Position numbers and translations under genes: made by a program. 64,000 nt of DNA, taken from Verrucomicrobiota bacterium (GTDB lineage: Bacteria; Verrucomicrobiota; Verrucomicrobiia; Limisphaerales; JAEYXS01). The stretch covers positions 3,973-67,972 of the forward strand of contig JAEYXS010000055.1 in the NCBI GenBank assembly GCA_023431185.1. Direction: 5' to 3'. Below the pieces are notes generated by a model. It was not told where the DNA came from. It searched no databases and saw only the letters and a list, made by a program, of their open reading frames with translations. Positions 1-64,000 of this stretch are shown here, piece after piece. Numbering within the stretch: the stretch's first letter is position 1; each line of letters starts with the position of its first letter.

Positions 1-1719
1 CAGCGCATGGCTATGACCATGATGCGCAATAAAACAAATGCCAAAACACGGGAGCACAATTTAGAAATATCCCGGCAAGAAGCCACTGACTGGATTAAAC
101 TGACTCTTCCGTTTTGCGATAACCCAGAAATCAGATCCGCACCTCCAAAGGATGTTTTAAATTATTTAATTGAACGCACGGGTTTATTGCGGGAACCGGG
201 CAAAGACTATGTGGATTTCCCTCACAGGAGTTTCCAAGAGTATTTGGCAGCTTGCGCATTTGGCGCGGCAAATGAAGCCGGAGATCTCGTTAATCATGTA
301 TCGAATGATCAATGGCATGAGACCATTATCCTCTCCGCAGGCACAAAAACTGGTGGAGTACCATTTGGAAACTCACTAATCCAGAAGCTTCTCGATACAG
401 CAGAGGCGCCCGGTTGCTTGCCTCATATCCGTCAGCAATGCTTTGCGTTGGCTGTGGCTTGCTTAGAGACTGCTAGGCAGGTATCTCCACATCTTAAAGA
501 GCGCGCTTATGCGCATCTCTCAGAAATTGTTCCTCCAAAAGATTTTACAGAGGCCAGAAATGTTTCTGCAGCAGGTGAATCAATTCTGAAATACTTAACC
601 TACAAAGAATGGAAAGGGGAAGGCGTCGAGGTTGTCGCATCATGTGTTCATGCGATTAGGTTGATAGGCACACAGAAAGCACGGGCACTCCTTCTTGGCA
701 AGAAGGGCTACTGTAATGATCGGAGGGCGTTAGTCATGTGTGAAATTATAAAGTCTTCCTTAGTGAAGCCTTTAGAAATTGGCAGAATATCACGCTATAT
801 ACTAGATGCCGATTACTCACCGTTACCCAACTCAGTTAAAGCCGAGATTCGCCATCTCGAACCGATTAACGTATTGACTGATGCCGAACGCATCAATTTG
901 GATGGAATGATTAATCTACAATCGATTGCAACTTTATCTCAATTAAACAAGTTAAACAGCATCTCTTTAACTGATTGCCATTCACTCTCCGATTTAAACA
1001 CCATTGCCGAGTTTGCAAATCTGCAATCTTTAAGAATCTCAGATGTTTATTATCGCGAGCAAAACTACTCTTTTTTCTCAGACTGCAAGCATTTGGAGCG
1101 AGCAATTGTTTTAAATCGTTTTAATTCAAACATTATCAATGATATTTTAGCCGCTAAGCAGCTTAACTCTTTGGAATTAGTATACCCACGCGATAAATTG
1201 AACATTCAGCTGTTTAATTCGTCAGCTGTTAATGATTTGACAATATCATTTAGCGGGGCCATGCCCAACCTGTCTCAACTAACTAAGATTGAATCCTTTT
1301 GCGTCGAAGCTCCAGGGAATTCCACCATTGATGGCTTAATCCCAGAAAACTGTCGCAAGTTGAGTTTGCGTTTTTGCACAAGCATAACCGATATACCGTT
1401 TACTGATTCCGTGGAGGATTTAAAAATTGCATACTGCACAAGCATCAAGAGTCTTTCCTCCCTGAAGCGGTTCAAACAACTTAAAAGGCTTGAAATCAGA
1501 GATTTGCTAGTCCAATCGTTCGATGATATTTTTGAGATTGATTCATTGGAACAACTTACCGTTAAGCACTGCACTAGATCAGCAATGTTTCCTTCCATCA
1601 AAATACCCGACAGGATAACAAAAATAGTTTTTAGCATACAGGACTTTGATCGTGATTTCTACAGACAATATTTTAAAATTACCCCAATTGGCTATAAGAC
1701 CTTCGCTTTGGAAAGGTAA
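1..1719 (+). CDS. NACHT-type STAND NTPase, C-terminal part with leucine-rich repeats (5' end outside the window)
   Basis: The reading frame is open to position 1. The motif LIERTGLLREPGKDYVDFPHRSFQEYLAACAF is typical of the helical region that follows NACHT NTPase domains. The C-terminal ~250 aa consist of LxxLxL-type repeats (LNSISLTDCHSLSDLNTIAEFANLQSLRISD, LKIAYCTSIKSLSSLKRFKQLKRLEIRDL). The gene is visibly more AT-rich than the neighbouring genes. Confidence 0.7.
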   Translation, partial: QRMAMTMMRNKTNAKTREHNLEISRQEATDWIKLTLPFCDNPEIRSAPPKDVLNYLIERTGLLREPGKDYVDFPHRSFQEYLAACAFGAANEAGDLVNHVSNDQWHETIILSAGTKTGGVPFGNSLIQKLLDTAEAPGCLPHIRQQCFALAVACLETARQVSPHLKERAYAHLSEIVPPKDFTEARNVSAAGESILKYLTYKEWKGEGVEVVASCVHAIRLIGTQKARALLLGKKGYCNDRRALVMCEIIKSSLVKPLEIGRISRYILDADYSPLPNSVKAEIRHLEPINVLTDAERINLDGMINLQSIATLSQLNKLNSISLTDCHSLSDLNTIAEFANLQSLRISDVYYREQNYSFFSDCKHLERAIVLNRFNSNIINDILAAKQLNSLELVYPRDKLNIQLFNSSAVNDLTISFSGAMPNLSQLTKIESFCVEAPGNSTIDGLIPENCRKLSLRFCTSITDIPFTDSVEDLKIAYCTSIKSLSSLKRFKQLKRLEIRDLLVQSFDDIFEIDSLEQLTVKHCTRSAMFPSIKIPDRITKIVFSIQDFDRDFYRQYFKITPIGYKTFALER

Positions 1720-2177
1720 AGTTTTTGTTACTGAATCTAAAGCCTCTCTGGCCGCTAGGAAGTTATCCGCGTGTCTGTTAAGAAATGATGGTTAGTTGTT
1801 CTGTTTACCACATTCGCAAGGATACTTGGAACCATCTAGGGGTGTGCTGAAGGACCGGATGCCGAAGGGTAACCGGCTCCTCTCCCAGATCCGAGCTGAT
1901 GGGGCAGAGCTGGGCATTTTTCGTTTAGTGACTGGCGAACAGGACAACAGGAGGGATCGGCGGAGTCACGCTGAAGAGTCTGAACAGAAGGCCACTTTGA
2001 GGGAATGATGAAAGGTGATACGTTAAAAGGTTAAAGCCGTTAAATGGTGAATCGTTTCACGTTGTAACGATTTAGCGATTTTAACGGAAAGCAACGTATT
2101 TCACTACGGTTCAAAGGCTTGCAATGGGGTGTTGCGCGTAGGGGAGGTGTCGAGTAGTGTAGCGGTCCATTTGATTT

Positions 2178-3551
2178 ATGACGTTGACTGAAAAGCTGCT
2201 CGCCCGCGCCGCCGGTAAAGCCTCCGTGCAGGCGGGTGACAATATCTGGGTGAAGGCGGATGTCCTCATGACGCACGATGTGTGCGGCCCGGGGACCATC
2301 GGCGTGTTCAAACGTGAATTCGGCAAGGATGCCAAGGTCTGGGACCGCGAACGCGTGGTCATCATCCCGGATCACTACATCTTCACCTCGGATTCCAAGT
2401 CCAACCGCAACGTGGACATCCTCCGCGAGTTCTCCAAGGCGCAGGGATTGCCTTACTTCTACGACGTGATCGATGACCCGGATGGCGAATGGAAGTTCGA
2501 CGCCGCGAAGGGGAACTTGAAGCGCCAGTACGGCAGCCAATACGCAGGCGTTTGCCACGCGGCGCTGCCGGCCAAGGGTCATACGCGTCCGGGCGAAGTG
2601 CTGTTCGGCACGGATTCGCACACGTGCATGGCGGGTGCCTTCAATGAGTTCGCGACGGGCATCGGCAACACGGACGCTGGGTTCGTGATGGGCACGGGCC
2701 GTCTGCTGATCAAGGTGCCGGAGACGATGCATTTCCGCCTGGAAGGCAAGATGCAGCCGGGCGTAATGGCGAAGGACATCATCTTGCACGTGATCGGCGA
2801 GATCGGTTTCGACGGCGCGACGTATCGCGCGATGCAATTCGATGGACCGGGCGTGGACAGCCTCTCGATGGATGACCGCATGACGATCGCGAACATGGCG
2901 ATCGAGGCCGGTGGCAAGAACGCGATCTTCCCGTTCGACGCGCGCACGGCGGAGTACGTGGATGCGCGCACGAACTTGAACGGCACGAAGCAGCGTTACG
3001 ATCCAGTCGAAGCGGACAAGGACCAGAAGTTCGTTTACGAACTGACGGTGGACTTGAGCAAGCTGGAGCCGACGGTGGCGTGCCATCCTGATCCGGGCCA
3101 ACGCAAGAAGGCGAAGGAGATGGATATGAAGCTGGACCGCGCGTATGTGGGGTCCTGCACGGGCGGCAAGACGAGCGATTTCGTGGAGTTCGCCCGCGTG
3201 TTGCGCGGTCACAAGGTGAGCATCGATACGTTCGGTGTGCCCGCCACGCCGGACATCGTGCACGAGCTGCAGACGACGCGTTGGGGCGGCAAGACGATCT
3301 GGAACATCCTGGTGGACGCGGGTGTGCGCATGACGGAGAACGCCGGTTGCGCCGCGTGTCTGGGCGGTCCGGTGGATACGTTCGGCCGCATCAACCAGGC
3401 GGGCCTCAAGTGCATCAGCGCCACGAACCGCAACTTCCCCGGTCGCATGGGCGACAAGGAATCGCAAGTGTTCCTGGCCAGCCCCGCGACGGTCGCCGCA
3501 AGCGCCATCGCCGGCCGGATCACCGATCCGCGCGAGTATCTCACGAACTGA
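2178..3551 (+). CDS. leuC: Aconitase-family dehydratase large subunit (3-isopropylmalate dehydratase/homoaconitase LeuC type)
   Basis: A 457-aa ORF. The N-terminus MTLTEKLL..AGD.IWVKADVLMTHDV.GP and the Fe-S ligand region GSCTGG...AACLGGP are typical of archaeal-type LeuC/HacA. No small subunit lies adjacent, so substrate assignment is at family level only. Confidence 0.75.
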   Translation: MTLTEKLLARAAGKASVQAGDNIWVKADVLMTHDVCGPGTIGVFKREFGKDAKVWDRERVVIIPDHYIFTSDSKSNRNVDILREFSKAQGLPYFYDVIDDPDGEWKFDAAKGNLKRQYGSQYAGVCHAALPAKGHTRPGEVLFGTDSHTCMAGAFNEFATGIGNTDAGFVMGTGRLLIKVPETMHFRLEGKMQPGVMAKDIILHVIGEIGFDGATYRAMQFDGPGVDSLSMDDRMTIANMAIEAGGKNAIFPFDARTAEYVDARTNLNGTKQRYDPVEADKDQKFVYELTVDLSKLEPTVACHPDPGQRKKAKEMDMKLDRAYVGSCTGGKTSDFVEFARVLRGHKVSIDTFGVPATPDIVHELQTTRWGGKTIWNILVDAGVRMTENAGCAACLGGPVDTFGRINQAGLKCISATNRNFPGRMGDKESQVFLASPATVAASAIAGRITDPREYLTN

Positions 3552-3566
3552 GTGGAACGAACCTTA

Positions 3567-3616
3567 CCTCTCCCTCGCCCCTCGGAGGGGAGAGGGTCGG
3601 GGTGAGGGGTGCCCCA
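3567..3616 (+). repeat. REP-like element: imperfect hairpin followed by GGTGAGGGGTGCCCCA
   Basis: The sequence is cctctccctcgcccctcggaggggagagggtcggggtgaggggtgcccca. A second copy with the same architecture and tail lies at 11645-11709. Confidence 0.7.
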
Positions 3617-3628
3617 ATAATTCAGCAT

Positions 3629-3662
3629 ATCCCGCGCTGGTAACGGCGCGGGATTTTTGTTT
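3629..3662 (+). terminator. Rho-independent terminator downstream of leuC
   Basis: A 9-bp stem atcccgcgc/gcgcgggat with an 8-nt loop, followed by a TTTTTGTTT run. Confidence 0.6.
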
Positions 3663-3797
3663 CCCTAGACTGGTTGGGCATGCCGCTTGCCCCGACATAT
3701 GTGTCGGGGCTCCGCCGTTGCATCCCTCACTCAACGCCGATGACGAACAAGAACTCGAGAAACATTTCAATGCCCTCGGCAATACCAAGCCCCCTTT

Positions 3798-3869
3798 CCA
3801 TCTGCGTTAATCTGCGCCCATCTGCGGTTAACTCTTGTTTCCGTGCATTCAGCGTATTCTGTGGTTAAC
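3798..3869 (+). repeat. Tandem ATCTG(C/T)G array ending in GGTTAA (intergenic repeat family, copy a)
   Basis: The sequence is ccATCTGCGttaATCTGCGcccATCTGCGGTTAAc plus attctgtggttaac. Related arrays lie at 12671-12707, 14083-14121, 15413-15450, 19089-19126 and, inverted, 49942-49978. Confidence 0.75.
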
Positions 3870-3888
3870 TCAAAATCACCTTAATCGC

Positions 3889-4341
3889 ATGCACCACACC
3901 CTCGCCGACATAATCCCCTACCTCCAGATGGCCATCGGCCCCGTGATCCTCATCTCCGGCGTCGGCATGCTCCTCCTCACGATGACCAATCGCTTCGGCC
4001 GCGTCATCGATCGATCGCGCATCCTCGCCCGAGAATCCGGCAACACCCCGCTGGAGAAACAAGCCGCCCTGCACGAGCAAGTCGCCATCCTCTACCGCCG
4101 CGCGAAACTCCTCCGCCTCGCCATCGGTCTGGCCTCCGGCGCCGCGCTGCTCGCCGGGTTGCTCATCATCTGCCTCTTCCTCGGCGCGTTGCTGGAGATC
4201 AAAGTCGTCTTCGCCGTGGAACTCCTCTTCGGCGGCAGCATGGTCTTCCTCATCGCCTCCCTCATCGTCTTCCTGCAAGACATCAACCTCTCCCTCCACG
4301 CCCTCACCCTCGAACTCAAAAGCAACAAACTCCTCGAATAG
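3889..4341 (+). CDS. DUF2721-family membrane protein
   Basis: The N-terminus MHHTLADIIPYLQMAIGPVILISGVGMLLLTMTNRFGRVIDRSR matches the conserved DUF2721 opening, and there are two C-terminal TM helices. The start was chosen at the second ATG because the first overlaps the repeat array. Confidence 0.7.
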   Translation: MHHTLADIIPYLQMAIGPVILISGVGMLLLTMTNRFGRVIDRSRILARESGNTPLEKQAALHEQVAILYRRAKLLRLAIGLASGAALLAGLLIICLFLGALLEIKVVFAVELLFGGSMVFLIASLIVFLQDINLSLHALTLELKSNKLLE

Positions 4342-4427
4342 TGGAGCGCGGGACTGTGTCCCGCAGGAATATCCGCATGCTGAAAACGCGACGAATTATT
4401 TCACGGCACTCCCCTTCTTTCACATAG

Positions 4428-4446
4428 GCCCGCCGGTGCAACCGGC
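4428..4446. repeat. GCCCGCCGGTGCAACCGGC hairpin (GCCGGT-GCA-ACCGGC), copy 1
   Basis: A perfect 6-bp stem with a 3-nt loop, immediately downstream of the minus-strand DUF1501 stop. The same sequence occurs at 14132-14150 and a variant at 10202-10220, each at or overlapping a minus-strand stop codon. Confidence 0.7.
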
Positions 4447-4452
4447 CTGTGG

Positions 4453-5877
4453 TTAAGAAATAATCTCCTTCACCACATGCCCATGCACATCCGTTAACCT
4501 GAAATCCCTCCCCCCGAACCGGTACGTCAACCGCTCATGATCCATCCCCAGCAGATGCAGCACCGTCGCATAGAGATCATAGATCTCCAATTTGTTCTCC
4601 ACCGCATAATACCCCAGATCATCCGTCGCACCATACACCGTCCCGCCCTTGATGCCACCACCCGCCATCCACAAGCTGAACCCGAACGGATTATGATCCC
4701 GCCCATCGCTCCCCTGTGAGAACGGCGTACGACCGAACTCGCCTGAGAACAGGATCAACGTCTCCTCCAGCATCCCCCGCGCCTTCAGATCACGGATCAA
4801 CGCCGCGATCGGCTGATCCACCTGCCGCGCCATCGCGCCGTGTCCTTCCAGAATCTTCCCGTGCTGATCCCACGGATTCGGCCCATTGCCCGCGCCCACA
4901 CCGGCATTCAAGCAACTCAACTCCACGAACCGCACCCCGCGCTCGATCAATCGCCGCGCCACCAGACACTGCTTCCCATAACCCGCCACCAGTTTGTCCG
5001 GTGATTCCAGCCCATACATCCGCTTCGTCGCTTCCGTCTCGCCGCTCAGATCGCACAACTCCGGCACCGCCGCCTGCATGCGATACGCCGTCTCATAATT
5101 CCGGATCGCCGCCTCCACCGCCGCATCGCCTGACGATTGCGCGAACTTCTCATCCATCGACTTGATGAATCCCAATCGCTGCCGTTGCTGTCCATCCGTC
5201 TCCTTCGGCTTGATGTTGGCCAGCGCCGGATTTTCATCCACGCGGATGATGCTCGCCTGATGCTGCGCGGGCAGATACCCGTTGCTGAACAACCCCACGC
5301 CACCATGCGGCACAGTCGCTCCTCCGCTCTGCAACACAACGAACCCCGGTAAGTTCTGATTCTCACTCCCCAGTCCATACGCCACCCACGCCCCCGCGCT
5401 TGGATGCCCCATGAATGGAAACCCCGTGTGAAAGAAATAATTCCCCTGCGCGTGCTCGTTCACCTTGCTCGTCATCGAACGGACCACTGCCAGTTCATCC
5501 GCCAGCTCCGCGATGTTCGGGAACAGATCCGTCATCACGATGCCGCTCTGCCCGCGCGCCTTCGCCGCCCACGGACTTTGCATGATGTTCCCGTTGTTGT
5601 TGAACATCGTCGGCTTCACCGGCACCGGCATCGGCTGCCCATGCCGCTTGATCAACTCCGGCTTCGGATCGAACGAATCCACATGCGAGACCCCGCCGCT
5701 CATGTAACACAGGATGACATTCTTCGCCTTCGCCCGATAATGCGGCGCGTTCACTCCATTCGACGCAAACGCCTTGTCCGCCAGCAACGAACTCAGCGCC
5801 AGCGAACCAAACCCCAGCGAACAACGTCGCAGCATATCGCGCCGTGAGATTGCAGTGTGAAACATGCCTTTCATCAT
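4453..5877 (-). CDS. DUF1501 domain protein (sulfatase-like, Tat signal)
   Basis: The N-terminus is [33 protein letters not shown], a twin-arginine-type signal. The body is typical of DUF1501. The start lies 12 nt after the stop of the upstream PSD gene, which is the canonical PSCyt/PSD-DUF1501 pair. Confidence 0.85.
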
Positions 5878-5888
5878 AACACCTTTCC

Positions 5889-8800
5889 TCAACGCACGTA
5901 GATAAATTCCTTCAGGTTGAACAACGACTGCGCGAAGTCCTGCCACACCGCCTCGCTCTTCAATCGTTCCGCCGCAGGCACATTTTGTTCTGTGCCCAAC
6001 TGCACCAGATATTCGCGGCACTGCTGCACTTCTTGCTCCGAAGGCGTCCGCGCAAACGCCATCACGAACATGCGCTGGATGCGCTCATCCTCCGGCTCCC
6101 CACGCTGTATCATCGCACGCGCCCAGTCCCGCGCCAGCCCGATCACAAACGGATCGTTCAGCAACGCCAGCGATTGCGCCGGCACATTAGTCGTATCGCG
6201 ACGCCCCAGCGTCGTGAACGGCTTAGGCGCATCGAACACTTCCAGGAAGGGATTCAGGTTGTTGCGCCGGATCACCAGATACACGCTGCGCCGTGGCGCA
6301 TTGTTCCCCACCGGTACACCGAATTGCTTCGCCTCCAGTTTGCCCGCCACTGCCAGCAACGAATCACGGATATTCTCCGCATCGATCCGTCGCACGCGTG
6401 CATGCGAGAGCAAGTCATTCGCCGCATCTACCTGCTTCGCCTTCTCCGATGCCTCGCTGCTCTGTTGCCACGTCTGCGTAAGCAGGAGCGCCTTAACCAT
6501 CTTCTTCGTGGACCAACCCTCGCGCACCAGTTGCAGCGCCAGATGATCCAGCAGTTCCGGATGCGTCGGTTGTTCGCCCAAGCGTCCAAAATTGTCCACC
6601 GTTCCCACGATCCCTTTGCCGAACAGGTGATACCAGATGCGATTCGCCATCACTCGCGCCGTGAGCGGATTCTTCGCATCCGCGATCGACTCCGCGAGTT
6701 GCAAGCGTCCGCTCGGTGCCACTTCCGCTGCCTGTTTGCCCAGACCGAACTCCGCCTTGCCCAGCACCTGCAAGAACCCACGTGGCACCGCCTCACCTGG
6801 CTTTAGATGATCCCCACGCGGCATGAAGGGCGCATCCAACCCCACCGCCTCAATGACACCCGGTGCTCTCCGCGCCACCGGCACCTCACCCTCCAGCTTG
6901 CGATACTGCGCCACCAACTCACTTGCGCGTCCGCCTAACTTCTCCACCTCATTCGGCAGCAATCCACGCCGCACGAAATAATCCAGCAACGCCCGTTGCG
7001 GCTCCGTCATGACCCCGCTCTTCCATGCTCCGATCGCTCTCGTCAAAGTCGCTTGATAATTCTTCAGCAACGCCTCCGCATCCTTCGGCACCGCCGCTTC
7101 ACTCAAGGCCAACGCAGACATCACCTCATCCTTCGGGACTTCCTTCGCGTTATGAAACACCACCTTCTCCACCCCGAACCACGAACGCCCGTTCACCACG
7201 GAATCTTTCGGGGCGAGCGGCCTAGTCAGGTCCTCATACGTGCCAAATTCCAGATACGCCCACGAGCCCTTGCGATACGCCGTATCGATCTGCACCCAAC
7301 CGGGCTCATCCTTCACCAGCACCGCCTTCGGATAGATCGGGTTCATTGGCAGCGGATAATTATCCACGATCACGCGCACCATCGCCCCGCCTCCGCCCAA
7401 GGCCTTCACACTGATATAATCTGTCTCGATCTTGAAGCGCGGCGAGGTGAACAACGCCCCATGCTTTTGCGTGAGCAGATGCGAATAAACGCCTGACGAA
7501 TAAATTCCCCCCACCGTTTTTTCACCCGTCGCTTCCAATTCAAACTCTCCCTGCTTCGTCACACTCGCAGGCAAGTTCTGCCCTTCCCGAAACCACTGCG
7601 CATCATCACCAGCCGCCAAATCCCACTTCACTGAAAAGCTTTTTGCGTTCGTTTCCTTTCGCGCACCCAGCTCGCTCTTCTGCCTCTCTATCCATGCGCT
7701 CCATTTCTCCGCGAGCGCCTGCTCATCCAAGCCATTGAACTTCACCCAAGCATGTAGCGGATTGAATTCATTACGTCCCGCATCATCAAAAGCCCCTCTT
7801 ACATCCGCCAGCTTCGCCGACTCTGCCGCCTGCTGTTGTTTCAATGCAGCCAATCGCTTCGAGTCTGCTTCATATGCCGCCTTCTCTGCCGGCTTCATCG
7901 CCGCCAACATCTCCGCATCACCAACACCACCCGGCCCCGCCGTAAAACTCGCCGCCACTTCGCTCGTCGTCAGCGCGCGATCATACACCCGCGCCTCTTC
8001 GATCTCTCCTTTCAAGAAAGCACTTCCACCACCCGTATGCCTGCGCCCCAGCAACACATGCGCTTTCCCCGCCTCAAACGTCGCTAACTCCGACTGTCTT
8101 TCCGCTAACGTGTAAGACGAACCATACGGCACCCCATTGCGATAAAACGTGATACGCCCATCCGCCGAATAAGTTAGCGCCACATGCACCACTTCATCAG
8201 GTTTCGCTGTCTCGGCGATACCGCCCAAGGTCATCGAACGTTTGAAATTATCACTGCCCGGCACCCAGTTGCGGCTTTCCTTCTCCGCGTACACGATCGC
8301 ATCGAACACGCGTCCGCCGATGCTCTCCGTCGTCACCACACCGCCCGCCCGCTGCTCCAGATTGCTGAGATACACCCACGCTTCCATCGTCTTCTCACGC
8401 AGGTCCTGCTTCAGTGGCACACTCTCCATGAACGCCTCCGCACCATTCAGCACCAGCCGCCCATCCTTGATGACCGCACCACCACGCAACTCACCGTTTA
8501 AGTTGCCCCTCGCATCCTTCGCGTCCCCATCAAAAGTCCATTGTGCCAACGGCTGCACCAACATAGCTGCGGCTGCATTCTTTCCTCGCGACTCCAAAAC
8601 CCTTGCACGCGCCACCGCTTCCAGCCCGCTCACCTTCTGCTCCAGCTCCTTCAACTTCGCTGGCACCGCTTGCACCCAGCCGTTCTGATTCTGCTTCAAC
8701 TTGGCAGGCAATTCCTCCGCCACATACTTCGTCCACCGATCCGCCAGTGCTGACTTTATCTGTCCTTTGAGCGCCGCCAGCTCCACCTTGTTCTTATTCA

Positions 8801-10001
8801 GCACTTCGGGCGCATCCACCATCACCTGGGCCGGACGCGAACTCGCCAGCACACCATACATCGCGTAGAAATCCTTCTGGCTCACCGGATCAAACTTGTG
8901 ATCGTGACACCGCGCACAGGACACCGTCAGTCCTTGGAACGCCTTCGTCACCACGTCGATCTGGTTGTCCACCGTCTTCACCTGCTCATCCAGCGTGTCG
9001 ATCGGCTGAAACCCATGCTCATTCAACCGCAGACTCGCGATACCGATGCGCGATTCATTCAAACCCTCTGCCGCATTGATACGCGGCTGCGCCAATAGAT
9101 CGCCCGCGATGTGTTCCTTGATAAGCTGGTCGATGGGCACATCCGCATTCAGCGCGCGGATGAGATAATCCCGATACCGCCACGCCTCGCGGATCTCCGG
9201 ATCACCCTCACTCCCATGCGTCTCCGCATAGCGCATCAGGTCCATCCAATGCCGCGCCCACTGCTCGCCGAAAGCGGGCGACGCCAGCAAGCGGTCCACC
9301 ACCTTCTCAAACGCTTTTGGCGAAGTATCCGCAAGAAACGCGCTCACCTCTTCCGGCGTCGGCGGCAATCCTGTCAGCACAAACGTCGCGCGCCGGATCA
9401 ACGTCCGCTTGTCCGCCGGCTTCGCCGGTGCCAATCCCTTTTCCTCCAGCTTCGCCAGAATGAACTTGTCCACCGGCTCGCTCGACCACTTAGCATCCTT
9501 CACCTTCGGCACGGAAGGTTCTTTCACCGGCTGAAAACTCCACCACTGCTTGCGCACTGCCAAAACCTCATCCCACGAACCTGCCGTCGCCTGCTCGCTC
9601 GGCGGATGGTCTCGCGGATCGGGCGCTCCCTTGTTCACCCACGCGATGAGATCTTCGATCGCCGCATCGCTAAGCTTCGCCCGCTTCTTCGGCATCTTCA
9701 GCTCGCTATGCGTATGCTGGATGGCTTGGATCAGCAGGCTTTCCTTTGCTTTCCCCGGGATGATGACCGGTCCCGATTCTCCGCCCTTCATCCACCCATC
9801 ACGATGATCCAGCCGCAACCCGCCCTTCGGCTTCTGCGCCCCGTGACATTCGTAGCACTCCGACACTAATATCGGTCGTATCTTCTTTTCGAAAAACTCG
9901 TTGTCCGCCGCGCTCACCGCTGCACCACAAACCGCAGGCCACACCGCCCCCATGACCACCAAGGCCGTCGCCACCATCGGCAATATCTTGCTCGTGCTCA
10001 T
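5889..10001 (-). CDS. PSCyt1/PSCyt2(DUF1549)/LamG/PSD1(DUF1553) domain protein
   Basis: A signal peptide is followed by [19 protein letters not shown] (planctomycete cytochrome c motif). Other motifs are [17 protein letters not shown] (DUF1549), a central LamG-like segment (KTMEAWVY...[10 protein letters not shown]) and [20 protein letters not shown] (DUF1553). The start was taken at MSTSKILP. Confidence 0.85.
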
Positions 10002-10212
10002 TCCCCAAACATTTCCACCATCATACAGCCGCTCCACCTTCACACACGTAGTCTGCTGGCTTGAGCTGATGAGGTCGGTGTTCGTCCCCACTTTAGCCAG
10101 TCTCCACCACGGTGCCAGTTCATATCTTCCAACAAAGTATCGCCCCCGTTACCGTCGTCGTCCTCGCCCCCACCTGCGATCTCCGGCGCTGGGCTTGGCA
10201 GGCCCGCCGGTG

Positions 10213-10389
10213 CTACCGGTTCTTCATTCTGCGATCTTCCTTATGACTTTCTCCCGGGCAAGCTTGCTCCACCGCCCGCCGCATCTGGCCGAACCACCAG
10301 TTCGCCTGAGAGATCCGCCGATACCGCCGGGACACCGGCCGGCATCCTGCTGTTTCCATCTTCAACTCGCTTTGTTCTGTCAGTTTCAT
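10213..10389 (-). CDS. Small Arg-rich hypothetical protein (58 aa, RRYRRISQANWWFGQMRRAV motif)
   Basis: An ATG-initiated ORF whose TAG stop sits inside the 10202-10220 hairpin, as with two clear genes elsewhere in the window. There is no homology evidence. Confidence 0.3.
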   Translation of the reverse strand: MKLTEQSELKMETAGCRPVSRRYRRISQANWWFGQMRRAVEQACPGESHKEDRRMKNR

Positions 10390-10618
10390 AATGAACCTTT
10401 TTGTTAATGTTCTGCCTCCACTATGCCAAGGGGGGTAGGACATCCGCTGTCCATGGCCCCCTTTTCTGGAAAATATTTCCATGTCACTTAACCATTTGCA
10501 AATCAGACAGATACACCTATAAACACCTCCAAAAATTAAAATCCTTGGAAAATAATTTGCGCCCATTCGCGAAATTAGCGTCACTCCCTTTTCCCTCCAC
10601 CTTTCGCGCCTTTAGCGG

Positions 10619-10658
10619 GCAAAAAAGAAACACGCCCGGCTCACTCAAACCAGGCGTG
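10619..10658 (-). terminator. Rho-independent terminator downstream of the prepilin-like gene
   Basis: Hairpin cacgcccgg...ccaggcgtg (10631-10658), followed on the minus strand by TTTCTTTTTT. Confidence 0.5.
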
Positions 10659-10701
10659 CTCTGCAACCAGACAAACCAACCCACTCACTAAAAACAATCG
10701 C

Positions 10702-11760
10702 TCAATCCTTCGCGAAGATCGTCCACATCCCCGTCTGCAATGCCAGGTTCACATTCGTGCTGCCCAGCGTCATCGCCGGATCCAGATGCTCCGCGTGACC
10801 GTCCACGAACACGTAGTTGTAACTCGCGTTGTGATGCGACTTAGGATCATTATACGTGTACGTGCCCAGATCATTGTAGCTGAAGTCCCGCACGTTGTTC
10901 GTCGTGCCCACCTCATGATGCTGGGTCGCGTTGTCGATCTTCGGGTAGCTGTAATGCCCCGCGATGTTGCCGATGTTGATGCGCTCCGAGGCCAAGATGG
11001 TGCTGTCGGGCGCCAGCACATGCCCCGTCATCACGAACGCCTGCCGCTGTGGCGGGATGGTGTCATTCGTGTTGAACGTGGAAGACACCGGCCCCGCGCT
11101 GTTATGCCCCCAGTACAGGCCTACCCCCGTCTTATCTGCCGGTGACACGCGCCAGAAGTTATGCAAGCCCTTGCCCGTCGTGCTCATGTTATGCGAAGCC
11201 ATCGAGTACGTGCGCCGCGTCCCGCTGGTCACCCAAGAGGCGAGCGGTGCCTTGTCCGAGGGACAGCGGAAGAGGCGCGCGACATTGGCCGCCGGTGTCT
11301 GGTTGGCCCGCTTCTCCGCGTCGGTCAAAGCCCCGCCCACGTAATCACTGATCAGATCGTCGAACGTGAATTCGCCGCCCGTGTTCAGCCCGCGCATCGC
11401 CGTGTAGGTGATCTTCTCCTTGTTATCGCTCACGTACATGGCCTCGCCCACGCCGATCTGCTTGAGATTGCTCAGGCACTTCGTCGTGTTCGCCTTCATG
11501 CGCGCCTTGGCCAATGCCGGCAGCAGCATGCCCGCCAGGATCGCGATGATCGCGATCACCACCAACAGCTCGATCAGCGTGAAGGCCCGCAGCCGTGATT
11601 GCGAACCCGCCCTGAAACAAGGCAGCGTGACAGCCAGAAACCCTCCTTCTCCCCCTGTGGGAAGCCGAACTTCGGCAGGGGAGAAGGATTGAGGATGAGG
11701 GGTGCCCCATGTCGTGATCGGCACCGTCCAGGAAATCTTCTTTCCAAAACAGATTTTCAT
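10702..11760 (-). CDS. Prepilin-type N-terminal cleavage/methylation domain protein, H-X9-DG (DUF1559) family
   Basis: Motifs [25 protein letters not shown] and, near the C-terminus, [18 protein letters not shown]. The start is uncertain because the only in-frame ATG lies upstream of an embedded REP copy. Confidence 0.8.
11645..11709 (+). repeat. REP-like element, second copy (hairpin + GATGAGGGGTGCCCCA)
   Basis: The sequence is ccttctccccctgtgggaagccgaacttcggcaggggagaaggattgaggatgaggggtgcccca. It has the same architecture as 3567-3616. Confidence 0.7.
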
Positions 11761-11773
11761 ACAATCACCTTTG

Positions 11774-12238
11774 TTAGTTGCTCGCCAAGGTCACTTGCAG
11801 CCGGTTGTCCCAGACATATTTCATGCCCGGGGGCGGGGCTGGCAACGTGGTGAGAAATTTTTCATCCACCAGGATCTTCAGATCCTTGATGCTGTTGGCG
11901 GGCACCATGCGGTCCGCCACGTAAGATTGCAGCGCGGCCGTGAGGGCATTCAGATCTGCCTCGCCGCGTTCGTTGGTGACGGCACCCAGACCGAATTCCT
12001 GGCTGCCAGTACGTGTCGGCACTGCCTGGACAGCGCCGGATTCCGCGCCGGAAAGATCCGGCGGTGGGAGGACCATGGCTGAGTTCGAAGACGGCTTGAT
12101 CAAGGTATTGAAGGCCACTTCGAGACTCACGGGAGCCGGCGGGGGTGTCAGTTCAGACACAGCATCCGGTTCGCTGCTGCATCCGATGGTCAGGCTTATC
12201 AGTAGAACGCCCGGCACAACTTTATAGGACGTTTTCAT
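11774..12238 (-). CDS. Hypothetical lipoprotein
   Basis: A lipobox signal [20 protein letters not shown]. The stop lies 14 nt upstream of the prepilin-like ORF, so the two are a probable operon. Confidence 0.6.
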
Positions 12239-12554
12239 ACAATATATGGTGGAACTATTGTCCCGCCGGGTGAATTAGCACCCGCCATGCCACAGCATGT
12301 AACCCTGTATTTAAAGCCGACTTAATGGCTCTTTTTTGCTCTCGACGGAAAAACTGACCAAGAAAGACCATTCCTCTTGAGCGAATTGCTGCAACCGGAA
12401 GCATATCCCTCGTCTGGCTTGGACATGAATGGATTGCTTGCTTCCCTATCCTCAGTTGATTATCAGTACTCCCACCTCAAGCCCGCCATCTAGTAAATCC
12501 TCCCGTGTTCTCCCTGCCTCCGTGGTTCTATGACGGAACACTTAATAATTCTCG

Positions 12555-12707
12555 TTACGTATTACGCATCACGCATTGCGCCGCTCATCCTGTCCATCTT
12601 GTAAATCCTGTCCCGAATTCCATTTCAAAAAATCCTGCCTGTGCAACTGGCTTCAATGTTTTCCTGTCCCCATCCGTGTATATCTGTGTTGATCTGTGGT
12701 TGAAAAA
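12555..12707 (+). repeat. Three consecutive short tandem-repeat arrays in one intergenic region
   Basis: Positions 12555-12582 hold four heptamers (ttacgta ttacgca tcacgca ttgcgcc). Positions 12586-12612 hold three nonamers (catcctgtc catcttgta aatcctgtc). Positions 12671-12707 hold an ATCYGTG array ending ctgtggttgaaaaa. Confidence 0.75.
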
Positions 12708-12748
12708 TTCCCCTCCCTTCTCATCCGATTTTTTCTTACCGTTGCTGC

Positions 12749-13534
12749 ATGTCACGCCTCGCCAACAAATGGGTTCTCATCACCGGCGCCTCCAGCGGCT
12801 TCGGTGCCGCCACCGCCAAAGCCTTCGCCGCGGAAGGCAGCAACGTCCTCCTTGGCGCCCGCCGCGTCGATCGCTTGGAAGAAGTCGCCGCCGAATGCCG
12901 CAAAGCAGGAGCGCCGAATGCCCTCGTCCACCCGCTCGACGTCATCAGCACCGATAGCGTGAACACCTTCGTGGCGTGGGCCAAATCGCACACCCCGCAC
13001 ATCGACATCCTCATCAACAACGCCGGCGGCGCGAAAGGCGCGGACACCGTGGCCGAGGGCAAGGACGCCGATTGGGAGTTCATGATGGAAACCAACGTCC
13101 TCGGCCTCCTCCGCATGACCCGCGCCGTGCTGCCCCTCATGCCCCATCACGCTGGCGCATACATCTTGAACATCGGCTCCATCGCCGGCCGCGTCGCCTA
13201 TGAAGGCGGTTCCGCCTATTGCGGTGCCAAAGCCGCCGAACTCTCCATCACCCGTTCCCTGCGACTCGAACTCAACGGCACCGGCATCCGCGTTGGCAGC
13301 ATCGATCCCGGCATCGCCGAGACCGAGTTCGCCCTCGTCCGCTTCAGCGGCGACACTGCCAAAGCCAAGAAAGTCTATGAGGGCACCGAACCCCTCGTCG
13401 CCGAAGACATCGCGGAAACACTCGTCTGGTGCGCCAGCCGTCCGCCTCACGTATGCATCGATGAAGTGCTCATCAAATGCACCGACCAGGCTGCCATCCA
13501 CAAGATCTACCGCCGCCCCAGTCCGGCCAAGTAG
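12749..13534 (+). CDS. SDR-family NAD(P)-dependent oxidoreductase (YdfG-like)
   Basis: Motifs VLITGASSGFGAATAKAF (TGxxxGxG), NNAG and YCGAKAA (YxxxK). Confidence 0.85.
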   Translation: MSRLANKWVLITGASSGFGAATAKAFAAEGSNVLLGARRVDRLEEVAAECRKAGAPNALVHPLDVISTDSVNTFVAWAKSHTPHIDILINNAGGAKGADTVAEGKDADWEFMMETNVLGLLRMTRAVLPLMPHHAGAYILNIGSIAGRVAYEGGSAYCGAKAAELSITRSLRLELNGTGIRVGSIDPGIAETEFALVRFSGDTAKAKKVYEGTEPLVAEDIAETLVWCASRPPHVCIDEVLIKCTDQAAIHKIYRRPSPAK

Positions 13535-13672
13535 GTGAAGTTTTCCAAAACTTTTTTCCGTTTCATACGTTTAACCCTATGAAACACCGGCCAGCTTGCC
13601 AACAAAACCAGCCCTCCGGGGCATGGTTGCAGGTCACCGGAAGTTTCAAGAAAATCGATCGAAAGTATCGTT

Positions 13673-13966
13673 ATGAAGCATATCGTCATCACCACCGCGC
13701 TGGCCTTTGTGCTGGTCGGCTCTCTCACCACCTCCGCCCAGGCCCAGGAAGAAAAGAAAAAGAAGGAACGTCCGCCCATGACGGAAGAGCAAAAAGCCCT
13801 CATGAAGCAGATGACCGAGAAGTACGACGCGAACAAAGATGGTCGTATCGACCAGGATGAGCGCGCCAAGATCAGCCAGGAAGATAAGGACAAGATGGCC
13901 AAGGCCGGCCTCGGTGGCCGCGGCCCTGGTGGCAAAGGAAAGGGCGACGAAAAGAAGAAGGAATAA
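13673..13966 (+). CDS. Small secreted protein with an EF-hand-like Ca-binding loop
   Basis: A signal peptide MKHIVITTALAFVLVGSLTTSAQA, a DANKDGRIDQDE loop and a Lys/Gly-rich tail. Confidence 0.6.
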   Translation: MKHIVITTALAFVLVGSLTTSAQAQEEKKKKERPPMTEEQKALMKQMTEKYDANKDGRIDQDERAKISQEDKDKMAKAGLGGRGPGGKGKGDEKKKE

Positions 13967-14012
13967 CCACCTTAAACTGACCACCGCTACAGCAAGCGGC
14001 CTCCGATATTTA

Positions 14013-14050
14013 CCCCGCTGGCGCGCAAGCCCAGCGGGTTTTCGTTTTCA
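14013..14050 (+). terminator. Rho-independent terminator
   Basis: Stem cccgctgg/ccagcggg followed by TTTTCGTTTTC. Confidence 0.55.
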
Positions 14051-14082
14051 CAATCATCGATATGCCGCCACTCCTCCTGTCC

Positions 14083-14150
14083 CCCTCTGTGTTCTTCAGT
14101 GTTCCATCTGTGGCTAATAACTCCGTTGACTGCCCGCCGGTGCAACCGGC
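14083..14150 (+). repeat. ATCTGTG-type array (copy c) followed by the GCCCGCCGGTGCAACCGGC hairpin (copy 2)
   Basis: The array is ccctctgtgttcttcagtgttccatctgtggctaataac (14083-14121). The hairpin lies at 14132-14150 and abuts the TAG stop of the minus-strand gene. Confidence 0.7.
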
Positions 14151-15325
14151 TACTTCCTCTTTATCCGCTTCCCCAGCGCCTCGCTCAGCACCTTCTTCTT
14201 CTCTTCCTTGATCGCCCGCGTCACTGCCTGACGCTGCTCCGGCGTGTAATCCGGATTCGCCATCGCCTTGGCCAATTCCGCTTCCGTGGTCTGGTTGATT
14301 TGTGCGATCAGCCTCGTATCCTCAGCGTTCAGCTCCAGCTTCTCCGCCATCTTCAACGCATCGCGATATGCCGGATCTTGTATCTTCTGAAAATCCGCCC
14401 ACCGCTCCGCCGCGATCACTCCGTTCATATCCCCCAGCAACGCAAGATCCTTTTCCAGCGAAAACTTCTGCCCGTTGGCCGCTGCCTGTTCCTCGGCCGC
14501 CTTCAGTTTCTGATACAATGCCCGGAACTCCTGCTCGTTCGGCTCGAACCACGCCAGTTCGTTCCGCATCTTGTTCGCCAGCCCGGAAGTCCGCAATTCA
14601 TACTCCAGCAACTCGCTCCCGTTCAGCACCCCCGCCAGCTCCATCTCATGCTGTTTGCGCAGGGCCGCCGCCTTCTGGTTCATCTCCTCTTTGGTCAGGT
14701 TCGCCGCCTTGCCTTCCTCGGCCAGCTTGCGGAACTCATCCTTGTACTTGCTATCCACCTCCTTCACCAGCGCCTGCTTCTCCTCGCTCAAGAAGGCCAG
14801 CCGCGCATCGCGTCCCACCCGTTCCTGATCCCACGAATACTTCGCCAGCTCGGACTTCAGATCAATGTTGAGCAAAGACCGGATCAAGTCATCCCGCTCC
14901 TTTTCCAAGGCCCGCCGGTCCTCCGATTTGCGCTCGTCCTTCTTGTCCTTCTTGCCTTCCGGCTCCCAATACTTCCACTGTTGCTCCACCGGATGCAGCG
15001 CCTTCCACTTCGCCGCGTACAGCTTGTTCACATCCGCGATGATCAGATCGCGGATGGTCTCTTCCGGGCAACCCGCCGCCCGCAAGTTCGCGATATATCT
15101 GATGTAATCCTCCGACTCAATAGTCCGCCAGTCCAGCTTGGCATACTGCGTGACCACCTCCGTCTCCCCGGGCACCACCACCGTCTCCGTCCGCGTCTTG
15201 ACGATGGTCTTGGGCACCGGGGCCTCCACCTTGACCGGCGCCGGCACCGCCGGGCGGTTCAATACTACCACCGCCAACGCCGCATTCACCACCAGCGAAC
15301 CCAGCAAAATGCCCGTCTTATTCAT
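14150..15325 (-). CDS. Membrane-anchored hypothetical protein, charged/coiled-coil rich
   Basis: An N-terminal TM helix MNKTGILLGSLVVNAALAVVVL followed by a long Lys/Glu-rich helical region. The family was not recognised. Confidence 0.6.
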   Translation of the reverse strand: MNKTGILLGSLVVNAALAVVVLNRPAVPAPVKVEAPVPKTIVKTRTETVVVPGETEVVTQYAKLDWRTIESEDYIRYIANLRAAGCPEETIRDLIIADVNKLYAAKWKALHPVEQQWKYWEPEGKKDKKDERKSEDRRALEKERDDLIRSLLNIDLKSELAKYSWDQERVGRDARLAFLSEEKQALVKEVDSKYKDEFRKLAEEGKAANLTKEEMNQKAAALRKQHEMELAGVLNGSELLEYELRTSGLANKMRNELAWFEPNEQEFRALYQKLKAAEEQAAANGQKFSLEKDLALLGDMNGVIAAERWADFQKIQDPAYRDALKMAEKLELNAEDTRLIAQINQTTEAELAKAMANPDYTPEQRQAVTRAIKEEKKKVLSEALGKRIKRK

Positions 15326-15412
15326 GTTTCAGGGACAACCACAGATTATCCACTATTAAGACGCCATTCCGCTAAAAAACGTTACGCCAAATCCGATTCC
15401 CCCTCCCATTTC

Positions 15413-15450
15413 CCCATCCATGTGATCTGTGCTTAATCTGTGGCTAAAAC
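15413..15450 (+). repeat. ATCTGTG-type array (copy d)
   Basis: The sequence is cccatccatgtgatctgtgcttaatctgtggctaaaac, immediately after the nanA-like stop. Confidence 0.7.
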
Positions 15451-16353
15451 TCACTTCCCAAACCCGACCTTCTCCAGATCCTCCGCCAACGCCTTCTCCT
15501 GCACCGGCGTCAAAGACCGCAGCGGCAACCGCACCGCCCCGCAATCCAGCCCCAACAGCTTCATGATCGCCTTGCCCGCCGGCAACCCGCCATGCCGGAT
15601 CATCACTCCAATGATATCATTCGCCTTCGCCTGTTCCGCTTCCGCCTTCGTCAGATCGCCCTGCCGATACGCCTCCAGCAACCGGTTAAAGATCGGCGCG
15701 ATATAATTGTAAGTGCTTCCCACCGCGCCCTTCGCGCCTACCACTAAGCTGCCCAGCAACATCTCGTCGCGCCCGAACAGCACATCGAAACGCCCATTCT
15801 CCACCCGCACCGCATTCGCATAATCCATCAGGCTCTCATGCGTGAACTTGATCCCCGCAAGATTCGGGATGCGATCCTTAGCCGCTAGCAGGAAATCCGG
15901 CACCGGCAAACTCACTCCGGTCATGGACGGAATGTGATAATAATAGAACGGCAGATCCGGTGCCGCTGCCGCCACCATCGCACACGTATCCACTAGGTCG
16001 CGGATGTTCCCCGGCTTGAAAAAACTCGGTGACGTCAACGAGGTCGCCGCCGCGCCCATCTCCTGCGCGTGCTCCGCCAGCGCACATGAATCCGCCAGGC
16101 AGTTGTGCCCCGTATGCACGATCACCCTCACCGATGACGCTACCGATCTCACCCACTTCTCCGCCACCTGCTTACGCTCATCCACACTCAGCGACGGTCC
16201 TTCACCGGTCGTCCCGCAAACAAACGCTCCCGCCACCCCGTTCTCGGCCAGATGCCCCGCATAACGCGGAATCAACTCCAGATGCAAAGAACCATCTTCA
16301 TTGAACGGTGTAAAAGGAGCCGCCACCAACCCACGCAATCTCTCAAACTTCAT
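15451..16353 (-). CDS. nanA: DHDPS/NAL-family aldolase, probable N-acetylneuraminate lyase
   Basis: The motif GTTGEGPSLSVDERKQV and the Schiff-base Lys context LAGIKFTHESLMDY resemble NPL-type sialate lyases. The gene is adjacent to a Kelch (NanM-like)::symporter gene. Confidence 0.65.
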   Translation of the reverse strand: MKFERLRGLVAAPFTPFNEDGSLHLELIPRYAGHLAENGVAGAFVCGTTGEGPSLSVDERKQVAEKWVRSVASSVRVIVHTGHNCLADSCALAEHAQEMGAAATSLTSPSFFKPGNIRDLVDTCAMVAAAAPDLPFYYYHIPSMTGVSLPVPDFLLAAKDRIPNLAGIKFTHESLMDYANAVRVENGRFDVLFGRDEMLLGSLVVGAKGAVGSTYNYIAPIFNRLLEAYRQGDLTKAEAEQAKANDIIGVMIRHGGLPAGKAIMKLLGLDCGAVRLPLRSLTPVQEKALAEDLEKVGFGK

Positions 16354-16377
16354 AGTGTTACTTTCTGATAAAAATTC

Positions 16378-18957
16378 TCACGCCGCCTTCACCGTATGCC
16401 GCGTCAATCCCTCCAGCGGCTTGGCCCGCGCCGGGATGAGCAAACTTGCCACCCATCCCACCACAAAGCACGTCACCAGACCCACCGCCGCATACCAGTA
16501 AAACGGCAGCTTCGTATGCTGCTGCACCAGGTAGAGCACCACCGCACTCGTCACCGCCCCGGTCAATGCCCCCGGCCCGTTCGCCCGCTTGGTGAAAATG
16601 CCCAGCGCGAACAACCCCGCCAGCCCGCTGCCCGCCAGTCCGATCAACCCGTTGTAGGCATCCCAGAGCGACTTCGTATCCGACTGCGACAGAAACAATG
16701 CCGCCACCGTGGCGAACACGCCGAATGCCGCTGTCAGGATGCGCGCCAGCCGCAGCTCACCCGCTTCATCCGATTTCCCGCCGAAGCGTTTGTAAAAATC
16801 CGTCATGATCGCCGTCACCACACTGTTCAGGCTGCCCGACACCGTTGATTGCGCCGCCGCAAACACACCGGCGATCACCAATCCCGCCACGCCCATCGGC
16901 AAGTTCTGCATGATGAACGCCGGGAAGATGGCGTCCGTGGTTTGCGCCGGGTCCAGCTTCTCCGGATGTGACTTGAAATAGACGAACAAAGCGGTGCCGA
17001 TTGCGAAGAAGATCGCCGTAGAGGGGATCGCCAGGATTGCATTCGTCCAGATGGACTTCGCCGCCAATTTCTCATCCGATGTGGTCATGTACCGTTGCAC
17101 CACTGCCTGATCGCTCGTGTAAGGCACCAAGTTGATGAATGTATAACCGACGATGATCGCCCAGAACGCATCCGTGGTCGTCCGCGGATCGAGACCGAGA
17201 TTGAACATGTGAAACTTGTTGTCGCTCGCGGCCGTGGTCCAAAAACCGCTGAAACCTCCATCACCGCCAAAAACGATCAGCAGCAGGCTCACGATCGCCG
17301 CCCCTAGCAGAACGACTGTCTGCGCCACATCCGTCCACACCACCGCCTCCATGCCGCCCATCACCGTGTAGGCTACACAAAGCACCCCCATCAGGATGAT
17401 GCACGTCTGCACATTCAGATCACTCACCGTCGCTAGTGCCAATGAAGGGAGGAGGAGTACGATCGCCTGCCGTCCCACCTGAAACAAAATGAAGGCCACG
17501 CTACCATACATCCGTGCGGCCAGATTGAACCGTCGCTCCAGATATTCGTAAGCCGAGGTGATGTTCAATTGCCGGAAGAACGGCAGGTAGAACGCGACGA
17601 TGACCGGCACCAGCAGCAGGATCGGAAAATTAGCCCACGCGAAAACCCAGTCCGAAGAGTAAGCCTTGGCCGGGATGGCCATGAACGTGAGCGAGCTCAA
17701 CATCGTGGCATAGATGCTCAAACCGGCCGCCCACCAAGGGATGCGCCCGCTTGCCTTGAAGTAATCTTCCGTATTCTTGTTCTTCCGCGTGCAGAACCAC
17801 CCGATGCCCAGCATCGCCCCCAGATACCCGACCAATGTCGCATAGTTCACCGCCCCAAACGACGCCTTCCGCTGGATCACCTGTCCGCTCCACACCTCCG
17901 GCGAACGGAGGCCCGGCTGCTTCTCTCCGCTGACCACGATGAACTTTCCGCTCCATTCCACCACTGGCACCGTGACCTTCGAGAACGGCACCTCGCCCCG
18001 CGTCGTCCACGTATCTGTGATCGTGTGATAAGCGAGTACGTCGCGCGGAAACCCTTTGTGCTCGGTGGGTGCTACGCTGACCTGCGTCCCATCATCACCG
18101 CCCATCACCAGCAGATGCGCTTGCCCGATGGCTGGCGCGGGCGATGGAGCCGCCACCGAAACGCGCGGCAAATCTGCAATGCGTTTCCACCCCTTCCCCG
18201 GCGTGTAACGATACGCATCACGCAACCATTCCCGCGCTGGCTTCCCCTCCGCATCCGCCTTCAACCCTGCACCGCTTAAGAGAAAGAACGAGCCGTCCTG
18301 CACGCCTGCTGTCGCCAGCATTCGTCCTGAGCCCGGCAAAGGCTCCAACTCCTTCCACCCTGCGTCGAGCTTGGTCAGATCCAGTGCCCAGAGCGTATTC
18401 AGTGCTAGCGTAGAAGTCGGCGTCTCAATCCCACCCGCGATATAGATCGTGTTCTTGAGCAACGCCCCCGACATGTTCGCACATGCCTTGGGCAACGCGG
18501 GTAATGCCGTCGTCTTGAGCGTCCCATTCACCCATTCCAACCGGAACACTTCCGCGTGATGCCCGCCCGCATCACTCCCGCCGATGCAGATGATCCCCTC
18601 CTTCGTTGAGATGGTGACGCCATATCCCAACGGCCTCGGCAGCTTCCCGATGACCTTCCATTCACCATCCGGTTTCTCCAGCGCATACACCGTATCATAC
18701 CAGATTTTCGTACCACCTTCCCACGGCCGCTTGTCCGGAAAATTCGCCCCACCCGCCACGATCAAGGCGCCATTATGCACCCCTGCAAACACCGAGGCGA
18801 AGCCCTCCTTGTCCGGGAGATTCGGCAGCTTGCTCCACGCCAGCACATCATTCGTTCCTTCCGCATGGAGAGTTGAAGAACTGCCCGTCAGGATGGCCAT
18901 AAAAATCAGCAGTACACAGGCCGCCCGTCGCCATAGTGAAAAACCCGCACGCGCCAC
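16378..18957 (-). CDS. Fusion protein: periplasmic Kelch-repeat (NanM-like mutarotase) domain + sodium:solute symporter (SSS) domain
   Basis: The N-terminal ~380 aa have Kelch-like blades (GGANFPDKRPWEGGTKIWYD, IYIAGG, FFLLSGAG). The C-terminal ~490 aa are typical SSS (EDYFKASGRIPWWAAGLSIYATMLSSLTFMAIPAKAY) with multiple TM helices. The start was set at GTG 18957, giving the signal peptide MARAGFSLWRRAACVLLIFMAILTGSSSTLHA. The ORF itself extends to 19035. Confidence 0.75.
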   Translation of the reverse strand: MARAGFSLWRRAACVLLIFMAILTGSSSTLHAEGTNDVLAWSKLPNLPDKEGFASVFAGVHNGALIVAGGANFPDKRPWEGGTKIWYDTVYALEKPDGEWKVIGKLPRPLGYGVTISTKEGIICIGGSDAGGHHAEVFRLEWVNGTLKTTALPALPKACANMSGALLKNTIYIAGGIETPTSTLALNTLWALDLTKLDAGWKELEPLPGSGRMLATAGVQDGSFFLLSGAGLKADAEGKPAREWLRDAYRYTPGKGWKRIADLPRVSVAAPSPAPAIGQAHLLVMGGDDGTQVSVAPTEHKGFPRDVLAYHTITDTWTTRGEVPFSKVTVPVVEWSGKFIVVSGEKQPGLRSPEVWSGQVIQRKASFGAVNYATLVGYLGAMLGIGWFCTRKNKNTEDYFKASGRIPWWAAGLSIYATMLSSLTFMAIPAKAYSSDWVFAWANFPILLLVPVIVAFYLPFFRQLNITSAYEYLERRFNLAARMYGSVAFILFQVGRQAIVLLLPSLALATVSDLNVQTCIILMGVLCVAYTVMGGMEAVVWTDVAQTVVLLGAAIVSLLLIVFGGDGGFSGFWTTAASDNKFHMFNLGLDPRTTTDAFWAIIVGYTFINLVPYTSDQAVVQRYMTTSDEKLAAKSIWTNAILAIPSTAIFFAIGTALFVYFKSHPEKLDPAQTTDAIFPAFIMQNLPMGVAGLVIAGVFAAAQSTVSGSLNSVVTAIMTDFYKRFGGKSDEAGELRLARILTAAFGVFATVAALFLSQSDTKSLWDAYNGLIGLAGSGLAGLFALGIFTKRANGPGALTGAVTSAVVLYLVQQHTKLPFYWYAAVGLVTCFVVGWVASLLIPARAKPLEGLTRHTVKAA

Positions 18958-19088
18958 CGCGCGCGTAGCAGAAATGATATGGCAGAAACAGTCCGTCACG
19001 TGATTTGCCCAACCTAATAACACAAACCCGTCCAAACGAGAACCAAAGACTGGTCAAATCATCTAACCAGATAACTTCTCCTCATTTT

Positions 19089-19126
19089 CCCATCTGTGTG
19101 ATCCGTGTTTAATCTGTGGCTATAAG
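19089..19126 (+). repeat. ATCTGTG-type array (copy e)
   Basis: The sequence is cccatctgtgtgatccgtgtttaatctgtggctataag. Confidence 0.7.
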
Positions 19127-19160
19127 AAAAAAACTGGCCGGAGTCCCCTCCGGCCAGTTT
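19121..19160 (-). terminator. Strong rho-independent terminator downstream of the DUF1080 gene
   Basis: A perfect 13-bp stem aaactggccggag/ctccggccagttt with a 4-nt loop. On the minus strand it is followed by TTTTTTTCTT. Confidence 0.75.
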
Positions 19161-19185
19161 CGCTCAAATCATGTACGTTCGCCAC

Positions 19186-19866
19186 TTACTCCAACGACTT
19201 GATCTTGATATTCCGATACCACACCGGCGCCTGCGCCTTGCCGTGCAGTCCTTGGAAACCGATTGGTCCCTTGCGCGCAAAATCCTTGAGGGCCTTCGGG
19301 AACTTGTTCGGCGTGCCATCCGGGTTCTTCTTCACTTCCGGCCAGTTATCCAGGTTTGCATCGATGATCGTCTCGCCATTAAGCACCACCGTCACCTTGC
19401 TGCCCTTGCACGTGATCGTATAGCGGTTCCATTCACCCACCGGTTTCGCCGCGCTCTTGGACGGCGGCATCGCATCATAGAGCGCGCCCACCATGCCATA
19501 CTTGGAGCCATCCGCACCCGCATGCACCTGGATCTCCAGCGCCGCCAGCACATTCTTCGTATCCCCCGAGCGCAGGAATACGCCACTGTTCGCTTCCTCC
19601 GCCACCTTGAATTCCAGATCGAGAATGAAATCGCCGTAGGAATCCTTCGTCCACAGCGTGTTATGATGCTTCGCCACCAGCACACCATTCTCCACCATCC
19701 AATGCTCGCCACCCACGGCATTGGAGAGGTCGGACTTCAAAAGGTCCTGCCACTTGGCGGTGTCCGGATGCCCCTTGGCATCGGCGGCTGGCAACGATGA
19801 GGTGAAAACGAGTGCCAGCCCCAACAAAACCGGGGCCAGAGCGTTCTTAAAGAGAATGCGGATCAT
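19186..19866 (-). CDS. DUF1080 (3-keto-disaccharide hydrolase-like) secreted protein
   Basis: A signal peptide, then W.VENGVLVA, YGDFILDLEFKVAEEANSGVFLRS, and the C-terminal GPIGFQGLHGKAQAPVWYRNIKIKSL. Confidence 0.8.
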   Translation of the reverse strand: MIRILFKNALAPVLLGLALVFTSSLPAADAKGHPDTAKWQDLLKSDLSNAVGGEHWMVENGVLVAKHHNTLWTKDSYGDFILDLEFKVAEEANSGVFLRSGDTKNVLAALEIQVHAGADGSKYGMVGALYDAMPPSKSAAKPVGEWNRYTITCKGSKVTVVLNGETIIDANLDNWPEVKKNPDGTPNKFPKALKDFARKGPIGFQGLHGKAQAPVWYRNIKIKSLE

Positions 19867-20172
19867 GTACTGAGACTCGCATGTTCCCGCCCGCCCTCAA
19901 GCGGAAAATAGGCACGCATTCCCTCGGCAACACAGGTGTCCCTTCGCACCTCAACCGTATTTTTTGGCTCACGCCGTTTGCGGCATCTCCCCCCTCTTTC
20001 ATATTGCACTTCATCTTACTGGTTCGTGCGCGTTCAGCAGGAAAATGGGGCCACCGTCAGATGTGTTGGCGCGAGTCCGTCTCTCAACCGGATTCATCCT
20101 GCCATAAGATTTCAGTATCCTCCCGCTTGTGCGTTTGCCCAACTGTGGCACTCTTTCCCCGGAGAACTTGTT

Positions 20173-20754
20173 ATGAGCGCAAAAAAGATCCTGATGATCA
20201 CTGGCGATTTCGTCGAAGACTACGAGAACATGGTCCCCTTCCAGGCGTTGCAGATGGTTGGCCACACCGTCCACGCCGTCTGCCCTGGCAAGAAAGCAGG
20301 CGAGCAGGTCCGCACCGCCATCCACGACTTCGAGGGCGACCAGACCTACAGCGAGAAACCTGGCCACAACTTCACTCTCAACGCCACCTTCGCCGAGATC
20401 AAAGCTGCCGACTACGACGCCCTCCTCATCCCCGGCGGCCGCGCTCCCGAGTATCTCCGCCTGAACTCCGAGGTGCTGGACCTGGTCCGCCACTTTGCCA
20501 ACGCCAACAAGCCCATCGCCGCCGTCTGCCATGGGGTGCAACTCCTCACCGCTGCCGGTGTCGTCAAAGGTCGCAAATGCGCCGCCTACTACGCCTGCGG
20601 CCCCGAAGTGACCTTGGCCGGCGGTGATTTCCGAAACATCGAAGTAGACGGTGCCTACGTTGATGGCAACCTCGTGACTGCCCCCGCCTGGCCCGCCCAC
20701 CCCGCCTGGCTCGCCAAGTTCCTCGAAGTCTTAGGCACCAGAATCACGCTGTGA
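20173..20754 (+). CDS. DJ-1/PfpI family protein
   Basis: Opens [18 protein letters not shown], has the nucleophile elbow AAVCHG, and [12 protein letters not shown]. Confidence 0.85.
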
Positions 20755-20868
20755 CTTCAGTGGAGCGTGGGTTGTCCTCAACCCGCAGCAACGTCCAAAG
20801 ACAACGGTCGCCATTGAATAATCAATTGCTTGAGCACTTGCACGCTGCTCTTCCGTGGCCGCCCCATT

Positions 20869-22299
20869 TCACTTCTCCGCGATACAATACAAACTCTGAT
20901 GACCGCGCAGAAAAAGCTCCTTTCCCACCGCCGCCGGTGACGCATCGATCCGGTCATCCAGCTTGTTCGTCGCCAGCACCTCCAGCTTCGCGCTGTTCTT
21001 CAAGACCAGCGCCCCGCCATCCCGCCCGATTACGTACACCTTGTCCGCCACCCCCAGCGGCGAAGCGTAGATCCCGTTCACGCCCGTCAAACGTTCCTCC
21101 ACGTAATGCGGCGTACCCTTGATGGCATCGAAGCACGAGATGAAAGCATCGTTCACCTTGTGGAAATACAACTTGTCCCCATACAGCAACGGCGACGGCA
21201 CATACGGCGTGCCGCGATCAAACTTCCACGCGATGGCCTCCGTCCCAGTCAGATCACCCGTCTTGCCCAGCTTGATCGCGTGCAAGGCGCTGCCACGGAA
21301 ACCGCTCATCACATACACCATCCCATGCCCGGCCACCGGCGAAGGAATCACGTTCACCGTCTGCCCGCCGCTCTCCCAAACTACGTCACCCGTCTTCAGA
21401 TCATACGCCCGCACCTTCGTCGTCGCGTTCACGATCGCCTGCGGTTTGCCGTTCACCTCGAGGATCAATGGCGTCGCCCACGAAGTCACTTCCGGGCGGT
21501 CTTTCCGCCACAGCTCCTTGCCCGTGTGCTTGTCCAACGCCACGATGAATGAATTCGCCTCCTGGTCCCAAGTCTGCACCAGCACATCCCCGTGGAGCGC
21601 CGTGGAACTCCCCTCACCAAAACCGTTACGCGTCGTCATGTTCCCCAGATCCACCTCCCATTTCACATTGCCGTCCATATCTAGGCAATAAGTCCCGCGC
21701 GAACCGAAAGTGAGGTAGAGATGCTTCCCATCCGTGACCGGCGAGGCCGAGGCGAAACCATGATCCCGATGATGCCCCTCATGCGGCACCTCCTCGCGTA
21801 CCGTCTTCTGCCAGATCGTCTTGCCGTTGGAACGATCCAGGCAAAGCACCACAAATTGATATTTGTCCGTCGGCTTTTCCGAACCGAACCCTCCTCCGCC
21901 ACCGCGCTTGCCCTTCTGCCCCGGTCCACCCGGAGGCGGCCCGCCCGGACCACCCGGTCCCGGCCCCTTCGGCTGCGCCACTTGCGCTGCCGGCACCGGA
22001 CTGGGTAATGCGGCCGTCGGGCTGAGGCTCTTGATCGCCGTCAGGAGAAATACTTTATTTCCCCAGATGATTGGCGTAGATGTGCCGAAGCCCGGCGTCT
22101 TCACCTTCCACTTCACATTCTTGCCCTCGGCCCATTCTATCGGTGGAGTCGCCTTAGGGGCCACGCCATCTGCATTCGGCCCCCGCCACTGATGCCAGTT
22201 CTGCTCGATCTCCGCCTTCGTCGCCGCGAAGAGAGAGTCAGCGCCAAACGCCATCAGACCAAAGGCCAGCAATGAATGAAGTGGGGATTTCATAAGCAT
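20869..22299 (-). CDS. PQQ-like beta-propeller repeat protein (BamB-like fold), secreted
   Basis: A signal peptide, WHQWRGPNADG, and repeated YAYDLKTGDVVWE-type blades. There is a Gly/Pro-rich low-complexity insert. Confidence 0.75.
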   Translation of the reverse strand: MLMKSPLHSLLAFGLMAFGADSLFAATKAEIEQNWHQWRGPNADGVAPKATPPIEWAEGKNVKWKVKTPGFGTSTPIIWGNKVFLLTAIKSLSPTAALPSPVPAAQVAQPKGPGPGGPGGPPPGGPGQKGKRGGGGGFGSEKPTDKYQFVVLCLDRSNGKTIWQKTVREEVPHEGHHRDHGFASASPVTDGKHLYLTFGSRGTYCLDMDGNVKWEVDLGNMTTRNGFGEGSSTALHGDVLVQTWDQEANSFIVALDKHTGKELWRKDRPEVTSWATPLILEVNGKPQAIVNATTKVRAYDLKTGDVVWESGGQTVNVIPSPVAGHGMVYVMSGFRGSALHAIKLGKTGDLTGTEAIAWKFDRGTPYVPSPLLYGDKLYFHKVNDAFISCFDAIKGTPHYVEERLTGVNGIYASPLGVADKVYVIGRDGGALVLKNSAKLEVLATNKLDDRIDASPAAVGKELFLRGHQSLYCIAEK

Positions 22300-22457
22300 A
22301 GTTGTCAGAAATTAAACGCCTCGAAACAAGAAAAGTTGCACCAGGAGTTGAGTGTGCAATCCACCGGAGCGTTCAAAAGTTAAGAGATAAAATTTCATCC
22401 TCCCAGACTGGCGAACTCCTCACCCCTTCGCTATAGTGCCTCTAACCCCAACCAGTT

Positions 22458-23822
22458 ATGAAATCTAACGGCAAAGCAGTCCGGTCCGAGGTGGCCAAAT
22501 TCGTCCGCGGTCTGGTTCGTCGCAATCCCGGCGAGACCGAATTCCATCAAGCCGTCCAAGAGGTCGTGGAATCGGTCATGCCCTGCGTCCTCGATAATAA
22601 AAAATATCGGGACGCACAGATCCTCGAGCGCATGACTGAGCCGGACCGCATCATCATCTTCCGCGTCACCTGGGAGGATGATCAGGGGAACTTCCGGGCA
22701 AACCGTGCCTGGCGTGTGCAGTTCAACAACTCCATCGGGCCCTACAAAGGCGGCATGCGTTTCCACCCCAGCGTCACCTTGAGCGTGCTGAAGTTCCTCG
22801 GCTTCGAGCAGGTGTATAAGAACAGCCTCACCGGTCTGCCGATGGGCGGCGGCAAGGGCGGCTCCAATTTCAATCCAAAGGGCAAGAGCGAGCACGAGGT
22901 CATGCGCTTTTGCCAGTCCCTGATGATTGAACTGCACCGTCACATCGGCGAAGACACCGATGTGCCCGCTGGCGACATTGGCGTGGGCCGACGCGAGATC
23001 AGCTACATGTTCGGCCAGTACAAACGTCTCGCCAACCGTTTCACCGGCACGCTGACCGGCAAGGGCCTCTCCTTCGGCGGCAGCCTCATCCGCACGGAAG
23101 CCACCGGTTACGGTGCCGTCTATTTCATGCAGAACATGCTCGCCGTGCGTGGGGAAAGTATCGCTGGCAAGACGGCCGTCGTCTCCGGCTCGGGCAACGT
23201 CGCGCTCTATTGCATCCAGAAACTCATGCAGGAAGGCGCTAAAGTCGTCACCGCTTCGGACTCCCGCGGATTCATCCACGACCCGCAAGGCATCACGCCC
23301 GAGAAATTCACCTGGCTGAAGGAACTTAAGGAGGTCAAACGCGGTCGCATCCACGAATACGCCGAAAGATTTCCCGAAGCGAAATTCTACGAAAGCCAGA
23401 CCCCGTGGGGCATCGCCTGCGACCTCGCCTTCCCCTGCGCCACGCAGAACGAACTCCACGGCGACGATGCCAGGCAACTCATCAGCAATGGTGTAAAAGC
23501 CGTCGCCGAAGGCGCGAACATGCCCAGCACCCTCGAAGCCACGCGCCTCTTTCTGGAGAACAAAGTCAGCTTCGCCCCCGGCAAAGCAGCCAACGCCGGC
23601 GGTGTGGCCGTCTCCGGCTTGGAACAAAGCCAGAACGCCATCCGCATCGCCTGGAGCCGGGATGAAGTGGACGCCCGCCTCAAGGACATCATGAAGGGCG
23701 TGCACGACCGCAGCCGTCAATACGGCGACGACGGCAAAGGCTACGTGAACTATGTCCAAGGCGCGAACATCGCCGGCTTCGTGAAAGTGGCCGACGCGAT
23801 GCTGGCTTACGGCGCAGTATAA
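22458..23822 (+). CDS. gdhA: NADP-specific glutamate dehydrogenase
   Basis: Motifs include GPYKGGMRFHP, the catalytic Lys region LPMGGGKGGSNF, and GSGNVALY (Rossmann). Confidence 0.92.
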   Translation: MKSNGKAVRSEVAKFVRGLVRRNPGETEFHQAVQEVVESVMPCVLDNKKYRDAQILERMTEPDRIIIFRVTWEDDQGNFRANRAWRVQFNNSIGPYKGGMRFHPSVTLSVLKFLGFEQVYKNSLTGLPMGGGKGGSNFNPKGKSEHEVMRFCQSLMIELHRHIGEDTDVPAGDIGVGRREISYMFGQYKRLANRFTGTLTGKGLSFGGSLIRTEATGYGAVYFMQNMLAVRGESIAGKTAVVSGSGNVALYCIQKLMQEGAKVVTASDSRGFIHDPQGITPEKFTWLKELKEVKRGRIHEYAERFPEAKFYESQTPWGIACDLAFPCATQNELHGDDARQLISNGVKAVAEGANMPSTLEATRLFLENKVSFAPGKAANAGGVAVSGLEQSQNAIRIAWSRDEVDARLKDIMKGVHDRSRQYGDDGKGYVNYVQGANIAGFVKVADAMLAYGAV

Positions 23823-23846
23823 GCTCCGTCTGAATCCGAAAACAGC

Positions 23847-23878
23847 AAAGCGTTGGGCTGTTAACAACCCAACGCTTT
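23847..23878. terminator. Bidirectional terminator hairpin between convergent gdhA and the Calx-beta gene
   Basis: An 11-bp stem aaagcgttggg/cccaacgcttt with a 10-nt loop. Confidence 0.6.
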
Positions 23879-23922
23879 CAACATTTGTCCACCGCCAGTC
23901 CCCGGGCGTGGAAGATTGTTGC

Positions 23923-26900
23923 TTACGGCAGCATCTTCGCCCGGTAGAACCGCGTGCCCGGCCCGGCTGGCTCGGAGAAATAGCTGCCCGCCCTGCCGGA
24001 AGCGTTGGTGAACACCGGACTCCAGTTGATCAAATCACTGGAGACTTCAACGACATAACCTTGGCCGGGAGTGAAGAACAACTGCACCGAACCGGCCGCC
24101 CCCGTGCCCGAGGAAAGCAGTTGCAAGCCGCCCGAGCCAGCAGCTCCGCTGTTGAACGTCAGCACCATTCCCTCACCAGCCAGCACCTCAAAGCTGTCAC
24201 TGTCGCCAGTGTGGTTGAATCCGTCATCCGCCCGGAGCGTTACCAGATCAGCCGTCGCCGGCATGGTGATCTGGCCATTCCATACGCCATTCACAAACAC
24301 ACCCGACTCCGTGGGCAGGACCGAAACTGGCTGTGAGTTTCCATAAACCGCATAGCGGAGGTCCACAAAGGGAATCCGCTGCAGCGCCGTCATGGGGAAG
24401 AAATCACCAGGGGTCTGGAACCCACCATCCACTGTCCCGTGGGCAAACACGGTCGTCGGGAGATAGCGGGTGTAGTAACCCGAAGTCAGGACACCTACCC
24501 GGTAGGTCGTGCCCGCCTCCAATATCACGGGCGTATCCAGCTCCGTTTCCCGCCACGAGCCCGGCGTACTCGTCACATTCTTGCTGGCGATCAGCTGGCC
24601 GTCATTCTTCCAGATGGATACCTTCGTGCCGCTATAGTGGCGCACATGCGTCACTAGGAGCCGCTGATTCGGGGTAAAGGCATACCCGGCTGTGCGAAAA
24701 CCTCCGGCCAGCACGTTATGCGCAGGCGCTCCCAGCAGGTTATGCAGCCCTTCATCTGGCGAGGCCGCCAAAGCCGTCAGGTTTACGATGCCTGAGTAAC
24801 TGGTCACCACATCACCAAACCGGTCCCGCGCCGTGACCGTCACCGGGAAAGGCTGGTTGACGGTCTGTTGAAACGGGATGGCGCTCCAGGTGAAGTGGTT
24901 CAAATGCCCCGGCAAACCATCATCATTCACGATCGTGCCCAGGCCTTCGCCGTCTGCGATGGTCGCATTGACCGCTGCGGACAATAACATCCGCATATAC
25001 TTGTCCCCTTCGATGGTCGCATTGCCATACACCACTACCGCGACACATTGCGTGGACGTCCCCGAAGGGAATACCAAGATACCGTCGCGGGCGGCATAGC
25101 TGCCCGGCGCCAGCGCACTCCCGTCTGCCGTGGCGAACTTCACCGAGATGGTGCGGCTGCTGGTCCCGGAAAGACTGAGCTCAAACTCCATATAACGGGT
25201 CCCGCTGTCACCTTCCACCGTACTGGTATCGTGGATGGTGATGCGGGGCAGCGGGTCATCATTCACGATGGTGCCCGTCGCCCGGTTCCTGAGCAAAGTG
25301 GCATGCACCGGACTGCTCAAGGTGACGCTCAAAGTCTCATTGAGTTCATTCACTACATCGCCCAGCACCTGGATCGTGATGGTCTGGCTGGTCGAGCCCG
25401 GCGGGAAGATGACCGTGCCGGAGGCAGAGATGAAGTCCGTGCCGGATTTGGCCGAACCGCTCGCAGTAACGTAGTTCGCCGTGACCGTATGGAGGCTGGC
25501 GAACGGCATGGTCACGGTGAACGTCATATGAGTGATCCCCTCATTGCCTTCGGCGACGCTGACATCGGCAATCGTCAGCAAGGTCGGAGTGTTCTCGCCC
25601 GTCGCATTCAAGATTGTGCCGGTGCCCACCCCGTTCTCAATCGTCGCATTGACCGGCATGCTCAAGTTCACCACAAATGTCTCCGCATCTTCCTGCAAGG
25701 TTTCCCCGTTCACCACTACGGCTACCGTCCGGCTCGTGACCCCCGGGGGGAAAGTCACAAAGCCGTTCTTGGCCGCATAATCCGAACCCGCCAGGGCCGT
25801 GCCGTTGGCCGTGGCAAACCGCACGCTCACCGTCTGGCCGCTGGGTTCTGAGAGCGACACGGTAAAGACCGCATTCACCGAACCGGCGCTCGGTTCCAGC
25901 ACGGTCACACTGTCGATGAAGAGCTGGGCCGTGACCGGGTCATCATTCACGATGGTTCCCGTGGCCTTGCTGACCAGCAGCACGCCCGTACCGAATTCAT
26001 GCATTGACGGACCAGCTAGAAAGAAGTCCACATTGTTGCTCAGGTTGACAAAGAAAGTCTCGTTCGCTTCGTTGACCAGGTCGCCATTGATGCTGACATC
26101 GATTGTTTTGGTTGTCTGCCCGGGCTCAAAGAAAAGCAACCCGTTGGCCGGGATGTAATCGTTATCCGCCGCCTTGGCGGTCCCGTCCGCCGTGGCATAG
26201 CTGATCACCACGGGATATTCACTCGCCGCCGCCAAAGTCACCTCGAACTGGGCGGTGGTGATCCCTTCGTCCCCCTCAGTCACAGAAGTGTTATGGATCG
26301 TCACAGCCGGACGCGGGTTATCCAGAATGGTGCCGGTCGCCTCCCCGTCTGCGATCGTGGCAAACAACGGCGAGGTTAGCTGCACCAGGAAAGTCTCCGT
26401 GGCCTCCACCAAGGCATCGCTCTTCACTGTGATGGAGACCGGCCGGCTCAACTGCCCTGCCGGAATGGTGACCAGCCCGGCAGCAGAAACAAAATCACTG
26501 CCGGCAATGGCCGTGCCATTCACCGTGGCGAACCTCACCCCGACCGTCTGACCGCTGACCTCCGTCAGGCAGACCTGGAAGGTGGCCGTGGCCGTCCCGG
26601 AATCGCTCTCCGTGACCGTGACGTCGAAGATGTTGATCTGAGCCGTCACCGGATCGTCATTGAGGATGGTGCCCATGCCCCGGTCATCCCCCAGCACCGC
26701 ATTGACCGGATTGCTCAAGACCAGTGAAAACCTCTCATTCGCCTCGTTCAGCAGATCTCCGTTGACGGTCACGGCAACCGTCCTCTGCAGCTCGCCCGGC
26801 TCGAATTCAAGGACGCCGTTGAGCGCTGCAAAATCTGTCCCCTGCAACGCCGAACCGTTTACCGTGCGGTAATTGACCCGCACCACGCTCGCACTCGGGC

Positions 26901-28158
26901 AGGAGAGCATGATGGTAAACTCGGCATTCACAGAGCCGGAATTCCCTTCCGTGACTGTGACATCGCTGACCGAGGCGAACACCGTCATGACCGTATCCGC
27001 ATCGTCATCGATGATGGTTCCGGTGGCCGGTGGCCCTGAAAAACTTGCCCCGACCGGGTTCGTCAGGCGGATCTGGAAGGTTTCGTCACCTTCCGCCACC
27101 GTATCACCCAGAATCGGCACCAGTATCTGGCGGGTGGTCGTTCCCGGTGGGAACGTCAGCAAACCACTGGTGGCAGTGTAATCAATACCGGCCAGTGCCG
27201 AGCCATTCACCGTGTTGTAACTGACCCGGACCGTTGTCCCGATGGCCGTCTGCAAACCGACTTCGGTCTCGGCCAGCTCCACTTGGAAAACCATGTTCCT
27301 CGTGCCGTCATTACCCTCCACTACCGAACCGTTGCTGATGGTCAGCGGCGGCGGCGGCACGGAAGATTCCAGGGAAAAAACAAAGACCGTGGTGTCCAGC
27401 GCCGAATCCGATGTGTCAGCCACAATGAAAGTGAGCTTGTTATTGACGGAACCCGGTGCCACCAAAGCCGTGAACTGCATGATGACAGTCCCCTGCGGAC
27501 TCAGCACCCCGTCCAGTTCCGTGCCGGCAATGGCACTCATCTCCGGATGGTTGATGTTCACCGGCTTGCCGCTGGCCAAGGCGATGTTCTGGCCGTTCAG
27601 GTAGATGCCGAAACCGTCGATATATTGTGAATTGACATATTCCGCATACTCCTCCGACCCAAATACCACATAAAACGAGATGAAATTCTTGTCCGAAGTG
27701 ACGTCAAATTCGATATCTAGCTGGGTGACGTCAAAATGGTTGAAATTCGAGGTGGCCGTGCCGGTGATCGGATCCAGCAAGGTTTCCTGATCCCCGGTGG
27801 CCGAAACACCATACCCGGTGGTGCGGCTGCCAGTCGTATTGGGGCCCGATTGGTAGTCGGTCACATTGCCGGTGCTGAGCACAATACCCGGCTGATTCAA
27901 CCCGTACCCGTTAACATCACCCTCAACACCGAGAAAATAAAGGCCAGTCGAGGCTGCGCCTTCAAGGGAATGCCCTTGCAAACTGGCCTGCCGGATGGTC
28001 AGACCGGAATTTTCCCCTGGCGTCAACGCGGCGGCAAGCGCACTGGGAACCGTGTTGCGCTCGATGATGATCGGCCCGGAAGCAGGTTGGGCGTCAGCTC
28101 GCGTCAGCACCAAAAACAAAACCAAAGCCAGCGGGAGGAGGTGTCTGATTGCTTTCAT
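23923..28158 (-). CDS. Giant secreted protein: choice-of-anchor-L-like N-domain, about 9 Calx-beta domains, DUF4082-like domain, C-terminal FYR module
   Basis: A signal MKAIRHLLPLALVLFLVLTRADA, then FGSEEYAEYVNSQYIDGFGIYLNG. The repeated Calx-beta signature is G(D/E)x(V/L)xExxExFxVxLSxP. The protein ends TRFYRAKMLP. Confidence 0.8.
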   Translation of the reverse strand: MKAIRHLLPLALVLFLVLTRADAQPASGPIIIERNTVPSALAAALTPGENSGLTIRQASLQGHSLEGAASTGLYFLGVEGDVNGYGLNQPGIVLSTGNVTDYQSGPNTTGSRTTGYGVSATGDQETLLDPITGTATSNFNHFDVTQLDIEFDVTSDKNFISFYVVFGSEEYAEYVNSQYIDGFGIYLNGQNIALASGKPVNINHPEMSAIAGTELDGVLSPQGTVIMQFTALVAPGSVNNKLTFIVADTSDSALDTTVFVFSLESSVPPPPLTISNGSVVEGNDGTRNMVFQVELAETEVGLQTAIGTTVRVSYNTVNGSALAGIDYTATSGLLTFPPGTTTRQILVPILGDTVAEGDETFQIRLTNPVGASFSGPPATGTIIDDDADTVMTVFASVSDVTVTEGNSGSVNAEFTIMLSCPSASVVRVNYRTVNGSALQGTDFAALNGVLEFEPGELQRTVAVTVNGDLLNEANERFSLVLSNPVNAVLGDDRGMGTILNDDPVTAQINIFDVTVTESDSGTATATFQVCLTEVSGQTVGVRFATVNGTAIAGSDFVSAAGLVTIPAGQLSRPVSITVKSDALVEATETFLVQLTSPLFATIADGEATGTILDNPRPAVTIHNTSVTEGDEGITTAQFEVTLAAASEYPVVISYATADGTAKAADNDYIPANGLLFFEPGQTTKTIDVSINGDLVNEANETFFVNLSNNVDFFLAGPSMHEFGTGVLLVSKATGTIVNDDPVTAQLFIDSVTVLEPSAGSVNAVFTVSLSEPSGQTVSVRFATANGTALAGSDYAAKNGFVTFPPGVTSRTVAVVVNGETLQEDAETFVVNLSMPVNATIENGVGTGTILNATGENTPTLLTIADVSVAEGNEGITHMTFTVTMPFASLHTVTANYVTASGSAKSGTDFISASGTVIFPPGSTSQTITIQVLGDVVNELNETLSVTLSSPVHATLLRNRATGTIVNDDPLPRITIHDTSTVEGDSGTRYMEFELSLSGTSSRTISVKFATADGSALAPGSYAARDGILVFPSGTSTQCVAVVVYGNATIEGDKYMRMLLSAAVNATIADGEGLGTIVNDDGLPGHLNHFTWSAIPFQQTVNQPFPVTVTARDRFGDVVTSYSGIVNLTALAASPDEGLHNLLGAPAHNVLAGGFRTAGYAFTPNQRLLVTHVRHYSGTKVSIWKNDGQLIASKNVTSTPGSWRETELDTPVILEAGTTYRVGVLTSGYYTRYLPTTVFAHGTVDGGFQTPGDFFPMTALQRIPFVDLRYAVYGNSQPVSVLPTESGVFVNGVWNGQITMPATADLVTLRADDGFNHTGDSDSFEVLAGEGMVLTFNSGAAGSGGLQLLSSGTGAAGSVQLFFTPGQGYVVEVSSDLINWSPVFTNASGRAGSYFSEPAGPGTRFYRAKMLP

Positions 28159-28494
28159 AGTAAAAAATGTGTTCCGGTACCAATCAAGCTGGCACCTAAC
28201 TATTTGTCGCATTATGTCGGGCAAAGAACCGCCCGCTTATTGCCGTTTGCTTTGAATTTTTTGTCGGGAAAAGAAAACGCCCGATTTAGTCCAAGATGCA
28301 GACGAAACCGCCCAAATACAAGCCAATTAACCTCCAAAGAAGCCAAAATACCTGCCCTTTCTTGCTATCAGAACGACCCTCTCCGCATCTTTCAGGAAGT
28401 CACAAACCGGCCAACTATCGGAGTCTGCCCCACTCCCCTAAAAGCGGCCTAATCCACCCTAGGGAGACGGGGTCATAAGACCCTGAAACCAGAA

Positions 28495-30252
28495 TCACTC
28501 ATTATTTGTGAAGATGGCCTGCAGGGTATTAAGGTCATGCCGGGCTGTGAATTGCAGGAAAGTCTCCCCTTCCTGACGGCGACGCAGATAACCCTTCAGA
28601 ATCTTTTCCATCAGCGGCTTAAGGTCATCGAAGGAGATGCCTTGGAAGATCTGGCGCCCCACCGTCTGCTGCTTGCCGAAGCCGCCGCCGATGCACACGT
28701 GATACCCCTCCACCGTCTCACCAGACACCTTAACCTTCGCACCGAGCAATCCGATATCGCCCATGTAATGTTGCGCGCAGGAGTTCGGGCAGCCGGTCAG
28801 GTGCACATTCACCGGCACATCCAGCTTCACACGCTTGTCCAGATACTCCATCAGTTCCAGCGCGTGACCTTTGGTGTTCGCCCCCGCGAACTTGCAGTAG
28901 CTGTTGCCCGTGCACGCGATGAAACCGCTCTTCAGATTCGATTGCTGCCAGCCGAAGCCCATGCCCACGAGCGCCTTCTTCAACGACTCCACATAAGCAT
29001 CCGGCACGTTCGGGATGATGAGATTCTGCCAGACAGTCATGCGCACTTCACCCGAGCCGTAAGCATCCGCGAGTTCCGCGATGCGCAGCATCTGTTTCGG
29101 CGTGATCTGACCGACGGGAATCACCACGCCCACCCAGTTCAAGCCCGCTTGCTTCTGCGGATACACACCGATGTGCGGATGTGCCGGACCAGCTGCCTTC
29201 ACCGGAGCTGCTTCCAGCTTCGGTGCACGCAGCAAGGTATAACCCAACAGCTTCTCCGTCTCCGCGAGATACTGCTCCAGCGTCCACGTCTCGAGCAAAT
29301 GCTTCAGGCGCGCCTTCTTGCGATCACCGCGATTACCATTCGCGATGAATACACGCAGCATGGCCGAAGTCGCCTTCACCACTTCCTCTGGCTTCGCATA
29401 GATTCCAAGATCCTTGGCGAAAGCTTTGTGACCCGTCGCACCACCCAAGGCGCAGCGGAAATAAACACCCGCCTTCACTTCACCGCTGTCTTGCTCCACG
29501 CGCACCGCCGTCCAGCCGATGTCGTTCGTGTCCTCCACGCTGCTGATGAGGCCGCCGCCGTTGAACGCGATGTTGAACTTGCGCGGCAGGTCGTAGAACT
29601 CGCGGGTGTTCAGGATCACCTGCCCCATCTCATGCGTGAGCGGCAGCGTCTCGATGATCTCATTCGGGTCCAGGCCGCTTGTCGGATCGCACGTCAGGTT
29701 GCGGATGTTATCCGCACCGGAACCACGCGTGTGCAGGCCCACGCCTTGAATGCGGCGCAAGACTTCCGGCGCATTCTTCGGCTCGATCAAACGGATCTGG
29801 AGATTCGCCCGTGTGGTGATCTGCACATAGCCCGTGGTCAGATCCTTCGCCAAATTAGCGATCTCACGCAATTGAAACGTCTTCAATTGGCCGCCCGGGA
29901 TGCGCAAACGCGCCATGAAGGCTTCCTTGTTCGGCGTGAGATAGAACAGGCCGTGCCACTTGAAGCGGAACGTGTTCTCCTTGTCCGGGGCCTGGTTCGC
30001 CGCCGCGTGTTGCAGCAGGAGCGGATACGCATCTAGCGGAAATAGCTCGTGCTTGATGCGCTCCTCCGGGATGAGGTCTTCCAGGTTCGGCTTCGCGGGA
30101 CCAGACGGTTGCGCCGCCGGATTCGGCATGAGGTCGCCGAAGGAAACCCCGCGGTTCTTCAGACCGGAGAAAAAGCCGTCGAGATACGCGGTCTGCTCGT
30201 TCGAGAGCTTTTGGCCGGAAATCTCTTTGATGGGAACAGTGGAGTTGCTCAT
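28495..30252 (-). CDS. nirA: Siroheme/4Fe-4S nitrite reductase hemoprotein (ferredoxin-nitrite reductase family)
   Basis: The NiR/SiR ferredoxin-like and 4Fe-4S/siroheme motifs are CTGNSYCKFA and HLTGCPNSCAQHYMGDIGLLG. The CPNSCAQ form is the NirA type rather than CysI. The gene sits at the 3' end of the nasA operon. Confidence 0.8.
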   Translation of the reverse strand: MSNSTVPIKEISGQKLSNEQTAYLDGFFSGLKNRGVSFGDLMPNPAAQPSGPAKPNLEDLIPEERIKHELFPLDAYPLLLQHAAANQAPDKENTFRFKWHGLFYLTPNKEAFMARLRIPGGQLKTFQLREIANLAKDLTTGYVQITTRANLQIRLIEPKNAPEVLRRIQGVGLHTRGSGADNIRNLTCDPTSGLDPNEIIETLPLTHEMGQVILNTREFYDLPRKFNIAFNGGGLISSVEDTNDIGWTAVRVEQDSGEVKAGVYFRCALGGATGHKAFAKDLGIYAKPEEVVKATSAMLRVFIANGNRGDRKKARLKHLLETWTLEQYLAETEKLLGYTLLRAPKLEAAPVKAAGPAHPHIGVYPQKQAGLNWVGVVIPVGQITPKQMLRIAELADAYGSGEVRMTVWQNLIIPNVPDAYVESLKKALVGMGFGWQQSNLKSGFIACTGNSYCKFAGANTKGHALELMEYLDKRVKLDVPVNVHLTGCPNSCAQHYMGDIGLLGAKVKVSGETVEGYHVCIGGGFGKQQTVGRQIFQGISFDDLKPLMEKILKGYLRRRQEGETFLQFTARHDLNTLQAIFTNNE

Positions 30253-30270
30253 AGGTGTTCCTGGTAAATC

Positions 30271-32052
30271 TTAATACACGTCGCGTTGATAACGCTTGTC
30301 TGACTTCAACTTGGCCACGTAATCCGCCGCCGCTTCTTTTGTTAGGCCACCGAACTTCTCGGCCACTTCATGCAGCGCAGCATCCACGTCTTTCGCCATG
30401 CGCTTGGCGTCACCGCACACGTAGAAGTGCGCACCTTCTTCCAGCCACTTCCACAGCTCTGCGCCGTTTTCCAACATGCGCGTCTGCACATAGATCTTCT
30501 CCTTCTGATCGCGGCTGAACGCCAGGTCCAGACGCGTAAGCGAACCTTCGGCCTGCATCGCGGTCAGCTCCTCTTCGTAGAGGAAATCCGTGGCGCGCGC
30601 TTGATCACCGAAGAAGAGCCAGTTCTTACCCTTGGCACCCGTCGCCTTGCGCTCCTCGAGAAACGCGCGGAACGGTGCGATACCTGTGCCCGGCCCTACC
30701 ATGATAACGGGCTTGTTCGTATCTTCTGGCAGGCGGAAGCCGTGACTCGTCTGGATGAAGACCGGCACCGCCGTGTCATTCAGGATCACACGATCCGCCA
30801 GCCAGCAAGAGGCCACACCCTTCTTGCTGCGGCCATTGTGTTCATAACGCACCGCACCAATGGTCAGATGAACCTCACCCGGATGCGCTTTGGGCGAGGA
30901 GGAGATGGAGTAAAGGCGCGGCTGTAGCTTGCGAAGGAAGCCAGTGAATTCCGTGACGGTGAACTTGGCACCCGCACAGGCACGCAGCACATCCACGATG
31001 TCCTTGCCCCAGAGCCACGCGTCCAAATCCTTCTTCTTGTCCGCCGCCAGCAAGCCGATCAATTCGGCATTATTCGCTTTCTCCACTGCCGCCTTGATAA
31101 ATGACGGTGGTGCTTGAGTGATCACATACGTGCTGACGAGTGCTTCGTGCAACGTGCTGTCCTTGCCGTTGGCGTCCTTCACTTGCTCGTCGCCATTGAA
31201 GTTCAATGCGGCGAGCAGCTCTTCCACCAGCACAGGATCGTTCTTCGGCATCACGCCCAGCGCATCACCCGCCTCGTAGCTCAAGCCGGAACCTTCCAGC
31301 ACGATCTCGAAATGACGCGTGTCCTTCGCAGAACCCGCCTTGTTCAGGCGGCGGTTCGTCTTGAGCAATGCCGGGAACGGGTTGTTGCGCGACCATTTCG
31401 CCGTATCTTTGGCATGGGCAGGATCGGTGACGACTTCCGTAGGAGCTGCAGCTGGCAGTGCAGGCGCTGCCGTGGCGCTCTCCAGCACCGGCCAGACACC
31501 TTCAGTCCACGCCTTCGCCGCCGCTTCGTAATCCACATCGCATTCGCCGCGAGGGACCAAGCGCTTGGCCCCCAAAGCTTCCAGCCGTTCATCGAACTTT
31601 TTGCCAGCACCGCAGAAGTCGCTGTAGTTCTTATCGCCTAAACCCAGCACGGCGTAAGAAAGATTCTCCAGCTTCGGCGCCGTCTCAGCGCTCAGCGCCG
31701 CCCAAAAGTTCACCGCGTTATCCGGCGCATCGCCATCGCCCCAGGTGCTGGTGATGATGACGAACTTCGATTCCTTCGCGAGATCGGCGGGCGAGATCTT
31801 GTTTAGCTCGCTGATCTTCGGCAGGAAACCGCGCTTCTCCGCCTCTTTGCCAAGCTTCTTGGCCAGGCCTTCGGCGGAACCGGTCTGTGAGCCGAAGCCG
31901 ATCAAGAGCGGTTGCTTCGGCTTAGCTTCCACGGGTGTGCCCGCCGGCATCGGCGCACCACTAGCGAGCAGGCCTGCGAGGTAACCATTGAGCCACGCAC
32001 GTTGTTCCGGCGTGAAGGGAGCGTTTTCAGGGAGTGTAGGAATCAAGTTCAT
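30271..32052 (-). CDS. CysJ-like NADPH-dependent diflavin reductase (flavodoxin + FAD/NADPH domains)
   Basis: The FMN domain shows LLIGFGSQTGSAEGLAKKL. FAD motif: RLYSISSSP. NADPH motif: PVIMVGPGTGIAPFRAF. The C-terminus is RYQRDVY. The start ATG overlaps the cupin stop (ATGA). Confidence 0.8.
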   Translation of the reverse strand: MNLIPTLPENAPFTPEQRAWLNGYLAGLLASGAPMPAGTPVEAKPKQPLLIGFGSQTGSAEGLAKKLGKEAEKRGFLPKISELNKISPADLAKESKFVIITSTWGDGDAPDNAVNFWAALSAETAPKLENLSYAVLGLGDKNYSDFCGAGKKFDERLEALGAKRLVPRGECDVDYEAAAKAWTEGVWPVLESATAAPALPAAAPTEVVTDPAHAKDTAKWSRNNPFPALLKTNRRLNKAGSAKDTRHFEIVLEGSGLSYEAGDALGVMPKNDPVLVEELLAALNFNGDEQVKDANGKDSTLHEALVSTYVITQAPPSFIKAAVEKANNAELIGLLAADKKKDLDAWLWGKDIVDVLRACAGAKFTVTEFTGFLRKLQPRLYSISSSPKAHPGEVHLTIGAVRYEHNGRSKKGVASCWLADRVILNDTAVPVFIQTSHGFRLPEDTNKPVIMVGPGTGIAPFRAFLEERKATGAKGKNWLFFGDQARATDFLYEEELTAMQAEGSLTRLDLAFSRDQKEKIYVQTRMLENGAELWKWLEEGAHFYVCGDAKRMAKDVDAALHEVAEKFGGLTKEAAADYVAKLKSDKRYQRDVY

Positions 32053-32399
32053 GCTACTGCCTTTGCCCAACCGATTTCGGGAGCGGAATAAATGGAGAGG
32101 AATACTGCATCTTCGGTGCCTTCGTTCACGGCACCATGGATTTCATTGTGACTGGCCACATCGAGTTCACCCGCACGGATGACCCTGCGTTCACCATTGC
32201 CCATGAGGTAAGTCAGTTCACCGCGCATCATCACCCACGTGTCCTGCCCGCTTGGATGCGTATGCGTCGGCACCTTCTGGCCGGGCCGCACGCACCACAC
32301 CGCGATGCGCGAATGCGGTGTCACCACAATCTCTTTCACCACCGCCGCCTTATCCGAGAAGCGGACGAACTGATTAACGTTGAAGATGCGGTTACTCAT
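32049..32399 (-). CDS. Cupin domain protein
   Basis: Contains [18 protein letters not shown]...HGAVN cupin motifs. The start overlaps the nasA stop by 8 nt and the stop overlaps the cysJ-like start. Confidence 0.7.
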
Positions 32400-34692
32400 G
32401 GTCAGGCACAGAGATGGTTTCGAGATAAGCTGGACCGCCAGCAGAGATCGCTTCCACGCGCACAGCGCAGTGCTTGTAGCTGGGCTGGCGCGAATAGGGA
32501 TCAAACTCCGCCTTAGTGAGCCGGTTCGTCACGCCATAGTGCATGGGAATGAACACCTGCCCGGGTTGCACCGACGTGGTGATAAACGCCGTGCATTGGA
32601 CACGCCCACGACGGGAAATTACCGCCACTGTGGAATTAGGCGTGATACCCAGCCGTGCCGCATCGACCGGATTCAGTTCCACGTAAGCGTTCGCAGGATA
32701 GAGCGTTTGCAGTACAGCGGATTTGCCCGTGCGCGTTTGCGTATGCCACTGCGCCGAAGTCCCACGGCCCGTGAGCAAAATAAAAGGATACTCGGGCGTC
32801 GCAGGCTCGGCCACTGGTCGGGGAGGTTCAAAAAGGAAGCGTGCCTTGCCATCCGGCGTGAAGTAATGCCCGTCAGCGAACAAACGACGCTCGGCAAGGT
32901 GCGAAGTTTGAGGTGCGAAGTGCGAACCTCCCCCAGTTCCATTCGTCCCTCGCCCCTCTCCCCTCGCCCCTTCCGGGAGCGGCCATTGGATGCCGCCACT
33001 CTCATCGAGATGCGCGTAATCACGGATACCGGTGATATCGCAGGGCCGGTTCGCCGAAAAACGTTTCAGGATCTGGAACGCTGCTTCTGGCGAGGTCCAT
33101 TCCCGAAACAAATCCTCGCAGCCCCAATAGTGAGCGATGAGGCGGAAGATATTGAAATCACTCAGGGCCAGTCCCGGAGCCACGGAGACTTTCTTCACCA
33201 GACCGAAACGGCGCTCGCTGTTGATGAACGTCCCTTCCTTCTCGCCCCAACCGGCAGCGGGCAAAACCATATGTGCCTGCTGCGCGGTCTCCGTGGTAGC
33301 ATACATGTCCTGCACCACGAGGAAATCGAGCTTGCTCGCCAGTTCGCGGAAATTCCGCTGGTTCACCCAGGAGTGCGAAGTGTTCGTGGCGATGACCCAC
33401 AGGCCTTTGATCTTGCCCTGCGCGATGCCGTCCACGATCTGGTCATAGGCCCAGGAGTTCTTTTGCGGAATACGCTCTTCTGGAATCTGAAGCAGACTTG
33501 CTATATCCGCACGGTCTTCCGCCTTCAGGAAATCACGGCCACCCGGCAAGCCCGTGACATTGGCGAAGAGACGCGAGCCCATCGCATTACATTGGCCGGT
33601 AACGGAATTGGCTCCGGTGCCCGGACGCCCCATGTTGCCGGTCATCAGCGCGAGGTTGATGATGGCTTGGGCGGTGCGCGTGGCTTCGTGGCTTTGGTTC
33701 ACCCCCATCGTCCACCAGAATGAGACGGCCTTGCCCTTGCCGATGCTCTCGGCACAGTGATAAAGCTCACCCACCGTCAGACCCGTCTCCGCCGCCACCT
33801 TGTCCGGTGTGAACTGGCGGACGAACTCGGCGAAATCATGGAAACCAGTCGTGTGATGCGTGATGTAAGCGAGTTTGATCCAGTGATTCTGGATCAGGAG
33901 ATTCGCCAGCCCGTAGAGCAGCGTGAGATCGGACTTGGGTTGCAATGCCAGATGCTGCGTGGCCGCCGCCGCTGTCTCCGTGCGGCGGGGATCGATGACG
34001 ATGATCTGGGGCTTGTGCTTGTTCCGGAGCACCCGCTGCCACATGATGGGATGCGCGATACAGAGATTCGAGCCGATGAATACCAACACATCAGACTCTT
34101 CGAAATCCGCGTACGTGTATGGCGGCGCGTCGAAACCGAAGCTCTGCTTGTAAGCCACGTGCGAGGTGGCCATGCATTGGCGCGTATTGGAATCGCAATG
34201 CAGACCACCCATGCCGAACTTGAAGAGCGTGCCAAGGAAGGCCATCTCCTCCGTGCATATCTGGCCGGTGCTGAGGAAGGCGACACTCTCGTTGCCGTGC
34301 TGCGCCATGATATCCTTGAAACGGCTCGTGAAGAGCTTCATCGCCTCATCCCACGTGGCGGGATGAAGTTCGCCGCGCTCATCGCGGATAAGCGGGCTGG
34401 TGGCCCGATCGGACGCGTAAAGCGGTGTGAGCGCCTCCCAACCTTTCGGACAGGCCATGCCAAGATTCACGGGATAACCGCTGCTCGGGCTCAGGTTCAC
34501 GGCCGCGCCATCCTTCAGATGGATGTCCAGCGAGCAGCCCGTGGAACAGAACCCGCAAACACTGCGCGTGGTGGCGTCCGGTTTCAACCGGGCCGGCACG
34601 TTGCCCAACCCGAATTCACCGGGCCGCAACAGCAGTTCGGCAGTCAAAGGACCGTGCCACTGGCGCAGAAGTGTATTGGGCTGTTCGTTCAT
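32392..34692 (-). CDS. nasA: Assimilatory nitrate reductase catalytic subunit (molybdopterin oxidoreductase, NasA/NarB type)
   Basis: The N-terminal 4Fe-4S motif is [10 protein letters not shown], there is no Tat signal, and MGD-binding domains are present. The gene sits in a nitrate transport/nitrite reductase context. Confidence 0.85.
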
Positions 34693-36377
34693 AATCCTCC
34701 CGGCATCTTGCGTGCGACTTCGGCAACGAAATAAAGATGGCGCTCCAGCAGTTCACCCAGCAGGCAGAAACCGAAAACCAACGCCGCCATGCCCGCCAAC
34801 GGCGTACCGGACAAGAGCAATAGTAACGGCATTACCAGGCCACCGATTGCAGCGAGTGTTAGACGGCCCCGGAAGATCTCACTGAGCGGGCGCAACAGAT
34901 GAAGACGTGCGGATTTGCTCAACGGCGCATCCGGCGTGTGCTGATGGCTGGCAAAGATGGAGCATTCCACAGCCAGCTTCAGGGCCATGAGCAATCCCGT
35001 CATCGCGACCAGCACCATCCGGTCGCTGCCAGCAGGCATAAATATCATGATGCCAGTCCAGCCGAGCAGCAGCGCGGTGAGACCAAACTTGGGGAAGCTT
35101 AAAGACGCCTTCCAGAAAGGCCGCCGGGTATCCACATAGATCATCGCGGAGCAGAAAACCGCCACCAGACCGACCCCGGCCGCAATCCAAGCGGTCCACG
35201 ACTGCAAGAGCACGGCGTGCAAGCCCAGCGCACCAACGAATTTGCCGAAGACGATCAGCTCACGGCTCAGCCAGGATTTCCGCCAGCCCAGAAAACCGCG
35301 CCAAGCCTTAAGCGGCTGGCCGAGGTGCAAGGTGCCCGCGACCATGCCGATCACCGAGATGATCAGGGCGAAGATTGTCTGTGATCGGTTTGCCAGGCCA
35401 TTGATTGCTTCAAACAAACTCATGCCCACGCCAGCTTGTGTCAGCACCAGCATGATGGTGAGGGGCAGATGCGCTTTGCCCGGGCGCACTTCATGGCTGT
35501 CGCCAGAGACCAGTTCAGCCACCGGTTGACGGGAGCGATAACGCGTCGTCGGCACCGTGATGGCCGCATCCGGTGAGCTAGGGAGAAATCTTGGAATGAC
35601 AGGCGCCACCGCATGAATGTTGAAGGAATGGCCATTGGTCACATGCCCATTCAAAGGGGATGACGTTTTCTCCGCTTTGGAAAGCAGGAGCATATCGTTC
35701 TTCTTGCGATAGCCGGTGATGATCTCCGCCTTGTCCACCACGGCGATGCGAATAGCTTCGTTTGGACAAGCTTGCACGCAAGCCGGAGCTTCACCCACGC
35801 CGAGACGGTTCGCGCACATGTCGCACTTGCGCACGATTCCCAGACGTTCCGAATACTTCGGCACGTCGTAGGGACACTTCATCACGCAGTACTGGCAGCC
35901 GATGCATTGGTCGTCCAGATGCCGCACGATGCCCGTCAGCGGGTCCTTGTCGTAAGCGAGCACCGGGCAGCCGTTCAGACAGCCCGGATCAGCACAATGA
36001 TGACAGGCGGTCGTGACGTGCTTGTGAAATGACTTGGGTTGCAGGATGGAGACTTCATCCGGCTCCTCCTTGACCGGTGGCGGGACCAACAGACCAACCC
36101 CGCGCCATGTTTCATTCTCATCCAGCCCGTTCAATGAGTGGCAGGCTGTCACGCATGCCTTGCAGCCGGAGCAGACGTCCAAATCCACATCAAAAGCGTA
36201 TTGCTCTCCCGGACCCGGCGGCTGCGCGGGCAACAGGCTTCGGTAATGCGCCTCCATGGCGGGCCCACTGCGCCCCTCGTGCCAGTTGGCAAACCGCTCG
36301 ACAGCAGTAAGCGACCGTTGCTCGGCGAGCAACTGGTCGATCAACGTCATTTTCGGTTCTTCAGCCACAGTGATCAT
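34689..36377 (-). CDS. Fusion protein: DmsB-like 4x[4Fe-4S] ferredoxin domain + DmsC-like membrane anchor domain
   Basis: Cys clusters [35 protein letters not shown] and CDMC...CVQACP. The C-terminal ~300 aa have about 8 TM helices and [21 protein letters not shown] (DmsC signature). The stop overlaps the nasA start (ATGA). Confidence 0.75.
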
Positions 36378-36461
36378 GGTCAGCGCATAGGCGCTACCCT
36401 TCTTTCAGCATGCCGAGGGCCTAAGCCTCAAATCACTCCGTTCATATTTTTGTAAAATTAC

Positions 36462-36476
36462 ATGAATTTTGTTCAT
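36462..36476. promoter_or_regulatory. Dyad ATGAA-N5-TTCAT (T-N11-A type) upstream of the nas operon
   Basis: The sequence atgaattttgttcat lies 85 nt upstream of the FeS::DmsC start. The same dyad occurs at 42841-42855 and 44366-44380. Confidence 0.55.
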
Positions 36477-36730
36477 ATATAGCCAATCTGCCTGATAGGC
36501 ATGAATTTGAGGGGCAAAGAGGGGTAAAAAGCGGGAATAACCTAATGTGCCAGATGGAGTTGGAATGTTTAAATGGCCATTAAATGACTGTTGTTTTTCG
36601 TCCATCCTGACCAGCTTGCACAGTACTGCCAGATACACTTCCGCCCGTTCAGCCGACAGGGCCAAACGGGCGGAGTGGGCGTTTCCGGATGCACGCCGGA
36701 TCCGCGCGGAGGAACCGCAGACCGAAAGGC

Positions 36731-38200
36731 TTAGAAGCTGAAATTCGTCTGCACGTAAACGTAGTTCGCGTCCTTCGAACCGAAGGCCGCGCCGCTCAGC
36801 GATTGCTTCACGTAATCACCGCGGAAGAAGTGGCAGTAGGCCGCTTCCACCGTGATGTGCGGGGAGACCGCATAGGTCACCACGAGATCCAGTTCCGAGC
36901 CCACATAGCTGCTGTAGGTCGGATTGATGCCGTAGCCTGTACCACCAGGGGTGGCCGCGATGCCGCCACGACGGGCACCCGTCACGGCGTAGAAGTTGTC
37001 ACTCGTGTCCGCGAGCCAGAAAAACTGGCCTTCGAGCAGGACCGTCAGGCGAGGCAGCGGCTTGATGGAGGTCTGCAGACGGACGTTATGGATGTTCTGG
37101 AGCGAGACGAAATCCATGAACCCGTAGAACTTGTGGTTCGTGGGGAAAAGGTTCTCGAATGTCTCGTGTTTGCCATCCGTAGCGTTACCGTCACCCGAGG
37201 CAAAATTGTATTCCAAACCGAGCCGCGGCGTCATGGCCATGTCCGCGAAGGTGTAACCGCCACCGGCGAAGATCGCATAAGCCTCATGGCTTAAGCTGCT
37301 CGTTGCAGCGGGCAGCGCCGGATCATTGAAATGACCGAACTGCCCCATAAGCTCGTAGGTATAATCCCAGTTGCCGATGTCGCCGGGATTCGACTTGCCG
37401 CGGATACCAATGGTGTAGATGTCGCGCGCCGAGGGCGTAGGCACCAGTCCGCCCAGTTGCAGAGTCGGTGATTTGGCGTTGGCGTTGCGTGAGAGGAAGT
37501 AGATGTCCGTGCTCTGCTTCGGCACTTTCTTGGTGGTCGCGTAGATACCGGAGAAGGTCTCGTATTCGTTCGAGACGTTGAAATTGTTGTCGTCCGGAAC
37601 CACCAGGCGGCTGGTGAACATGTCCGCGGCGAACCACGGATTCTGCCAGCGAAGCTTGGCGGCATCGAAGGTGCGGCCGATATTGTTCCACGCGAAGGCA
37701 CCGACGAGGCGCTCATCACCGTAGGACAACTCCTGGCGACCAATCTTCAAGGAGACCGGAAACTCCTTGTGGTTGCCGATGGTCACGAATGCCTGATGCA
37801 AATCGATCGGACCGTCGGATTCAGGATTCGGATTGCGGTCGTCCCCGGTGCTGCTGCTGTGGCGGCCTTCCACCATGGCGCTGAACCATTCGCCGGTGTA
37901 GCCGACGCGGGGACGCACGCGGGTGAGCAGATAGGAATTATCCACATCAGCACCCGTCGCCCGGAAGTCCAAGGAACCAGGTGCGCCGGCGATGACGATG
38001 TTGTCTTTCACCTCATAACGGAGGCGAACTTGAGCCCCGATATCCCAGGCGGCCATGTAAGGATCATCTTTGCGCAGGTAGTCATTGAGAAAGCCCTGGC
38101 TCGGGCGCACCGGTGCGGTGACAGTGTAATCACCGGCATACAAGGAACTGGCGGCAGCCAGGACAAAGGCGCTGGTGAGGAGTGTGGTCGTGTGTTTCAT
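36731..38200 (-). CDS. Outer-membrane porin, alginate-export (AlgE-like) family
   Basis: A signal MKHTTTLLTSAFVLAAASSLYA, beta-strand alternation throughout, and a C-terminal ...YVYVQTNFSF. Confidence 0.65.
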   Translation of the reverse strand: MKHTTTLLTSAFVLAAASSLYAGDYTVTAPVRPSQGFLNDYLRKDDPYMAAWDIGAQVRLRYEVKDNIVIAGAPGSLDFRATGADVDNSYLLTRVRPRVGYTGEWFSAMVEGRHSSSTGDDRNPNPESDGPIDLHQAFVTIGNHKEFPVSLKIGRQELSYGDERLVGAFAWNNIGRTFDAAKLRWQNPWFAADMFTSRLVVPDDNNFNVSNEYETFSGIYATTKKVPKQSTDIYFLSRNANAKSPTLQLGGLVPTPSARDIYTIGIRGKSNPGDIGNWDYTYELMGQFGHFNDPALPAATSSLSHEAYAIFAGGGYTFADMAMTPRLGLEYNFASGDGNATDGKHETFENLFPTNHKFYGFMDFVSLQNIHNVRLQTSIKPLPRLTVLLEGQFFWLADTSDNFYAVTGARRGGIAATPGGTGYGINPTYSSYVGSELDLVVTYAVSPHITVEAAYCHFFRGDYVKQSLSGAAFGSKDANYVYVQTNFSF

Positions 38201-38225
38201 GCTGGCGTTTTCTGGGGGGTTGGGT

Positions 38226-39137
38226 TCAGACGGAGTGAACTAAAGCTTCTTTGGAGACGGGAGAATTGACGGGCGGCGTCACCGTTGTCTTCTGGGCAGG
38301 CGGTTGCGCCGGAGTGGAAGCGGGCGGTGGCGCGGAGTGCGCCGCCTGCTTGTGCTTGTTCTTGTGCGCGTGAATCTCGAGGAACTCGATGAGGCGTTCG
38401 CGCAACGGGTAGTAATCCGGATGCTCCATCACGGCTTTGCGCTCGCGCGGACGGGGGAAATTCACTTCGATGATATCGCCCACTTCTGCTTCCGGCCCAT
38501 CCGTCATGCACACGATACGATCGCTCAGGAAGAGCGCCTCATCCACGTCATGCGTGACCATGAGCGCGGTCTTCTTATCTCGGCGCCAAAGCTCAATGAG
38601 CACCTGCTGCAACTCGTAACGCGTGAGCGAGTCGAGCATGCCGAAGGGTTCATCCAGCAGCAGCATCTTAGGCGAGAGCGCAAAGGCGCGGGCGATGCCC
38701 ACACGTTGACGCATGCCTTGCGAAAGTTCAGCGGGCTTCTTGTGCATCGAATCACCCAGACCGACGACTGTGAGATAATACTCCACGATCTGGTCGCGCT
38801 CTTCCTTGTCAGCCGTGTAGAAGACCTGGTCCACACCCAGCTTCACGTTCTCGAACGCGGTCATCCAAGGCAACAGGCAGGGCGATTGGAACACCACCCC
38901 GCGATCTGGAGCAGCGCCAATCAGCTCTTTGCCGGCGAGAATGATACCGCCTCCGGTGATGTCGTTCAGACCGGCGAGCATCGAGAGCACGGTGGACTTG
39001 CCGCAGCCCGAATGGCCGATGAGCGTGATGAACTCGCCCTTCTTGATGTTGAGGTTGAAATCCTTGACGACGGCCACCGGCCCTTTGGGCGTCGGATAGA
39101 TCTTCGTCAGATTGGAAAGCTGCACATAGTCGCTCAT
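38226..39137 (-). CDS. nrtD: Nitrate/bicarbonate-type ABC transporter ATP-binding protein
   Basis: Walker A is [11 protein letters not shown], the signature is LSQGMRQRV and Walker B is LLLDEPFG. This is the last ATPase gene of the nrtABCD-like operon. Confidence 0.8.
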
Positions 39138-40051
39138 ACTTCGACCTCCACTTTCTCGACTTTCACTTCACTGCGGCGACGAGGCCGGGGCTTGGGACCA
39201 AACAGTTCGCGGGTGATGGACAGATCCTCGGGCTCGATGTCCGGCAGGACCAGCTTCTTGGTCACGGCGGCAGTGCGCTGCTGGCGGGAGCTCAAAAGGA
39301 AATCAACGACCTCACGGCGGATGCGCTTGAACACCGGGTCATGATTGATGGCCTTGCGGTCACGCGGACGCTCGATGTCCACCTGGAAGGAAGGTCCGAG
39401 TGTGGCATTCGGTCCGGCGGTCAGCGGGATAATGCGGTCGGCGAGGTAGATGCCCTCATCCGGATCGTTCGTGATGAGTACCACCGTCTTCTTGTTCTCC
39501 TGCCAGATGCGGGAAATCTCATCCTGCAACGTGGCGCGGGTCAGCGCGTCCAGAGCACCGAGTGGTTCATCCAGCAAAAGGATTTGCGGGTCCATCGCGA
39601 GCGCACGGGCCACGCTCACGCGCTGGCGCATACCGCCGGAAAGTTCGCTGGGCTTCTTATCGCGCGCCGGAGTGAGATTTACCATGCCGATGTAACGCTC
39701 CACGTGCTGCTGCTTCTTGGCAGCCGCCCAGTTGGGGAAAACCTGATCCACGGCCAGATAGATGTTTTCGTAAACGCTCAACCACGGCAGCAGCGAGTAG
39801 TTCTGGAATACCACACCGCGATCCGGACCGGGTTCTTTGATCTCCAGATCGTTCAGCGTCACCGTGCCGGTATCAGGATGGATGAGCCCCGCGATCATGT
39901 TCATCAAGGTGCTCTTGCCGGCGCCGGAGTAACCGACGATGGCCACGAACTCGCCCTTCTCGATGCTCAGGTTCAAATCCTTGAGCACCTCGTTGCGCTG
40001 GCCCTTGGCACCGAAGCCCTTGTTGACGTTTTTTAGTTCAAGAAATGCCAT
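39134..40051 (-). CDS. nrtC: Nitrate ABC transporter ATP-binding protein (short form, no C-terminal NrtA-like domain)
   Basis: Walker A is GYSGAGKST, the signature is LSGGMRQRV and Walker B is LLLDEPLG. The stop overlaps the nrtD start. Confidence 0.75.
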
Positions 40052-40077
40052 GGCATTCAGAGTTAAGGATTTTTGCC

Positions 40078-40917
40078 TTAAGCGGTCTTGAAACGGCGTT
40101 CCACCACGCTCATCAGACGGTCGAGGACGAACCCGACCACACCGATCATGAGGATGCAGAGGATGATCTGCTCGTAGATGAGCGCATTATACTGCTGCCA
40201 GAGGAAGCCGCCTACACCCGGACGGCCGGTGAGCATCTCGGCGGCCACGATCACGAGCCACGCGATACCCAGGCTCAGGCGGAAACCGGTGAACATGTAA
40301 GGCAGCGTGGCCGGGATCATCACCTTGGTGAGCGTCTTCCAGCGGGAGAGTTTCAAGACCTTGGCGACGTTCAAGTAATCTTGCGGGATGGCGCGCACGC
40401 CCACCGCCGTGTTCAACACGGTCGGCCACATGGCGCAGATGGCGATGGTGAAGAGCGCCGCGAGGTCACTCGCATTCTTGCCCGCACCGAGGAAGAGCAC
40501 CATGCCGAGCGGCAACCACGCGAGCGGCGAGACCGGGCGCAGCACCTGGATGATCGGGTCAGCCATCTTGGTGAAGGATTTCGACAGCCCCAGGAAGAAC
40601 CCAAGCGGCGTGCCGATGAGGAGCGCGATGAAGTAGCCCTTGGCCACCAAGATCAGCGAGAGCCAGGTGAAACGCAGGATGCCCTGGTCCAACTCGCCGC
40701 GATGCGCGAACGGCTCCATCACGTAGGGCTTGCTGGATTCCCACGTCTCTTTGACGTTAGGCAGCGCAGCGATGGCACCGACACGTTCTTCCGAGATGAC
40801 ATTACCTTCGGCGTCCTTGACGACCACCTTCTTGCCCGCAAGCAAGTGCCAGCCACCGACCACGATCAAGGCACCGATCAAGGGCAGGATCAACCAGTCC
40901 AGTTTGAATGATTTCAT
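40078..40917 (-). CDS. nrtB: Nitrate ABC transporter permease
   Basis: A 279-aa protein with 6 TM helices and an EAA-like loop (AVGVRAIPQDYLNVAKVLKLS), typical of NrtB/SsuC permeases. Confidence 0.8.
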   Translation of the reverse strand: MKSFKLDWLILPLIGALIVVGGWHLLAGKKVVVKDAEGNVISEERVGAIAALPNVKETWESSKPYVMEPFAHRGELDQGILRFTWLSLILVAKGYFIALLIGTPLGFFLGLSKSFTKMADPIIQVLRPVSPLAWLPLGMVLFLGAGKNASDLAALFTIAICAMWPTVLNTAVGVRAIPQDYLNVAKVLKLSRWKTLTKVMIPATLPYMFTGFRLSLGIAWLVIVAAEMLTGRPGVGGFLWQQYNALIYEQIILCILMIGVVGFVLDRLMSVVERRFKTA

Positions 40918-40936
40918 AGATTCTAAAGAGTTAAAG

Positions 40937-41254
40937 TCAGCGGGAGGATTCAGCGTTCAGGGATTCACCATGGGAGACAACGGACGGACAGGTTTGCCTC
41001 CCGTCATTCTCCGACTGCTTCTCCACCCAGGTGGCGGCAGCGGAAACAAGCGCCACACTGGAGGTGACCAGCGGAGAGATAATCGTTTTGAAAAGGGTCA
41101 GGCCGGTGGCCTGATGATGATACCAGACATCCCCTTGATTGAGGACGGCCTGCAAGACCCCCACCGGCAAACCAACCTTCAGGACGCGCATCCAAACGGT
41201 GCGCTGACGCATCGCTGCGAGCCAGAGGTTACGGTTGCCGGTGGAGGGTTTCAT
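40937..41254 (-). CDS. nrtS: Small membrane protein resembling the NrtS nitrate/nitrite transporter family
   Basis: A 105-aa protein. The pattern ...VLKVGLPVGVLQAVLNQGD...FKTIISPLVTSSVALVSA fits the two-TM NrtS layout as I recall it, and the gene sits between nrtA and nrtB. Confidence 0.5.
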   Translation of the reverse strand: MKPSTGNRNLWLAAMRQRTVWMRVLKVGLPVGVLQAVLNQGDVWYHHQATGLTLFKTIISPLVTSSVALVSAAATWVEKQSENDGRQTCPSVVSHGESLNAESSR

Positions 41255-41280
41255 ATTCTTATCACAGTTTCGGTTTCGGA

Positions 41281-42558
41281 TCAGCCTTTGGCATTGTTCA
41301 CGGCGAAGCCCTTGGCATATGCTTCGAGGTCACCCTTCGGATCGAACTTCACACCGTCGAACATCTCCCAGCCGGAGTCGTCCTGGGCGCGATCAGTCAC
41401 GCCGATCTCCTTCATCGCCTCGGTGTAGATGTCGCTGCGCATGACCTGCTTGGCGACGCCATCGTAATCCGGCTTGCCGGTGACCATGCCCCAGCGGCGG
41501 AACTGCGTGAGCCACCATTTGGCGTAAGACGGCTGCGGGTAGTTGCAGTTGCGCTTGCTGAAGTGCATGTAGAACTCGTCCTGCATCGTACGGCCGTCAC
41601 CGTAATCCATCTTGCCCTGGAGACGACCAAGGATGGTGTCCTTGTCGCAGTTGATGAAGTTCGGCTTGCTGACGATGTCACATTGTTCTGGACGGTTGTT
41701 GAGATCGTCGAGCCAGACGCTGGTGTCATGCAGGCCTTTGAGCACGGCCTTCACAGTCTTGGGATTCTTGGCCGCGAAGTCAGCAGTGAAGGCGCAGACC
41801 TTCTCCGGGTGATCCTTCCAGATGTCTTGCGTGGTGACGGATGTGAAACCGATCTTGTCCGCGATGGAACGGGCGTTCCACGGCTCACCCACGCAGAAGC
41901 CATCCATCTTGCCGATCTTCATGTTGGCGACCATCTGTGCGGGCGGGATGGTGAGCAGAGAGATGTCCTTGTCAGGATTGATGCCACCGGCGGCGAGGTA
42001 GTAGCGCATCCACATGGCGTGCGTGCCGGGCGGGAACGTCATGGCGAAAGACATCGGCTCACCGAGTTTCTTGGCCTTGTCCACGAAGGGCTTCAAAGCC
42101 TTGGGATCAGCGCCCACCTTGCCTTTGAACTCGGCCTTAAGCGTGATGGCCTGGCCGTTGCGGTTCACAAGCCACGGAATGATCATCGGCTTTTTCGGTG
42201 AACCAAGCAGACCCATGGTGGAGGCGATGGGCATGCCGATGAGCATGTGCGTCATCTGGTTGTCACCGCTGGAGAGCGAGTCACGGATGGCGGCCCAGTT
42301 GGCACCCTTGGCGATGGTGACGTTCACGCCGTACTTCTTGAAGAAGCCCTTTTCAGAGCCGACTACAAAAGGTGAACAATCCGTCAGCGCGATGATACCG
42401 CAGCGAAGATTCGCGGTTTCAGGAGCGTCACTGGCATAGGTGCTGCCGACCCAGCCCTTGGGCAGACCGGAGAAGAGCGCGCCCAAGGTAAGGCCCTTGG
42501 CCGACACGCCGAGGAACTTGCGGCGGCTGAGATTGGTGTTGGTTGGCTTCTGTTTCAT
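41281..42558 (-). CDS. nrtA: Nitrate ABC transporter substrate-binding protein (Tat-type signal)
   Basis: The signal region is RRKFLGVSAKGLTLGALF. The NMT1/NrtA-like body includes GIIALTDCSPFVVGSEKGFFKKYG. Confidence 0.85.
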   Translation of the reverse strand: MKQKPTNTNLSRRKFLGVSAKGLTLGALFSGLPKGWVGSTYASDAPETANLRCGIIALTDCSPFVVGSEKGFFKKYGVNVTIAKGANWAAIRDSLSSGDNQMTHMLIGMPIASTMGLLGSPKKPMIIPWLVNRNGQAITLKAEFKGKVGADPKALKPFVDKAKKLGEPMSFAMTFPPGTHAMWMRYYLAAGGINPDKDISLLTIPPAQMVANMKIGKMDGFCVGEPWNARSIADKIGFTSVTTQDIWKDHPEKVCAFTADFAAKNPKTVKAVLKGLHDTSVWLDDLNNRPEQCDIVSKPNFINCDKDTILGRLQGKMDYGDGRTMQDEFYMHFSKRNCNYPQPSYAKWWLTQFRRWGMVTGKPDYDGVAKQVMRSDIYTEAMKEIGVTDRAQDDSGWEMFDGVKFDPKGDLEAYAKGFAVNNAKG

Positions 42559-42840
42559 GGATTCGTTTTCTGGATGGGGTTATTTGGATCGGACGGCCTT
42601 GAGGAGTAAACGGCGACGGGCAAAGCAATCCACGGCTGTTTCCAGCGCAGACTTCTCCGCCCCGCACTCGGAAGCCGCCAGCAGGAGGATGTGCGACCAG
42701 CCGCTGGAGCGGCTTTTGCGCACATTCAAACCGGCTGACACTGTTGACTTCGCGGTCACCATGCCGAGCAATCAAGCTCCTGCTGTGCCAGCCGGGACAA
42801 GATGTGTTGATTAACGCGCTGATTTCTATTTCTCGAATTG

Positions 42841-42855
42841 ATGAATCGAATTCAT
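42841..42855. promoter_or_regulatory. Dyad ATGAA-N5-TTCAT upstream of nrtA
   Basis: The sequence atgaatcgaattcat lies 283 nt upstream of the nrtA start, in a 600-nt AT-richer intergenic region. Confidence 0.5.
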
Positions 42856-43162
42856 TGATGTTCCAGATGGCTTGGGAACAAGGGGCTAAGTATCCGCGAA
42901 CTCAGTGAAGCTTGATTCCAACCAATAAAATCAAGGGGACTATGCAGGTCAGATTTAGCCAGCACGCCCAAAGCACATGGCGAAAAATAAGCAAAGGCGG
43001 CATTAACAGTCAGCAGAGCTGTTGAAATGGGAACAGCAGCATGCACTCAAAAACAGGAGCTGGCGAAACGAAGTGGTGCGGGGAAATACATCACGAAACG
43101 TAGTAACCATCGAATATCAAACTGCTACGGCTGGTCCTCCGTGGACACAGCCGCAGTCTGCG

Positions 43163-44263
43163 CTAGACCACGAGCGGCTGGTTGCCCGCATTGGCGATCG
43201 ATAGCGGGCGACGGCATTCGGCAAATAACTGGTGCCCTTCTTCGTAGAGGTCCTGCCGGAAGACCTTCCCCGCCGTGCCGCGCACGATGCCATCTGGCTG
43301 CGTGGCCATGCCGCTGTGGATGAGGTGATTGATGACCCACGCGGCCTTGTCGAGCGAGGGCTCGTTCGCGCCGTGCTTGTGGAACACAAGGAAATCATCG
43401 GAGGCACGCGTACGGCCGTAACCGCAATCGAACGTGGTGGTCAGGCTCTGGCGCAGGTTCTGCGCGGGCACATTCAGATACGCCGGGCGGGAGAGGATGT
43501 TCACGAGTTCATCACGATGCTCGGGATTATCGCAGTAATCGCAGGCTTCCAGCATGGCGGCGACGAGGCGGGTGTGTTCGTCGGCGTGATGGTCCAGAAA
43601 CTCTTTCCGCACCATGAGGACTTTCTCGGGATGATTCGGGGCGAGTTCCGCGCTGGTGGTCACGCACCAGCCGATGCCCGCCCGCACAGCAACGGAGTTC
43701 CAAGGTTCACCGACGCAGTAACCATCCAAGTTACCCGCGCGGAGATTGGCGAACATCTGGGGTGGCGGCACGACAACGATGTGCACATCCTTATCCGGAT
43801 CGATGCGGCCGCTGCGCAGCCACTGGCGCAGGAGGAAATTGTGCGAGGAAAAAGGATAGACGACGCCAAAGGTGTAGGTGCGCTCGCCGCGATCGCGGTC
43901 TATCACCTGCTTAAGGGTGCGAGCATCGCGCACGCCCCGGTCGTAGAGGTCCTTGGAAAGCGTGATGGCGTTGCCGTGCAGATTCAGTACCAGCGCGGTG
44001 GAGCATTCGCAGACGATGGAGCCCAGGCCGAGGGTCGCAGCGAAGGGCATGCCGGCGACGGCGTGCGCGGCGTCCAACTCGCCGTAGATGACCTTGTCCC
44101 GGATGGTCGCCCAACCGGGCTCCCGGGACAGCTCGACGTTCAGGTCATACCGGGCGAAGAAACCCTTCTCCTGTGCAACCAGGAAAGGGGCGCAATCGAT
44201 GAGTGGCACGTAGCCGATCTTGAGCCGCCGGATATTGCGCTGGGAGCGGTTACGGATGTTCAT
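43163..44263 (-). CDS. Cytoplasmic NrtA-like (NMT1/NasS-like) nitrate-binding domain protein, no signal peptide
   Basis: The N-terminus is MNIRNRSQRNIRRLKIGYVPLIDCAPFLVAQEKGFFARYDLNVEL. It is homologous to the mature part of NrtA but lacks an export signal. Confidence 0.7.
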   Translation of the reverse strand: MNIRNRSQRNIRRLKIGYVPLIDCAPFLVAQEKGFFARYDLNVELSREPGWATIRDKVIYGELDAAHAVAGMPFAATLGLGSIVCECSTALVLNLHGNAITLSKDLYDRGVRDARTLKQVIDRDRGERTYTFGVVYPFSSHNFLLRQWLRSGRIDPDKDVHIVVVPPPQMFANLRAGNLDGYCVGEPWNSVAVRAGIGWCVTTSAELAPNHPEKVLMVRKEFLDHHADEHTRLVAAMLEACDYCDNPEHRDELVNILSRPAYLNVPAQNLRQSLTTTFDCGYGRTRASDDFLVFHKHGANEPSLDKAAWVINHLIHSGMATQPDGIVRGTAGKVFRQDLYEEGHQLFAECRRPLSIANAGNQPLVV

Positions 44264-44365
44264 AGACGGTGGTTCAAATTGCCCATCGTCATTTTATAGA
44301 GCCTCTGGCGTGCCATTTCCCGAAAGTTGGCCCAATGAATGCTCTGAATTGTTTCGATGAAGAGT

Positions 44366-44380
44366 ATGAACCAGTTTCAT
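44366..44380. promoter_or_regulatory. Dyad ATGAA-N5-TTCAT in the nasS-like/lysR divergent region
   Basis: The sequence atgaaccagtttcat ends 3 nt before the proposed lysR ATG and lies 103 nt upstream of the NrtA-like gene start. Confidence 0.5.
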
Positions 44381-44382
44381 CC

Positions 44383-45327
44383 ATGAATCAGCCGCTCGAT
44401 AGCCGCCAATTAAGGGCCTTTGTGACCCTTGCCAGAACGGGAAGCTTCACGCTTGCCGCCAAAGAACTGTTCCTTTCCCAATCGGCCGTGAGCCATTCCA
44501 TGAAGGCTCTGGAGAACGATGTAGGGTGTCGCCTTTTTGACAGGGTGGGCAAAAAGGTATCACTAACGCTCGCAGGTGAACAACTTTTGCAGTATGCGGA
44601 AAAAATTCTGCAGGAGATGTCCAGCGCCCGGGATTCGCTTGAAAACTTGGGCAAATGGGGCCGGAGCCGCCTGCGGTTGGGAGCCAGCACCACGGCGTGC
44701 CAGTATGTGCTGCCCTCCGTACTGCGGGAGTTCAAAGAGAGCTTCCCGGACTGCATCGTGACGATTGAGCCGGGGGATTCTCCGACCCTCGTGGATTTGG
44801 TGCGGAATCATCGCGTGGATCTAGCGCTGACGCTGGAGCCGAAACTGGATGATCAACTGGCGTTTCACCCGCTCTTCGATGATGAGTTGATGTTCCTGGT
44901 AAGCCCGCTGCATCCGTGGGCGGTGAAGGGCCAGGTGAACCGCGCGGAGATCCCGAAGCAGAACTACATCCTCTACAACCGGAACAGCTACACTTTCTCC
45001 GTGGTGGAGGAATACTTCACGCAGGAGGGTTTCGACCTGAAGACATTCATGCAGCTCGGCAGCATGGAGGCGATCAAGGAACTGGTGAAGCTGGGCCTGG
45101 GCGTCAGCGTGCTGGCCCCGTGGATCGCACAGAAGGAATTGCAGGAACGCTCACTCGTCGCCCTGCCCTTGGGTCGTCGTAAGTTGAAACGCAACTGGGG
45201 TGTGCTGCACTGGAAGAGCCGTCACTTGAGCCTCGCGGAACAGACGTTCCTCGGGCTCTGCGAATCGGTGACCGAAGAATTGTCACGGAAGATCGCCATC
45301 ACGGAAGCCGTCGGTGAAGCCGCTTAA
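44383..45327 (+). CDS. LysR-family transcriptional regulator
   Basis: The N-terminal wHTH is MNQPLDSRQLRAFVTLARTGSFTLAAKELFLSQSAVSHSMKALE, followed by a LysR substrate-binding domain. The start could alternatively be at 44335 or 44269. Confidence 0.85.
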   Translation: MNQPLDSRQLRAFVTLARTGSFTLAAKELFLSQSAVSHSMKALENDVGCRLFDRVGKKVSLTLAGEQLLQYAEKILQEMSSARDSLENLGKWGRSRLRLGASTTACQYVLPSVLREFKESFPDCIVTIEPGDSPTLVDLVRNHRVDLALTLEPKLDDQLAFHPLFDDELMFLVSPLHPWAVKGQVNRAEIPKQNYILYNRNSYTFSVVEEYFTQEGFDLKTFMQLGSMEAIKELVKLGLGVSVLAPWIAQKELQERSLVALPLGRRKLKRNWGVLHWKSRHLSLAEQTFLGLCESVTEELSRKIAITEAVGEAA

Positions 45328-45400
45328 GTTCCTCATAGCCAGCGCAATAAAGGGCGAATCTTTACGGTTGTCTCAGGCATTTCACGGCCTATCTTGAGGG

Positions 45401-48400
45401 GTGATGACCCTGGACGCAAAGTCGTACCATAAGCCATGGGCGTATTGTGCCACCTGGCTGCTCTGCTGGTTGCTTATTTGCACCAGCAGCCTCCGAGCGG
45501 ACGAGTATGATGACCTGCGGCAGAAGTGGTTCGATACGATCGTGGGTGCGGGCTACGACCCCATCGATCCGGTCATCGCTCCCAAGCTGACGAGTATCGC
45601 CAATTCGGCCAACGCGAGTTGGGCGAGCATGGATAAATCCCCTACCCGCACGTACCTCTGGAGCGACCTGGCCAGCACCACGGTTTCCTCGCACATCACC
45701 AGCAACTATGGCCGGTTGCGGGCGATGGCCTTGGGCTACGCCACGCCGGGTTCTTCGCTCCAAGGTAACGCCAACCTGCTGGCCGACCTCTTGAGCGCCT
45801 TGGACTGGATGCATGCCAACCGTTACAACGCCACCAAGACCATTTACGACAACTGGTGGGATTTCGAGATCGGCACGCCGATGCATCTGGGGGATATCGC
45901 GGTGCTGCTTTACGGCCAGCTCAGCCCCACCCAGATTTCGAATTACATGGGGGCGGTGGATAAGTTCACGCCCTCCGCGACCACGCAGGCACCGGGCGGA
46001 ACGACGGGCACGTTCACGGGGGCGAACCGCATGTGGAAGATCCGGGTGGTGGCGGTACGTGGTGCGGTGGTGAAGGATGGGGCCAAGCTGGTCGCGGCTC
46101 GGGATGCTTTCAGCAATCTCTTTCCCTATGTGACGAGTGGTGATGGTTTTTATACGGACGGCTCCTTTTTGCAGCATACCACGCACCCTTACACGGCGGG
46201 TTACGGGGCGAGCCTGATAGCGACCATCGCCCCCGTGATGAATCTGCTGGCGGGTTCCACCTGGGAGGTCACTGACCCCTTGAAGGACAACCTGTATCGC
46301 TGGGTGTTCGATTCGTTTGAGCCGATCATTTATCGCGGGGCGGCCTGGGACCTGGTTCGCGGGCGGGAGGCGGGGCGTTCTGGTGCCAGTGCACAGGCCA
46401 CGGGACATTCGATGATTGATTCCATCATGCAGGTGGCGCAGTTCGCACCGCCAGCCGACGCGGCGCGGATGAAGAGCATGATCAAGGAATGGGCGCTGAG
46501 CGATACGGTGCGGGATTTCGTGGCCAACCGACCCTTGCCCACGGTGAAGATGGCGCAGAGCCTGATGAATGATGCGGGCATCATCCGGCGGGGAGAGTTG
46601 ATCAAGCACTTCACTTTTCCGGAGATGGACCGCGTGGTGCATCTGGGAGCGGGTTACGGCTTCGGACTGAGCATGAGTTCCACGCGCATAGCGAATTTTG
46701 AATCTATCAACGGGGAAAATCTGAAGGGCTGGTACACGGGTGATGGCATGACGATCCTCTACAACTCCGATCTGCTTCAGTTCGGTGATAACTATTGGGC
46801 GACGATCGATGCCTATCGTCTGCCCGGGGTAACGGTGGATGTGACGAAGAGCAAGCTGCCGCATCAGACGGCGTCCATCGGACCGCGCGCCCAAGGGCAG
46901 AACACGCTCTCACCGCATAACTGGGTGGGTGGTGCGACGCTAGACAAGTTCGGCGCGGCGGGCATGCAGTTCAAGGGCGTGGGAGTGACGCTGACGGGCA
47001 AGAAATCGTGGTTCATGTTCGATGACGAAATCGTCTGCCTGGGCGCAGGCATCACGAGCACGGATGGACGCCCCATCGAGACAACGGTGGAGAACCGCAA
47101 GATTTCCAGCACGGGCGCAAACGCGTTCACGGTGAATGATACGAAGCTATCGTCCTCATTGGGATGGAGCGATATCTTAAGCGGCACCTCCTGGGCACAT
47201 CTCGCAGGACATATCGGCGGCGATGACATAGGTTATTATTTTCCGGAAGCCACGGAGATCATAGCGGTAAGGGAGGCACGGACTGGGGCCACCTCGGACA
47301 TCGATGACGGAGGATCCACCACGCCGATCACGAGGAATTATCTGCGGATGACACTGGATCACGGGTCGAACCCTTTGGACGCCACCTACCAATACGTGCT
47401 GCTGCCTGGACGCTCGGCAAGGCACACGAAAACATACGCCCAACACCCCCAGATCACGGTGTTGACGAACACCGCGAATGTGCAAGCGGTGCGCGAAACG
47501 ACGCTGGGCATCACGGCGGCGAACTTCTGGACGGATACGACCCAGACAGCGGGTGGCATCACGGCGAACAAGAAGTGCTCGGTACTCGTGTGTGAGGACG
47601 GAGCATTCATTGACGTGGCCGTGAGTGACCCGACGCAGGCGAATACCGGAACCATCACTCTGCAGATCGACAAGGTCGGCTCGATCATCAGCGCCGATCC
47701 TGGCATCAGCATAAACGCCTTCTCCCACACGATCTCCATGACGATCAATGTGAACGGTTCGAATGGGAAGACGTTCAAAGCACGTTTTTATCGAGGCGAA
47801 CCACAGCTCGTGACCATCCCCGCCGAGGCGGACACTTACACGTATGACAACGATGCCAACAAGGATTCGAATTACGGCAACGCATCCAACCTGGTCGTCA
47901 AGAAGAGCGGTGCCGGGTTCAACCGCGAGGCTTACGTTCGTTTTAACATCCCCGATGTCGGCGGCATCCTGTTCAGCTTGTCGATGGATCTCTACTGCCT
48001 GCAGGCGAGCTCGCCCGGAGTGCATGGAGTTTACCTGGTGCCGGATACCACATGGTCGGAAACAGCGGTCACCTGGAACAACGCCCCCGCAGCAACAGGT
48101 CCCGCATTGGCGACTTGGACCCCGGTCGCGGCAGCCACCCTGGTCTTCGGTTTCGGCAAGACCATCACCAATACCGGGCCCATATCTTTCAAGATTTTGG
48201 CCACCACGCAGACGGCGGATGGTTATGTGTCTTACGCCTCAAGCGAAAACAGCCTGGCCTCAAACGGACCTCACCTCACCTTGGCCGTGGGACACACTCC
48301 ACCTGAAATCAAAATCACGAGCCCAAAAGATGGAGCGTATCATCCCCAAGCCGGCCCGGTAACGATCACGACAGAGGTCACGGCAACGGACGGAGCGATA

Positions 48401-49936
48401 ACCGAGGTGAAGTTTTACAACGGGGCCAACTTATTGGGCGTGGATAACAACGGAGCGCCTTATGAATTGGCGACGACGTTGCCGGGCGGGCAGCATCAAC
48501 TCACGGCGGTGGCGAGAGATGCGAACGGACTGAGCCGCACAAGCCTGGTGCATCATGTGGAGATCGCGTATGCGCCGACGGCGAATAACACGACGGTGAC
48601 GACACCACAGAGCACAGTGGTAGACGTGGACTTGCGCACGCTGGTGAACGATGTCGAGACCCCGACGGCGCAACTGCGCTTCAAGGTGAGTGCGCCGCAG
48701 AATGGCACGGTGACGTTGCTGGCGGATGGTTACACGGCCAGGTTCACCCCGACGGCGGGTTACAACGGTCCGGCAAACTTCACCTACACGGTGCTGGACA
48801 AGTCTTACGATGGGCGGGCGCTGTTCCTCTACGATTTCCAGACGGGCAACACCACGGATACGACGGGGCAAGGTCGTGACGCGACGGAGACGGTCGTGGG
48901 CACGGGCAGCGTGAGCTACACCTCAGATGTGCCGACCATCTTCGCACCACAGGCGGGGCAGAGTGTTTACCTGACGGAGAATGGCACGGCGGGAGCGGCG
49001 CGGCTGGAGCGGGCGCTCACGACGACGGAGCTGGATCTGAAGAATGCGGATTGGACAATCGGTGGCTGGTTCAAACGCGCGGGCACGGCGAACCTCGATC
49101 TCATCTTGCAACTCGGTGAATCGGGCGGTTACGGGAACAACGCGATGACGTTGGGTTACTACGGCACGGGCAATACGTTGGAGCTGCGCAATTACAATGG
49201 CGCGACGCAGGACGTGGGCATCACAAAGGCGAATGTGACGGCGGGTGTGTGGCATCATTTCGCCATCGTGCGGAATGGCGGCACGTTGAGCTTGTATGTG
49301 GATGGCACGCTGGCGGGAAGTGATAACGCGTTCGCGTTCAGTTTCGATAACAGCAAGACGGTGCGGTATGGCGGGGTGAGTCTGCCCACGAGCAGTGCGA
49401 TGTGGGATCGGTGGTGGAAAGGGTCGCTGGCCGATCTGGCGATGTTCAACACGGCGCTCAGCGCGAGCGACGTGACGAAACTGGGCGGATCGCCCACGGC
49501 TTATTTCGCGGGGCAATCAGGGACGAATACAGTGAACATCAGCGTGCTCAGCCCGTTGGAGAGCTGGCGCATCGCGAACTTTGGTTCCGCGAGTAACAAC
49601 GATGCGGCAGACCCGGATGGAGACGGTTACACGAATGCACAGGAGTATGTGCTGGGGACGAATCCGCAAACGGGTAATACGGAACGGATGACACCGACAG
49701 CCACAGGCGGGATGGTGAATTTCAGCTTCACGGCGATGAAGGCCGAAGGGGTGGCGTACGCGGGGTTGACGCGGCGTTACACGGTGGAATACGCGACTGC
49801 ATTCGGGAACCCGACGGTTTGGGCGGGGGTGACGGGCTACGTTGATATCGTGGGGAACAATCAGACGGTGGCGGTGAGTTTGCCGGTGAATGGCGGGGGA
49901 AAGTTTTATCGGGTGAAGGTGGTGTTGGGGCCTTGA
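45401..49936 (+). CDS. Polysaccharide lyase family 8-like enzyme with DNRLRE-like, Ig-like, LamG and C-terminal FYR modules
   Basis: The PL8 N-terminal and catalytic regions show NWWDFEIGTP and FLQHTTHPYTAGYGASL. Other motifs are NYGNASNLVVKKSGAGFNREAYVRFNI (DNRLRE-like), a LamG segment (WHHFAIVRNGGTLSLYVDG) and DPDGDGYTNAQE. The protein ends GKFYRVKVVLGP. Confidence 0.8.
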   Translation: MMTLDAKSYHKPWAYCATWLLCWLLICTSSLRADEYDDLRQKWFDTIVGAGYDPIDPVIAPKLTSIANSANASWASMDKSPTRTYLWSDLASTTVSSHITSNYGRLRAMALGYATPGSSLQGNANLLADLLSALDWMHANRYNATKTIYDNWWDFEIGTPMHLGDIAVLLYGQLSPTQISNYMGAVDKFTPSATTQAPGGTTGTFTGANRMWKIRVVAVRGAVVKDGAKLVAARDAFSNLFPYVTSGDGFYTDGSFLQHTTHPYTAGYGASLIATIAPVMNLLAGSTWEVTDPLKDNLYRWVFDSFEPIIYRGAAWDLVRGREAGRSGASAQATGHSMIDSIMQVAQFAPPADAARMKSMIKEWALSDTVRDFVANRPLPTVKMAQSLMNDAGIIRRGELIKHFTFPEMDRVVHLGAGYGFGLSMSSTRIANFESINGENLKGWYTGDGMTILYNSDLLQFGDNYWATIDAYRLPGVTVDVTKSKLPHQTASIGPRAQGQNTLSPHNWVGGATLDKFGAAGMQFKGVGVTLTGKKSWFMFDDEIVCLGAGITSTDGRPIETTVENRKISSTGANAFTVNDTKLSSSLGWSDILSGTSWAHLAGHIGGDDIGYYFPEATEIIAVREARTGATSDIDDGGSTTPITRNYLRMTLDHGSNPLDATYQYVLLPGRSARHTKTYAQHPQITVLTNTANVQAVRETTLGITAANFWTDTTQTAGGITANKKCSVLVCEDGAFIDVAVSDPTQANTGTITLQIDKVGSIISADPGISINAFSHTISMTINVNGSNGKTFKARFYRGEPQLVTIPAEADTYTYDNDANKDSNYGNASNLVVKKSGAGFNREAYVRFNIPDVGGILFSLSMDLYCLQASSPGVHGVYLVPDTTWSETAVTWNNAPAATGPALATWTPVAAATLVFGFGKTITNTGPISFKILATTQTADGYVSYASSENSLASNGPHLTLAVGHTPPEIKITSPKDGAYHPQAGPVTITTEVTATDGAITEVKFYNGANLLGVDNNGAPYELATTLPGGQHQLTAVARDANGLSRTSLVHHVEIAYAPTANNTTVTTPQSTVVDVDLRTLVNDVETPTAQLRFKVSAPQNGTVTLLADGYTARFTPTAGYNGPANFTYTVLDKSYDGRALFLYDFQTGNTTDTTGQGRDATETVVGTGSVSYTSDVPTIFAPQAGQSVYLTENGTAGAARLERALTTTELDLKNADWTIGGWFKRAGTANLDLILQLGESGGYGNNAMTLGYYGTGNTLELRNYNGATQDVGITKANVTAGVWHHFAIVRNGGTLSLYVDGTLAGSDNAFAFSFDNSKTVRYGGVSLPTSSAMWDRWWKGSLADLAMFNTALSASDVTKLGGSPTAYFAGQSGTNTVNISVLSPLESWRIANFGSASNNDAADPDGDGYTNAQEYVLGTNPQTGNTERMTPTATGGMVNFSFTAMKAEGVAYAGLTRRYTVEYATAFGNPTVWAGVTGYVDIVGNNQTVAVSLPVNGGGKFYRVKVVLGP

Positions 49937-49941
49937 AGGAT

Positions 49942-49978
49942 GCTAACCGCAGATGGACGCAGATAAGCGCAGATGGGG
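49942..49978 (-). repeat. ATCTGCG-type array (copy f, inverted orientation)
   Basis: The sequence is gctaaccgcagatggacgcagataagcgcagatgggg, the reverse complement of ccccATCTGCGcttATCTGCGtccATCTGCGGTTAgc. Confidence 0.7.
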
Positions 49979-49992
49979 CAAAGCAGCTAACA

Positions 49993-50322
49993 TCAGAGAT
50001 GATACTCGGTCCCATCACGGACCAAGATGATACGCTCCGCACCGGAACGCTCCGGTCTATTGCTGATGGCCAGCCAGCGATTGAACTCCGCCTGATTAGC
50101 CACCTCCACACGAACGATCATCACACGATCGCTCCATAGAAGATTGATCCGGTTCCGCGCGTCGGGGTTTTTAGGAAAAGAAAGCGCCAAAGTCGTAAAA
50201 CTTTCACTGCGCAGGTATCTGCCCATTGCCCCTTGCTGGTATTCGCGATGGATAACAAAAACGAGTGCGGCAACGGTGATTGCCACAAACCACTTAAAGA
50301 ATCTGGCTGGCGGATAGATCAT
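49993..50322 (-). CDS. Hypothetical small membrane-anchored protein
   Basis: The start was taken at MIYPPARFFKWFVAITVAALVFVI so as not to overlap the tRNA fragment. The gene is AT-richer than the PL8 gene. Confidence 0.4.
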   Translation of the reverse strand: MIYPPARFFKWFVAITVAALVFVIHREYQQGAMGRYLRSESFTTLALSFPKNPDARNRINLLWSDRVMIVRVEVANQAEFNRWLAISNRPERSGAERIILVRDGTEYHL

Positions 50323-50334
50323 GCTCCAAAAAGT

Positions 50335-50392
50335 TGGTGCGCGAGAAAGGACTTGAACCTTCACCCCTTACGGGACCAGATCCTAAGTCTGG
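50335..50392 (-). pseudogene. 3' part of a split tRNA-Leu(UAG) gene (tRNA positions 27-84 including CCA)
   Basis: The minus-strand sequence is CCAGA-CTTAGGA-TCTGG-tcccgtaaggggt-GAAGG-TTCAAGT-CCTTT-CTCGCGC-ACCA. No matching D-arm or 5' acceptor strand lies adjacent. Confidence 0.85.
50380..50392. repeat. 13-bp direct repeat ATCCTAAGTCTGG (left att core)
   Basis: It is identical to 57494-57506 and corresponds to the anticodon stem-loop of the split tRNA. Confidence 0.85.
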
Positions 50393-50470
50393 TAGTTGCT
50401 GCACTGAGAGACTTTTTTGTGCGTTGGTAGAGAGCAACTTAGATTTTTCACGTTCTTATAGGCATGTGCA

Positions 50471-50491
50471 TGTGCCACTTTTTGTGCCAGT
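50471..50491 (+). promoter_or_regulatory. Double heptamer TGTGCCAC-TTTTT-GTGCCAGT (candidate integrase arm-type/operator site, left)
   Basis: An identical 21-mer lies at 57350-57370. This copy sits 78 nt from the core and 8 nt before the int ATG. Confidence 0.55.
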
Positions 50492-50499
50492 GTTAGCCT

Positions 50500-51711
50500 A
50501 TGAAAACGAATGTAACCCGCTGCTGTCCAGAATCTTCCAATCCAGAGAAGAGTATCGAGAAAACGGTCAAGAATCGCTTCTTCAAGGTCATTGATGGACG
50601 TAAACAACCTGTCCGGGGTCTCTGGGTCAGGAACGGACGTTACTACGCGAGGTTAGCTGTTGAAGACGAGAGGACTGGCAAAAAGTCAGTTAAACGTATC
50701 CTGATTGAAGACGCGACAACCGTGCCACAAGCAGTCGAGGCACTGAAGGTGCTCCAAGTAAAGCGTAAGGCCAAGGATCTGCCCGTCACCAAGCGTACCC
50801 CAAAGTTCAACGAATACGTGGACAGTTACCTGAATTTTTACAAAACGGTCAAAGACGCAAAACGTGAGTCCACTATGGAGACCGAAAGCGGCTTGCTCAA
50901 GCAGTGGGTGAAACATTTAGGCGAGACTCGCCTGAGTCAAATCAACAAGCGCATGATTCTCGCCTTCATCGAGGAAAGGCAAGGGGCTGGGTGGAGCGGG
51001 CGAACCGTAAATCTTAGCATGACTGTGCTAAGGAACGTCTTGAAGAAAGCAATTGATGAGGAATGGCTCAAGCGCTTGCCCACGGAGAACATGCGCCCCT
51101 TGAAATGGACCCCTCGTAAGCGCAGCTTACTATCAGCAAATGAGATGGAGCGCCTGTGTGAAAAAGCCCTCACCACTTCAAAGAACGGACAGCAGTTGGC
51201 AGACTACCTCAGGCTCATGTCTTACTGTGGTTCAAGGATGACGGAGACCTTGCATCTCAAATGGTCTGATGTGGCATGGGAAACCCGTCAAATCACCATT
51301 GGATCAGATGGACTCACCAAGAACAACAAGGCAAGGCGCGTCGATTTTAACGCCAAACTGGAAGCACACCTCAAGGACATGTTCTCACGGAAAGCCCCCG
51401 ACTCTGATTGGCTTTTCCCCTCCCCTTTACGCGGCGACCAAGACAGGGCTGCGAAGTCTTTCAGGGAAAGTCTGCTGCTCGCCAGGAAAGCCGCTAAACT
51501 GCCCCATGTTGGTTTCCATGACTGTCGCCATTTGTTCATCAGTTACTGCGTCATGTCAGGCATCGATTTTATGACGATTGCTCGCTGGGTCGGCCATCAA
51601 GACGGAGGGGTTCTGATTGGAAAGGTTTACGGACATCTCAGCAACGAACATACCCAGCTTCAAGCACAGCGGGTTGTTTTTGGGCCATCAAGCATCTTAG
51701 CAGCGGCCTAG
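50500..51711 (+). CDS. int: Tyrosine-type site-specific integrase
   Basis: Catalytic-region motifs are GSRMTETLHLKWSDV, GFHDCRHLFIS and GKVYGHLSNEH. An N-terminal SAM-like domain is present. It is a paralog of the 57614-58825 gene. Confidence 0.9.
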   Translation: MKTNVTRCCPESSNPEKSIEKTVKNRFFKVIDGRKQPVRGLWVRNGRYYARLAVEDERTGKKSVKRILIEDATTVPQAVEALKVLQVKRKAKDLPVTKRTPKFNEYVDSYLNFYKTVKDAKRESTMETESGLLKQWVKHLGETRLSQINKRMILAFIEERQGAGWSGRTVNLSMTVLRNVLKKAIDEEWLKRLPTENMRPLKWTPRKRSLLSANEMERLCEKALTTSKNGQQLADYLRLMSYCGSRMTETLHLKWSDVAWETRQITIGSDGLTKNNKARRVDFNAKLEAHLKDMFSRKAPDSDWLFPSPLRGDQDRAAKSFRESLLLARKAAKLPHVGFHDCRHLFISYCVMSGIDFMTIARWVGHQDGGVLIGKVYGHLSNEHTQLQAQRVVFGPSSILAAA

Positions 51712-51718
51712 CTTAGCC

Positions 51719-52225
51719 TTACGCAATAAGTGCCATCAGAAAACGCCTTACCAATGGCCGTTTTGTTTTTGGGGTAGTAAATCTCTCGTCTAGCTTGGCA
51801 GCCAGAGATTCAAGGAACTCTTGCTCACCAGCGTAGTGTTTGAGCCATTTCAGCACTTTCTTTCCATTTTCGTCATGCGCTTCTGGCACTACTTCGTAAG
51901 CCATCCCTGAAATCGGCCCCCTCTTGAAAATTGGCTTTCCGTAAAAGAACAAAAAAGCGTAGACCTCCTTTAGCACCAAATCTTCAATCATTCGATGACG
52001 TTTTCTAGTGCCGGCGCCTCTCACAGGCATGGGAAAACGATCTAAAATATTGTCAACTTCATGTTTCTTGCTGCGATGCTGCTTACAAAGTACGCAACGG
52101 TATCGCAGCATAGTTTTGGTGTTGCTATGCCTTGGGCCTTTCGACTCCATTCTTCCTCCACAGACCTCGCAGCGCACACCCCCTCCCTTATTGCAAACTG
52201 AGCGTAGACTCAATTTTAAAATCAT
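51719..52225 (-). CDS. Hypothetical protein with an N-terminal Zn-ribbon (CxxC...CxxC)
   Basis: The Zn-ribbon region is CEVCGGRMESKGPRHSNTKTMLRYRCVLCKQH. The remainder was not recognised. Confidence 0.5.
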   Translation of the reverse strand: MILKLSLRSVCNKGGGVRCEVCGGRMESKGPRHSNTKTMLRYRCVLCKQHRSKKHEVDNILDRFPMPVRGAGTRKRHRMIEDLVLKEVYAFLFFYGKPIFKRGPISGMAYEVVPEAHDENGKKVLKWLKHYAGEQEFLESLAAKLDERFTTPKTKRPLVRRFLMALIA

Positions 52226-52375
52226 TTTAAAGGGGAATTACCTCAAAAAGGCCCGACTTGCCGAACTTAGCCATAAAAACTGAAATTTTTCACGGTTCCT
52301 TTATGTGTGCGGGTAAACCACCTGCAACTGCACTTCTCTACTGAGAGATGCAGGCTCTAAACCAGAAGCATTGCT

Positions 52376-52603
52376 ATGAACAGGTTTTGCAGTCTCGCCA
52401 AGTTCCAGAAGGAAATTGGAGTCAGTTACCAGACCTTGTGGCGTTGGCGCCAACGGGGATGGCTGAAAACAATCACCATTGCTGGCAACCCATACGTCAC
52501 GAACGAAGCCATTCAGGAGTTTCTTAGGCGTGCCGAAGCTGGGGACTTCAAAATCCCCACCACTTACGCTGCCAAGACCCAACTCAAGCAAGAGGAACCC
52601 TAA
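52376..52603 (+). CDS. Excisionase-like helix-turn-helix protein (HTH_17/AlpA-like)
   Basis: Contains IGVSYQTLWRWRQRGWLKTITIAGNPYV. It is a paralog of 60780-61013 (LGISRTTLWRWRKYGWIVTVQIAGRHYI). Confidence 0.7.
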   Translation: MNRFCSLAKFQKEIGVSYQTLWRWRQRGWLKTITIAGNPYVTNEAIQEFLRRAEAGDFKIPTTYAAKTQLKQEEP

Positions 52604-52613
52604 AACTAACAAC

Positions 52614-53171
52614 ATGAACGCAAAGATCAAAAGTCCGTTGAAATGGCCGACTGAAAAAATCAGGACGCCAGTTGATAAAATCCGTATGGCTCGGTTCCAC
52701 AATTGGAGCTCAGAGGAAGCTCAATCCAAGCTTGAGGCTGAGCTTCGCAAAGCAAAAGCCACTGACGTAACCATCACATACAATGCCAGCTCTCGCTCCA
52801 AGGACGAAGGGGTTGCAGTTTTCTTCAACCACAAAGGACGCCCCGTAGTGCTTGCCTGTGACAAATGGAAAACCATCGCAGAAAACTTATGGGCGATTGC
52901 TTGCCACATCCACGCGCTTCGTGGTCAAGAACGGTGGGGTGTTGGCACCATGGAAAGCGCTCTCGCAGGTCATCTGCTTTTGCCCCAATCCTCAGAAGGA
53001 AAGTCTTGTTGGGAGATTCTTGGAGTGGAGCAAGGGGCTGAAGTTGATCAGATCCGCTCAGCTTATCGCAATAAGGCAAAGGAATGCCACCCTGACAGGG
53101 GTGGTTCTGACGAGTCTATGATGCTGCTCAATCAGGCTCTTGAACAGGCCATCGAGAATTCAAAAGGCTAG
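52614..53171 (+). CDS. J-domain protein (C-terminal DnaJ-like domain with HPD)
   Basis: The J domain is CWEILGVEQGAEVDQIRSAYRNKAKECHPDRGGSDESMMLLNQALEQA. The N-terminal domain resembles prophage-borne J-domain proteins. Confidence 0.7.
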   Translation: MNAKIKSPLKWPTEKIRTPVDKIRMARFHNWSSEEAQSKLEAELRKAKATDVTITYNASSRSKDEGVAVFFNHKGRPVVLACDKWKTIAENLWAIACHIHALRGQERWGVGTMESALAGHLLLPQSSEGKSCWEILGVEQGAEVDQIRSAYRNKAKECHPDRGGSDESMMLLNQALEQAIENSKG

Positions 53172-53174
53172 CAA

Positions 53175-54278
53175 GTGCAGCAGGGGGAGGGCCTGTACGA
53201 ACAACGCTTCCCCCTGCTTTTCTCAACTCCTCAACCTAATAGTATCTCTACTAATATCTTCATGCCTCTTCCAGATCACCTGAACTGGTCCAATCTCGCT
53301 GAGCTTACAAGCAACCAGTTTTGCCTGTCAGACGAGCAAAGGTTCTTTTTGTTGAACACAACGAATCGCATCCGCCTGTTCCCGCATAGGTTTAATCGCA
53401 ACCAAGGCTACCCTGAGACAGCAGGACTTATCCTGATGTCTGACTGGAATCACAGGCAGAGGTTTTGCCTCTGCTCAAATCGCAAATCCATCTGCAAGCT
53501 GTGGAAGTTTTGCCATTACTGCCGCCACCTCTACCGCATGAGGCTCATGCATACCTTTCTGCCTCACTTCAGCGCTGGCAACTGGTACTTTCTTACCATC
53601 AGCTTTGATGGCCAACTGAGCTTTGAATCGCCATTATTGGACGATCCGACAAATTACTGGGCCGCTTGTGGTCATGCGATCCATGAAATGGTTGAAAGCC
53701 GCCAAGTTATAGGGGCAATCAAGGTCGAGGAACTGAGCATCTGCTCTTTCAACCCCTTAACTGTCTTGCCTCATTGCCATATTCTCCTGTTCACCGAGCA
53801 AATCAGTCCATCTTTCATCGATGAGACCAATGCTTTGGTTGAGTCATATCGCCCTGTTGAGTTCAATCCAGACCTTGAGACTTGGGAGGTATTTCAAGAC
53901 GGGCGAATCCATCATCCTGTCACGACGCGATTGGCCCGCCTTGAGGCTCAGGAGAATCTAGCCAAAACCATCTCATATCTGATTAAGCCCATCGACGTTG
54001 TAACGCCCTACAGGGCCAGCTTGGAAGCCTGCGAGGGTGCCCCTGAAACAGTCAGGCAACTGAACCAAAACGTCTGCGAATTCTTTCTCAGTTACAGCGA
54101 GACCACGCACAGTCGTCGCCAACTCCAATACTTTGGCACCTTAGACGCCCGCCGCCGCTCAAGGTTTGTTGGGGTGAGTCCAGCATGTCGCGAGGCACCA
54201 GCCAACAGGTCGCTTGTGAGGGAGTTGCTCAGGAGTTATCCGACGAATGTTTTGTTGGAAGATGAGGCAAATGAGTAG
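53175..54278 (+). CDS. rep: Rolling-circle replication initiator, pC194/pUB110-like (Rep_1-type HUH)
   Basis: A Zn-finger-like CKLWKFCHYCRH (compare FCKSRLCPMCNWRR). Motif 1 is YFLTISF, motif 2 is LPHCHILLF (HUH) and motif 3 is AKTISYLIKP (Tyr). The start (GTG 53175 or ATG 53262) is uncertain. Confidence 0.6.
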   Translation: MQQGEGLYEQRFPLLFSTPQPNSISTNIFMPLPDHLNWSNLAELTSNQFCLSDEQRFFLLNTTNRIRLFPHRFNRNQGYPETAGLILMSDWNHRQRFCLCSNRKSICKLWKFCHYCRHLYRMRLMHTFLPHFSAGNWYFLTISFDGQLSFESPLLDDPTNYWAACGHAIHEMVESRQVIGAIKVEELSICSFNPLTVLPHCHILLFTEQISPSFIDETNALVESYRPVEFNPDLETWEVFQDGRIHHPVTTRLARLEAQENLAKTISYLIKPIDVVTPYRASLEACEGAPETVRQLNQNVCEFFLSYSETTHSRRQLQYFGTLDARRRSRFVGVSPACREAPANRSLVRELLRSYPTNVLLEDEANE

Positions 54279-54603
54279 CTTGAGAGCCGCCCGCTACTTG
54301 TCACTCAATCCATGCTTCCAATGACAGGAAAAAATCATGGCGAAAAGCAGGTGCTTCTTGCTACGTTCTAACCTGCAAAGCTTATGTAAACAAAAACGTC
54401 GAACAATTTAGCGTAGCAAAGGCTACGGTCTCGCTAAGAAACCGCGAATTTCATTTGTCCAGAGACCAGCCCAGGTACGCGCCTAATCGGGCGCGGCTTG
54501 GTATCTTCCTCTGGACAGGCGCTTCGCGGTGCCTTTAGCGGGGATGCGCCAGGTTCGCGCTCCTGCTTTTTGACCGCATTGCACGCTAAGAAAGGCTGTA
54601 ATC

Positions 54604-56463
54604 TTGAATATCAAAAGAATCATCGTCGCTACAGTCGCAGGCGTTGTCAGTCTGCCAGCGATGGCAGCTTCAGTAAGCGGTTACGGACAATCAGTGTTCT
54701 TATCGCCTGTTTCAGCCAATAGCTATGGTATTCCAGTCGTGATGAATTTCACCACTTCTGATGGACGCACAGATGTCTCTCCTCTTCGCCAGACAATTTC
54801 TGGCGGTTACCTTTACAGTGGTGAACTTAGGCCGAAAATAGGCGGAGGTGGAATCTACGAAACAGACTTCATAACAGTTAAAGTGAGCGATGGATCTACT
54901 GCTGAATATGGCAGCCTAGAGATCAGCCTTCCAGTCACTGACTCAGATGCCAATGGACTACCAGATTTCGCGCAGCAAGACATGTCATGCAACATATCCA
55001 CAACAGGTGTAGCAAAAACCGATTTCAGTTCAGTCCCCCCCGCACAATCGCGAAACGTGCTAATCACGATGAATCGAAATAGCGGTTCCAAATCTGGCAC
55101 TTACACGGTTAAAGACCAAGCGACCGGTGGCAGCACCATTAATTTCTCAGGAAGTTGGGAGATCAACACCTTCTCAGGAAGCATGGCTTACGACCGAGGA
55201 AGCCAAAACCTCGCCTCTTTTGCTATCCAAAGATTTAACTCCAGAAGTGGTACGGTCAGGACTTTTACGGGGGCAACGGTGTTCACGGTGGACAGTGAAA
55301 ACCAACTGACTTTCCCTCAGTTCCATGTCACAGATACCAGTGACGGTTCTGTTTACACAATCGGCGGGACCATCCTGACTCGCTCCGGCAACAAGTATTC
55401 CGGTTCAATTGCTTTCACAGATGGCGATCTTAGCACGACGTGGAACGACTACACCAGTTGGCAAGTTGAGATTGCCGACGCCAGCGACATTGATGGTGAT
55501 GGGGTGCCTGATTTGTCAGACACAGCCTACGCAAATGCCCCATCTTCAAACAAAGTGCTCTCACTCGATGGTAGCAATAGCTATGTGAAGGTGGCTAATT
55601 CCACCTCATTGCATTCGGCAACAGAGTTGACCTTGGAAGCTTGGGTTTATCCCGAGAGCGCTCCCGCCAATCAAAGCCAGTATTTCATCAGCAAGGGAGA
55701 TGGAGGATCGGTCACCTCTGATCGCAGCTACCATATCAACTGGAAACCTGTCACCACAGCCTCACCGGGCTTTAACGTCGAAATGTTCTTCAATCAAAAC
55801 AACTATGCCTATGTCATTGTACCAGCAGCAGAGAGAAAATGGGTCCACATTGCGCTGACGTTCAACAGTTCAGACGGAGTGATGAAGTTTTACACAAACG
55901 GAGTTCTGGCAGCCCAACAAACGAAAGATTCTTCCAACGGGCCTCTTCTAGGGCAAACCATTCGCCAGAGCAGCAAGGATTTGGTTTTTGGCAACCTCTT
56001 GGCTCCGCCAGCATCAGGCAAGTATGCCAAAGGGTATCTAGATGAAGTGCGAATTTGGGGGGTGTCCAAAGACAAAGATGGAATCCTGCTCACGATGCAA
56101 AGCAGACTTTCCGGCAATGAACCAAATCTTTTAGCTTACTGGAACTTTGATGCGGGAATCCTCACCGACGTTTCTGGAAATGGCCACGAAGGATTGTCAT
56201 ACGGAAATGCCGTAATCAATCTGATTTCCGGTAACAACGAGGTCCACGCTGCGCGTATCAAATCCGTCATTCGCAATGCAAACGGCACGGCACTACTGTC
56301 AATCAACCTAGCGACCAATCTGCCACATACAGTCTTGGCATCCCCTAACCTTCAAGACTGGACAATGGTAACGAACATCGTAGCCACTAGCTCGCCTTTT
56401 GAAGTCACAGACCCATACTCAACCAACAGTCCGGTTAGATTCTACCAACTGACATCGCCCTGA
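54604..56463 (+). CDS. Secreted LamG (concanavalin A-like) domain protein with Asp-rich Ca-binding-like motifs and C-terminal FYR-type module
   Basis: A TTG start gives the signal MNIKRIIVATVAGVVSLPAMAAS. Other motifs are DSDANGLPDFAQ, DIDGDGVPDLSD and LamG_3-like LTLEAWVYPES...WVHIALTFNSSDGVMKFYTNG. The protein ends VRFYQLTSP. Confidence 0.7.
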   Translation: MNIKRIIVATVAGVVSLPAMAASVSGYGQSVFLSPVSANSYGIPVVMNFTTSDGRTDVSPLRQTISGGYLYSGELRPKIGGGGIYETDFITVKVSDGSTAEYGSLEISLPVTDSDANGLPDFAQQDMSCNISTTGVAKTDFSSVPPAQSRNVLITMNRNSGSKSGTYTVKDQATGGSTINFSGSWEINTFSGSMAYDRGSQNLASFAIQRFNSRSGTVRTFTGATVFTVDSENQLTFPQFHVTDTSDGSVYTIGGTILTRSGNKYSGSIAFTDGDLSTTWNDYTSWQVEIADASDIDGDGVPDLSDTAYANAPSSNKVLSLDGSNSYVKVANSTSLHSATELTLEAWVYPESAPANQSQYFISKGDGGSVTSDRSYHINWKPVTTASPGFNVEMFFNQNNYAYVIVPAAERKWVHIALTFNSSDGVMKFYTNGVLAAQQTKDSSNGPLLGQTIRQSSKDLVFGNLLAPPASGKYAKGYLDEVRIWGVSKDKDGILLTMQSRLSGNEPNLLAYWNFDAGILTDVSGNGHEGLSYGNAVINLISGNNEVHAARIKSVIRNANGTALLSINLATNLPHTVLASPNLQDWTMVTNIVATSSPFEVTDPYSTNSPVRFYQLTSP

Positions 56464-56598
56464 AAGACGTGATTTTGCATACAAGTGAGAGTCTCATCCG
56501 CAAAACCGACCCGCGAAACACAAGCAGTTTCAAGTAAGGCATTTGTGCAGCAAAACCCATTTGACGGTTCTGAGTGGCAGGTATTACAGCCGTTGCGC

Positions 56599-57015
56599 TC
56601 AATTCAGTGCACGAGACATATTCCAACTTGATGGGCATGGGTAGATGAGACGCCGAGGCATGATTCCAATCCTCCCAACAGGCCAGATAAAGGCTGCGCG
56701 AAAACAGCATCCATAACGAGCCGCGGAAACCTCATCCGCTTTTACTGGCACACCGTATTCCTTGGTGATTTGCATGATTTTCTCAGCCACTAGTTTGGAT
56801 AGTCCATCATTTGCGATACTTGGCAATTCAGCCATCTGAGATTCGCTCATTTGTGGTGAAAACGCGATGCCACCTTTAAGCCTCACCTCCCAAAGATGAT
56901 GATACTTGCACTTCTTAACACTTATCACCCGCAATCCATTCCGCTGGAACCCCAAGCTGAGCCAATTGTGGAAAAAGTAACGACTGGGAAGAAAATACAG
57001 CAAACGTTCAGGCAT
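56599..57015 (-). CDS. Hypothetical protein
   Basis: A 138-aa ORF inside E1. The family was not recognised. Confidence 0.4.
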   Translation of the reverse strand: MPERLLYFLPSRYFFHNWLSLGFQRNGLRVISVKKCKYHHLWEVRLKGGIAFSPQMSESQMAELPSIANDGLSKLVAEKIMQITKEYGVPVKADEVSAARYGCCFRAAFIWPVGRIGIMPRRLIYPCPSSWNMSRALN

Positions 57016-57156
57016 GGATTAGCCTACAGTTCCAGTTAAGCCATGCACAGCGACGATGGAACATGAACTCCAAGCCTTAACGAAAAAACTCAACTCTTAG
57101 GTCAACAAGACGTTTGCTTGACTGAGGGCACGTCAGCCTTGAATCTGGCAAAGGTT

Positions 57157-57240
57157 GGGCATGTGGCGGAATGGCAGACGCGCTGGACTTAGGATCCAGT
57201 GGAGAAATCCGTGCAGGTTCAAGTCCTGTCGTGCCCACCA
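57157..57240 (+). tRNA. tRNA-Leu (anticodon UAG), intact, CCA-encoded, carried inside E1
   Basis: An 84-nt cloverleaf. The acceptor is GGGCATG/CGTGCCC (one G-U pair), the D stem is GCG/CGC, the anticodon arm is CTGGA-CTTAGGA-TCCAG, there is a long variable arm, the T arm is GCAGG-TTCAAGT-CCTGT, and it ends ACCA. Confidence 0.85.
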
Positions 57241-57349
57241 TCTCACTTTCTTTCCACCAATGAGCACGGGCAGCAGTTTGCTGCCTAAACCAGCCAGAAC
57301 GCGTTTCTGATGCTAAGAATGCCATCCTGAGCGAGCTTCCTTGGCTATG

Positions 57350-57370
57350 TGTGCCACTTTTTGTGCCAGT
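57350..57370 (+). promoter_or_regulatory. Double heptamer TGTGCCAC-TTTTT-GTGCCAGT (right-arm copy)
   Basis: It is identical to 50471-50491 and lies 123 nt inside the right att core. Confidence 0.55.
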
Positions 57371-57493
57371 TATGACATCAAGGTGATTCCTCCGTTCCTA
57401 GGCTTACCAGACAACACTTCACACAATGTTTACAGGCCAATGCTCGAAAGCTTATGGAAGCATTTGGAAGGGTTTGAAAATGGCAAAAACGAA

Positions 57494-57506
57494 ATCCTAA
57501 GTCTGG
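57494..57506. repeat. 13-bp direct repeat ATCCTAAGTCTGG (right att core)
   Basis: It is identical to 50380-50392. Confidence 0.85.
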
Positions 57507-57532
57507 CGTGTCTGCCATTTCACCACTCGCGC
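57494..57532 (-). pseudogene. 5' part of the split tRNA-Leu(UAG) gene (tRNA positions 1-39)
   Basis: The minus-strand sequence is GCGCGAG-TG-GTG-AAATGGCAGA-CAC-G-CCAGA-CTTAGGA-T. The acceptor strand is perfectly complementary to CTCGCGC at 50339-50345. Confidence 0.85.
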
Positions 57533-57583
57533 AACCTTGATAATCAAGCACTTAGGAGTGTCTGACTGTGATTTTCTTGCAGT

Positions 57584-57604
57584 TGTGACACTGATTGTGA
57601 CACT
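57584..57604 (+). promoter_or_regulatory. Double heptamer TGTGACAC-TGATT-GTGACACT upstream of the second integrase
   Basis: The architecture matches the 50471-50491 site: 77 nt from the core and 9 nt before the int ATG. Confidence 0.5.
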
Positions 57605-57613
57605 TTTGCGTTC

Positions 57614-58825
57614 ATGAAACCCGCTGCAACCGCCAGCCCAGGTTTGCAACCCGATGGCACAACTGTCGAATCACAGGGCGGAGCCTACCAAAGTGTGCTG
57701 GACCGACGCAAGCGGCCGATACGCGGACTTTGCTGCCGCAACGGGCGCTTCTACGCCCGCCTCAGCATCGAAGACCCCGCCACCGGGCGCAAGGCCGTCC
57801 GGCGCGTGCCGCTGGCAGCCGAAACCGTGGCCTAGGCCACCGCGGAACTGCGGACCCTGCAAACCCGGCGTCAGGACCAGGCCCTCCCCGCCCTGCGCCG
57901 CGCCCCCAAGTTCAACGAGTACGCGGACCAGTATCTCGCCTATTTTGAAACCGTGAAAGGGGCCAAACGGAAGCGCACGATCGAAACGGAAACCGGGCAC
58001 CTCAACCAGTGGAAAGCCCATCTGGGCGAAACCCGGCTCAACCAGATCAGCCGGGCCATGATCAACGATTTCATCACCAAACGGAAAGCCCCCAAGATTG
58101 GCAAAGACAACAAGGAAAAGACCATCAGCAACCGGACCATCAACCTCGCCATCGTCTGCCTCCGCAACGTGCTGAAAAAGGCCCTGGAGGAAGGCTGGAT
58201 CAAGGCGCTGCCCACCGAGAACATGCGACCGCTGAAGTACACCGCCCGGAAGCGGCAGCTGTTCACGCTGGCCGACATGGAAAAGATCTGCGGGCAGGCG
58301 CTGGAGACCTCCAAGAACGGGCAGGAGTTCGCCGACTATCTCCGTTTGATGGCGTATTGCGGCTCCCGCATGACGGAGACGCTCGCCCTGAAATGGGCGG
58401 ATGTGGACTGGCAGCAGAAGCAGTTGACGATCGGTGCCGACGGGCAGAGCAAGAACCACCAGGCGCGGGTGGTGGACTTCAACCCCAAACTCGAAGCGCA
58501 CTTACGGGAGATGAAGCAGCGGAAGGCGCCGGATACGGCCTGGCTTTTTCCGTCACCGCAGCGCGGCAACAAGGACCGTCCCAGCAAGACCTTCCGGGAA
58601 ACTTTGCTGATGGCCCGGAAGGCGGCCGGCCTGGAAGGCTTCGGTTTTCATGACTGCCGGCACTTCTTCATCTCGATGTGCGTCATGTCCGGGATCGATT
58701 TCATGACCATCGCCCGCTGGGTGGGCCATCAGGACGGGGGAATTCTGATCGGCAAGGTCTATGGACACCTGTCCAACGAACACGCGCAACGGCAAGCACA
58801 GCGGATCAAATTTGGTCCGACTTGA
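57614..58825 (+). pseudogene. Tyrosine integrase paralog interrupted by one in-frame TAG at 57833-57835
   Basis: ORFs 57614-57835 and 57953-58825 are in the same frame, and the translation is collinear with Int1 across the stop (AETVA*ATAELRTLQ against TTVPQAVEALKVLQ). Catalytic motifs are retained downstream. Confidence 0.8.
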
Positions 58826-59132
58826 AGGAAAGCATCGTTTCCACATGCTTTGTCTTGCGTGAAATCGGAGCGGCCCCGAATAGGGACTCTACCGCTTGAG
58901 CAAGGATCCAAAGACTCGCCGAGCTCAACACCTTAACGAAACGGCTACTCCATGAACTGCGTGACTCAGCTAACACTGGCGCAACTGCCCTACACAAAGG
59001 GGTTCCAAATAATGCTTGAAGCATTACCACGGGGGATTATAACGAATTTACTATCCCACTTACTCAGGAATAATGAGCGGACAAGAAACACTTCCTGATT
59101 GTCAACGAACAGAGCTTAACTAAATCCAAGCC

Positions 59133-59969
59133 ATGAAATCCAAACTGACCAGAAAAAAGCCGACTTTTCCCACTATACAGAGCCAGATCTTGCGACCCAA
59201 GTTGGCCAGTAAGAATTTATACAAGGAGTATTTTTCACAAGAATCGGTGAAGGTCAGATTGGCGCAATGCGAATTGGAGTTTGAGTTTGGCCGGGCTTTC
59301 ATCCCGCTGGGCGACCCGTCCAATTCAAAGAAAGTCAAGATGGCAGAGGAATTTATGAAATTTTTCCCTGACTGGCCCGGTCAAGATTGGAAGGAAATCG
59401 AGGAAAAGCAAAAACACAATTTCTTGCTCTTTTGCTATCCCCCACCCATTGGGAAGCAGGAGGAAAAGGCAACCCCTGTGAACCCCAATCGCCCAAGGCG
59501 GGCCATCCGTGAGGAGATCTGGATTGACCTCTGTTATGAGAACACGGAGCTTTGCGAAGCTTTTGCTTCCCTGCTGGGCCAAATGAGACAAGATTCCAGC
59601 GCCCTCGCGCGACAATCCCGATCCGTAGGTCGTGGGGCTACTCTTGCTCAGGTAAATGACCGGTTGGCATACTTACAGAATGTTCGCCACAGCCTTGCCG
59701 GACCTCGATTCCAAATACAACCGAAGCGTTTGCTAAGGTCATACCGGGAAACACTTGCTCAACTGCGTGATTTCTGGCGCGCTTGGCGAGTTGGGCATTT
59801 CTTTACCAGAGAGATTACATATGGTTATGGCAACCCAGCAATGCGGGCGTTTGAGAATCCAGAGTTAGTAGAGCAAATTGACAAAGCCCTATTAGTAGAA
59901 ACCAAAGAGCTCAGGCTAACTGAAGCAAAAGAACGGGCAGCAAAATACCTCCTATCAGGCGGTGTTTAG
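59133..59969 (+). CDS. Hypothetical protein
   Basis: A 278-aa ORF with plausible amino-acid composition. The family was not recognised. Confidence 0.45.
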   Translation: MKSKLTRKKPTFPTIQSQILRPKLASKNLYKEYFSQESVKVRLAQCELEFEFGRAFIPLGDPSNSKKVKMAEEFMKFFPDWPGQDWKEIEEKQKHNFLLFCYPPPIGKQEEKATPVNPNRPRRAIREEIWIDLCYENTELCEAFASLLGQMRQDSSALARQSRSVGRGATLAQVNDRLAYLQNVRHSLAGPRFQIQPKRLLRSYRETLAQLRDFWRAWRVGHFFTREITYGYGNPAMRAFENPELVEQIDKALLVETKELRLTEAKERAAKYLLSGGV

Positions 59970-60779
59970 CATACAATTCTACGACATCACCTTGAGTCGG
60001 CGGTGGTTTTTGGAACTCAGGGCATCCGATATGGCAGATCCGGCGACAGATGAATAAGATGCGGGCGATTGAGTCCATGGTTTGACGGGATATACGTCCA
60101 GGGCGAGCACGCCCCGATTCCTGCAGCGAGACTGCTCACAGTGATGCTGCATATGGCCCTCTACTGGGTACATAACGAGCTTCTTTTCTGCGAACAACCA
60201 CAGGACTGCCTTTCGTTCCGATGGATCTTGAGATGTGTTTTCTCAGGAGTTTTTTGTAACAATGGTGTTCTAAATGAGGTTCTAGGAACTGGCGCGAAAA
60301 GCCGACTCAGCCAGCGACTAACTCTTGATGGAGGAACGGATGCTAATTGCAGTGGTGTCCTTCATCGCAAGTTTTGCGCCCCCCGGACGGAACAGTGTCA
60401 GACTGTGGAGAATGCCGCAGCCAGCAGATTGGCTGCCAATCTTGCCCGACTTACTAAACTGAATGCTGTCGTGATCCCTGCAAGATTCTGCCATCCTTTC
60501 AGAACACAAAAGCCCGTCGGGCTTGACCGTCCAAAAGAACATCTGGCTTGCCCTGTTCAGAAAATTCAATGGAGAGCCTAATTGGCCGGTCGAGGCGCGT
60601 CGCCATGAGGAGAAAAGTTTGCAGTTAGCGTGATTGGGTGCGGCACTTTAAAAATGTTTTCCCAACCTGAAGCCGCGGAACCGTGAAAAGCAGCTTCGAG
60701 CGTCAAGTCCATCAACTCCTCTCTCACACGTCCGCTTTGACGGCCGTGCATGCTCGTCGCCTTGAGTTAAGTTGCCGTC

Positions 60780-61013
60780 ATGCAACGAAATGAACCAGAA
60801 ATTCAGCGGCTGGCACCGGCTGAAACTTTCCAGGCGAATCTCGGCATCAGTCGCACAACCTTGTGGCGGTGGCGTAAATACGGGTGGATTGTGACCGTCC
60901 AAATTGCTGGCCGACACTACATCTCTGACTGCGAACTCGCGCGCTTCCACCGAAGGGCTGCAAGCGGCGAATTTTCAACCTCGCACCTCAAAACCGAAAG
61001 CAAACAAGTATGA
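60780..61013 (+). CDS. Excisionase-like helix-turn-helix protein
   Basis: Contains LGISRTTLWRWRKYGWIVTVQIAGRHYISDCEL. It is a paralog of the E1 HTH protein. Confidence 0.7.
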   Translation: MQRNEPEIQRLAPAETFQANLGISRTTLWRWRKYGWIVTVQIAGRHYISDCELARFHRRAASGEFSTSHLKTESKQV

Positions 61014-61342
61014 AAGAAAGCAACGAAAATCGGGTCAAACTTGCCATTGCACATCAACCGACCGCCTCGAACCGCGCTCTGGCACGAGAACTCGGCGTGT
61101 CGGAAGCTACCGTGCGCCGATACCGGCGAAGGACTGGTGCCTGCGAGCAACCCGAGCCGCGAACCGGCCTCGACGGCAAGAAATATGGTTTAAAACGACG
61201 CCAGGTCAAACTTCATGACAAACTGCTGGCGCTGAACATCACGGCTTGCGCTGAGATCCTCAGCCAATCCCCCAATGAAAAACTGCGACTCGTGAACACC
61301 TTCCAACTGTTAATTAATATCTGCAAATCAACCCGAGAGTAA
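61010..61342 (+). CDS. HTH domain protein
   Basis: Contains ASNRALARELGVSEATVRRYRRR. The start overlaps the upstream stop (ATGA). Confidence 0.55.
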   Translation: MKESNENRVKLAIAHQPTASNRALARELGVSEATVRRYRRRTGACEQPEPRTGLDGKKYGLKRRQVKLHDKLLALNITACAEILSQSPNEKLRLVNTFQLLINICKSTRE

Positions 61343-61343
61343 A

Positions 61344-61559
61344 ATGAAAAAAACGAACCGCATCAACGTCCCGCAACTGATCAATGAGTTGTCTGCCGAG
61401 AACGCGGAAGCCGCTGCGGCGCTCGTACTGAGCCTTGTGGCAGGCCTCGTTCGAAAACACCCGGAGGTTGCAAAGCCAATGCTGACGCAACTGATTGGGC
61501 AACTGACTATGCTGCAACATTCGCCAGAGAAAACAGACTTGGGGGCCAAGTATGATTAG
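61344..61559 (+). CDS. Hypothetical small protein
   Basis: A 71-aa ORF tightly packed between neighbouring genes. Confidence 0.4.
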   Translation: MKKTNRINVPQLINELSAENAEAAAALVLSLVAGLVRKHPEVAKPMLTQLIGQLTMLQHSPEKTDLGAKYD

Positions 61560-62355
61560 CCGCCATCAACATCTTGAGGCCAGATTTGTTCAAGACAAGC
61601 ACGGCATCTGGCGGCGTCGTTTCCAGAAGCGCGAACTGGCTGACACCATCGATAGTTTCTTTGCTCGTACTCGGTTTGCGCAACAACGAAGTTTGTATGG
61701 CACAGCCTGCCTTATATGGCAAGGTGCCCGTGACAAACGGGGTTACGGTGTCCTAAGTGTCGCCGGAAAGCGACTCCTGGCGCATCGGGTCGCCTTCGTG
61801 ATGGCGTATGGAAAAATCCCCAAGCCATTGGTCCGTCACTTATGTGATAACACCTCTTGCGTAAACCCTTTACATTTGGCTGCCGGGACAGCGCTTGACA
61901 ATCACAACGACGCAAAAAAAGCTAATCGCACGGCAAAGGGTGAAAGCAGCGGCCGGTATAAACATCCAGAGGCTTACCCGGTTGGAGATGCGTGTCCGAA
62001 CAGCAAGTTGACCTCGATAGCAGTCATGGAAATCCATCGGCTCTACCGGACCCGCTTGAAAGACACCGTGGAACTTAGCATTGATTACGGCGTTTCCGTC
62101 ACCACCATCAACTCGGCCCTGCACGGCCGGAGTTGGAACATTGAGTTTGAGGCTGCCAGGCAAATTTATCCCAGTATGGAGATGCACCACCGCAAAAATC
62201 TCGGCAAAAAGCGCTGGAAATTTGACGCGGCTAAGGCTGCGCAGATACGCGCCAAAAAAGAAGCTGGGATGTCCGTGAACTCAATAGCCAACGAATTTGT
62301 ACTGAGTGTCTCCTCGATTTATAAGGCTCTCCGCATGTATCCCAAAGACAAATGA
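61552..62355 (+). CDS. HNH endonuclease (HNH_3 type) with C-terminal HTH-like modules
   Basis: Contains CLIWQGARDKRGYGVLSVAGKRLLAHRVAFVMAYG...HLCDNTSCVNPLHLAAGTALDNHND. Confidence 0.8.
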   Translation: MISRHQHLEARFVQDKHGIWRRRFQKRELADTIDSFFARTRFAQQRSLYGTACLIWQGARDKRGYGVLSVAGKRLLAHRVAFVMAYGKIPKPLVRHLCDNTSCVNPLHLAAGTALDNHNDAKKANRTAKGESSGRYKHPEAYPVGDACPNSKLTSIAVMEIHRLYRTRLKDTVELSIDYGVSVTTINSALHGRSWNIEFEAARQIYPSMEMHHRKNLGKKRWKFDAAKAAQIRAKKEAGMSVNSIANEFVLSVSSIYKALRMYPKDK

Positions 62356-62358
62356 TCG

Positions 62359-62378
62359 AGGTGCGTCACGACGCACCT
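62359..62378. repeat. Palindrome AGGTGCGTC-AC-GACGCACCT (family copy P1)
   Basis: It lies between the convergent HNH and capsid genes. Related copies lie at 63761-63782, 63817-63838 and 63877-63898. Confidence 0.75.
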
Positions 62379-62416
62379 TACCAAATCGGTCCGGGTTCAG
62401 GAAAAACTGACTTGGT

Positions 62417-63289
62417 TCACACCGGCTGGAGCAATCCAGCCGGTCTTTCGTTTTCGAGTTCCCCAAACCTCCCGAGGAAATTAGGTTCGGTGTAGATCCA
62501 CACCTGACCATCAGGAACGATGTTCCTCTTGATGGTGAAGATGTGGGGGATACCGAAGACCTTCGACTCGGTAAGCGCCGGCAAACCCTGTTGGAACAGG
62601 GCCTGGGACATGTCGCCACCGACCTCGGTGCGATCGAAGTCCAGGAACGCCAGTGCGGTGATACGGTTCATCAGCACGACGCCGTTGTTCAGGTTCTGCT
62701 TCTGCAGCGGTTCCAGAATACGACGGTAGGTCGTGCGGGTGATCACGTTGTTCACGACGAAGTTCTGCTGCACGCCAGACAGACCGACGCCGTTGGACGG
62801 ACCCACCACTTCCTCGCACAAGCCGACGAAGTTTGCGTCTTCTTCGGTCTCGATGCTGTTGAGGGAGTTGTTGGTCGTCACCTGACGCAGGTCATGCTTG
62901 TAGGTGCGCAGCTCGTTGATGTTCTTCGTCCAGTTCGGGGTGGTGATCGGGTAGAACACCAGTTCGTATTTGTCGCCAAAGTAGAACTGGGTGTCCGCCG
63001 CACCGCCGAACGTGATGGTCGCCGCGCCCTTCGACTTGGCTTCCATGTCGCAGATCATCAACGGCAGGTCGTGTTCGAGCACGCGAGTGAGCATGTCGTC
63101 CGTGATCGTCTCGGGCGGCAGGATGCGACGGCAGAAGCCGTTTTCCCGCAACTCGCGACGGATCATGTCCGTGCCTTTGCTTGAGGCGTACTTGTTGAGG
63201 CCATCGCCGCCCTTGTCCAGCTCGGCCAGAATCGTCGAATTGATCTCGGAGATATCTTCTACCTCCGGAGCAGTATTCACAGGAGTCAT
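62417..63289 (-). CDS. Putative phage major capsid protein
   Basis: A 290-aa ORF. The pattern MIRRELRENGFCRRILPP...NINELRTYKHDLRQV...EPNFLGRF resembles capsid proteins as I recall them. It is preceded by a small structural-type gene and the tail of a coiled-coil gene, a head-module layout. This was not verified by any search. Confidence 0.5.
   Translation of the reverse strand: MTPVNTAPEVEDISEINSTILAELDKGGDGLNKYASSKGTDMIRRELRENGFCRRILPPETITDDMLTRVLEHDLPLMICDMEAKSKGAATITFGGAADTQFYFGDKYELVFYPITTPNWTKNINELRTYKHDLRQVTTNNSLNSIETEEDANFVGLCEEVVGPSNGVGLSGVQQNFVVNNVITRTTYRRILEPLQKQNLNNGVVLMNRITALAFLDFDRTEVGGDMSQALFQQGLPALTESKVFGIPHIFTIKRNIVPDGQVWIYTEPNFLGRFGELENERPAGLLQPV
62421..62456 (+). terminator. 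Rho-independent terminator for the HNH operon (overlaps the 3' end of the convergent capsid ORF)
   Basis: A 10-bp stem accggctgga/tccagccggt with loop gcaa, followed by CTTTCGTTTTCG. Confidence 0.6.
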
Positions 63290-63318
63290 AATTTGATAGT
63301 TCCTTCCTGGTAGCTGGA

Positions 63319-63717
63319 TTAGGCGGTGCGGTTAGGCTGCCATCCGGTGATGAGGGTCAGGACATTGATCTTACCGTCGCCGTCCTTCGCCACGCCACTT
63401 TCATAGCTTGCCACGTCCACCACGCCACGGGTGACTTTGCCGATGATATCCACATCTTCGTTGTAGCCCGACACCACATCCAACTTGCCGGCGTCGCCAG
63501 CGGTCATGGCCTTGAGACCATTACCATTGTTGTAGGTCGATTCTTCGTCGAAGTGTGCCGTTTCGACTTCGTAAATCCCGGCGCATGAGAGCCCGAGGAG
63601 TTTGCCGGAGCCGCGAACATCCGTGTCCAAGGTCTGGTCATTCATCGAGAGGAAGGGTTCTTTCCCTTTCGGGCAGCCCTTCACCCACTCGCCATTGCTG
63701 TCGAGTGAGATGACCAT
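63319..63717 (-). CDS. Hypothetical head-module protein (decoration/scaffold-like position)
   Basis: The start was taken at MVISLDSNGEW because the upstream part of the ORF is made of palindromic repeats. It lies 29 nt upstream of the capsid gene. Confidence 0.45.
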   Translation of the reverse strand: MVISLDSNGEWVKGCPKGKEPFLSMNDQTLDTDVRGSGKLLGLSCAGIYEVETAHFDEESTYNNGNGLKAMTAGDAGKLDVVSGYNEDVDIIGKVTRGVVDVASYESGVAKDGDGKINVLTLITGWQPNRTA

Positions 63718-63760
63718 ACCGGACAGGATACCTTCCGCAGCTTTCGGCTTAGCACCGGGA

Positions 63761-63898
63761 CAGGTGCGACCAGACGCACCTGTTGGTGGGACGTCAGCCC
63801 GGAATGAGGTGGTCCGCAGGTGCGTCACGACGCAGCTGCCGAGATGAAAGACAGGTGTGGCCCTTCGGAGGGGCGGCAGGTGCGTCAGGACGCACCTC
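63761..63898. repeat. Three palindromes of the GGTGCG-N-CGCACC family (P2-P4) in 140 nt
   Basis: The three copies are caggtgcgaccagacgcacctg (63761-82), caggtgcgtcacgacgcagctg (63817-38) and caggtgcgtcaggacgcacctc (63877-98). Confidence 0.75.
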
Positions 63899-64000
63899 AA
63901 GCGTCGGGGAACAGGTCGCTGATCCGACAGTTGAGCTTGGTGAGCAAAGTTTCGAGGGTTTCCAGCGTAACATTCTGTTCACCGAGTTCGAGGCGGTGAA
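63897..64000 (-). CDS. 3' end of a gene continuing beyond the window (helical tail ...ELGEQNVTLETLETLLTKLNCRISDLFPDA*)
   Basis: I translated this by hand. The frame is open to the window edge and the stop is at 63897-63899, directly at palindrome P4. Confidence 0.35.
   Translation of the reverse strand, partial: HRLELGEQNVTLETLETLLTKLNCRISDLFPDA

Follow-up and report, generated by a model that had tools for sequence, protein, structure and literature searches.

A small non-phage integrative element that splits a tRNA-Leu(UAG) gene and carries a complete tRNA-Leu(UAG) of its own in a Verrucomicrobiota bacterium

Integration at tRNA genes with and without repair

tRNA genes are classic landing sites of mobile DNA, and by the textbook rule an element mends the gene that it cuts. 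Canonical elements (Williams 2002; phages P22 and HP1) bring the tRNA 3′ part with them and invariably restore an intact gene, which is then driven by the host promoter. Elements that act on the 5′ side (Zhao & Williams 2002; pTN3-like), an orientation called rare in reviews, are described there as carrying the tRNA 5′ portion in attP, leaving the displaced 5′ fragment at their far end, driving the rebuilt gene from an element promoter, and restoring the gene. A further arrangement, tRNA-dependent lysogeny, was reported for Fionnbharth, other Cluster K4 and Cluster L actinobacteriophages (Guerrero-Bustamante & Hatfull, mBio 2024; PMC10865867). [quoted passage not shown] The requirement for this tRNA was demonstrated experimentally, the same strategy was suspected for Lactobacillus johnsonii prophage Lj965, and the authors asked how widespread it is (PMC10865867). 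Cutting and replacing a tRNA gene has thus far been described only for some phages of Actinobacteria, with experimental proof dating from 2024.

Here we analyzed a 64,000-nucleotide stretch of DNA (the window) in which an integrative element, designated A, separates the two parts of a tRNA-Leu(UAG) gene. Taken as a whole, the explanation that we consider likely is that A is a small non-phage element that cuts tRNA-Leu(UAG) without repairing it, carries a replacement, and is stacked on an older element, designated B. The locus provides sequence-level evidence for the logic of tRNA-dependent lysogeny in another phylum, in an element that is not a phage, and on the 5′ side of the tRNA. An earlier reading of this DNA from its sequence only (the sequence-only reading) had set the lack of repair against the established rule that the gene stays intact. 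The lack of repair at this locus stands, but the finding is less unprecedented than that wording implies because tRNA-dependent lysogeny was already published (PMC10865867).

As in the published system, recombination by a tyrosine integrase joins attP to an attB that overlaps a host tRNA gene (as read from the junctions), the 13-bp core leaves no functional tRNA at either junction, and the element carries a tRNA-Leu(tag) with the anticodon of the split gene. In both systems, relatives with similar integrases rebuild the tRNA (Boilgate there; 130 loci here). Element A differs in its size of 7.1 kb, its lack of virion genes and its Verrucomicrobiota host; its mode of action matches that of the published system, although it is no temperate phage. 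Its ancestral family also differs in replacing the 5′ half plus promoter. Dependence on the tRNA is experimental in the actinobacteriophages, whereas for element A we infer it.

Element A shares with canonical elements the placement of the crossover within the 7-nt anticodon loop, between the strands of the symmetric anticodon stem; an integrase of the lambda type with arm sites; and the stacking of elements in tandem at one tRNA gene. It differs in its opposite polarity and in the absence of rebuilding, since neither junction holds an intact tRNA gene after integration. Relative to the 5′-side elements as reviews describe them, its family likewise has the tRNA 5′ portion in attP, the displaced 5′ fragment at the far end and the need for an element promoter, but A and its clade do not restore the gene. 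The archaeal mobile-element model of Sugahara et al. 2012 (PMC3293823) likewise places a recombinase-bearing element between a tRNA 5′ fragment and the remainder of the gene; in that case an intact intron-containing gene is kept, and a replacement tRNA on the element is not described.

The split gene, its junctions and element A

The features of the split gene and of element A are as follows.

50335-50392, minus strand: 3′ part of the split tRNA-Leu(UAG) (position 27 to CCA), host side of the int-proximal junction (sequence read)
50380-50392, unstranded: left 13-bp common core ATCCTAAGTCTGG (tRNA positions 27-39)
50393-57493, plus strand: integrative element A, 7,101 bp between cores (GC drop, flanking cores, int, xis-like gene, arm repeats)
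50471-50490, plus strand: int-proximal arm-type repeat pair TGTGCCAC-TTTT-TGTGCCAG, 78 bp from the core (exact 19-mer)
50500-51711, plus strand: tyrosine integrase intA, 403 aa (Pfam Phage_integrase, E=6e-21, plus N-terminal SAM-like domains)
52376-52603, plus strand: small HTH, excisionase-like protein, 75 aa (phrog_66 ‘excisionase and transcriptional regulator’, E=2.5e-6)
52614-53171, plus strand: DnaJ-domain protein, 185 aa, cargo or maintenance (Pfam DnaJ, E=1e-9; phrog_9210, E=5e-38)
53175-54278, plus strand: 367-aa protein, no assigned function (no family match in Pfam or PHROGs; remote homologues only)
54742-56463, plus strand: Laminin_G_3 (concanavalin-like) domain protein, cargo (Pfam, E=2.6e-20)
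56599-57015, minus strand: 138-aa protein, no assigned function (no family match in Pfam or PHROGs)
57157-57240, plus strand: complete tRNA-Leu(UAG), the presumed replacement (ARAGORN; Rfam 58.5 bits, threshold 29)
57350-57369, plus strand: far-end arm-type repeat pair, 125 bp ahead of the core (19-mer repeat)
57494-57506, unstranded: right 13-bp common core
57494-57532, minus strand: displaced 5′ half of the split tRNA-Leu(UAG), opposite in strand to intB and 81 bp upstream of it (sequence)

Read on the minus strand, 50335-50392 (CCAGACTTAGGATCTGG...CTCGCGCACCA) comprises the anticodon arm, long variable arm, T arm, 3′ acceptor strand and CCA, and 57494-57532 (GCGCGAGTGGTGAAATGGCAGACACGCCAGACTTAGGAT) covers tRNA positions 1-39. 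As the sequence-only reading had described, these parts lie 7.1 kb apart on the same strand and each ends in the same 13-mer, which is present in the window at 50380 and 57494 and nowhere else. On its own a 13-mer direct repeat carries no significance: by our own arithmetic, chance alone would yield ∼30 such pairs in 64 kb. The significance comes from the position of the two copies, precisely where the complementary tRNA halves are broken. Strand exchange must have been confined to this core, within the anticodon stem-loop.

When the halves were joined in silico, ARAGORN returned the anticipated 84-nt tRNA-Leu(tag) with a 7/7 acceptor stem, which is identical at 80 of 84 positions to an intact gene in a Verrucomicrobiota MAG (L328). 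Only upon this in-silico excision does 50335-50392 enter a tRNA call. ARAGORN called no tRNA at the unjoined left and right junctions, and an Rfam search (E≤1) of 50000-58000 found none there either, its sole match being the element-borne tRNA. Because neither junction can form a cloverleaf, this copy of the gene is inactive while element A is in place, as had been claimed; precise excision of A would restore it.

Archaeal split tRNAs are divided near the anticodon loop region, and the break described here falls in that region. The halves could therefore be imagined to act as a split tRNA of the Nanoarchaeum type, with separate transcription and joining in trans. However, we know of no bacterial machinery for such joining, and the complementary trailer and leader of trans-spliced split tRNA genes were not found: the duplex between the 5′-half trailer and the 3′-part leader was calculated at −10.8 kcal/mol, compared to a shuffled mean of −13.2, with 75% of shuffles as good or better. 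A related junction (L410 and L411) carries a changed anticodon, which also argues against selection on the junction. This reading is vanishingly improbable.

Due to its origin in a metagenome scaffold, the locus could in principle be an assembly artefact that joins an element to tRNA fragments of different genomes. Two independent Logan contigs (SRR13347295) are identical to the window, one spanning 42007-57201 with the left junction and the other running from 57173 onward with the right junction. Both break inside the element-borne tRNA, which indicates a repeat in the sample, but the break is not at a junction. Both junctions are real: a second assembler recovered them without a single base difference, and their architecture exactly matches that of dozens of unrelated contigs. 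An artefact is thus very improbable.

Element A is set off by its composition, with GC of 0.47-0.52 within 50000-57500, 0.58-0.63 in the left flank, and 0.57-0.61 immediately to the right. The exact 19-mer TGTGCCACTTTTTGTGCCA is present at 50471 and 57350, on either side of the element, and the int-proximal arm motif also adjoins int in relatives. Translation of intA shows the R...HxxR...Y catalytic motifs of tyrosine recombinases (GSRMTE, HDCRH and VYGH; PF00589, E=6e-21), in agreement with the original assignment of a tyrosine-integrase element between the halves. The 75-aa excisionase-like protein is kept across the element family, with tblastx matches in three further loci (L157, L158 and L282) and a homologue in element B. 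Locus L410 has the same gene order around the DnaJ-domain gene and a 132-aa gene with a weak tblastx match to the 138-aa protein. Searches of the element A ORFs against Pfam and PHROGs gave no capsid, tail, terminase or lysis families in its 7.1 kb. Element A is a genuine integrative element, not a prophage.

Repair in the integrase family and a clade without it

Of 166 family loci in Verrucomicrobiota, 130 carry an intact tRNA that lies 80-250 bp ahead of int and is encoded on the other strand. Direct repeats in the family span tRNA positions from about −1 to 40 and are spaced 4.7-9.7 kb apart. The far-end layout of arm, 125-145 bp spacer, core and displaced 5′ half is found at 35 loci other than A. 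The family normally restores its target by supplying a 5′ half and a promoter from the element. It operates on the 5′ side of the tRNA, whereas the 3′ side is usual. Like its relatives, A has the displaced 5′ fragment at its int-distal end (57494-57532). The relatives have the tRNA 5′ portion in attP and the rebuilt gene with the element's 5′ half and promoter; element A lacks these, carrying only tRNA positions 27-39 next to 31 nt that are not tRNA-like.

Three features beyond the right core belong to element B.

57584-57603, plus strand: arm-type repeat pair of element B, two copies of TGTGACAC, between the 5′ half and intB
57614-58825, plus strand: integrase intB, with an in-frame stop at 57833-57835 (tblastn, translation, Pfam on the 290-aa C-terminal ORF)
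60780-61013, plus strand: excisionase-like small HTH gene resembling the 75-aa protein of A (matched by many family loci in tblastx)

The intB product is 60% identical to that of intA. The displaced 5′ half sits 81 bp upstream of intB, as in the 130 relatives whose element supplies the 5′ half, and because of this canonical placement we attribute it to element B and not to the original host DNA. The gene split by A was therefore already a hybrid of a host 3′ part and the 5′ half of B. The sequence-only reading had treated the split gene as a host gene, which needs refining in this respect. Elements A and B form a tandem array in which A is stacked onto an older element with an interrupted integrase.

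Only the 3′ part of a tRNA is found beside int at 10 loci with at least seven different host flanks. In a neighbor-joining tree (constructed without bootstrap values), the non-repairing integrases form one clade of eight terminals with no canonical member inside. Non-repair is therefore a trait of the whole clade including element A, not a one-off accident. For one host of this clade there is an empty site (L154). The claim that tRNA-targeting elements normally keep their gene intact and that A does not is thus borne out for the family, with the amendment that A is one of a clade that never rebuilds. Because 130 relatives repair and a single clade of eight integrases does not, this evolutionary switch is open to direct study.

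Could element A instead be a decaying, trapped remnant whose 5′ half mutated past recognition after integration? Its arm-to-core spacing of 110-111 nt equals that of canonical elements, so that the non-tRNA stretch occupies the place of a 5′ half, and the neighboring element B is plainly decaying. However, intA retains its full length and its catalytic motifs, and the two arm repeats match exactly. Sister elements at no fewer than six other host loci share this non-tRNA stretch, so it was already in their attP prior to integration, and its similarity to a real 5′ half does not exceed that of shuffled sequence. Such a dead end is quite improbable. On the explanation that we favor, the attP of the clade would retain the family arm sites and spacing but have no usable 5′ half. 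The intA integrase would recombine the 13-bp attP core with the anticodon stem-loop of tRNA-Leu(UAG), here the hybrid left by element B, on which A would then be stacked, and integration would consequently cut the gene in two. Integrase and excisionase-like protein together would excise the element and rejoin the halves. Note that island finders seeking a rebuilt tRNA and a displaced fragment will overlook such elements or place them wrongly.

The element-borne tRNA-Leu(UAG)

The only intact tRNA gene in the window is the tRNA-Leu(tag) of element A, which is distinct from the split gene. It is identical to the split tRNA at only 62 of 84 positions, sharing its anticodon, and at 83 of 84 positions to chromosomal genes of other Limisphaerales (L152 and L156). 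Its acceptor stem is fully paired, with six Watson-Crick pairs and a U6:G67 wobble. No consensus sigma-70 promoter was found upstream of it. This tRNA is intact, and most likely is expressed and stands in for the split gene, supplying decoding while the target is interrupted. The split gene would presumably be the cell's only tRNA-Leu(UAG). No other tRNA is present in the 73 kb of host scaffold that were read, and a second chromosomal tRNA-Leu(UAG) could lie beyond them. The cell is probably not deprived of tRNA-Leu(UAG) because element A brings a complete copy. Counts of tRNA genes in MAGs will be wrong unless element-borne and split genes are distinguished.

The tRNA might instead serve the translation of element A itself, since CUA makes up 7.9% of its Leu codons versus 2.4% in host ORFs. 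By this account it would be cargo for CUA-rich element genes, and the split would be tolerated through another host tRNA-Leu(UAG), for which the largely unseen host genome leaves room, or because the tRNA is dispensable. The absence of a comparable tRNA elsewhere is in keeping with this: none occurs beside the arm site, at the position of A's tRNA, in any of 35 far ends of other family elements. The contigs of sister elements end before the far end, and the longest (L285) comprises 7.4 kb of element with no tRNA. Against it, the anticodon is exactly that of the gene that A destroys, and the pattern for the sister clade's target tRNA has only one match per genome in the genome collection. Host genes do use CUA (41 codons across 31 ORFs); the whole clade has abandoned repair, for which some compensation is needed; and the published tRNA-dependent lysogeny systems show the same pairing with proven dependence. 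We judge the cargo account to be unlikely and prefer replacement.

A more tentative proposition, which we put at somewhat below even chances, is that the whole clade of small Verrucomicrobiota elements moved from repair of the tRNA target to its replacement, giving up the 5′ half on the element in favor of a complete tRNA-Leu(UAG). If so, one integrase family would preserve the transition from repair to replacement, and ‘tRNA-dependent integration’ would be a general mobile-element strategy extending well beyond actinobacteriophages. Replacing elements would then need only a 10-13 bp anticodon-loop core common to the tRNA-Leu(UAG) genes seen here and, with no need to match each host's acceptor stem, would have a wider host range. 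Our inference is that an element with its own complete tRNA is released from having to fit the acceptor stem. A GGGCACG-type 5′ half, for example, would mispair with the 3′ strand of this host at three of seven positions.

The split tRNA-Leu(UAG) gene and element A

A tRNA-Leu(UAG) gene in the window had been read from sequence as divided, without regeneration, by a 7.1-kb integrative element, here designated element A (its integrase is intA). The features concerned are as follows.

50335-50392, minus strand: 3′ part of a type II tRNA-Leu (anticodon arm CCAGA-CTTAGGA-TCTGG, variable arm GTCCCGTAAGGGGTG, T arm, acceptor strand CTCGCGC, A73 and CCA)
50393-57493: element A, GC 0.47-0.52 versus about 0.58-0.63 in the left flank
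Start of element A: intA, a tyrosine integrase of 403 aa with N-terminal SAM-like domains and the catalytic motifs in its translation
Within element A: HTH protein of 75 aa, PHROG family “excisionase and transcriptional regulator”
Within element A: genes for a DnaJ-domain protein and a Laminin_G_3 cargo protein
Within element A: proteins of 367 aa and 138 aa, function unknown
78 bp inside the left core copy and 125 bp before the right copy: arm-type repeat pair, identical over 19 bp (TGTGCCACTTTTTGTGCCA)
57157-57240, plus strand: complete tRNA-Leu(UAG) of element A, 110 bp before the far arm repeat, variable arm GTGGAGAAATCCGTG
57494-57532, minus strand: matching tRNA-Leu 5′ part, reading GCGCGAG...CCAGACTTAGGAT

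Both parts of the split gene end in the same 13-mer core, ATCCTAAGTCTGG, which has only two copies in the window (at 50380 and 57494). A repeated 13-mer is by itself unremarkable in 64 kb; its significance lies in its position at the exact ends of complementary tRNA halves. When the halves were joined in silico, as the sequence-only reading had proposed, ARAGORN called an 84-nt tRNA-Leu(tag) with a 7/7 acceptor stem. The joined tRNA is identical at 80 of 84 positions to the intact gene of another Verrucomicrobiota MAG, and the T-stem differences between the two are compensatory. ARAGORN called no tRNA at either existing junction, and the single tRNA that Rfam found in 50000-58000 lies away from both. 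The split, the failure to regenerate the gene and the tyrosine integrase at the start of the intervening DNA were thus all confirmed, with both junctions verified, and the original observation and its core interpretation are correct. Insert A is a genuine integrative element, and no virion genes were found among its genes. That the two halves function as a trans-spliced tRNA has a negligible probability: the trailer and leader are not complementary, and the idea was rejected.

The window comes from an ENA metagenome scaffold. Two Logan contigs (SRR13347295) are identical to it, one covering 42007-57201 and hence the left junction, the other running from 57173 onward through the right junction. 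Both stop within the element tRNA and away from the junctions, and they overlap there by 29 nt (57173-57201); breaks at this place point to another tRNA-Leu(UAG) with that stretch in the sample, from another organism or element. The assembly across both junctions is sound. It is extremely unlikely that the split is an assembly artefact, given that the scaffold agrees with a second assembler and with the architecture of the integrase family.

Just left of the att site, at 45401-49936, lies a gene for a 1511-aa PL8 polysaccharide lyase with CBM96, Ig-like, cadherin-like and Laminin_G_3 domains; the largest cargo protein of element A (54742-56463) likewise has a Laminin_G_3 domain. Replication modules differ among relatives, which carry a REP_ORF2-G2P rolling-circle initiator, DUF5906 or a DnaG-type zinc-ribbon primase (L282 12252-13490; cargo of L284, L285, L408 and L410). 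No replication module was recognised among the genes of element A, so it may need a helper or be non-replicative.

Repair and non-repair in the integrase family

Homologues of intA numbered 1988 at E ≤ 1e-80. Of the loci fetched, 69 came from genomes and 80 from metagenomes; almost all belong to Verrucomicrobiota (Limisphaerales, Pedosphaera). Among the 166 loci that have a long integrase match, 130 carry an intact tRNA 80-250 bp upstream of the integrase gene, on the opposite strand and with its 5′ end nearest the integrase. The target is most often a tRNA-Leu, whose anticodon can be one of several, and sometimes tRNA-Phe, -Met or -Arg. Where a locus includes the far end, tRNA positions of about -1 to 40 are directly repeated 4.7-9.7 kb away, and the layout of that end is fixed in 35 loci: arm repeat, 125-145 bp, core, displaced 5′ half. 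Reviews describe 5′-side polarity as rare; in this integrase family it is the rule. In a pattern scan, 109 of 120 matches were displaced 5′ halves of tRNA-Leu(UAG), from MAGs of Verrucomicrobiota, Acidobacteriota, Planctomycetota, Nitrospirota and other groups. Elements that replace the 5′ half are abundant, though reviews call them rare in bacteria; the related loci concerned are L001-L151 and L162-L281, and 57494-58825 is the example within the window.

Several loci depart from this arrangement. In L006, L066, L084, L102 and L120 an element-borne 5′ half beside the integrase gene is fused to non-tRNA DNA, the mirror image of the window case; such loci may have arisen by insertion at a secondary site or by loss of the host 3′ part. 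In L069 (9836-9920), the acceptor stem of the rebuilt hybrid tRNA-Leu(UAG) contains a T6:T67 mismatch, which illustrates what it can cost to combine an element-derived 5′ half with a 3′ half of foreign origin. L034 has a rebuilt gene that has undergone an internal deletion: roughly 100-160 nt upstream of its integrase gene (about 9840-9900), a tRNA-Phe 5′ half contributed by the element runs into a shortened ...TTTTCCGGCACCA end.

The integrases most similar to intA (64-68% identity; P0002, P0003 and their cluster) come from elements with the same junction as element A. Beyond the arm repeats, about 80 nt of element DNA, conserved and not tRNA-like, precede ...AGCA|GACTTAGGATCC... and the tRNA-Leu(UAG) 3′ part, and no tRNA was called at these sister-clade junctions. 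At least seven distinct host contexts contain this type of junction. When 136 distinct integrase sequences were placed in a neighbour-joining tree (without bootstrap values), all split loci, in which only the tRNA 3′ part lies beside the integrase gene, fell into a single clade of eight terminals that includes no canonical element. Failure to repair the gene characterises this clade. It is very unlikely that element A is a decayed, trapped element, since its integrase gene and arm repeats are intact and sister elements in many hosts have the same attP stretch. The distance from arm to core (110-111 nt) is equal in split and canonical elements. Descent of the core-adjacent stretch from a decayed 5′ half was considered but is not claimed: the spacing is conserved, but similarity is at the level of shuffled sequence (p = 0.04-0.8).

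An uninterrupted locus in relatives, which the sequence-only reading had proposed to seek, was recovered as an empty site in another MAG (L154) for the host of one sister element only, and not for the present host. For the present host, the genome collection gave no exact match to a 54-nt pattern taken from the joined tRNA, and the host flanks of the split locus matched none of the fetched loci. At the integrase-proximal junctions of L410 and L411, whose host locus is that of L153, L072 and L154, GACTTAAGAT gives the anticodon as TAA, although the rest of the tRNA 3′ part is of UAG type. TAA is either a variant attP core or a mutation after inactivation of the fragment, and its presence in place of TAG is expected if there is no selection for a tRNA there.

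Far ends of sister-clade elements were sought in the contigs of P0002, P0003, P0123, P0131, P0133 and P0134, by arm-motif scans of genomes and viral contigs, by the displaced-5′-half scan, through homologues of the 138-aa and 367-aa proteins and in a viral-contig scan with P0003, and none was reached. The longest view considered here, L285 of the sister clade, comprises 7.4 kb of element without a tRNA, and its contig stops before the far end.

The element-borne tRNA

The tRNA of element A scored 58.5 bits against an Rfam threshold of 29. Every position of its acceptor stem pairs, once as a U:G wobble, and A73 and CCA are present. It is identical to the split gene at only 62 of 84 positions and to the chromosomal tRNA-Leu(UAG) of other Limisphaerales at 83 of 84, and it is the tRNA type that sister elements target. 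The element tRNA probably substitutes for the split gene. Alternatively, it may be codon-usage cargo in a host that has a spare gene, which we consider unlikely; CUA makes up 7.9% of Leu codons in the element versus 2.4% in host ORFs. A consensus scan found no consensus promoter upstream of the element tRNA. Like L154, the element has a TTGCTTGAC box 34 nt upstream of the tRNA; the remaining flanks do not align with native loci, and this counts as weak evidence for a promoter.

The 5′ half of a tRNA of the element type would mispair with the 3′ strand of this host at 3 of 7 acceptor positions, so a repairing element from such a host would be unable to rebuild a working gene here. An element carrying a whole tRNA would require only the anticodon-loop core, possibly an advantage.

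Tyrosine integrases with arm sites, a short core in a tRNA gene, no rebuilt tRNA and an element tRNA of the same isotype define tRNA-dependent lysogeny (Guerrero-Bustamante & Hatfull 2024, PMC10865867). The same authors suggest that the phenomenon is perhaps broader, with Lactobacillus prophage Lj965 as a candidate (PMC10865867). Element A shows the three features of this definition that can be read from sequence. It differs in that it is not a temperate phage, being a 7.1-kb non-phage element, in belonging to a different phylum and in acting on the 5′ side of the tRNA. Element A therefore extends an already published mechanism and is not new in kind. The finding is more solid than at first reading, since the absence of repair holds for a whole clade and both junctions were verified; it is also less unprecedented, the mechanism having been in print since 2024 and element A carrying a replacement tRNA. 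Its value is that tRNA-dependent integration is extended to non-phage elements of Verrucomicrobiota, and that one integrase family preserves both repairing and replacing states.

Element B and the tandem array

To the right of element A lies an older neighbouring element, element B, with integrase intB.

57584-57603: element B arm repeats
57614-58825: intB, full length, 60% identical to intA, with a single in-frame stop at codon 74 (57833-57835)
60780-61013: excisionase-like gene of element B
61552-62355: HNH endonuclease, cargo of element B in the stretch 58830-62400

Exactly as in canonical loci, the tRNA 5′ half at 57494-57532 lies on the strand opposite to intB, 81 bp upstream of it. This indicates that the locus before element A was a hybrid gene, its 3′ part from the host and its 5′ half and promoter from element B. 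Element A then integrated into that hybrid gene, after element B. The gene first described as the host's is indeed split by element A, but its 5′ half is positioned as that of element B and the gene was already hybrid. A search for a third 5′ half or for the far arm of element B gave nothing up to window-equivalent position 73289 (about 9 kb past the window), so element B must be either a remnant or else a large island, its far end lost or more than 15.7 kb away. To the right of the HNH endonuclease, on the scaffold as followed beyond the window (L412), are genes for a PDDEXK nuclease, a SymE toxin and an ATP-dependent DNA ligase.

Follow-up and report, generated by a model that had tools for sequence, protein, structure and literature searches.

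A non-phage element of Verrucomicrobiota that splits a tRNA-Leu(UAG) gene and carries an intact cognate tRNA: a candidate case of tRNA-dependent integration

A small integrated element of a Verrucomicrobiota bacterium, termed E1, interrupts a tRNA-Leu(UAG) gene, rebuilds no tRNA at either junction, and carries an intact tRNA-Leu(UAG) of different sequence. We interpret this arrangement as probable tRNA-dependent integration (with a probability of roughly 70%), in which E1 destroys a tRNA-Leu(UAG) gene whose function is replaced by the carried cognate tRNA. Such a strategy was demonstrated for actinobacteriophages, whose viable lysogens require the cognate phage tRNA (tRNA-dependent lysogeny; Guerrero-Bustamante and Hatfull, mBio 2024, PMC10865867), and the authors of that work asked how widespread it is, including beyond actinobacteriophages.

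Results

A tRNA-Leu(UAG) gene is split by a 7.1-kb element

The stretch of DNA that was analyzed (64,000 nt, hereafter the window) derives from scaffold_121 (127,790 bp, ENA ERZ28594742), of which 73 kb are visible. Its relevant features are listed in Table 1. E1 extends from about 50380 to 57493 (7,114 bp) and is flanked by a 13-bp direct repeat, ATCCTAAGTCTGG, which has no further exact copies in the window besides those at 50380 and 57494. This core runs from the 5' strand of the anticodon stem through the anticodon loop to 1 nt past it, and the crossover probably occurs within this core, in the anticodon loop. When the two gene halves are rejoined in silico, ARAGORN calls an 84-nt tRNA-Leu(tag), which agrees with the initial annotation, where E1 was described as splitting a tRNA-Leu(UAG). 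At the junctions themselves, neither ARAGORN nor Rfam detects a tRNA, the carried gene being the sole match. The GC content of E1 is about 0.49, versus about 0.59 for the host DNA on its left. At the far left of the window, positions 1-2000 have a GC content of 0.42-0.44, compared with about 0.59 in the next 48 kb, and may be another foreign segment.

Table 1 Features of E1, of the split tRNA gene, and of the neighboring element E2 (positions in the window).
Feature	Position	Strand	Basis or remark
Split tRNA-Leu(UAG), 3' part (nt 27-84), attL side, continuous with host DNA leftward	50335..50392	-	Sequence, BLAST, ARAGORN reconstruction
Left core copy, 13 bp, ATCCTAAGTCTGG	50380..50392		Exact repeat
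E1 P' arm: promoter-like remnant (TCTAAGTTGCT...), then 5'-half slot	50393..50470		112-nt ungapped alignment with standard elements
Putative arm-type integrase-binding repeat TGTGCCACTTTTTGTGCCAGT, P' side	50471..50491	+	Exact second copy at 57350
int1, intact tyrosine integrase, 403 aa	50500..51711	+	Pfam Phage_integrase, E = 6e-21; phrog_1 integrase
168-aa protein, weak zinc-ribbon match	51719..52225	-	Below Pfam curated cut-off
Excisionase-like helix-turn-helix protein, 75 aa	52376..52603	+	phrog_66 excisionase, E = 2.5e-6
E1 cargo block	52614..56463	+	Pfam, PHROGs, gene calls
DnaJ-domain protein (cargo)	52614-53171	+	Pfam/PHROGs scans
367-aa protein, function unassigned (cargo)	53175-54278	+	Almost without homologs
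LamG-domain protein (cargo)	54604-56463	+	Pfam/PHROGs scans
138-aa ORF upstream of the carried tRNA, function unassigned	56599..57015	-	Without family match (Pfam, PHROGs); not a remnant of an integrase gene
Carried intact tRNA-Leu(UAG), 84 nt, encoded CCA end, discriminator A	57157..57240	+	ARAGORN and Rfam
Arm-type repeat TGTGCCACTTTTTGTGCCAGT, P side	57350..57370	+	144 nt left of attR core
Right core copy, 13 bp, ATCCTAAGTCTGG	57494..57506		First 13 bp of 57494..57532
Split tRNA-Leu(UAG), 5' part (nt 1-39), probably supplied by E2	57494..57532	-	Family-type flank and arm site adjoin
E2 P' arm: promoter-like flank CCTAAGTGCTTGATTATCAAGGTT (tRNA strand) and arm-type repeat	57533..57613
E2 arm-type repeat TGTGACACTGATTGTGACACT	57584-57604		Core distance same as in E1
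int2, paralog of int1 (~60% identical), probable pseudogene	57614..58825	+	Translation, Pfam, tblastn, tree

The 21-nt repeat TGTGCCACTTTTTGTGCCAGT is exact in both ends of E1, where 0.01 copies would be expected by chance, and a motif of this kind occupies the matching position in related elements. On the P side, the spacing from arm to core is 144 nt in E1, 142 nt in L202, and 143-144 nt in L015 and L041.

An artificial origin of this arrangement was considered, since the source is a metagenome scaffold in which tRNA-like repeats could have been joined into a chimera, and since the Logan contigs assembled independently from the same sample are interrupted inside the carried tRNA, at 57173-57201. 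Against this explanation, those contigs contain both att junctions with 100% identity (one junction per contig), and the interruption is limited to a 29-nt stretch that is common in unrelated bacteria; a shared stretch of this kind makes a short-k assembly branch, which accounts for the break. Furthermore, the two acceptor strands of the carried tRNA are perfectly complementary although they lie on different Logan contigs, both of which contain the E1-specific arm site TGTGCCACTTTTTGTGCCAGT. For these two reasons the join across the break is treated as genuine on sequence grounds, and the data, as far as they go, exclude an assembly artifact, which appears highly improbable. A 29-30-mer of the anticodon arm of the carried tRNA must be present in one or more other organisms of the sample.

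E1 carries an intact tRNA-Leu(UAG)

ARAGORN detects a single tRNA in the window, a tRNA-Leu with anticodon tag. Its 3' end is 253 nt from the right boundary of E1 and it lies on the strand opposite to the split gene, confirming the intact 84-nt gene that had been placed some 250 nt inside the right end. The gene also withstands covariance-model scoring, with 58.5 bits against the Rfam tRNA model (gathering score of 29, E = 4.6e-10). The acceptor stem (GGGCATG/CGTGCCC in the carried tRNA versus GCGCGAG/CTCGCGC in the split gene), the D arm, and the variable arm differ between the two genes, as had been proposed, and the anticodon and T stems are dissimilar too. The carried tRNA nevertheless keeps 25 of 25 consensus pairs; relative to the host type, both partners have changed in 8 of these pairs. 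These intact stems and compensated pairs, along with the encoded CCA end, indicate that it is not a decaying copy, and from its sequence it looks functional; it would presumably be expressed and charged.

The carried tRNA is 72% identical to the split gene and 75-79% identical to six Verrucomicrobiota tRNA-Leu(UAG) genes that adjoin standard elements of the integrase family described below, these six sharing 82-99% identity among themselves. A 23-mer of the carried tRNA has a sole match in viral contigs, in a 107-kb phage that is unrelated and contains a tRNA array. In metagenome contigs, a 22-mer yields at least 120 matches from many bacteria, none of them E1-like, and the best of those listed reaches only 74 of the 84 nt. 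The 22-mer GCGCTGGACTTAGGATCCAGTG of the carried tRNA is widespread in metagenomes.

The gene content of E1 is limited

E1 holds about seven genes, without a lytic programme, and no virion genes (capsid, tail, terminase, or lysis) were matched in it by Pfam or PHROGs. Next to the integrase, the excisionase-like 75-aa protein is a family-wide component, with tblastn matches in 29 related loci. Homologs of the 367-aa cargo protein led to one other context, a different element at tRNA-Asp, and no relatives of int1 were found in viral contigs. A palindromic intergenic element of ~165 nt (54405-54572) is 81% identical to a segment at the end of the related contig L207 (7445-7608), with unrelated flanks. 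Its arms read CCGCGAA..GTCCAGAG..CGCGCC and GGCGCG..CTCTGGAC..CTTCGCGG; it has no Rfam match and may be an origin or oriT, a terminator, or an RNA.

Related integrases are associated with replacement of the tRNA 5' half

A search for homologs of int1 retrieved 2,396 at E ≤ 1e-20, the named ones belonging to Verrucomicrobiota; many family members are 57-67% identical to int1. We then surveyed 69 loci from reference genomes. In 59 of them, int has an intact tRNA 50-105 nt upstream, in divergent orientation (Leu-UAA in 26, Leu-CAG in 12, Leu-CAA in 10, Leu-UAG in 6, Phe in 3, and Met in 2), and in 9 loci an exact repeat of tRNA nt 1-40, 34-40 nt long, is located 4.7-9.7 kb downstream of int. The flank just upstream of the int-side tRNA is conserved whatever the tRNA (roughly cgTAAGTgcTTGnTAATcAaGGTT, then +1) and the flanks of the distal tRNA copies are unrelated. 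The conserved int-side flank and the distal 5' repeats indicate that these elements supply the 5' half of the tRNA plus a promoter-like flank of their own. The motif cgTAAGTgcTTGnTAATcAaGGTT looks like an extended -10 promoter, through which the element would control the expression of the rebuilt tRNA. Among the related loci surveyed, none of the tRNA-rebuilding elements carries a second cognate tRNA.

The att sites of the family share one layout: core, ~90 nt, arm repeat, and int at one end, and, at the opposite end, an arm repeat preceding the core by ~143 nt. L202/L203 likewise have the distal repeat of tRNA nt 1-40 (34-40 nt), their arm repeats preceding that core by 142 nt, and L015 and L041 are alike. 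E1 has the integrase homology and the att layout of the family, with identical spacings, and int1 falls inside the family tree. One family feature, the presence of the tRNA 5' half (nt 1 to ~40) in attP, is found in E2 and is absent from E1 and four sister elements.

Some loci of the survey depart from the common pattern. L006 (1030-1069), L034 (9878-9919), and L066 (9937-9967) have only a tRNA 5' half beside int, as is seen at int2, with no recognizable arm site leftward, and may represent further arrays, either tandem or disrupted. L068 (6109-6407) has a tRNA-Leu(CAG) on the + strand with an N-terminal integrase fragment just upstream on the opposite strand, 5 kb downstream of another integrase fragment and with tRNA-Gly fragments nearby, and looks like a site of repeated integration. 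L022 was considered as a second non-regenerating element and rejected, as the apparent interruption is a scaffold gap (NN) in a normal tRNA.

The split gene was probably rebuilt by an older element

The 5' half of the split gene adjoins int2, an arm repeat at E1-like spacing, and a family-type flank, and on this basis the 5' half and its promoter-like flank appear to belong to an older element, E2. The gene broken by E1 would then be a hybrid that E2 had already rebuilt. The term "split host gene" used in the initial annotation consequently holds for the 3' part, which is continuous with host DNA, but not for the 5' half and flank, attributable to E2. From its layout, E2 appears to be a standard 5'-half-replacing member of the family. 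In the 15.7 kb rightward of int2, no displaced host 5' half was detected; the far end of E2 has either been lost or lies at a greater distance.

The int2 gene has a single in-frame TAG at 57833-57835, at a position occupied by Gln in int1, and is otherwise intact. Unless served in trans by int1, E2 is probably immobilized. The segment rightward of int2 (62417-63289 and 61552-62355) contains a gene for an HNH endonuclease and a protein that weakly matches a major head protein (phrog_2522, E = 4e-4); further rightward, beyond the window, lie genes for a PD-(D/E)XK nuclease, a SymE toxin, and a DNA ligase. E2 may represent either a prophage in decay or a larger island.

E1 belongs to a clade without the tRNA 5' half

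The closest homologs of int1, P0002 and P0003, are 66-67% identical to it and, with the members of their cluster, are encoded on contigs L198, L199-L201, L206, and L207. In a neighbor-joining tree, int1 and the integrases of L198, L199, L206, and L207 form one clade, nested among those of standard tRNA-Leu(UAG) elements (int2, L001, L202, L003, and L204). On the sister contigs, int is preceded by an arm repeat of the form TGTGCCAC-N5-TGTGCCAC, a 12-bp core, ATCCTAAGTCTG, that keeps 12 of the 13 bp of the E1 core, and the 3' half only of a tRNA-Leu(UAG). These contigs end before the right ends of the elements, and ARAGORN detects no tRNA on them; a second core is likewise absent from the sister-cluster contigs (≤8 kb).

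From arm site to core, E1-like and standard elements can be aligned over 112 nt, essentially without gaps. The E1-like elements keep a recognizable promoter-like block (CCTAAATGCTTGGTAATCAG in L199), whereas the 26-nt slot of the 5' half is unrelated sequence throughout the clade, and in the P' arm of E1 it has the same length as in relatives. We infer that the slot decayed in place under relaxed selection with its length unchanged, probably held by the geometry of the integrase complex. The connection between lacking the 5' half and carrying a tRNA rests on one complete element, E1, together with this decay argument.

The left flanks of the sister contigs comprise an ATP synthase operon, a PQQ-repeat gene, and a pterin-binding gene, and the disrupted 3' halves are of the TCCAG and TCCGG types in the sisters and of the TCTGG type in the window. 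The differing flanks and 3'-half types indicate that the disrupted genes are host genes of different hosts. Long contigs with homologs of the sisters' primase contain other element types, at tRNA-Ala and tRNA-Arg, and a scan of viral contigs with the arm-site pattern and the primase returned nothing close.

The sister elements also bear on the origin of the carried tRNA. Its 3' half (55 nt) is a 100% match to the half disrupted by L199 and is 96% identical to the halves disrupted by L198 and L206, while its 5' flank, which ends in CAAAGGTT, resembles the element-borne flanks of the family and not native host flanks. Taken together, these two observations suggest that an element-rebuilt tRNA gene of an earlier host lineage was captured and became the carried gene. 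A leftover of an inverted tRNA-int module, as in L068, was considered instead and rejected, as an integrase profile search of 56301-57160 was empty. We also rejected the idea that the carried tRNA is immune to its own element through its anticodon stem (CTGGA versus CCAGA, 2 core mismatches), as the sisters hit that stem type. Because the sisters integrated into TCCAG-type tRNAs, the integrases of the clade can probably target tRNAs of the carried type, which would have no protection.

Discussion

In the mechanism that we propose, int1 would catalyze recombination between the 13-bp core of attP and the anticodon loop of tRNA-Leu(UAG). The attP of E1 is without the tRNA 5' half used by its relatives, so that integration would destroy the target, in this case a gene previously rebuilt by the resident E2, and the carried tRNA, independently transcribed, would take over CUA decoding. 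CUA occurs at 2.4 per 1000 codons in the host genes of the window, and thus the host needs a CUA reader. No other tRNA is present in the visible 73 kb of the scaffold, and we infer that the host has no other tRNA-Leu(UAG). Compensation by the carried isoacceptor, as put forward in the initial annotation, is therefore the best-supported reading, given the phage precedent and the comparison with relatives; in this reading the carried gene is presumably expressed, whereas a second tRNA-Leu(UAG) gene in the host would make compensation needless.

The carried gene may instead mainly serve E1 itself, as a supply for rare codons or as a defense against tRNA-cleaving systems, in a host that has another tRNA-Leu(UAG). 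CUA is used at 8.2 per 1000 codons in the E1 genes, 3.4 times the frequency in the host genes, and both codon supply and counter-defense have been discussed for phage tRNAs (PMC10865867). An element with so few genes and no lytic programme fits this role poorly, however, and the carried anticodon is exactly that of the destroyed gene. In addition, the clade-wide decay of the 5' half would be strongly counter-selected without a replacement, and the tRNA-rebuilding elements do not carry a second cognate tRNA. On balance, we regard a role confined mainly to the element as unlikely.

It is also conceivable that the carried tRNA is a passive, unexpressed relic of a rearrangement, perhaps a secondary landing site for related elements. 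The match of its 3' half to the halves disrupted by L199, L198, and L206 and its family-like 5' flank do point to capture, its anticodon arm is of a type that the clade can target, as the sisters lie in TCCAG-type tRNAs, and a promoter scan of its flanks recognized neither a sigma-70 promoter nor a terminator. Capture is nevertheless compatible with a present function, and a neutral copy would be expected to show damage, given that the 5'-half slot of E1 has decayed, whereas the carried tRNA scores high and has every stem intact, 8 of its differences from the host type being fully compensated. A relic thus seems distinctly unlikely, and tRNA-dependent integration remains the preferred reading.

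A benefit of carrying a whole tRNA may be sought in the acceptor stem. Facing the 3' strand of the host (CTCGCGC), a carried-type 5' half (GGGCATG) would mispair at 3 of 7 acceptor positions, so that a tRNA-rebuilding element could presumably not have entered this host; a whole tRNA may free E1 from matching the host acceptor stem. More tentatively, the observations can be joined into one history. The family replaces the tRNA 5' half and promoter and would thereby control expression; one clade would have captured a whole rebuilt tRNA-Leu(UAG), lost the 5' half from attP, and become dependent on its own tRNA, and could then move between lineages with different tRNA-Leu(UAG) genes. Relay insertions would follow, each newcomer breaking the rebuilt or carried tRNA of its predecessor, and the only CUA reader of the host would become element-borne. 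We consider this sequence of events possible, though somewhat short of an even chance.

The closest known counterparts are actinobacteriophages such as Fionnbharth (K4), LeBron (L), and Gaia (X, tRNA-Leu-CAA), which have cores of 8-17 bp and do not rebuild the tRNA, while close relatives with 43-52-bp cores do (PMC10865867). E1 shares with them a tyrosine integrase, arm-type sites, a short core in a tRNA gene, attL and attR without a rebuilt tRNA, and a carried tRNA of the same anticodon, and in both cases there are tRNA-rebuilding relatives with long cores (Boilgate and Omega there; L001, L202, and E2 here). Compared with the traits of tRNA-dependent lysogeny, E1 has an integrase and an attB in a tRNA gene (13-bp repeat, int1, arm sites), a core within ~8-17 bp without a rebuilt tRNA (13 bp; ARAGORN, Rfam), and a tRNA matching in isotype and anticodon (tRNA-Leu(tag), 57157-57240), but it lacks the capsid, tail, terminase, and lysis matches of a temperate phage. 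The actinobacteriophages are temperate, their attB overlaps the 3' half, and their requirement for the phage tRNA has been proven genetically; in contrast, E1 is a 7.1-kb Verrucomicrobiota element without virion genes whose relatives rebuild the 5' half, and it is known from sequence alone. By analogy, E1 would work like the phage tRNA-dependent system, but it is not a phage. Prophage Lj965 of Lactobacillus johnsonii, which reportedly rebuilds no tRNA at its junction and encodes the cognate tRNA, is a possible case elsewhere (cited in PMC10865867); as far as that citation describes it, Lj965 resembles E1 in both respects and differs in being a Firmicutes prophage.

Among integrative elements at large, Islander recorded 159 islands with a 5' fragment out of 3,919, and 2,083 with an anticodon-centered site (PMC4383910); replacement of the 5' half is thus a minority but known arrangement. 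The 5'-fragment islands resemble the standard family and E2 in having a displaced 5' fragment and an anticodon-loop site, but they rebuild the tRNA gene, which E1 does not. Neither the Verrucomicrobiota family nor its conserved tRNA flank seems to be described in that work. Classical tRNA islands and phages restore the 3' part and retain the host promoter (Reiter 1989 and Williams 2002, as cited in PMC4383910). As described there, they are like E1 in having a tyrosine integrase, a tRNA-gene site, and int beside attP, and differ in attP content, which is the 3' part in the classical elements, the 5' part with an upstream flank of its own in the Verrucomicrobiota family, and neither in E1. The departure from the usual regeneration that had been noted initially therefore stands insofar as neither junction rebuilds a tRNA, although the strategy was already known and the norm of this family is the 5' half and not the 3' half. 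The non-regenerating strategy itself is not new and has so far been shown only in phages of Actinobacteria; what E1 adds is a variant that is non-phage, acts on the 5' side, and occurs in Verrucomicrobiota.

E1 bears on the question raised in 2024 of whether tRNA dependence exists outside actinobacteriophages. Island finders that rely on a tRNA and its displaced fragment would miss elements of this type, and a genome tRNA census could miscount the carried gene as native. For the family itself, the length-preserving, clade-wide decay of the slot suggests a direction of evolution, from tRNA rebuilding to dependence on a carried tRNA, and points to a benefit, in that such elements would have no need to match the acceptor stem of the host.

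Follow-up and report, generated by a model that had tools for sequence, protein, structure and literature searches.

A host tRNA-Leu(UAG) gene split in its anticodon loop within a probable tandem array of integrative elements whose integrase clade appears to replace the 5′ half of its target

Elements that integrate into tRNA genes usually keep the host promoter and replace the 3′ end of the gene. The locus described here raises the question of how a host tRNA-Leu(UAG) gene came to lie in two pieces, each beside an integrase gene, and what became of its function. In the window, by which we mean the whole 64,000-nt stretch of DNA that was analyzed, the 13-mer ATCCTAAGTCTGG occurs in two exact copies (50380–50392 and 57494–57506), and an insert of 7.1 kb, E1 (50393–57506; 7,114 bp), bounded by this exact 13-bp repeat, interrupts the anticodon loop of the tRNA gene, which lies on the minus strand. 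The repeat covers tRNA index 27–39, anticodon loop included. A second presumed element, E2, adjoins E1 on the right. The parts of the locus are:

50338–50392, minus strand: 3′ portion of the host tRNA-Leu(UAG), stranded by E1 (index 27–84, CCA included; its last 13 nt are the core; from the ARAGORN reconstruction)
50380–50392: core copy 1, the left junction of E1 (anticodon-stem 5′ strand, 7-nt loop and 1 nt)
50393–50499, plus strand: int-proximal (P′) arm of E1, with a non-tRNA slot, the AGCAACTTAG block and a double heptamer at the spacing of the family
50393–50418: 26-nt non-tRNA slot in the E1 arm, where relatives have tRNA positions 26–1
50433–50442: AGCAACTTAG block of the E1 arm
50471–50491: double heptamer of the E1 arm, TGTGCCA twice with a period of 12
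50500–51711, plus strand: int1, encoding an intact 403-aa tyrosine integrase with Pfam Phage_integrase and SAM-like domains
51719–57015: E1 cargo, comprising a Zn-ribbon-like ORF, a DnaJ-domain protein (phrog_9210), a 367-aa ORF, a LamG-domain protein and a 138-aa ORF
57157–57240, plus strand: complete tRNA-Leu(UAG) carried by E1 (ARAGORN; Rfam tRNA, 58.5 bits)
57350–57370, plus strand: far-side (P arm) double heptamer of E1, identical to 50471–50491 and 123–144 nt before core copy 2
57494–57506: core copy 2, an exact repeat, the right junction of E1 and the presumed left junction of E2
57507–57532, minus strand: tRNA-Leu(UAG) positions 1–26, presumably E2-borne (reverse-complement match)
57533–57613, plus strand: int-proximal arm of E2, the sole DNA upstream of the tRNA, with the AGCACTTAG block and a double heptamer
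57547–57555: AGCACTTAG block of the E2 arm
57584–57604: double heptamer of the E2 arm, TGTGACA twice
57614–58825, plus strand: int2, the pseudogene of an integrase, interrupted in frame by a TAG (57833–57835); its GC content is ~0.61

Joining 57532–57507 and the core to 50379–50338 gave an 84-nt tRNA-Leu(tag) that was accepted by ARAGORN. On the minus strand, 57532–57507 corresponds to tRNA positions 1–26, as had been claimed for the first 26 nt after the E2 core (57507–57532), and 50392–50338 corresponds to positions 27–84, including CCA. As the sequence stands, neither ARAGORN nor Rfam found a tRNA at either E1 junction. ARAGORN detected one tRNA in the whole window and Rfam one tRNA at 50–58 kb even at E = 1, and this was the gene carried by E1; no other tRNA-Leu was found in ~111 kb of the genome. 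The GC content of E1 was ~0.49, compared to 0.58–0.61 in the host DNA to its left. Most genome contigs that carry an identical anticodon region are labeled Limisphaerales or Pedosphaera.

An earlier note on this DNA had proposed that both integrase genes share an att-arm blueprint. The distances and motifs on which it relied are present, 1-nt details aside: in E1 the core is followed by 78 nt, the 21-mer TGTGCCACTTTTTGTGCCAGT (50471–50491), 8 nt and an ATG at 50500, and in E2 by 77 nt, the 21-mer TGTGACACTGATTGTGACACT (57584–57604), 9 nt and an ATG at 57614, the core-to-ATG block measuring 123 nt in each. The blocks AGCAACTTAG (50433, E1) and AGCACTTAG (57547, E2) both begin 40 nt past the core end, and the reported repeat of the E1 21-mer at 57350–57370 is indeed an identical copy. 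CTGC, said to lie at the same offset in both arms, is displaced by 1 nt (6 versus 5 nt after the core). When the E1 and E2 arms were compared ungapped with core and ATG excluded, 29/107 positions were identical (shuffle p = 0.49), which is the level expected by chance; thus, the blueprint survives as a matter of position and not of sequence similarity. The E1/E2 pair alone is unconvincing, and the blueprint takes its weight from the arms of related elements, 59 of which carry the heptamers.

We scanned 185,579 species genomes with Int1 and obtained 69 homologous loci at 35–66% identity, of which 64 had sufficient upstream sequence for the arrangement at the tRNA to be counted. A divergently oriented tRNA gene had its 5′ end facing int at 59 of the 64 loci, at a distance of ~80 nt (mostly about 50–110 nt) from the estimated int start, and the classical arrangement, in which the tRNA 3′ end faces int, was found at 0 of the 64. 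The targeted tRNA genes were:

Leu-taa, 26 loci
Leu-cag, 12 loci
Leu-caa, 10 loci
Leu-tag, 6 loci
Phe, 3 loci
Met, 2 loci

The exceptions were a locus at which the tRNA is masked by Ns (L055), loci with decayed tRNAs (L067, L086 and L099) and a tandem junction at which the P arm of another element precedes the 5′ half and loop (L039). The far end lay inside the 10-kb flank for nine elements, which measure 4.7–9.8 kb and are complete. In these nine, the far end was an exact direct repeat of tRNA positions 1–39/40; identity stopped 1 nt after the anticodon loop and gave way to a flank unlike the int-side arm, which was native-looking in most cases but the arm of another element in L044 and perhaps L037. 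At position 6 of L037, the int-proximal copy has a T that forms a G–U pair with the 3′ half, whereas the C of the far-end copy would give G–C, as one would predict for a far copy that represents the native 5′ half, moved away by integration. Cargo was examined in two of the relatives and included an HTH protein or a T5orf172-domain protein; both elements also contain a weak match to rolling-circle Rep. The clade contains 2,396 database proteins at E ≤ 1e-20, and the nearest Int1 homologue among 5.8 billion proteins was 67% identical. Together with a related locus that lacks int (L123; see below), the 59 arrangements and the nine far-end repeats support the proposal of the earlier note that integrases of this family would recombine in the anticodon loop and that the element would bring the tRNA 5′ half and its upstream region.

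Alignment of the att regions of related elements likewise bore out the expected arm design, with a double heptamer at a consistent offset in 59 arms. A period-12 heptamer repeat, exact or with one mismatch, was present in 59/59 arms tested, whereas the chance of an exact period-12 repeat in a shuffled arm is 0.006. The double heptamer lies 28–64 nt from tRNA position 1 (47–52 nt in 55/59 arms), and its two copies, each 7 nt or longer and recurring with a period of 12 nt, are identical in 55/59 arms. The heptamer sequence varies by lineage (TGTGCCA, TGTGCTA, TTGCGAC, TGTGACA and GGTACAC), and eight of the nine complete elements carry the same pair again, in the same orientation, 132–155 nt before the far core, so that int-side and far-side heptamers co-vary in sequence within elements. 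The far pair of E1 (57350–57370), at 144/132 nt before its far core, follows this layout of repeated sites flanking the core. The arm alignment and the consensus of relatives also revealed a conserved TTGtaAAT..GGTT block just upstream of the tRNA; promoter scans found no sigma-70 consensus promoter in the E1 or E2 arm.

Int1 and Int2 are 60% identical and both match Pfam PF00589, and R246, K274, H340, R343, H366 and Y377 are invariant in an alignment of 60 integrase sequences. The N-terminal region gave no Pfam match and no PDB sequence match. An AF2 model of Int1 (mean pLDDT 81) predicted an N-terminal sheet-plus-helix domain at aa 28–90, consisting of four strands and a helix (pLDDT 66–88). 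The best PDB matches of this model were structures of full-length lambda Int (1z1b, 1z1g and 5j0n), over 362–375 columns, compared to only 290–300 columns for N-truncated lambda Int. Because the heptamers recur on both sides of the core and the Int1 model resembles lambda Int, we infer from spacing and model that the integrase is heterobivalent and uses the double heptamers as its arm-type sites.

These results lead to the following scheme for integration. By comparison across the clade, the attP consists of a P arm with a double heptamer ~130–155 bp before the core; a core made of the anticodon-stem 5′ strand, the loop and 1 nt, followed by tRNA positions 26–1; and, beyond these, an arm of ~50 bp, a second double heptamer, ~10 bp and the int start. 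The heptamers, as putative arm-type sites, would be bound by the Int N-terminal domain, and strand exchange would take place within the 7-nt loop. With such a layout, integration retains the host 3′ half and swaps in the 5′ half and upstream DNA of the element, and the native 5′ half and promoter are moved to the far end of the element, in a mirror image of the usual 3′-half replacement. Because the native flank is displaced by at least 4.7 kb, the geometry suggests that the regenerated tRNA would be transcribed from a promoter brought by the element, with the TTGtaAAT..GGTT block as the candidate.

Of the features that recombination in this family would require, E1 retains all: the core, the TAAGT block, the two pairs of heptamers and spacings identical to those of the family; it lacks the tRNA 5′ half and the TTGtaAAT..GGTT block. 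Because its attP has just the 13-bp core in common with the tRNA, neither junction is a tRNA. The earlier note held that E1 has a decayed copy of the 5′ half and a whole tRNA instead. The second part stands, as a complete tRNA-Leu(UAG) is aboard, whereas the match of the 26-nt slot to the tRNA 5′ half is at chance (7/26 positions ungapped; 10/25 with a 1-nt shift, by hand count); a decayed 5′ half is a plausible origin for the slot. The cargo tRNA and the disrupted host gene share their anticodon but differ in sequence; the cargo tRNA is 82/84 identical to tRNA-Leu(tag) genes on two MAG contigs (L109, labeled Pedosphaera, and L116). A tRNA-Leu on the plus strand near an int fragment at another locus (L101) was considered as an E1-like case and proved to be an ordinary chromosomal tRNA. 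By analogy, with its short core, the absence of a rebuilt tRNA at its junctions and the cognate tRNA that it carries, E1 matches ‘tRNA-dependent’ integration. E1 would have entered at the same core as E2, and its tRNA-Leu(UAG), of another Verrucomicrobial type, presumably replaces the lost host function.

Alternatively, the insertion of E1 could be accidental or the split tRNA gene non-essential, with a second host tRNA-Leu(UAG) present and the tRNA of E1 being ordinary cargo. Only ~111 kb of the genome was examined for tRNAs and tRNAs are frequent cargo of mobile elements, but the anticodon of this cargo tRNA is exactly that of the disrupted gene. Similarly, E1 alone among ~70 family elements examined shows this arrangement, yet its core is an exact 13-bp match at the standard site and spacing of the family, and the same combination is experimentally functional in mycobacteriophages (PMC10865867). 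We therefore regard an accidental insertion as unlikely. The flanks of the two halves show no complementarity, and we therefore rejected the reading as a bacterial split tRNA, whose halves would be transcribed and then joined.

For E1, the expected attP junction is ...GGCAAAAACGAAATCCTAAGTCTGGTAGTTGCTGC... and the expected restored attB is the E2 arm plus GCGCGAGTGGTGAAATGGCAGACACGCCAGACTTAGGATCTGGTCCC. We found no E1-free or excised form: every indexed contig with Int1 or the flanking 109-aa gene was occupied by E1, and these contigs come from one sampling project. The E1 cargo proteins had no homologues in the 69 related loci, and a scan of IMG/VR found no relatives of E1 or Int1. The phage signal in the cargo consists of the DnaJ-domain PHROG, of unknown function, and weak LamG matches only.

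Is there a second element at all? If int2, its arm and the tRNA were conserved, domesticated chromosome, E1 would be the sole element. The locus L123, a single metagenome match from a related species, speaks against this. Its left flank is 86% identical to that of the window over 416 nt, and its tRNA 3′ half is 100% identical, including the rare T-stem variant GAAGG/CCTTT that was found in 0 of 33 genomes; nevertheless, L123 has an intact tRNA with an unrelated, native-type upstream flank and no int, indicating that int2 and its arm are an insertion. The L123 5′ half differs from that of the window at index 11 and 24, which form a compensated D-stem pair; a chimeric tRNA in the window would fit this difference, which amounts to two substitutions only. 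Upstream flanks were also unrelated in ~27 of 31 other genomes that have this tRNA and sufficient upstream sequence, and a ‘cttgaggtt...ggcatcttt’ motif is common to several of these ~27 native flanks. Both lines of evidence agree with the earlier view that int2 and the tRNA are not conserved chromosome. That int2 is a pseudogene with host-like GC, and that the syntenic locus L014 (PL8 lyase, 73% nt identity) likewise has an arm and an int stub, would suit a domesticated region; nonetheless, int2 shares 60% identity with Int1, and its distance from the core is the one standard in the family.

The far end of E2 bears on the same point. The earlier note had expected a right end with the core and a displaced native 5′ half, which on the model of L123 (CGCGTCTGCCATTTCGCCACTCGCGC) would read ATCCTAAGTCTGG followed by CGCGTCTGCCATTTCGCCACTCGCGC. 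We extended the sequence rightward along the same ENA scaffold (ERZ28594742 scaffold_121) to coordinate 110,860. In the 53 kb to the right of int2, a search for the core joined to the 5′ half that tolerated up to 11 mismatches found nothing, and no GTGACAC pair, tRNA or int homologue was present either, a result that would also be expected if there were no E2. An 8-mer, TCCTAAGT, at 61751 was rejected as an E2 end because it lies inside an HNH gene and is attributable to chance. This region contains mobile-element and defense-type genes and is syntenic with other Verrucomicrobial contigs. Weighing the missing far end against L123 and the unrelated flanks, we consider it quite improbable that E1 is the only element here.

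Of the features of a 5′-side element, which among relatives are the displaced 5′ fragment at the far end (nine elements) and the int-side arrangement (59 of 64 loci), E2 itself has the int-side junction alone, and it is best described as a decayed relic of which that junction survives. A Logan contig that was assembled separately shows the same TAG in int2 (57833–57835). At L014, which lacks E1, the tRNA is intact and is accompanied by an E2-like arm and an int stub of 52 aa, and L002 has an E2-type arm with GTGACAC heptamers; the E2 arm is 76% identical to the L014 arm and 83% identical to the L002 arm. These loci indicate that element-derived arms can outlive their elements as the upstream region of a tRNA gene. 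The order of the two insertions is not readable from the structure alone, because insertion at either core copy gives the same map. The proposal of the earlier note that E1 came later fits the data, because int2 is decayed with host-like GC, L014 has the arm without E1, and E1 has low GC and an intact int. E2 would thus have entered first and then decayed while its arm and 5′ half persisted in a working tRNA gene, with E1 arriving afterward.

That the tandem structure is an assembly artefact of the repeated tRNA or core sequence is very hard to credit, since, although the source is a metagenome assembly and Logan contigs break within the E1 tRNA, the ENA scaffold and Logan contigs from separate assemblies agree on the junctions, both junctions follow the family blueprint with P-arm heptamers at the standard distance, and analogous tandem junctions exist in unrelated genomes (L039 and L044).

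We conclude that one tRNA-Leu(UAG) gene probably holds two integrative elements in tandem at its anticodon loop, both with lambda-type, putatively arm-binding integrases of one Verrucomicrobial clade. A broader reading, which we offer tentatively and to which we commit somewhat less than half our confidence, is that replacement of the 5′ half and promoter is the obligatory mode of this clade; that Leu tRNA genes have repeatedly been re-promoted by mobile DNA, the arm staying after the element decays (in the window and in L014, L002 and L033); and that E1 is a transition, caught midway, to tRNA-dependent integration, and would then be the first such case found on the 5′ side as well as the first from beyond Gram-positive phages.

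The orientation rule, by which the host promoter is kept and the 3′ end replaced, appears to be reversed across the whole integrase clade, which would make it a property of integrase lineages rather than a general constraint. An essential tRNA gene could then have its promoter and half of its sequence permanently exchanged for those of a mobile element. Tools that look for islands by their 3′ fragments would map such elements wrongly; the Islander algorithm allows for 5′ fragments. The compact attP of ~270 bp, with its readable putative arm-site specificity, may be of use in integration vectors for Verrucomicrobiota. E2 and E1 place a canonical attP beside one that has no tRNA segment but a whole tRNA gene, a contrast that may represent the evolutionary step left open by the authors of the work on tRNA-dependent lysogeny, who discuss that gain of a tRNA relaxes selection on attP homology (PMC10865867).

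Several known systems resemble this one in part. Lambda Int-type heterobivalent integrases have the three-domain architecture predicted by the Int1 model, and their paired arm-type repeats lie on both sides of the core, as do the putative sites here. Williams is said to have covered, in a classification of 2002, tRNA integrases that target the anticodon loop; in those, as in this clade, the core is centered on the symmetric anticodon stem-loop. In contrast to both groups, the homology block of this clade runs from the loop toward the tRNA 5′ end rather than the 3′ end, and its putative arm sites occur in tandem pairs whose period is 12 bp, directly upstream of the int start codon.

Replacement of the 5′ side, which the earlier note called atypical, is published as rare: compared to the 3′ part of tRNA genes, the 5′-distal part is a ‘considerably less frequent’ partner in recombination according to Krupovic et al. 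2019 (PMC6563490), who cite Zhao & Williams 2002 and several archaeal cases for it. Like the elements studied here, 5′-distal elements replace the 5′ part of the tRNA and are marked at the far end by the displaced 5′ fragment. In the literature, however, they are scattered exceptions, whereas here the arrangement is the rule of an integrase clade (59/64 loci, six tRNA targets).

The closest counterpart of E1 is tRNA-dependent lysogeny, proven experimentally in mycobacteriophages (Fionnbharth and others) and suspected in prophage Lj965 of Lactobacillus johnsonii (Guerrero-Bustamante & Hatfull 2024, PMC10865867). Those phages, like E1, have a tyrosine integrase with arm sites and a short core within the tRNA gene (about 10 bp there, 13 bp in E1), and no tRNA is rebuilt at either junction. 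E1 differs in that its core is the anticodon loop with the element on the 5′ side, its host belongs to the phylum Verrucomicrobiota, and it is a 7.1-kb element without recognizable phage genes, known from sequence alone. Thus, the rebuilding of a tRNA 5′ half and the breaking of a tRNA with a spare copy are both rare and both already described. What appears to be new is the 5′-side reversal as a rule across a large clade (2,396 proteins; 59/64 sampled loci), the conserved attP architecture with co-varying putative arm sites, the persistence of relic arms upstream of tRNA genes, and the presence, beside a canonical relative, of a 5′-side element of the tRNA-dependent type from outside the Gram-positive phages.

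The host side of the att site is occupied by two neighbours, which are conserved in the relatives that share the window's left flank (L014 and L123).

Window 45401-49936: family-8 polysaccharide lyase of 1511 aa, with CBM96, Big and LamG domains
Window 49993-50322: conserved 109-aa ORF, its start 16 nt away from the 3' end of the tRNA

Within the 7.1-kb element E1, the DnaJ-domain protein encoded at window 52479-53171 gave a full-length match to phrog_9210 (E = 8e-38), and a DnaJ-domain gene is also present in a related element on contig L130. On the other side of E1, the decayed, probably older element E2 has its arm and int2, to the right of which lie mobile and defence-like genes; extended coordinates continue the window's numbering along the scaffold.

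Window 57833-57835: int2 has an in-frame TAG at the position of a Gln in Int1, the intact E1 integrase
Window 58826-64000, on to ~82 kb (L126): mosaic mobile region right of int2
Extended ~82,700-110,860 (L131, L132, L133): defence-like gene block
Extended ~108075-108155 (L133 ~2706-2786), minus strand: partial, inverted copy of the E2 arm

The TAG recurs in L104, an independently assembled Logan contig; inactivation of int2 looks recent, because the catalytic residues past the stop are all intact. The mosaic region encodes HTH, HNH and PDDEXK proteins, a SymE toxin, a WGR-domain ATP-dependent ligase, DUF3150, DUF1257/DUF2997 and an AAA ATPase, in a gene order kept in three other contigs (L128-L130), including one from the same sample. 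The defence-like block includes a group of Dcm methylase, AIPR, DUF4420, Z1 and HATPase_c_3 genes, a DEAD/MZB helicase of 2005 aa with a 1171-aa partner, and WYL, NUDIX and ADP-ribosylglycohydrolase proteins. The inverted partial copy reads CAGTCGACACTCCTAAGTTTGTGAAGGTGATCAAGTT, compared with CAGTCAGACACTCCTAAGTGCTTGATTATCAAGGTT in the E2 arm; its local score was 53, against 27 ± 4.4 for shuffled sequences and 47 for the best other sequence window, making it a borderline case for a real copy; a rearrangement could have left it behind, or it could be what survives of an arm from another element.

Among loci of related integrases, two further features recur around the att sites.

L044 7242-7500 and L039 ~880-910: tandem junctions carrying period-12 double heptamers with a different specificity (TTATATCCC / TTTGTATCCC)
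P arms of L035, L037, L044, L048, L066, L074 and L080: block CCAATAAAATCAAKGKT, which lies 40-60 nt to the left of the far core

The L044 heptamers are followed by an ORF with an integrase-like N-terminus of a different sort (KDGKWHSF...NGNYYGRIKLSGK). The 5'-side blueprint thus appears to be shared by a second type of integrase. Most complete elements have the conserved CCAATAAAATCAAKGKT block in their P arm, and E1 has a weaker version (window ~57436-57460); the block may be an accessory-factor site of the IHF or Xis kind.
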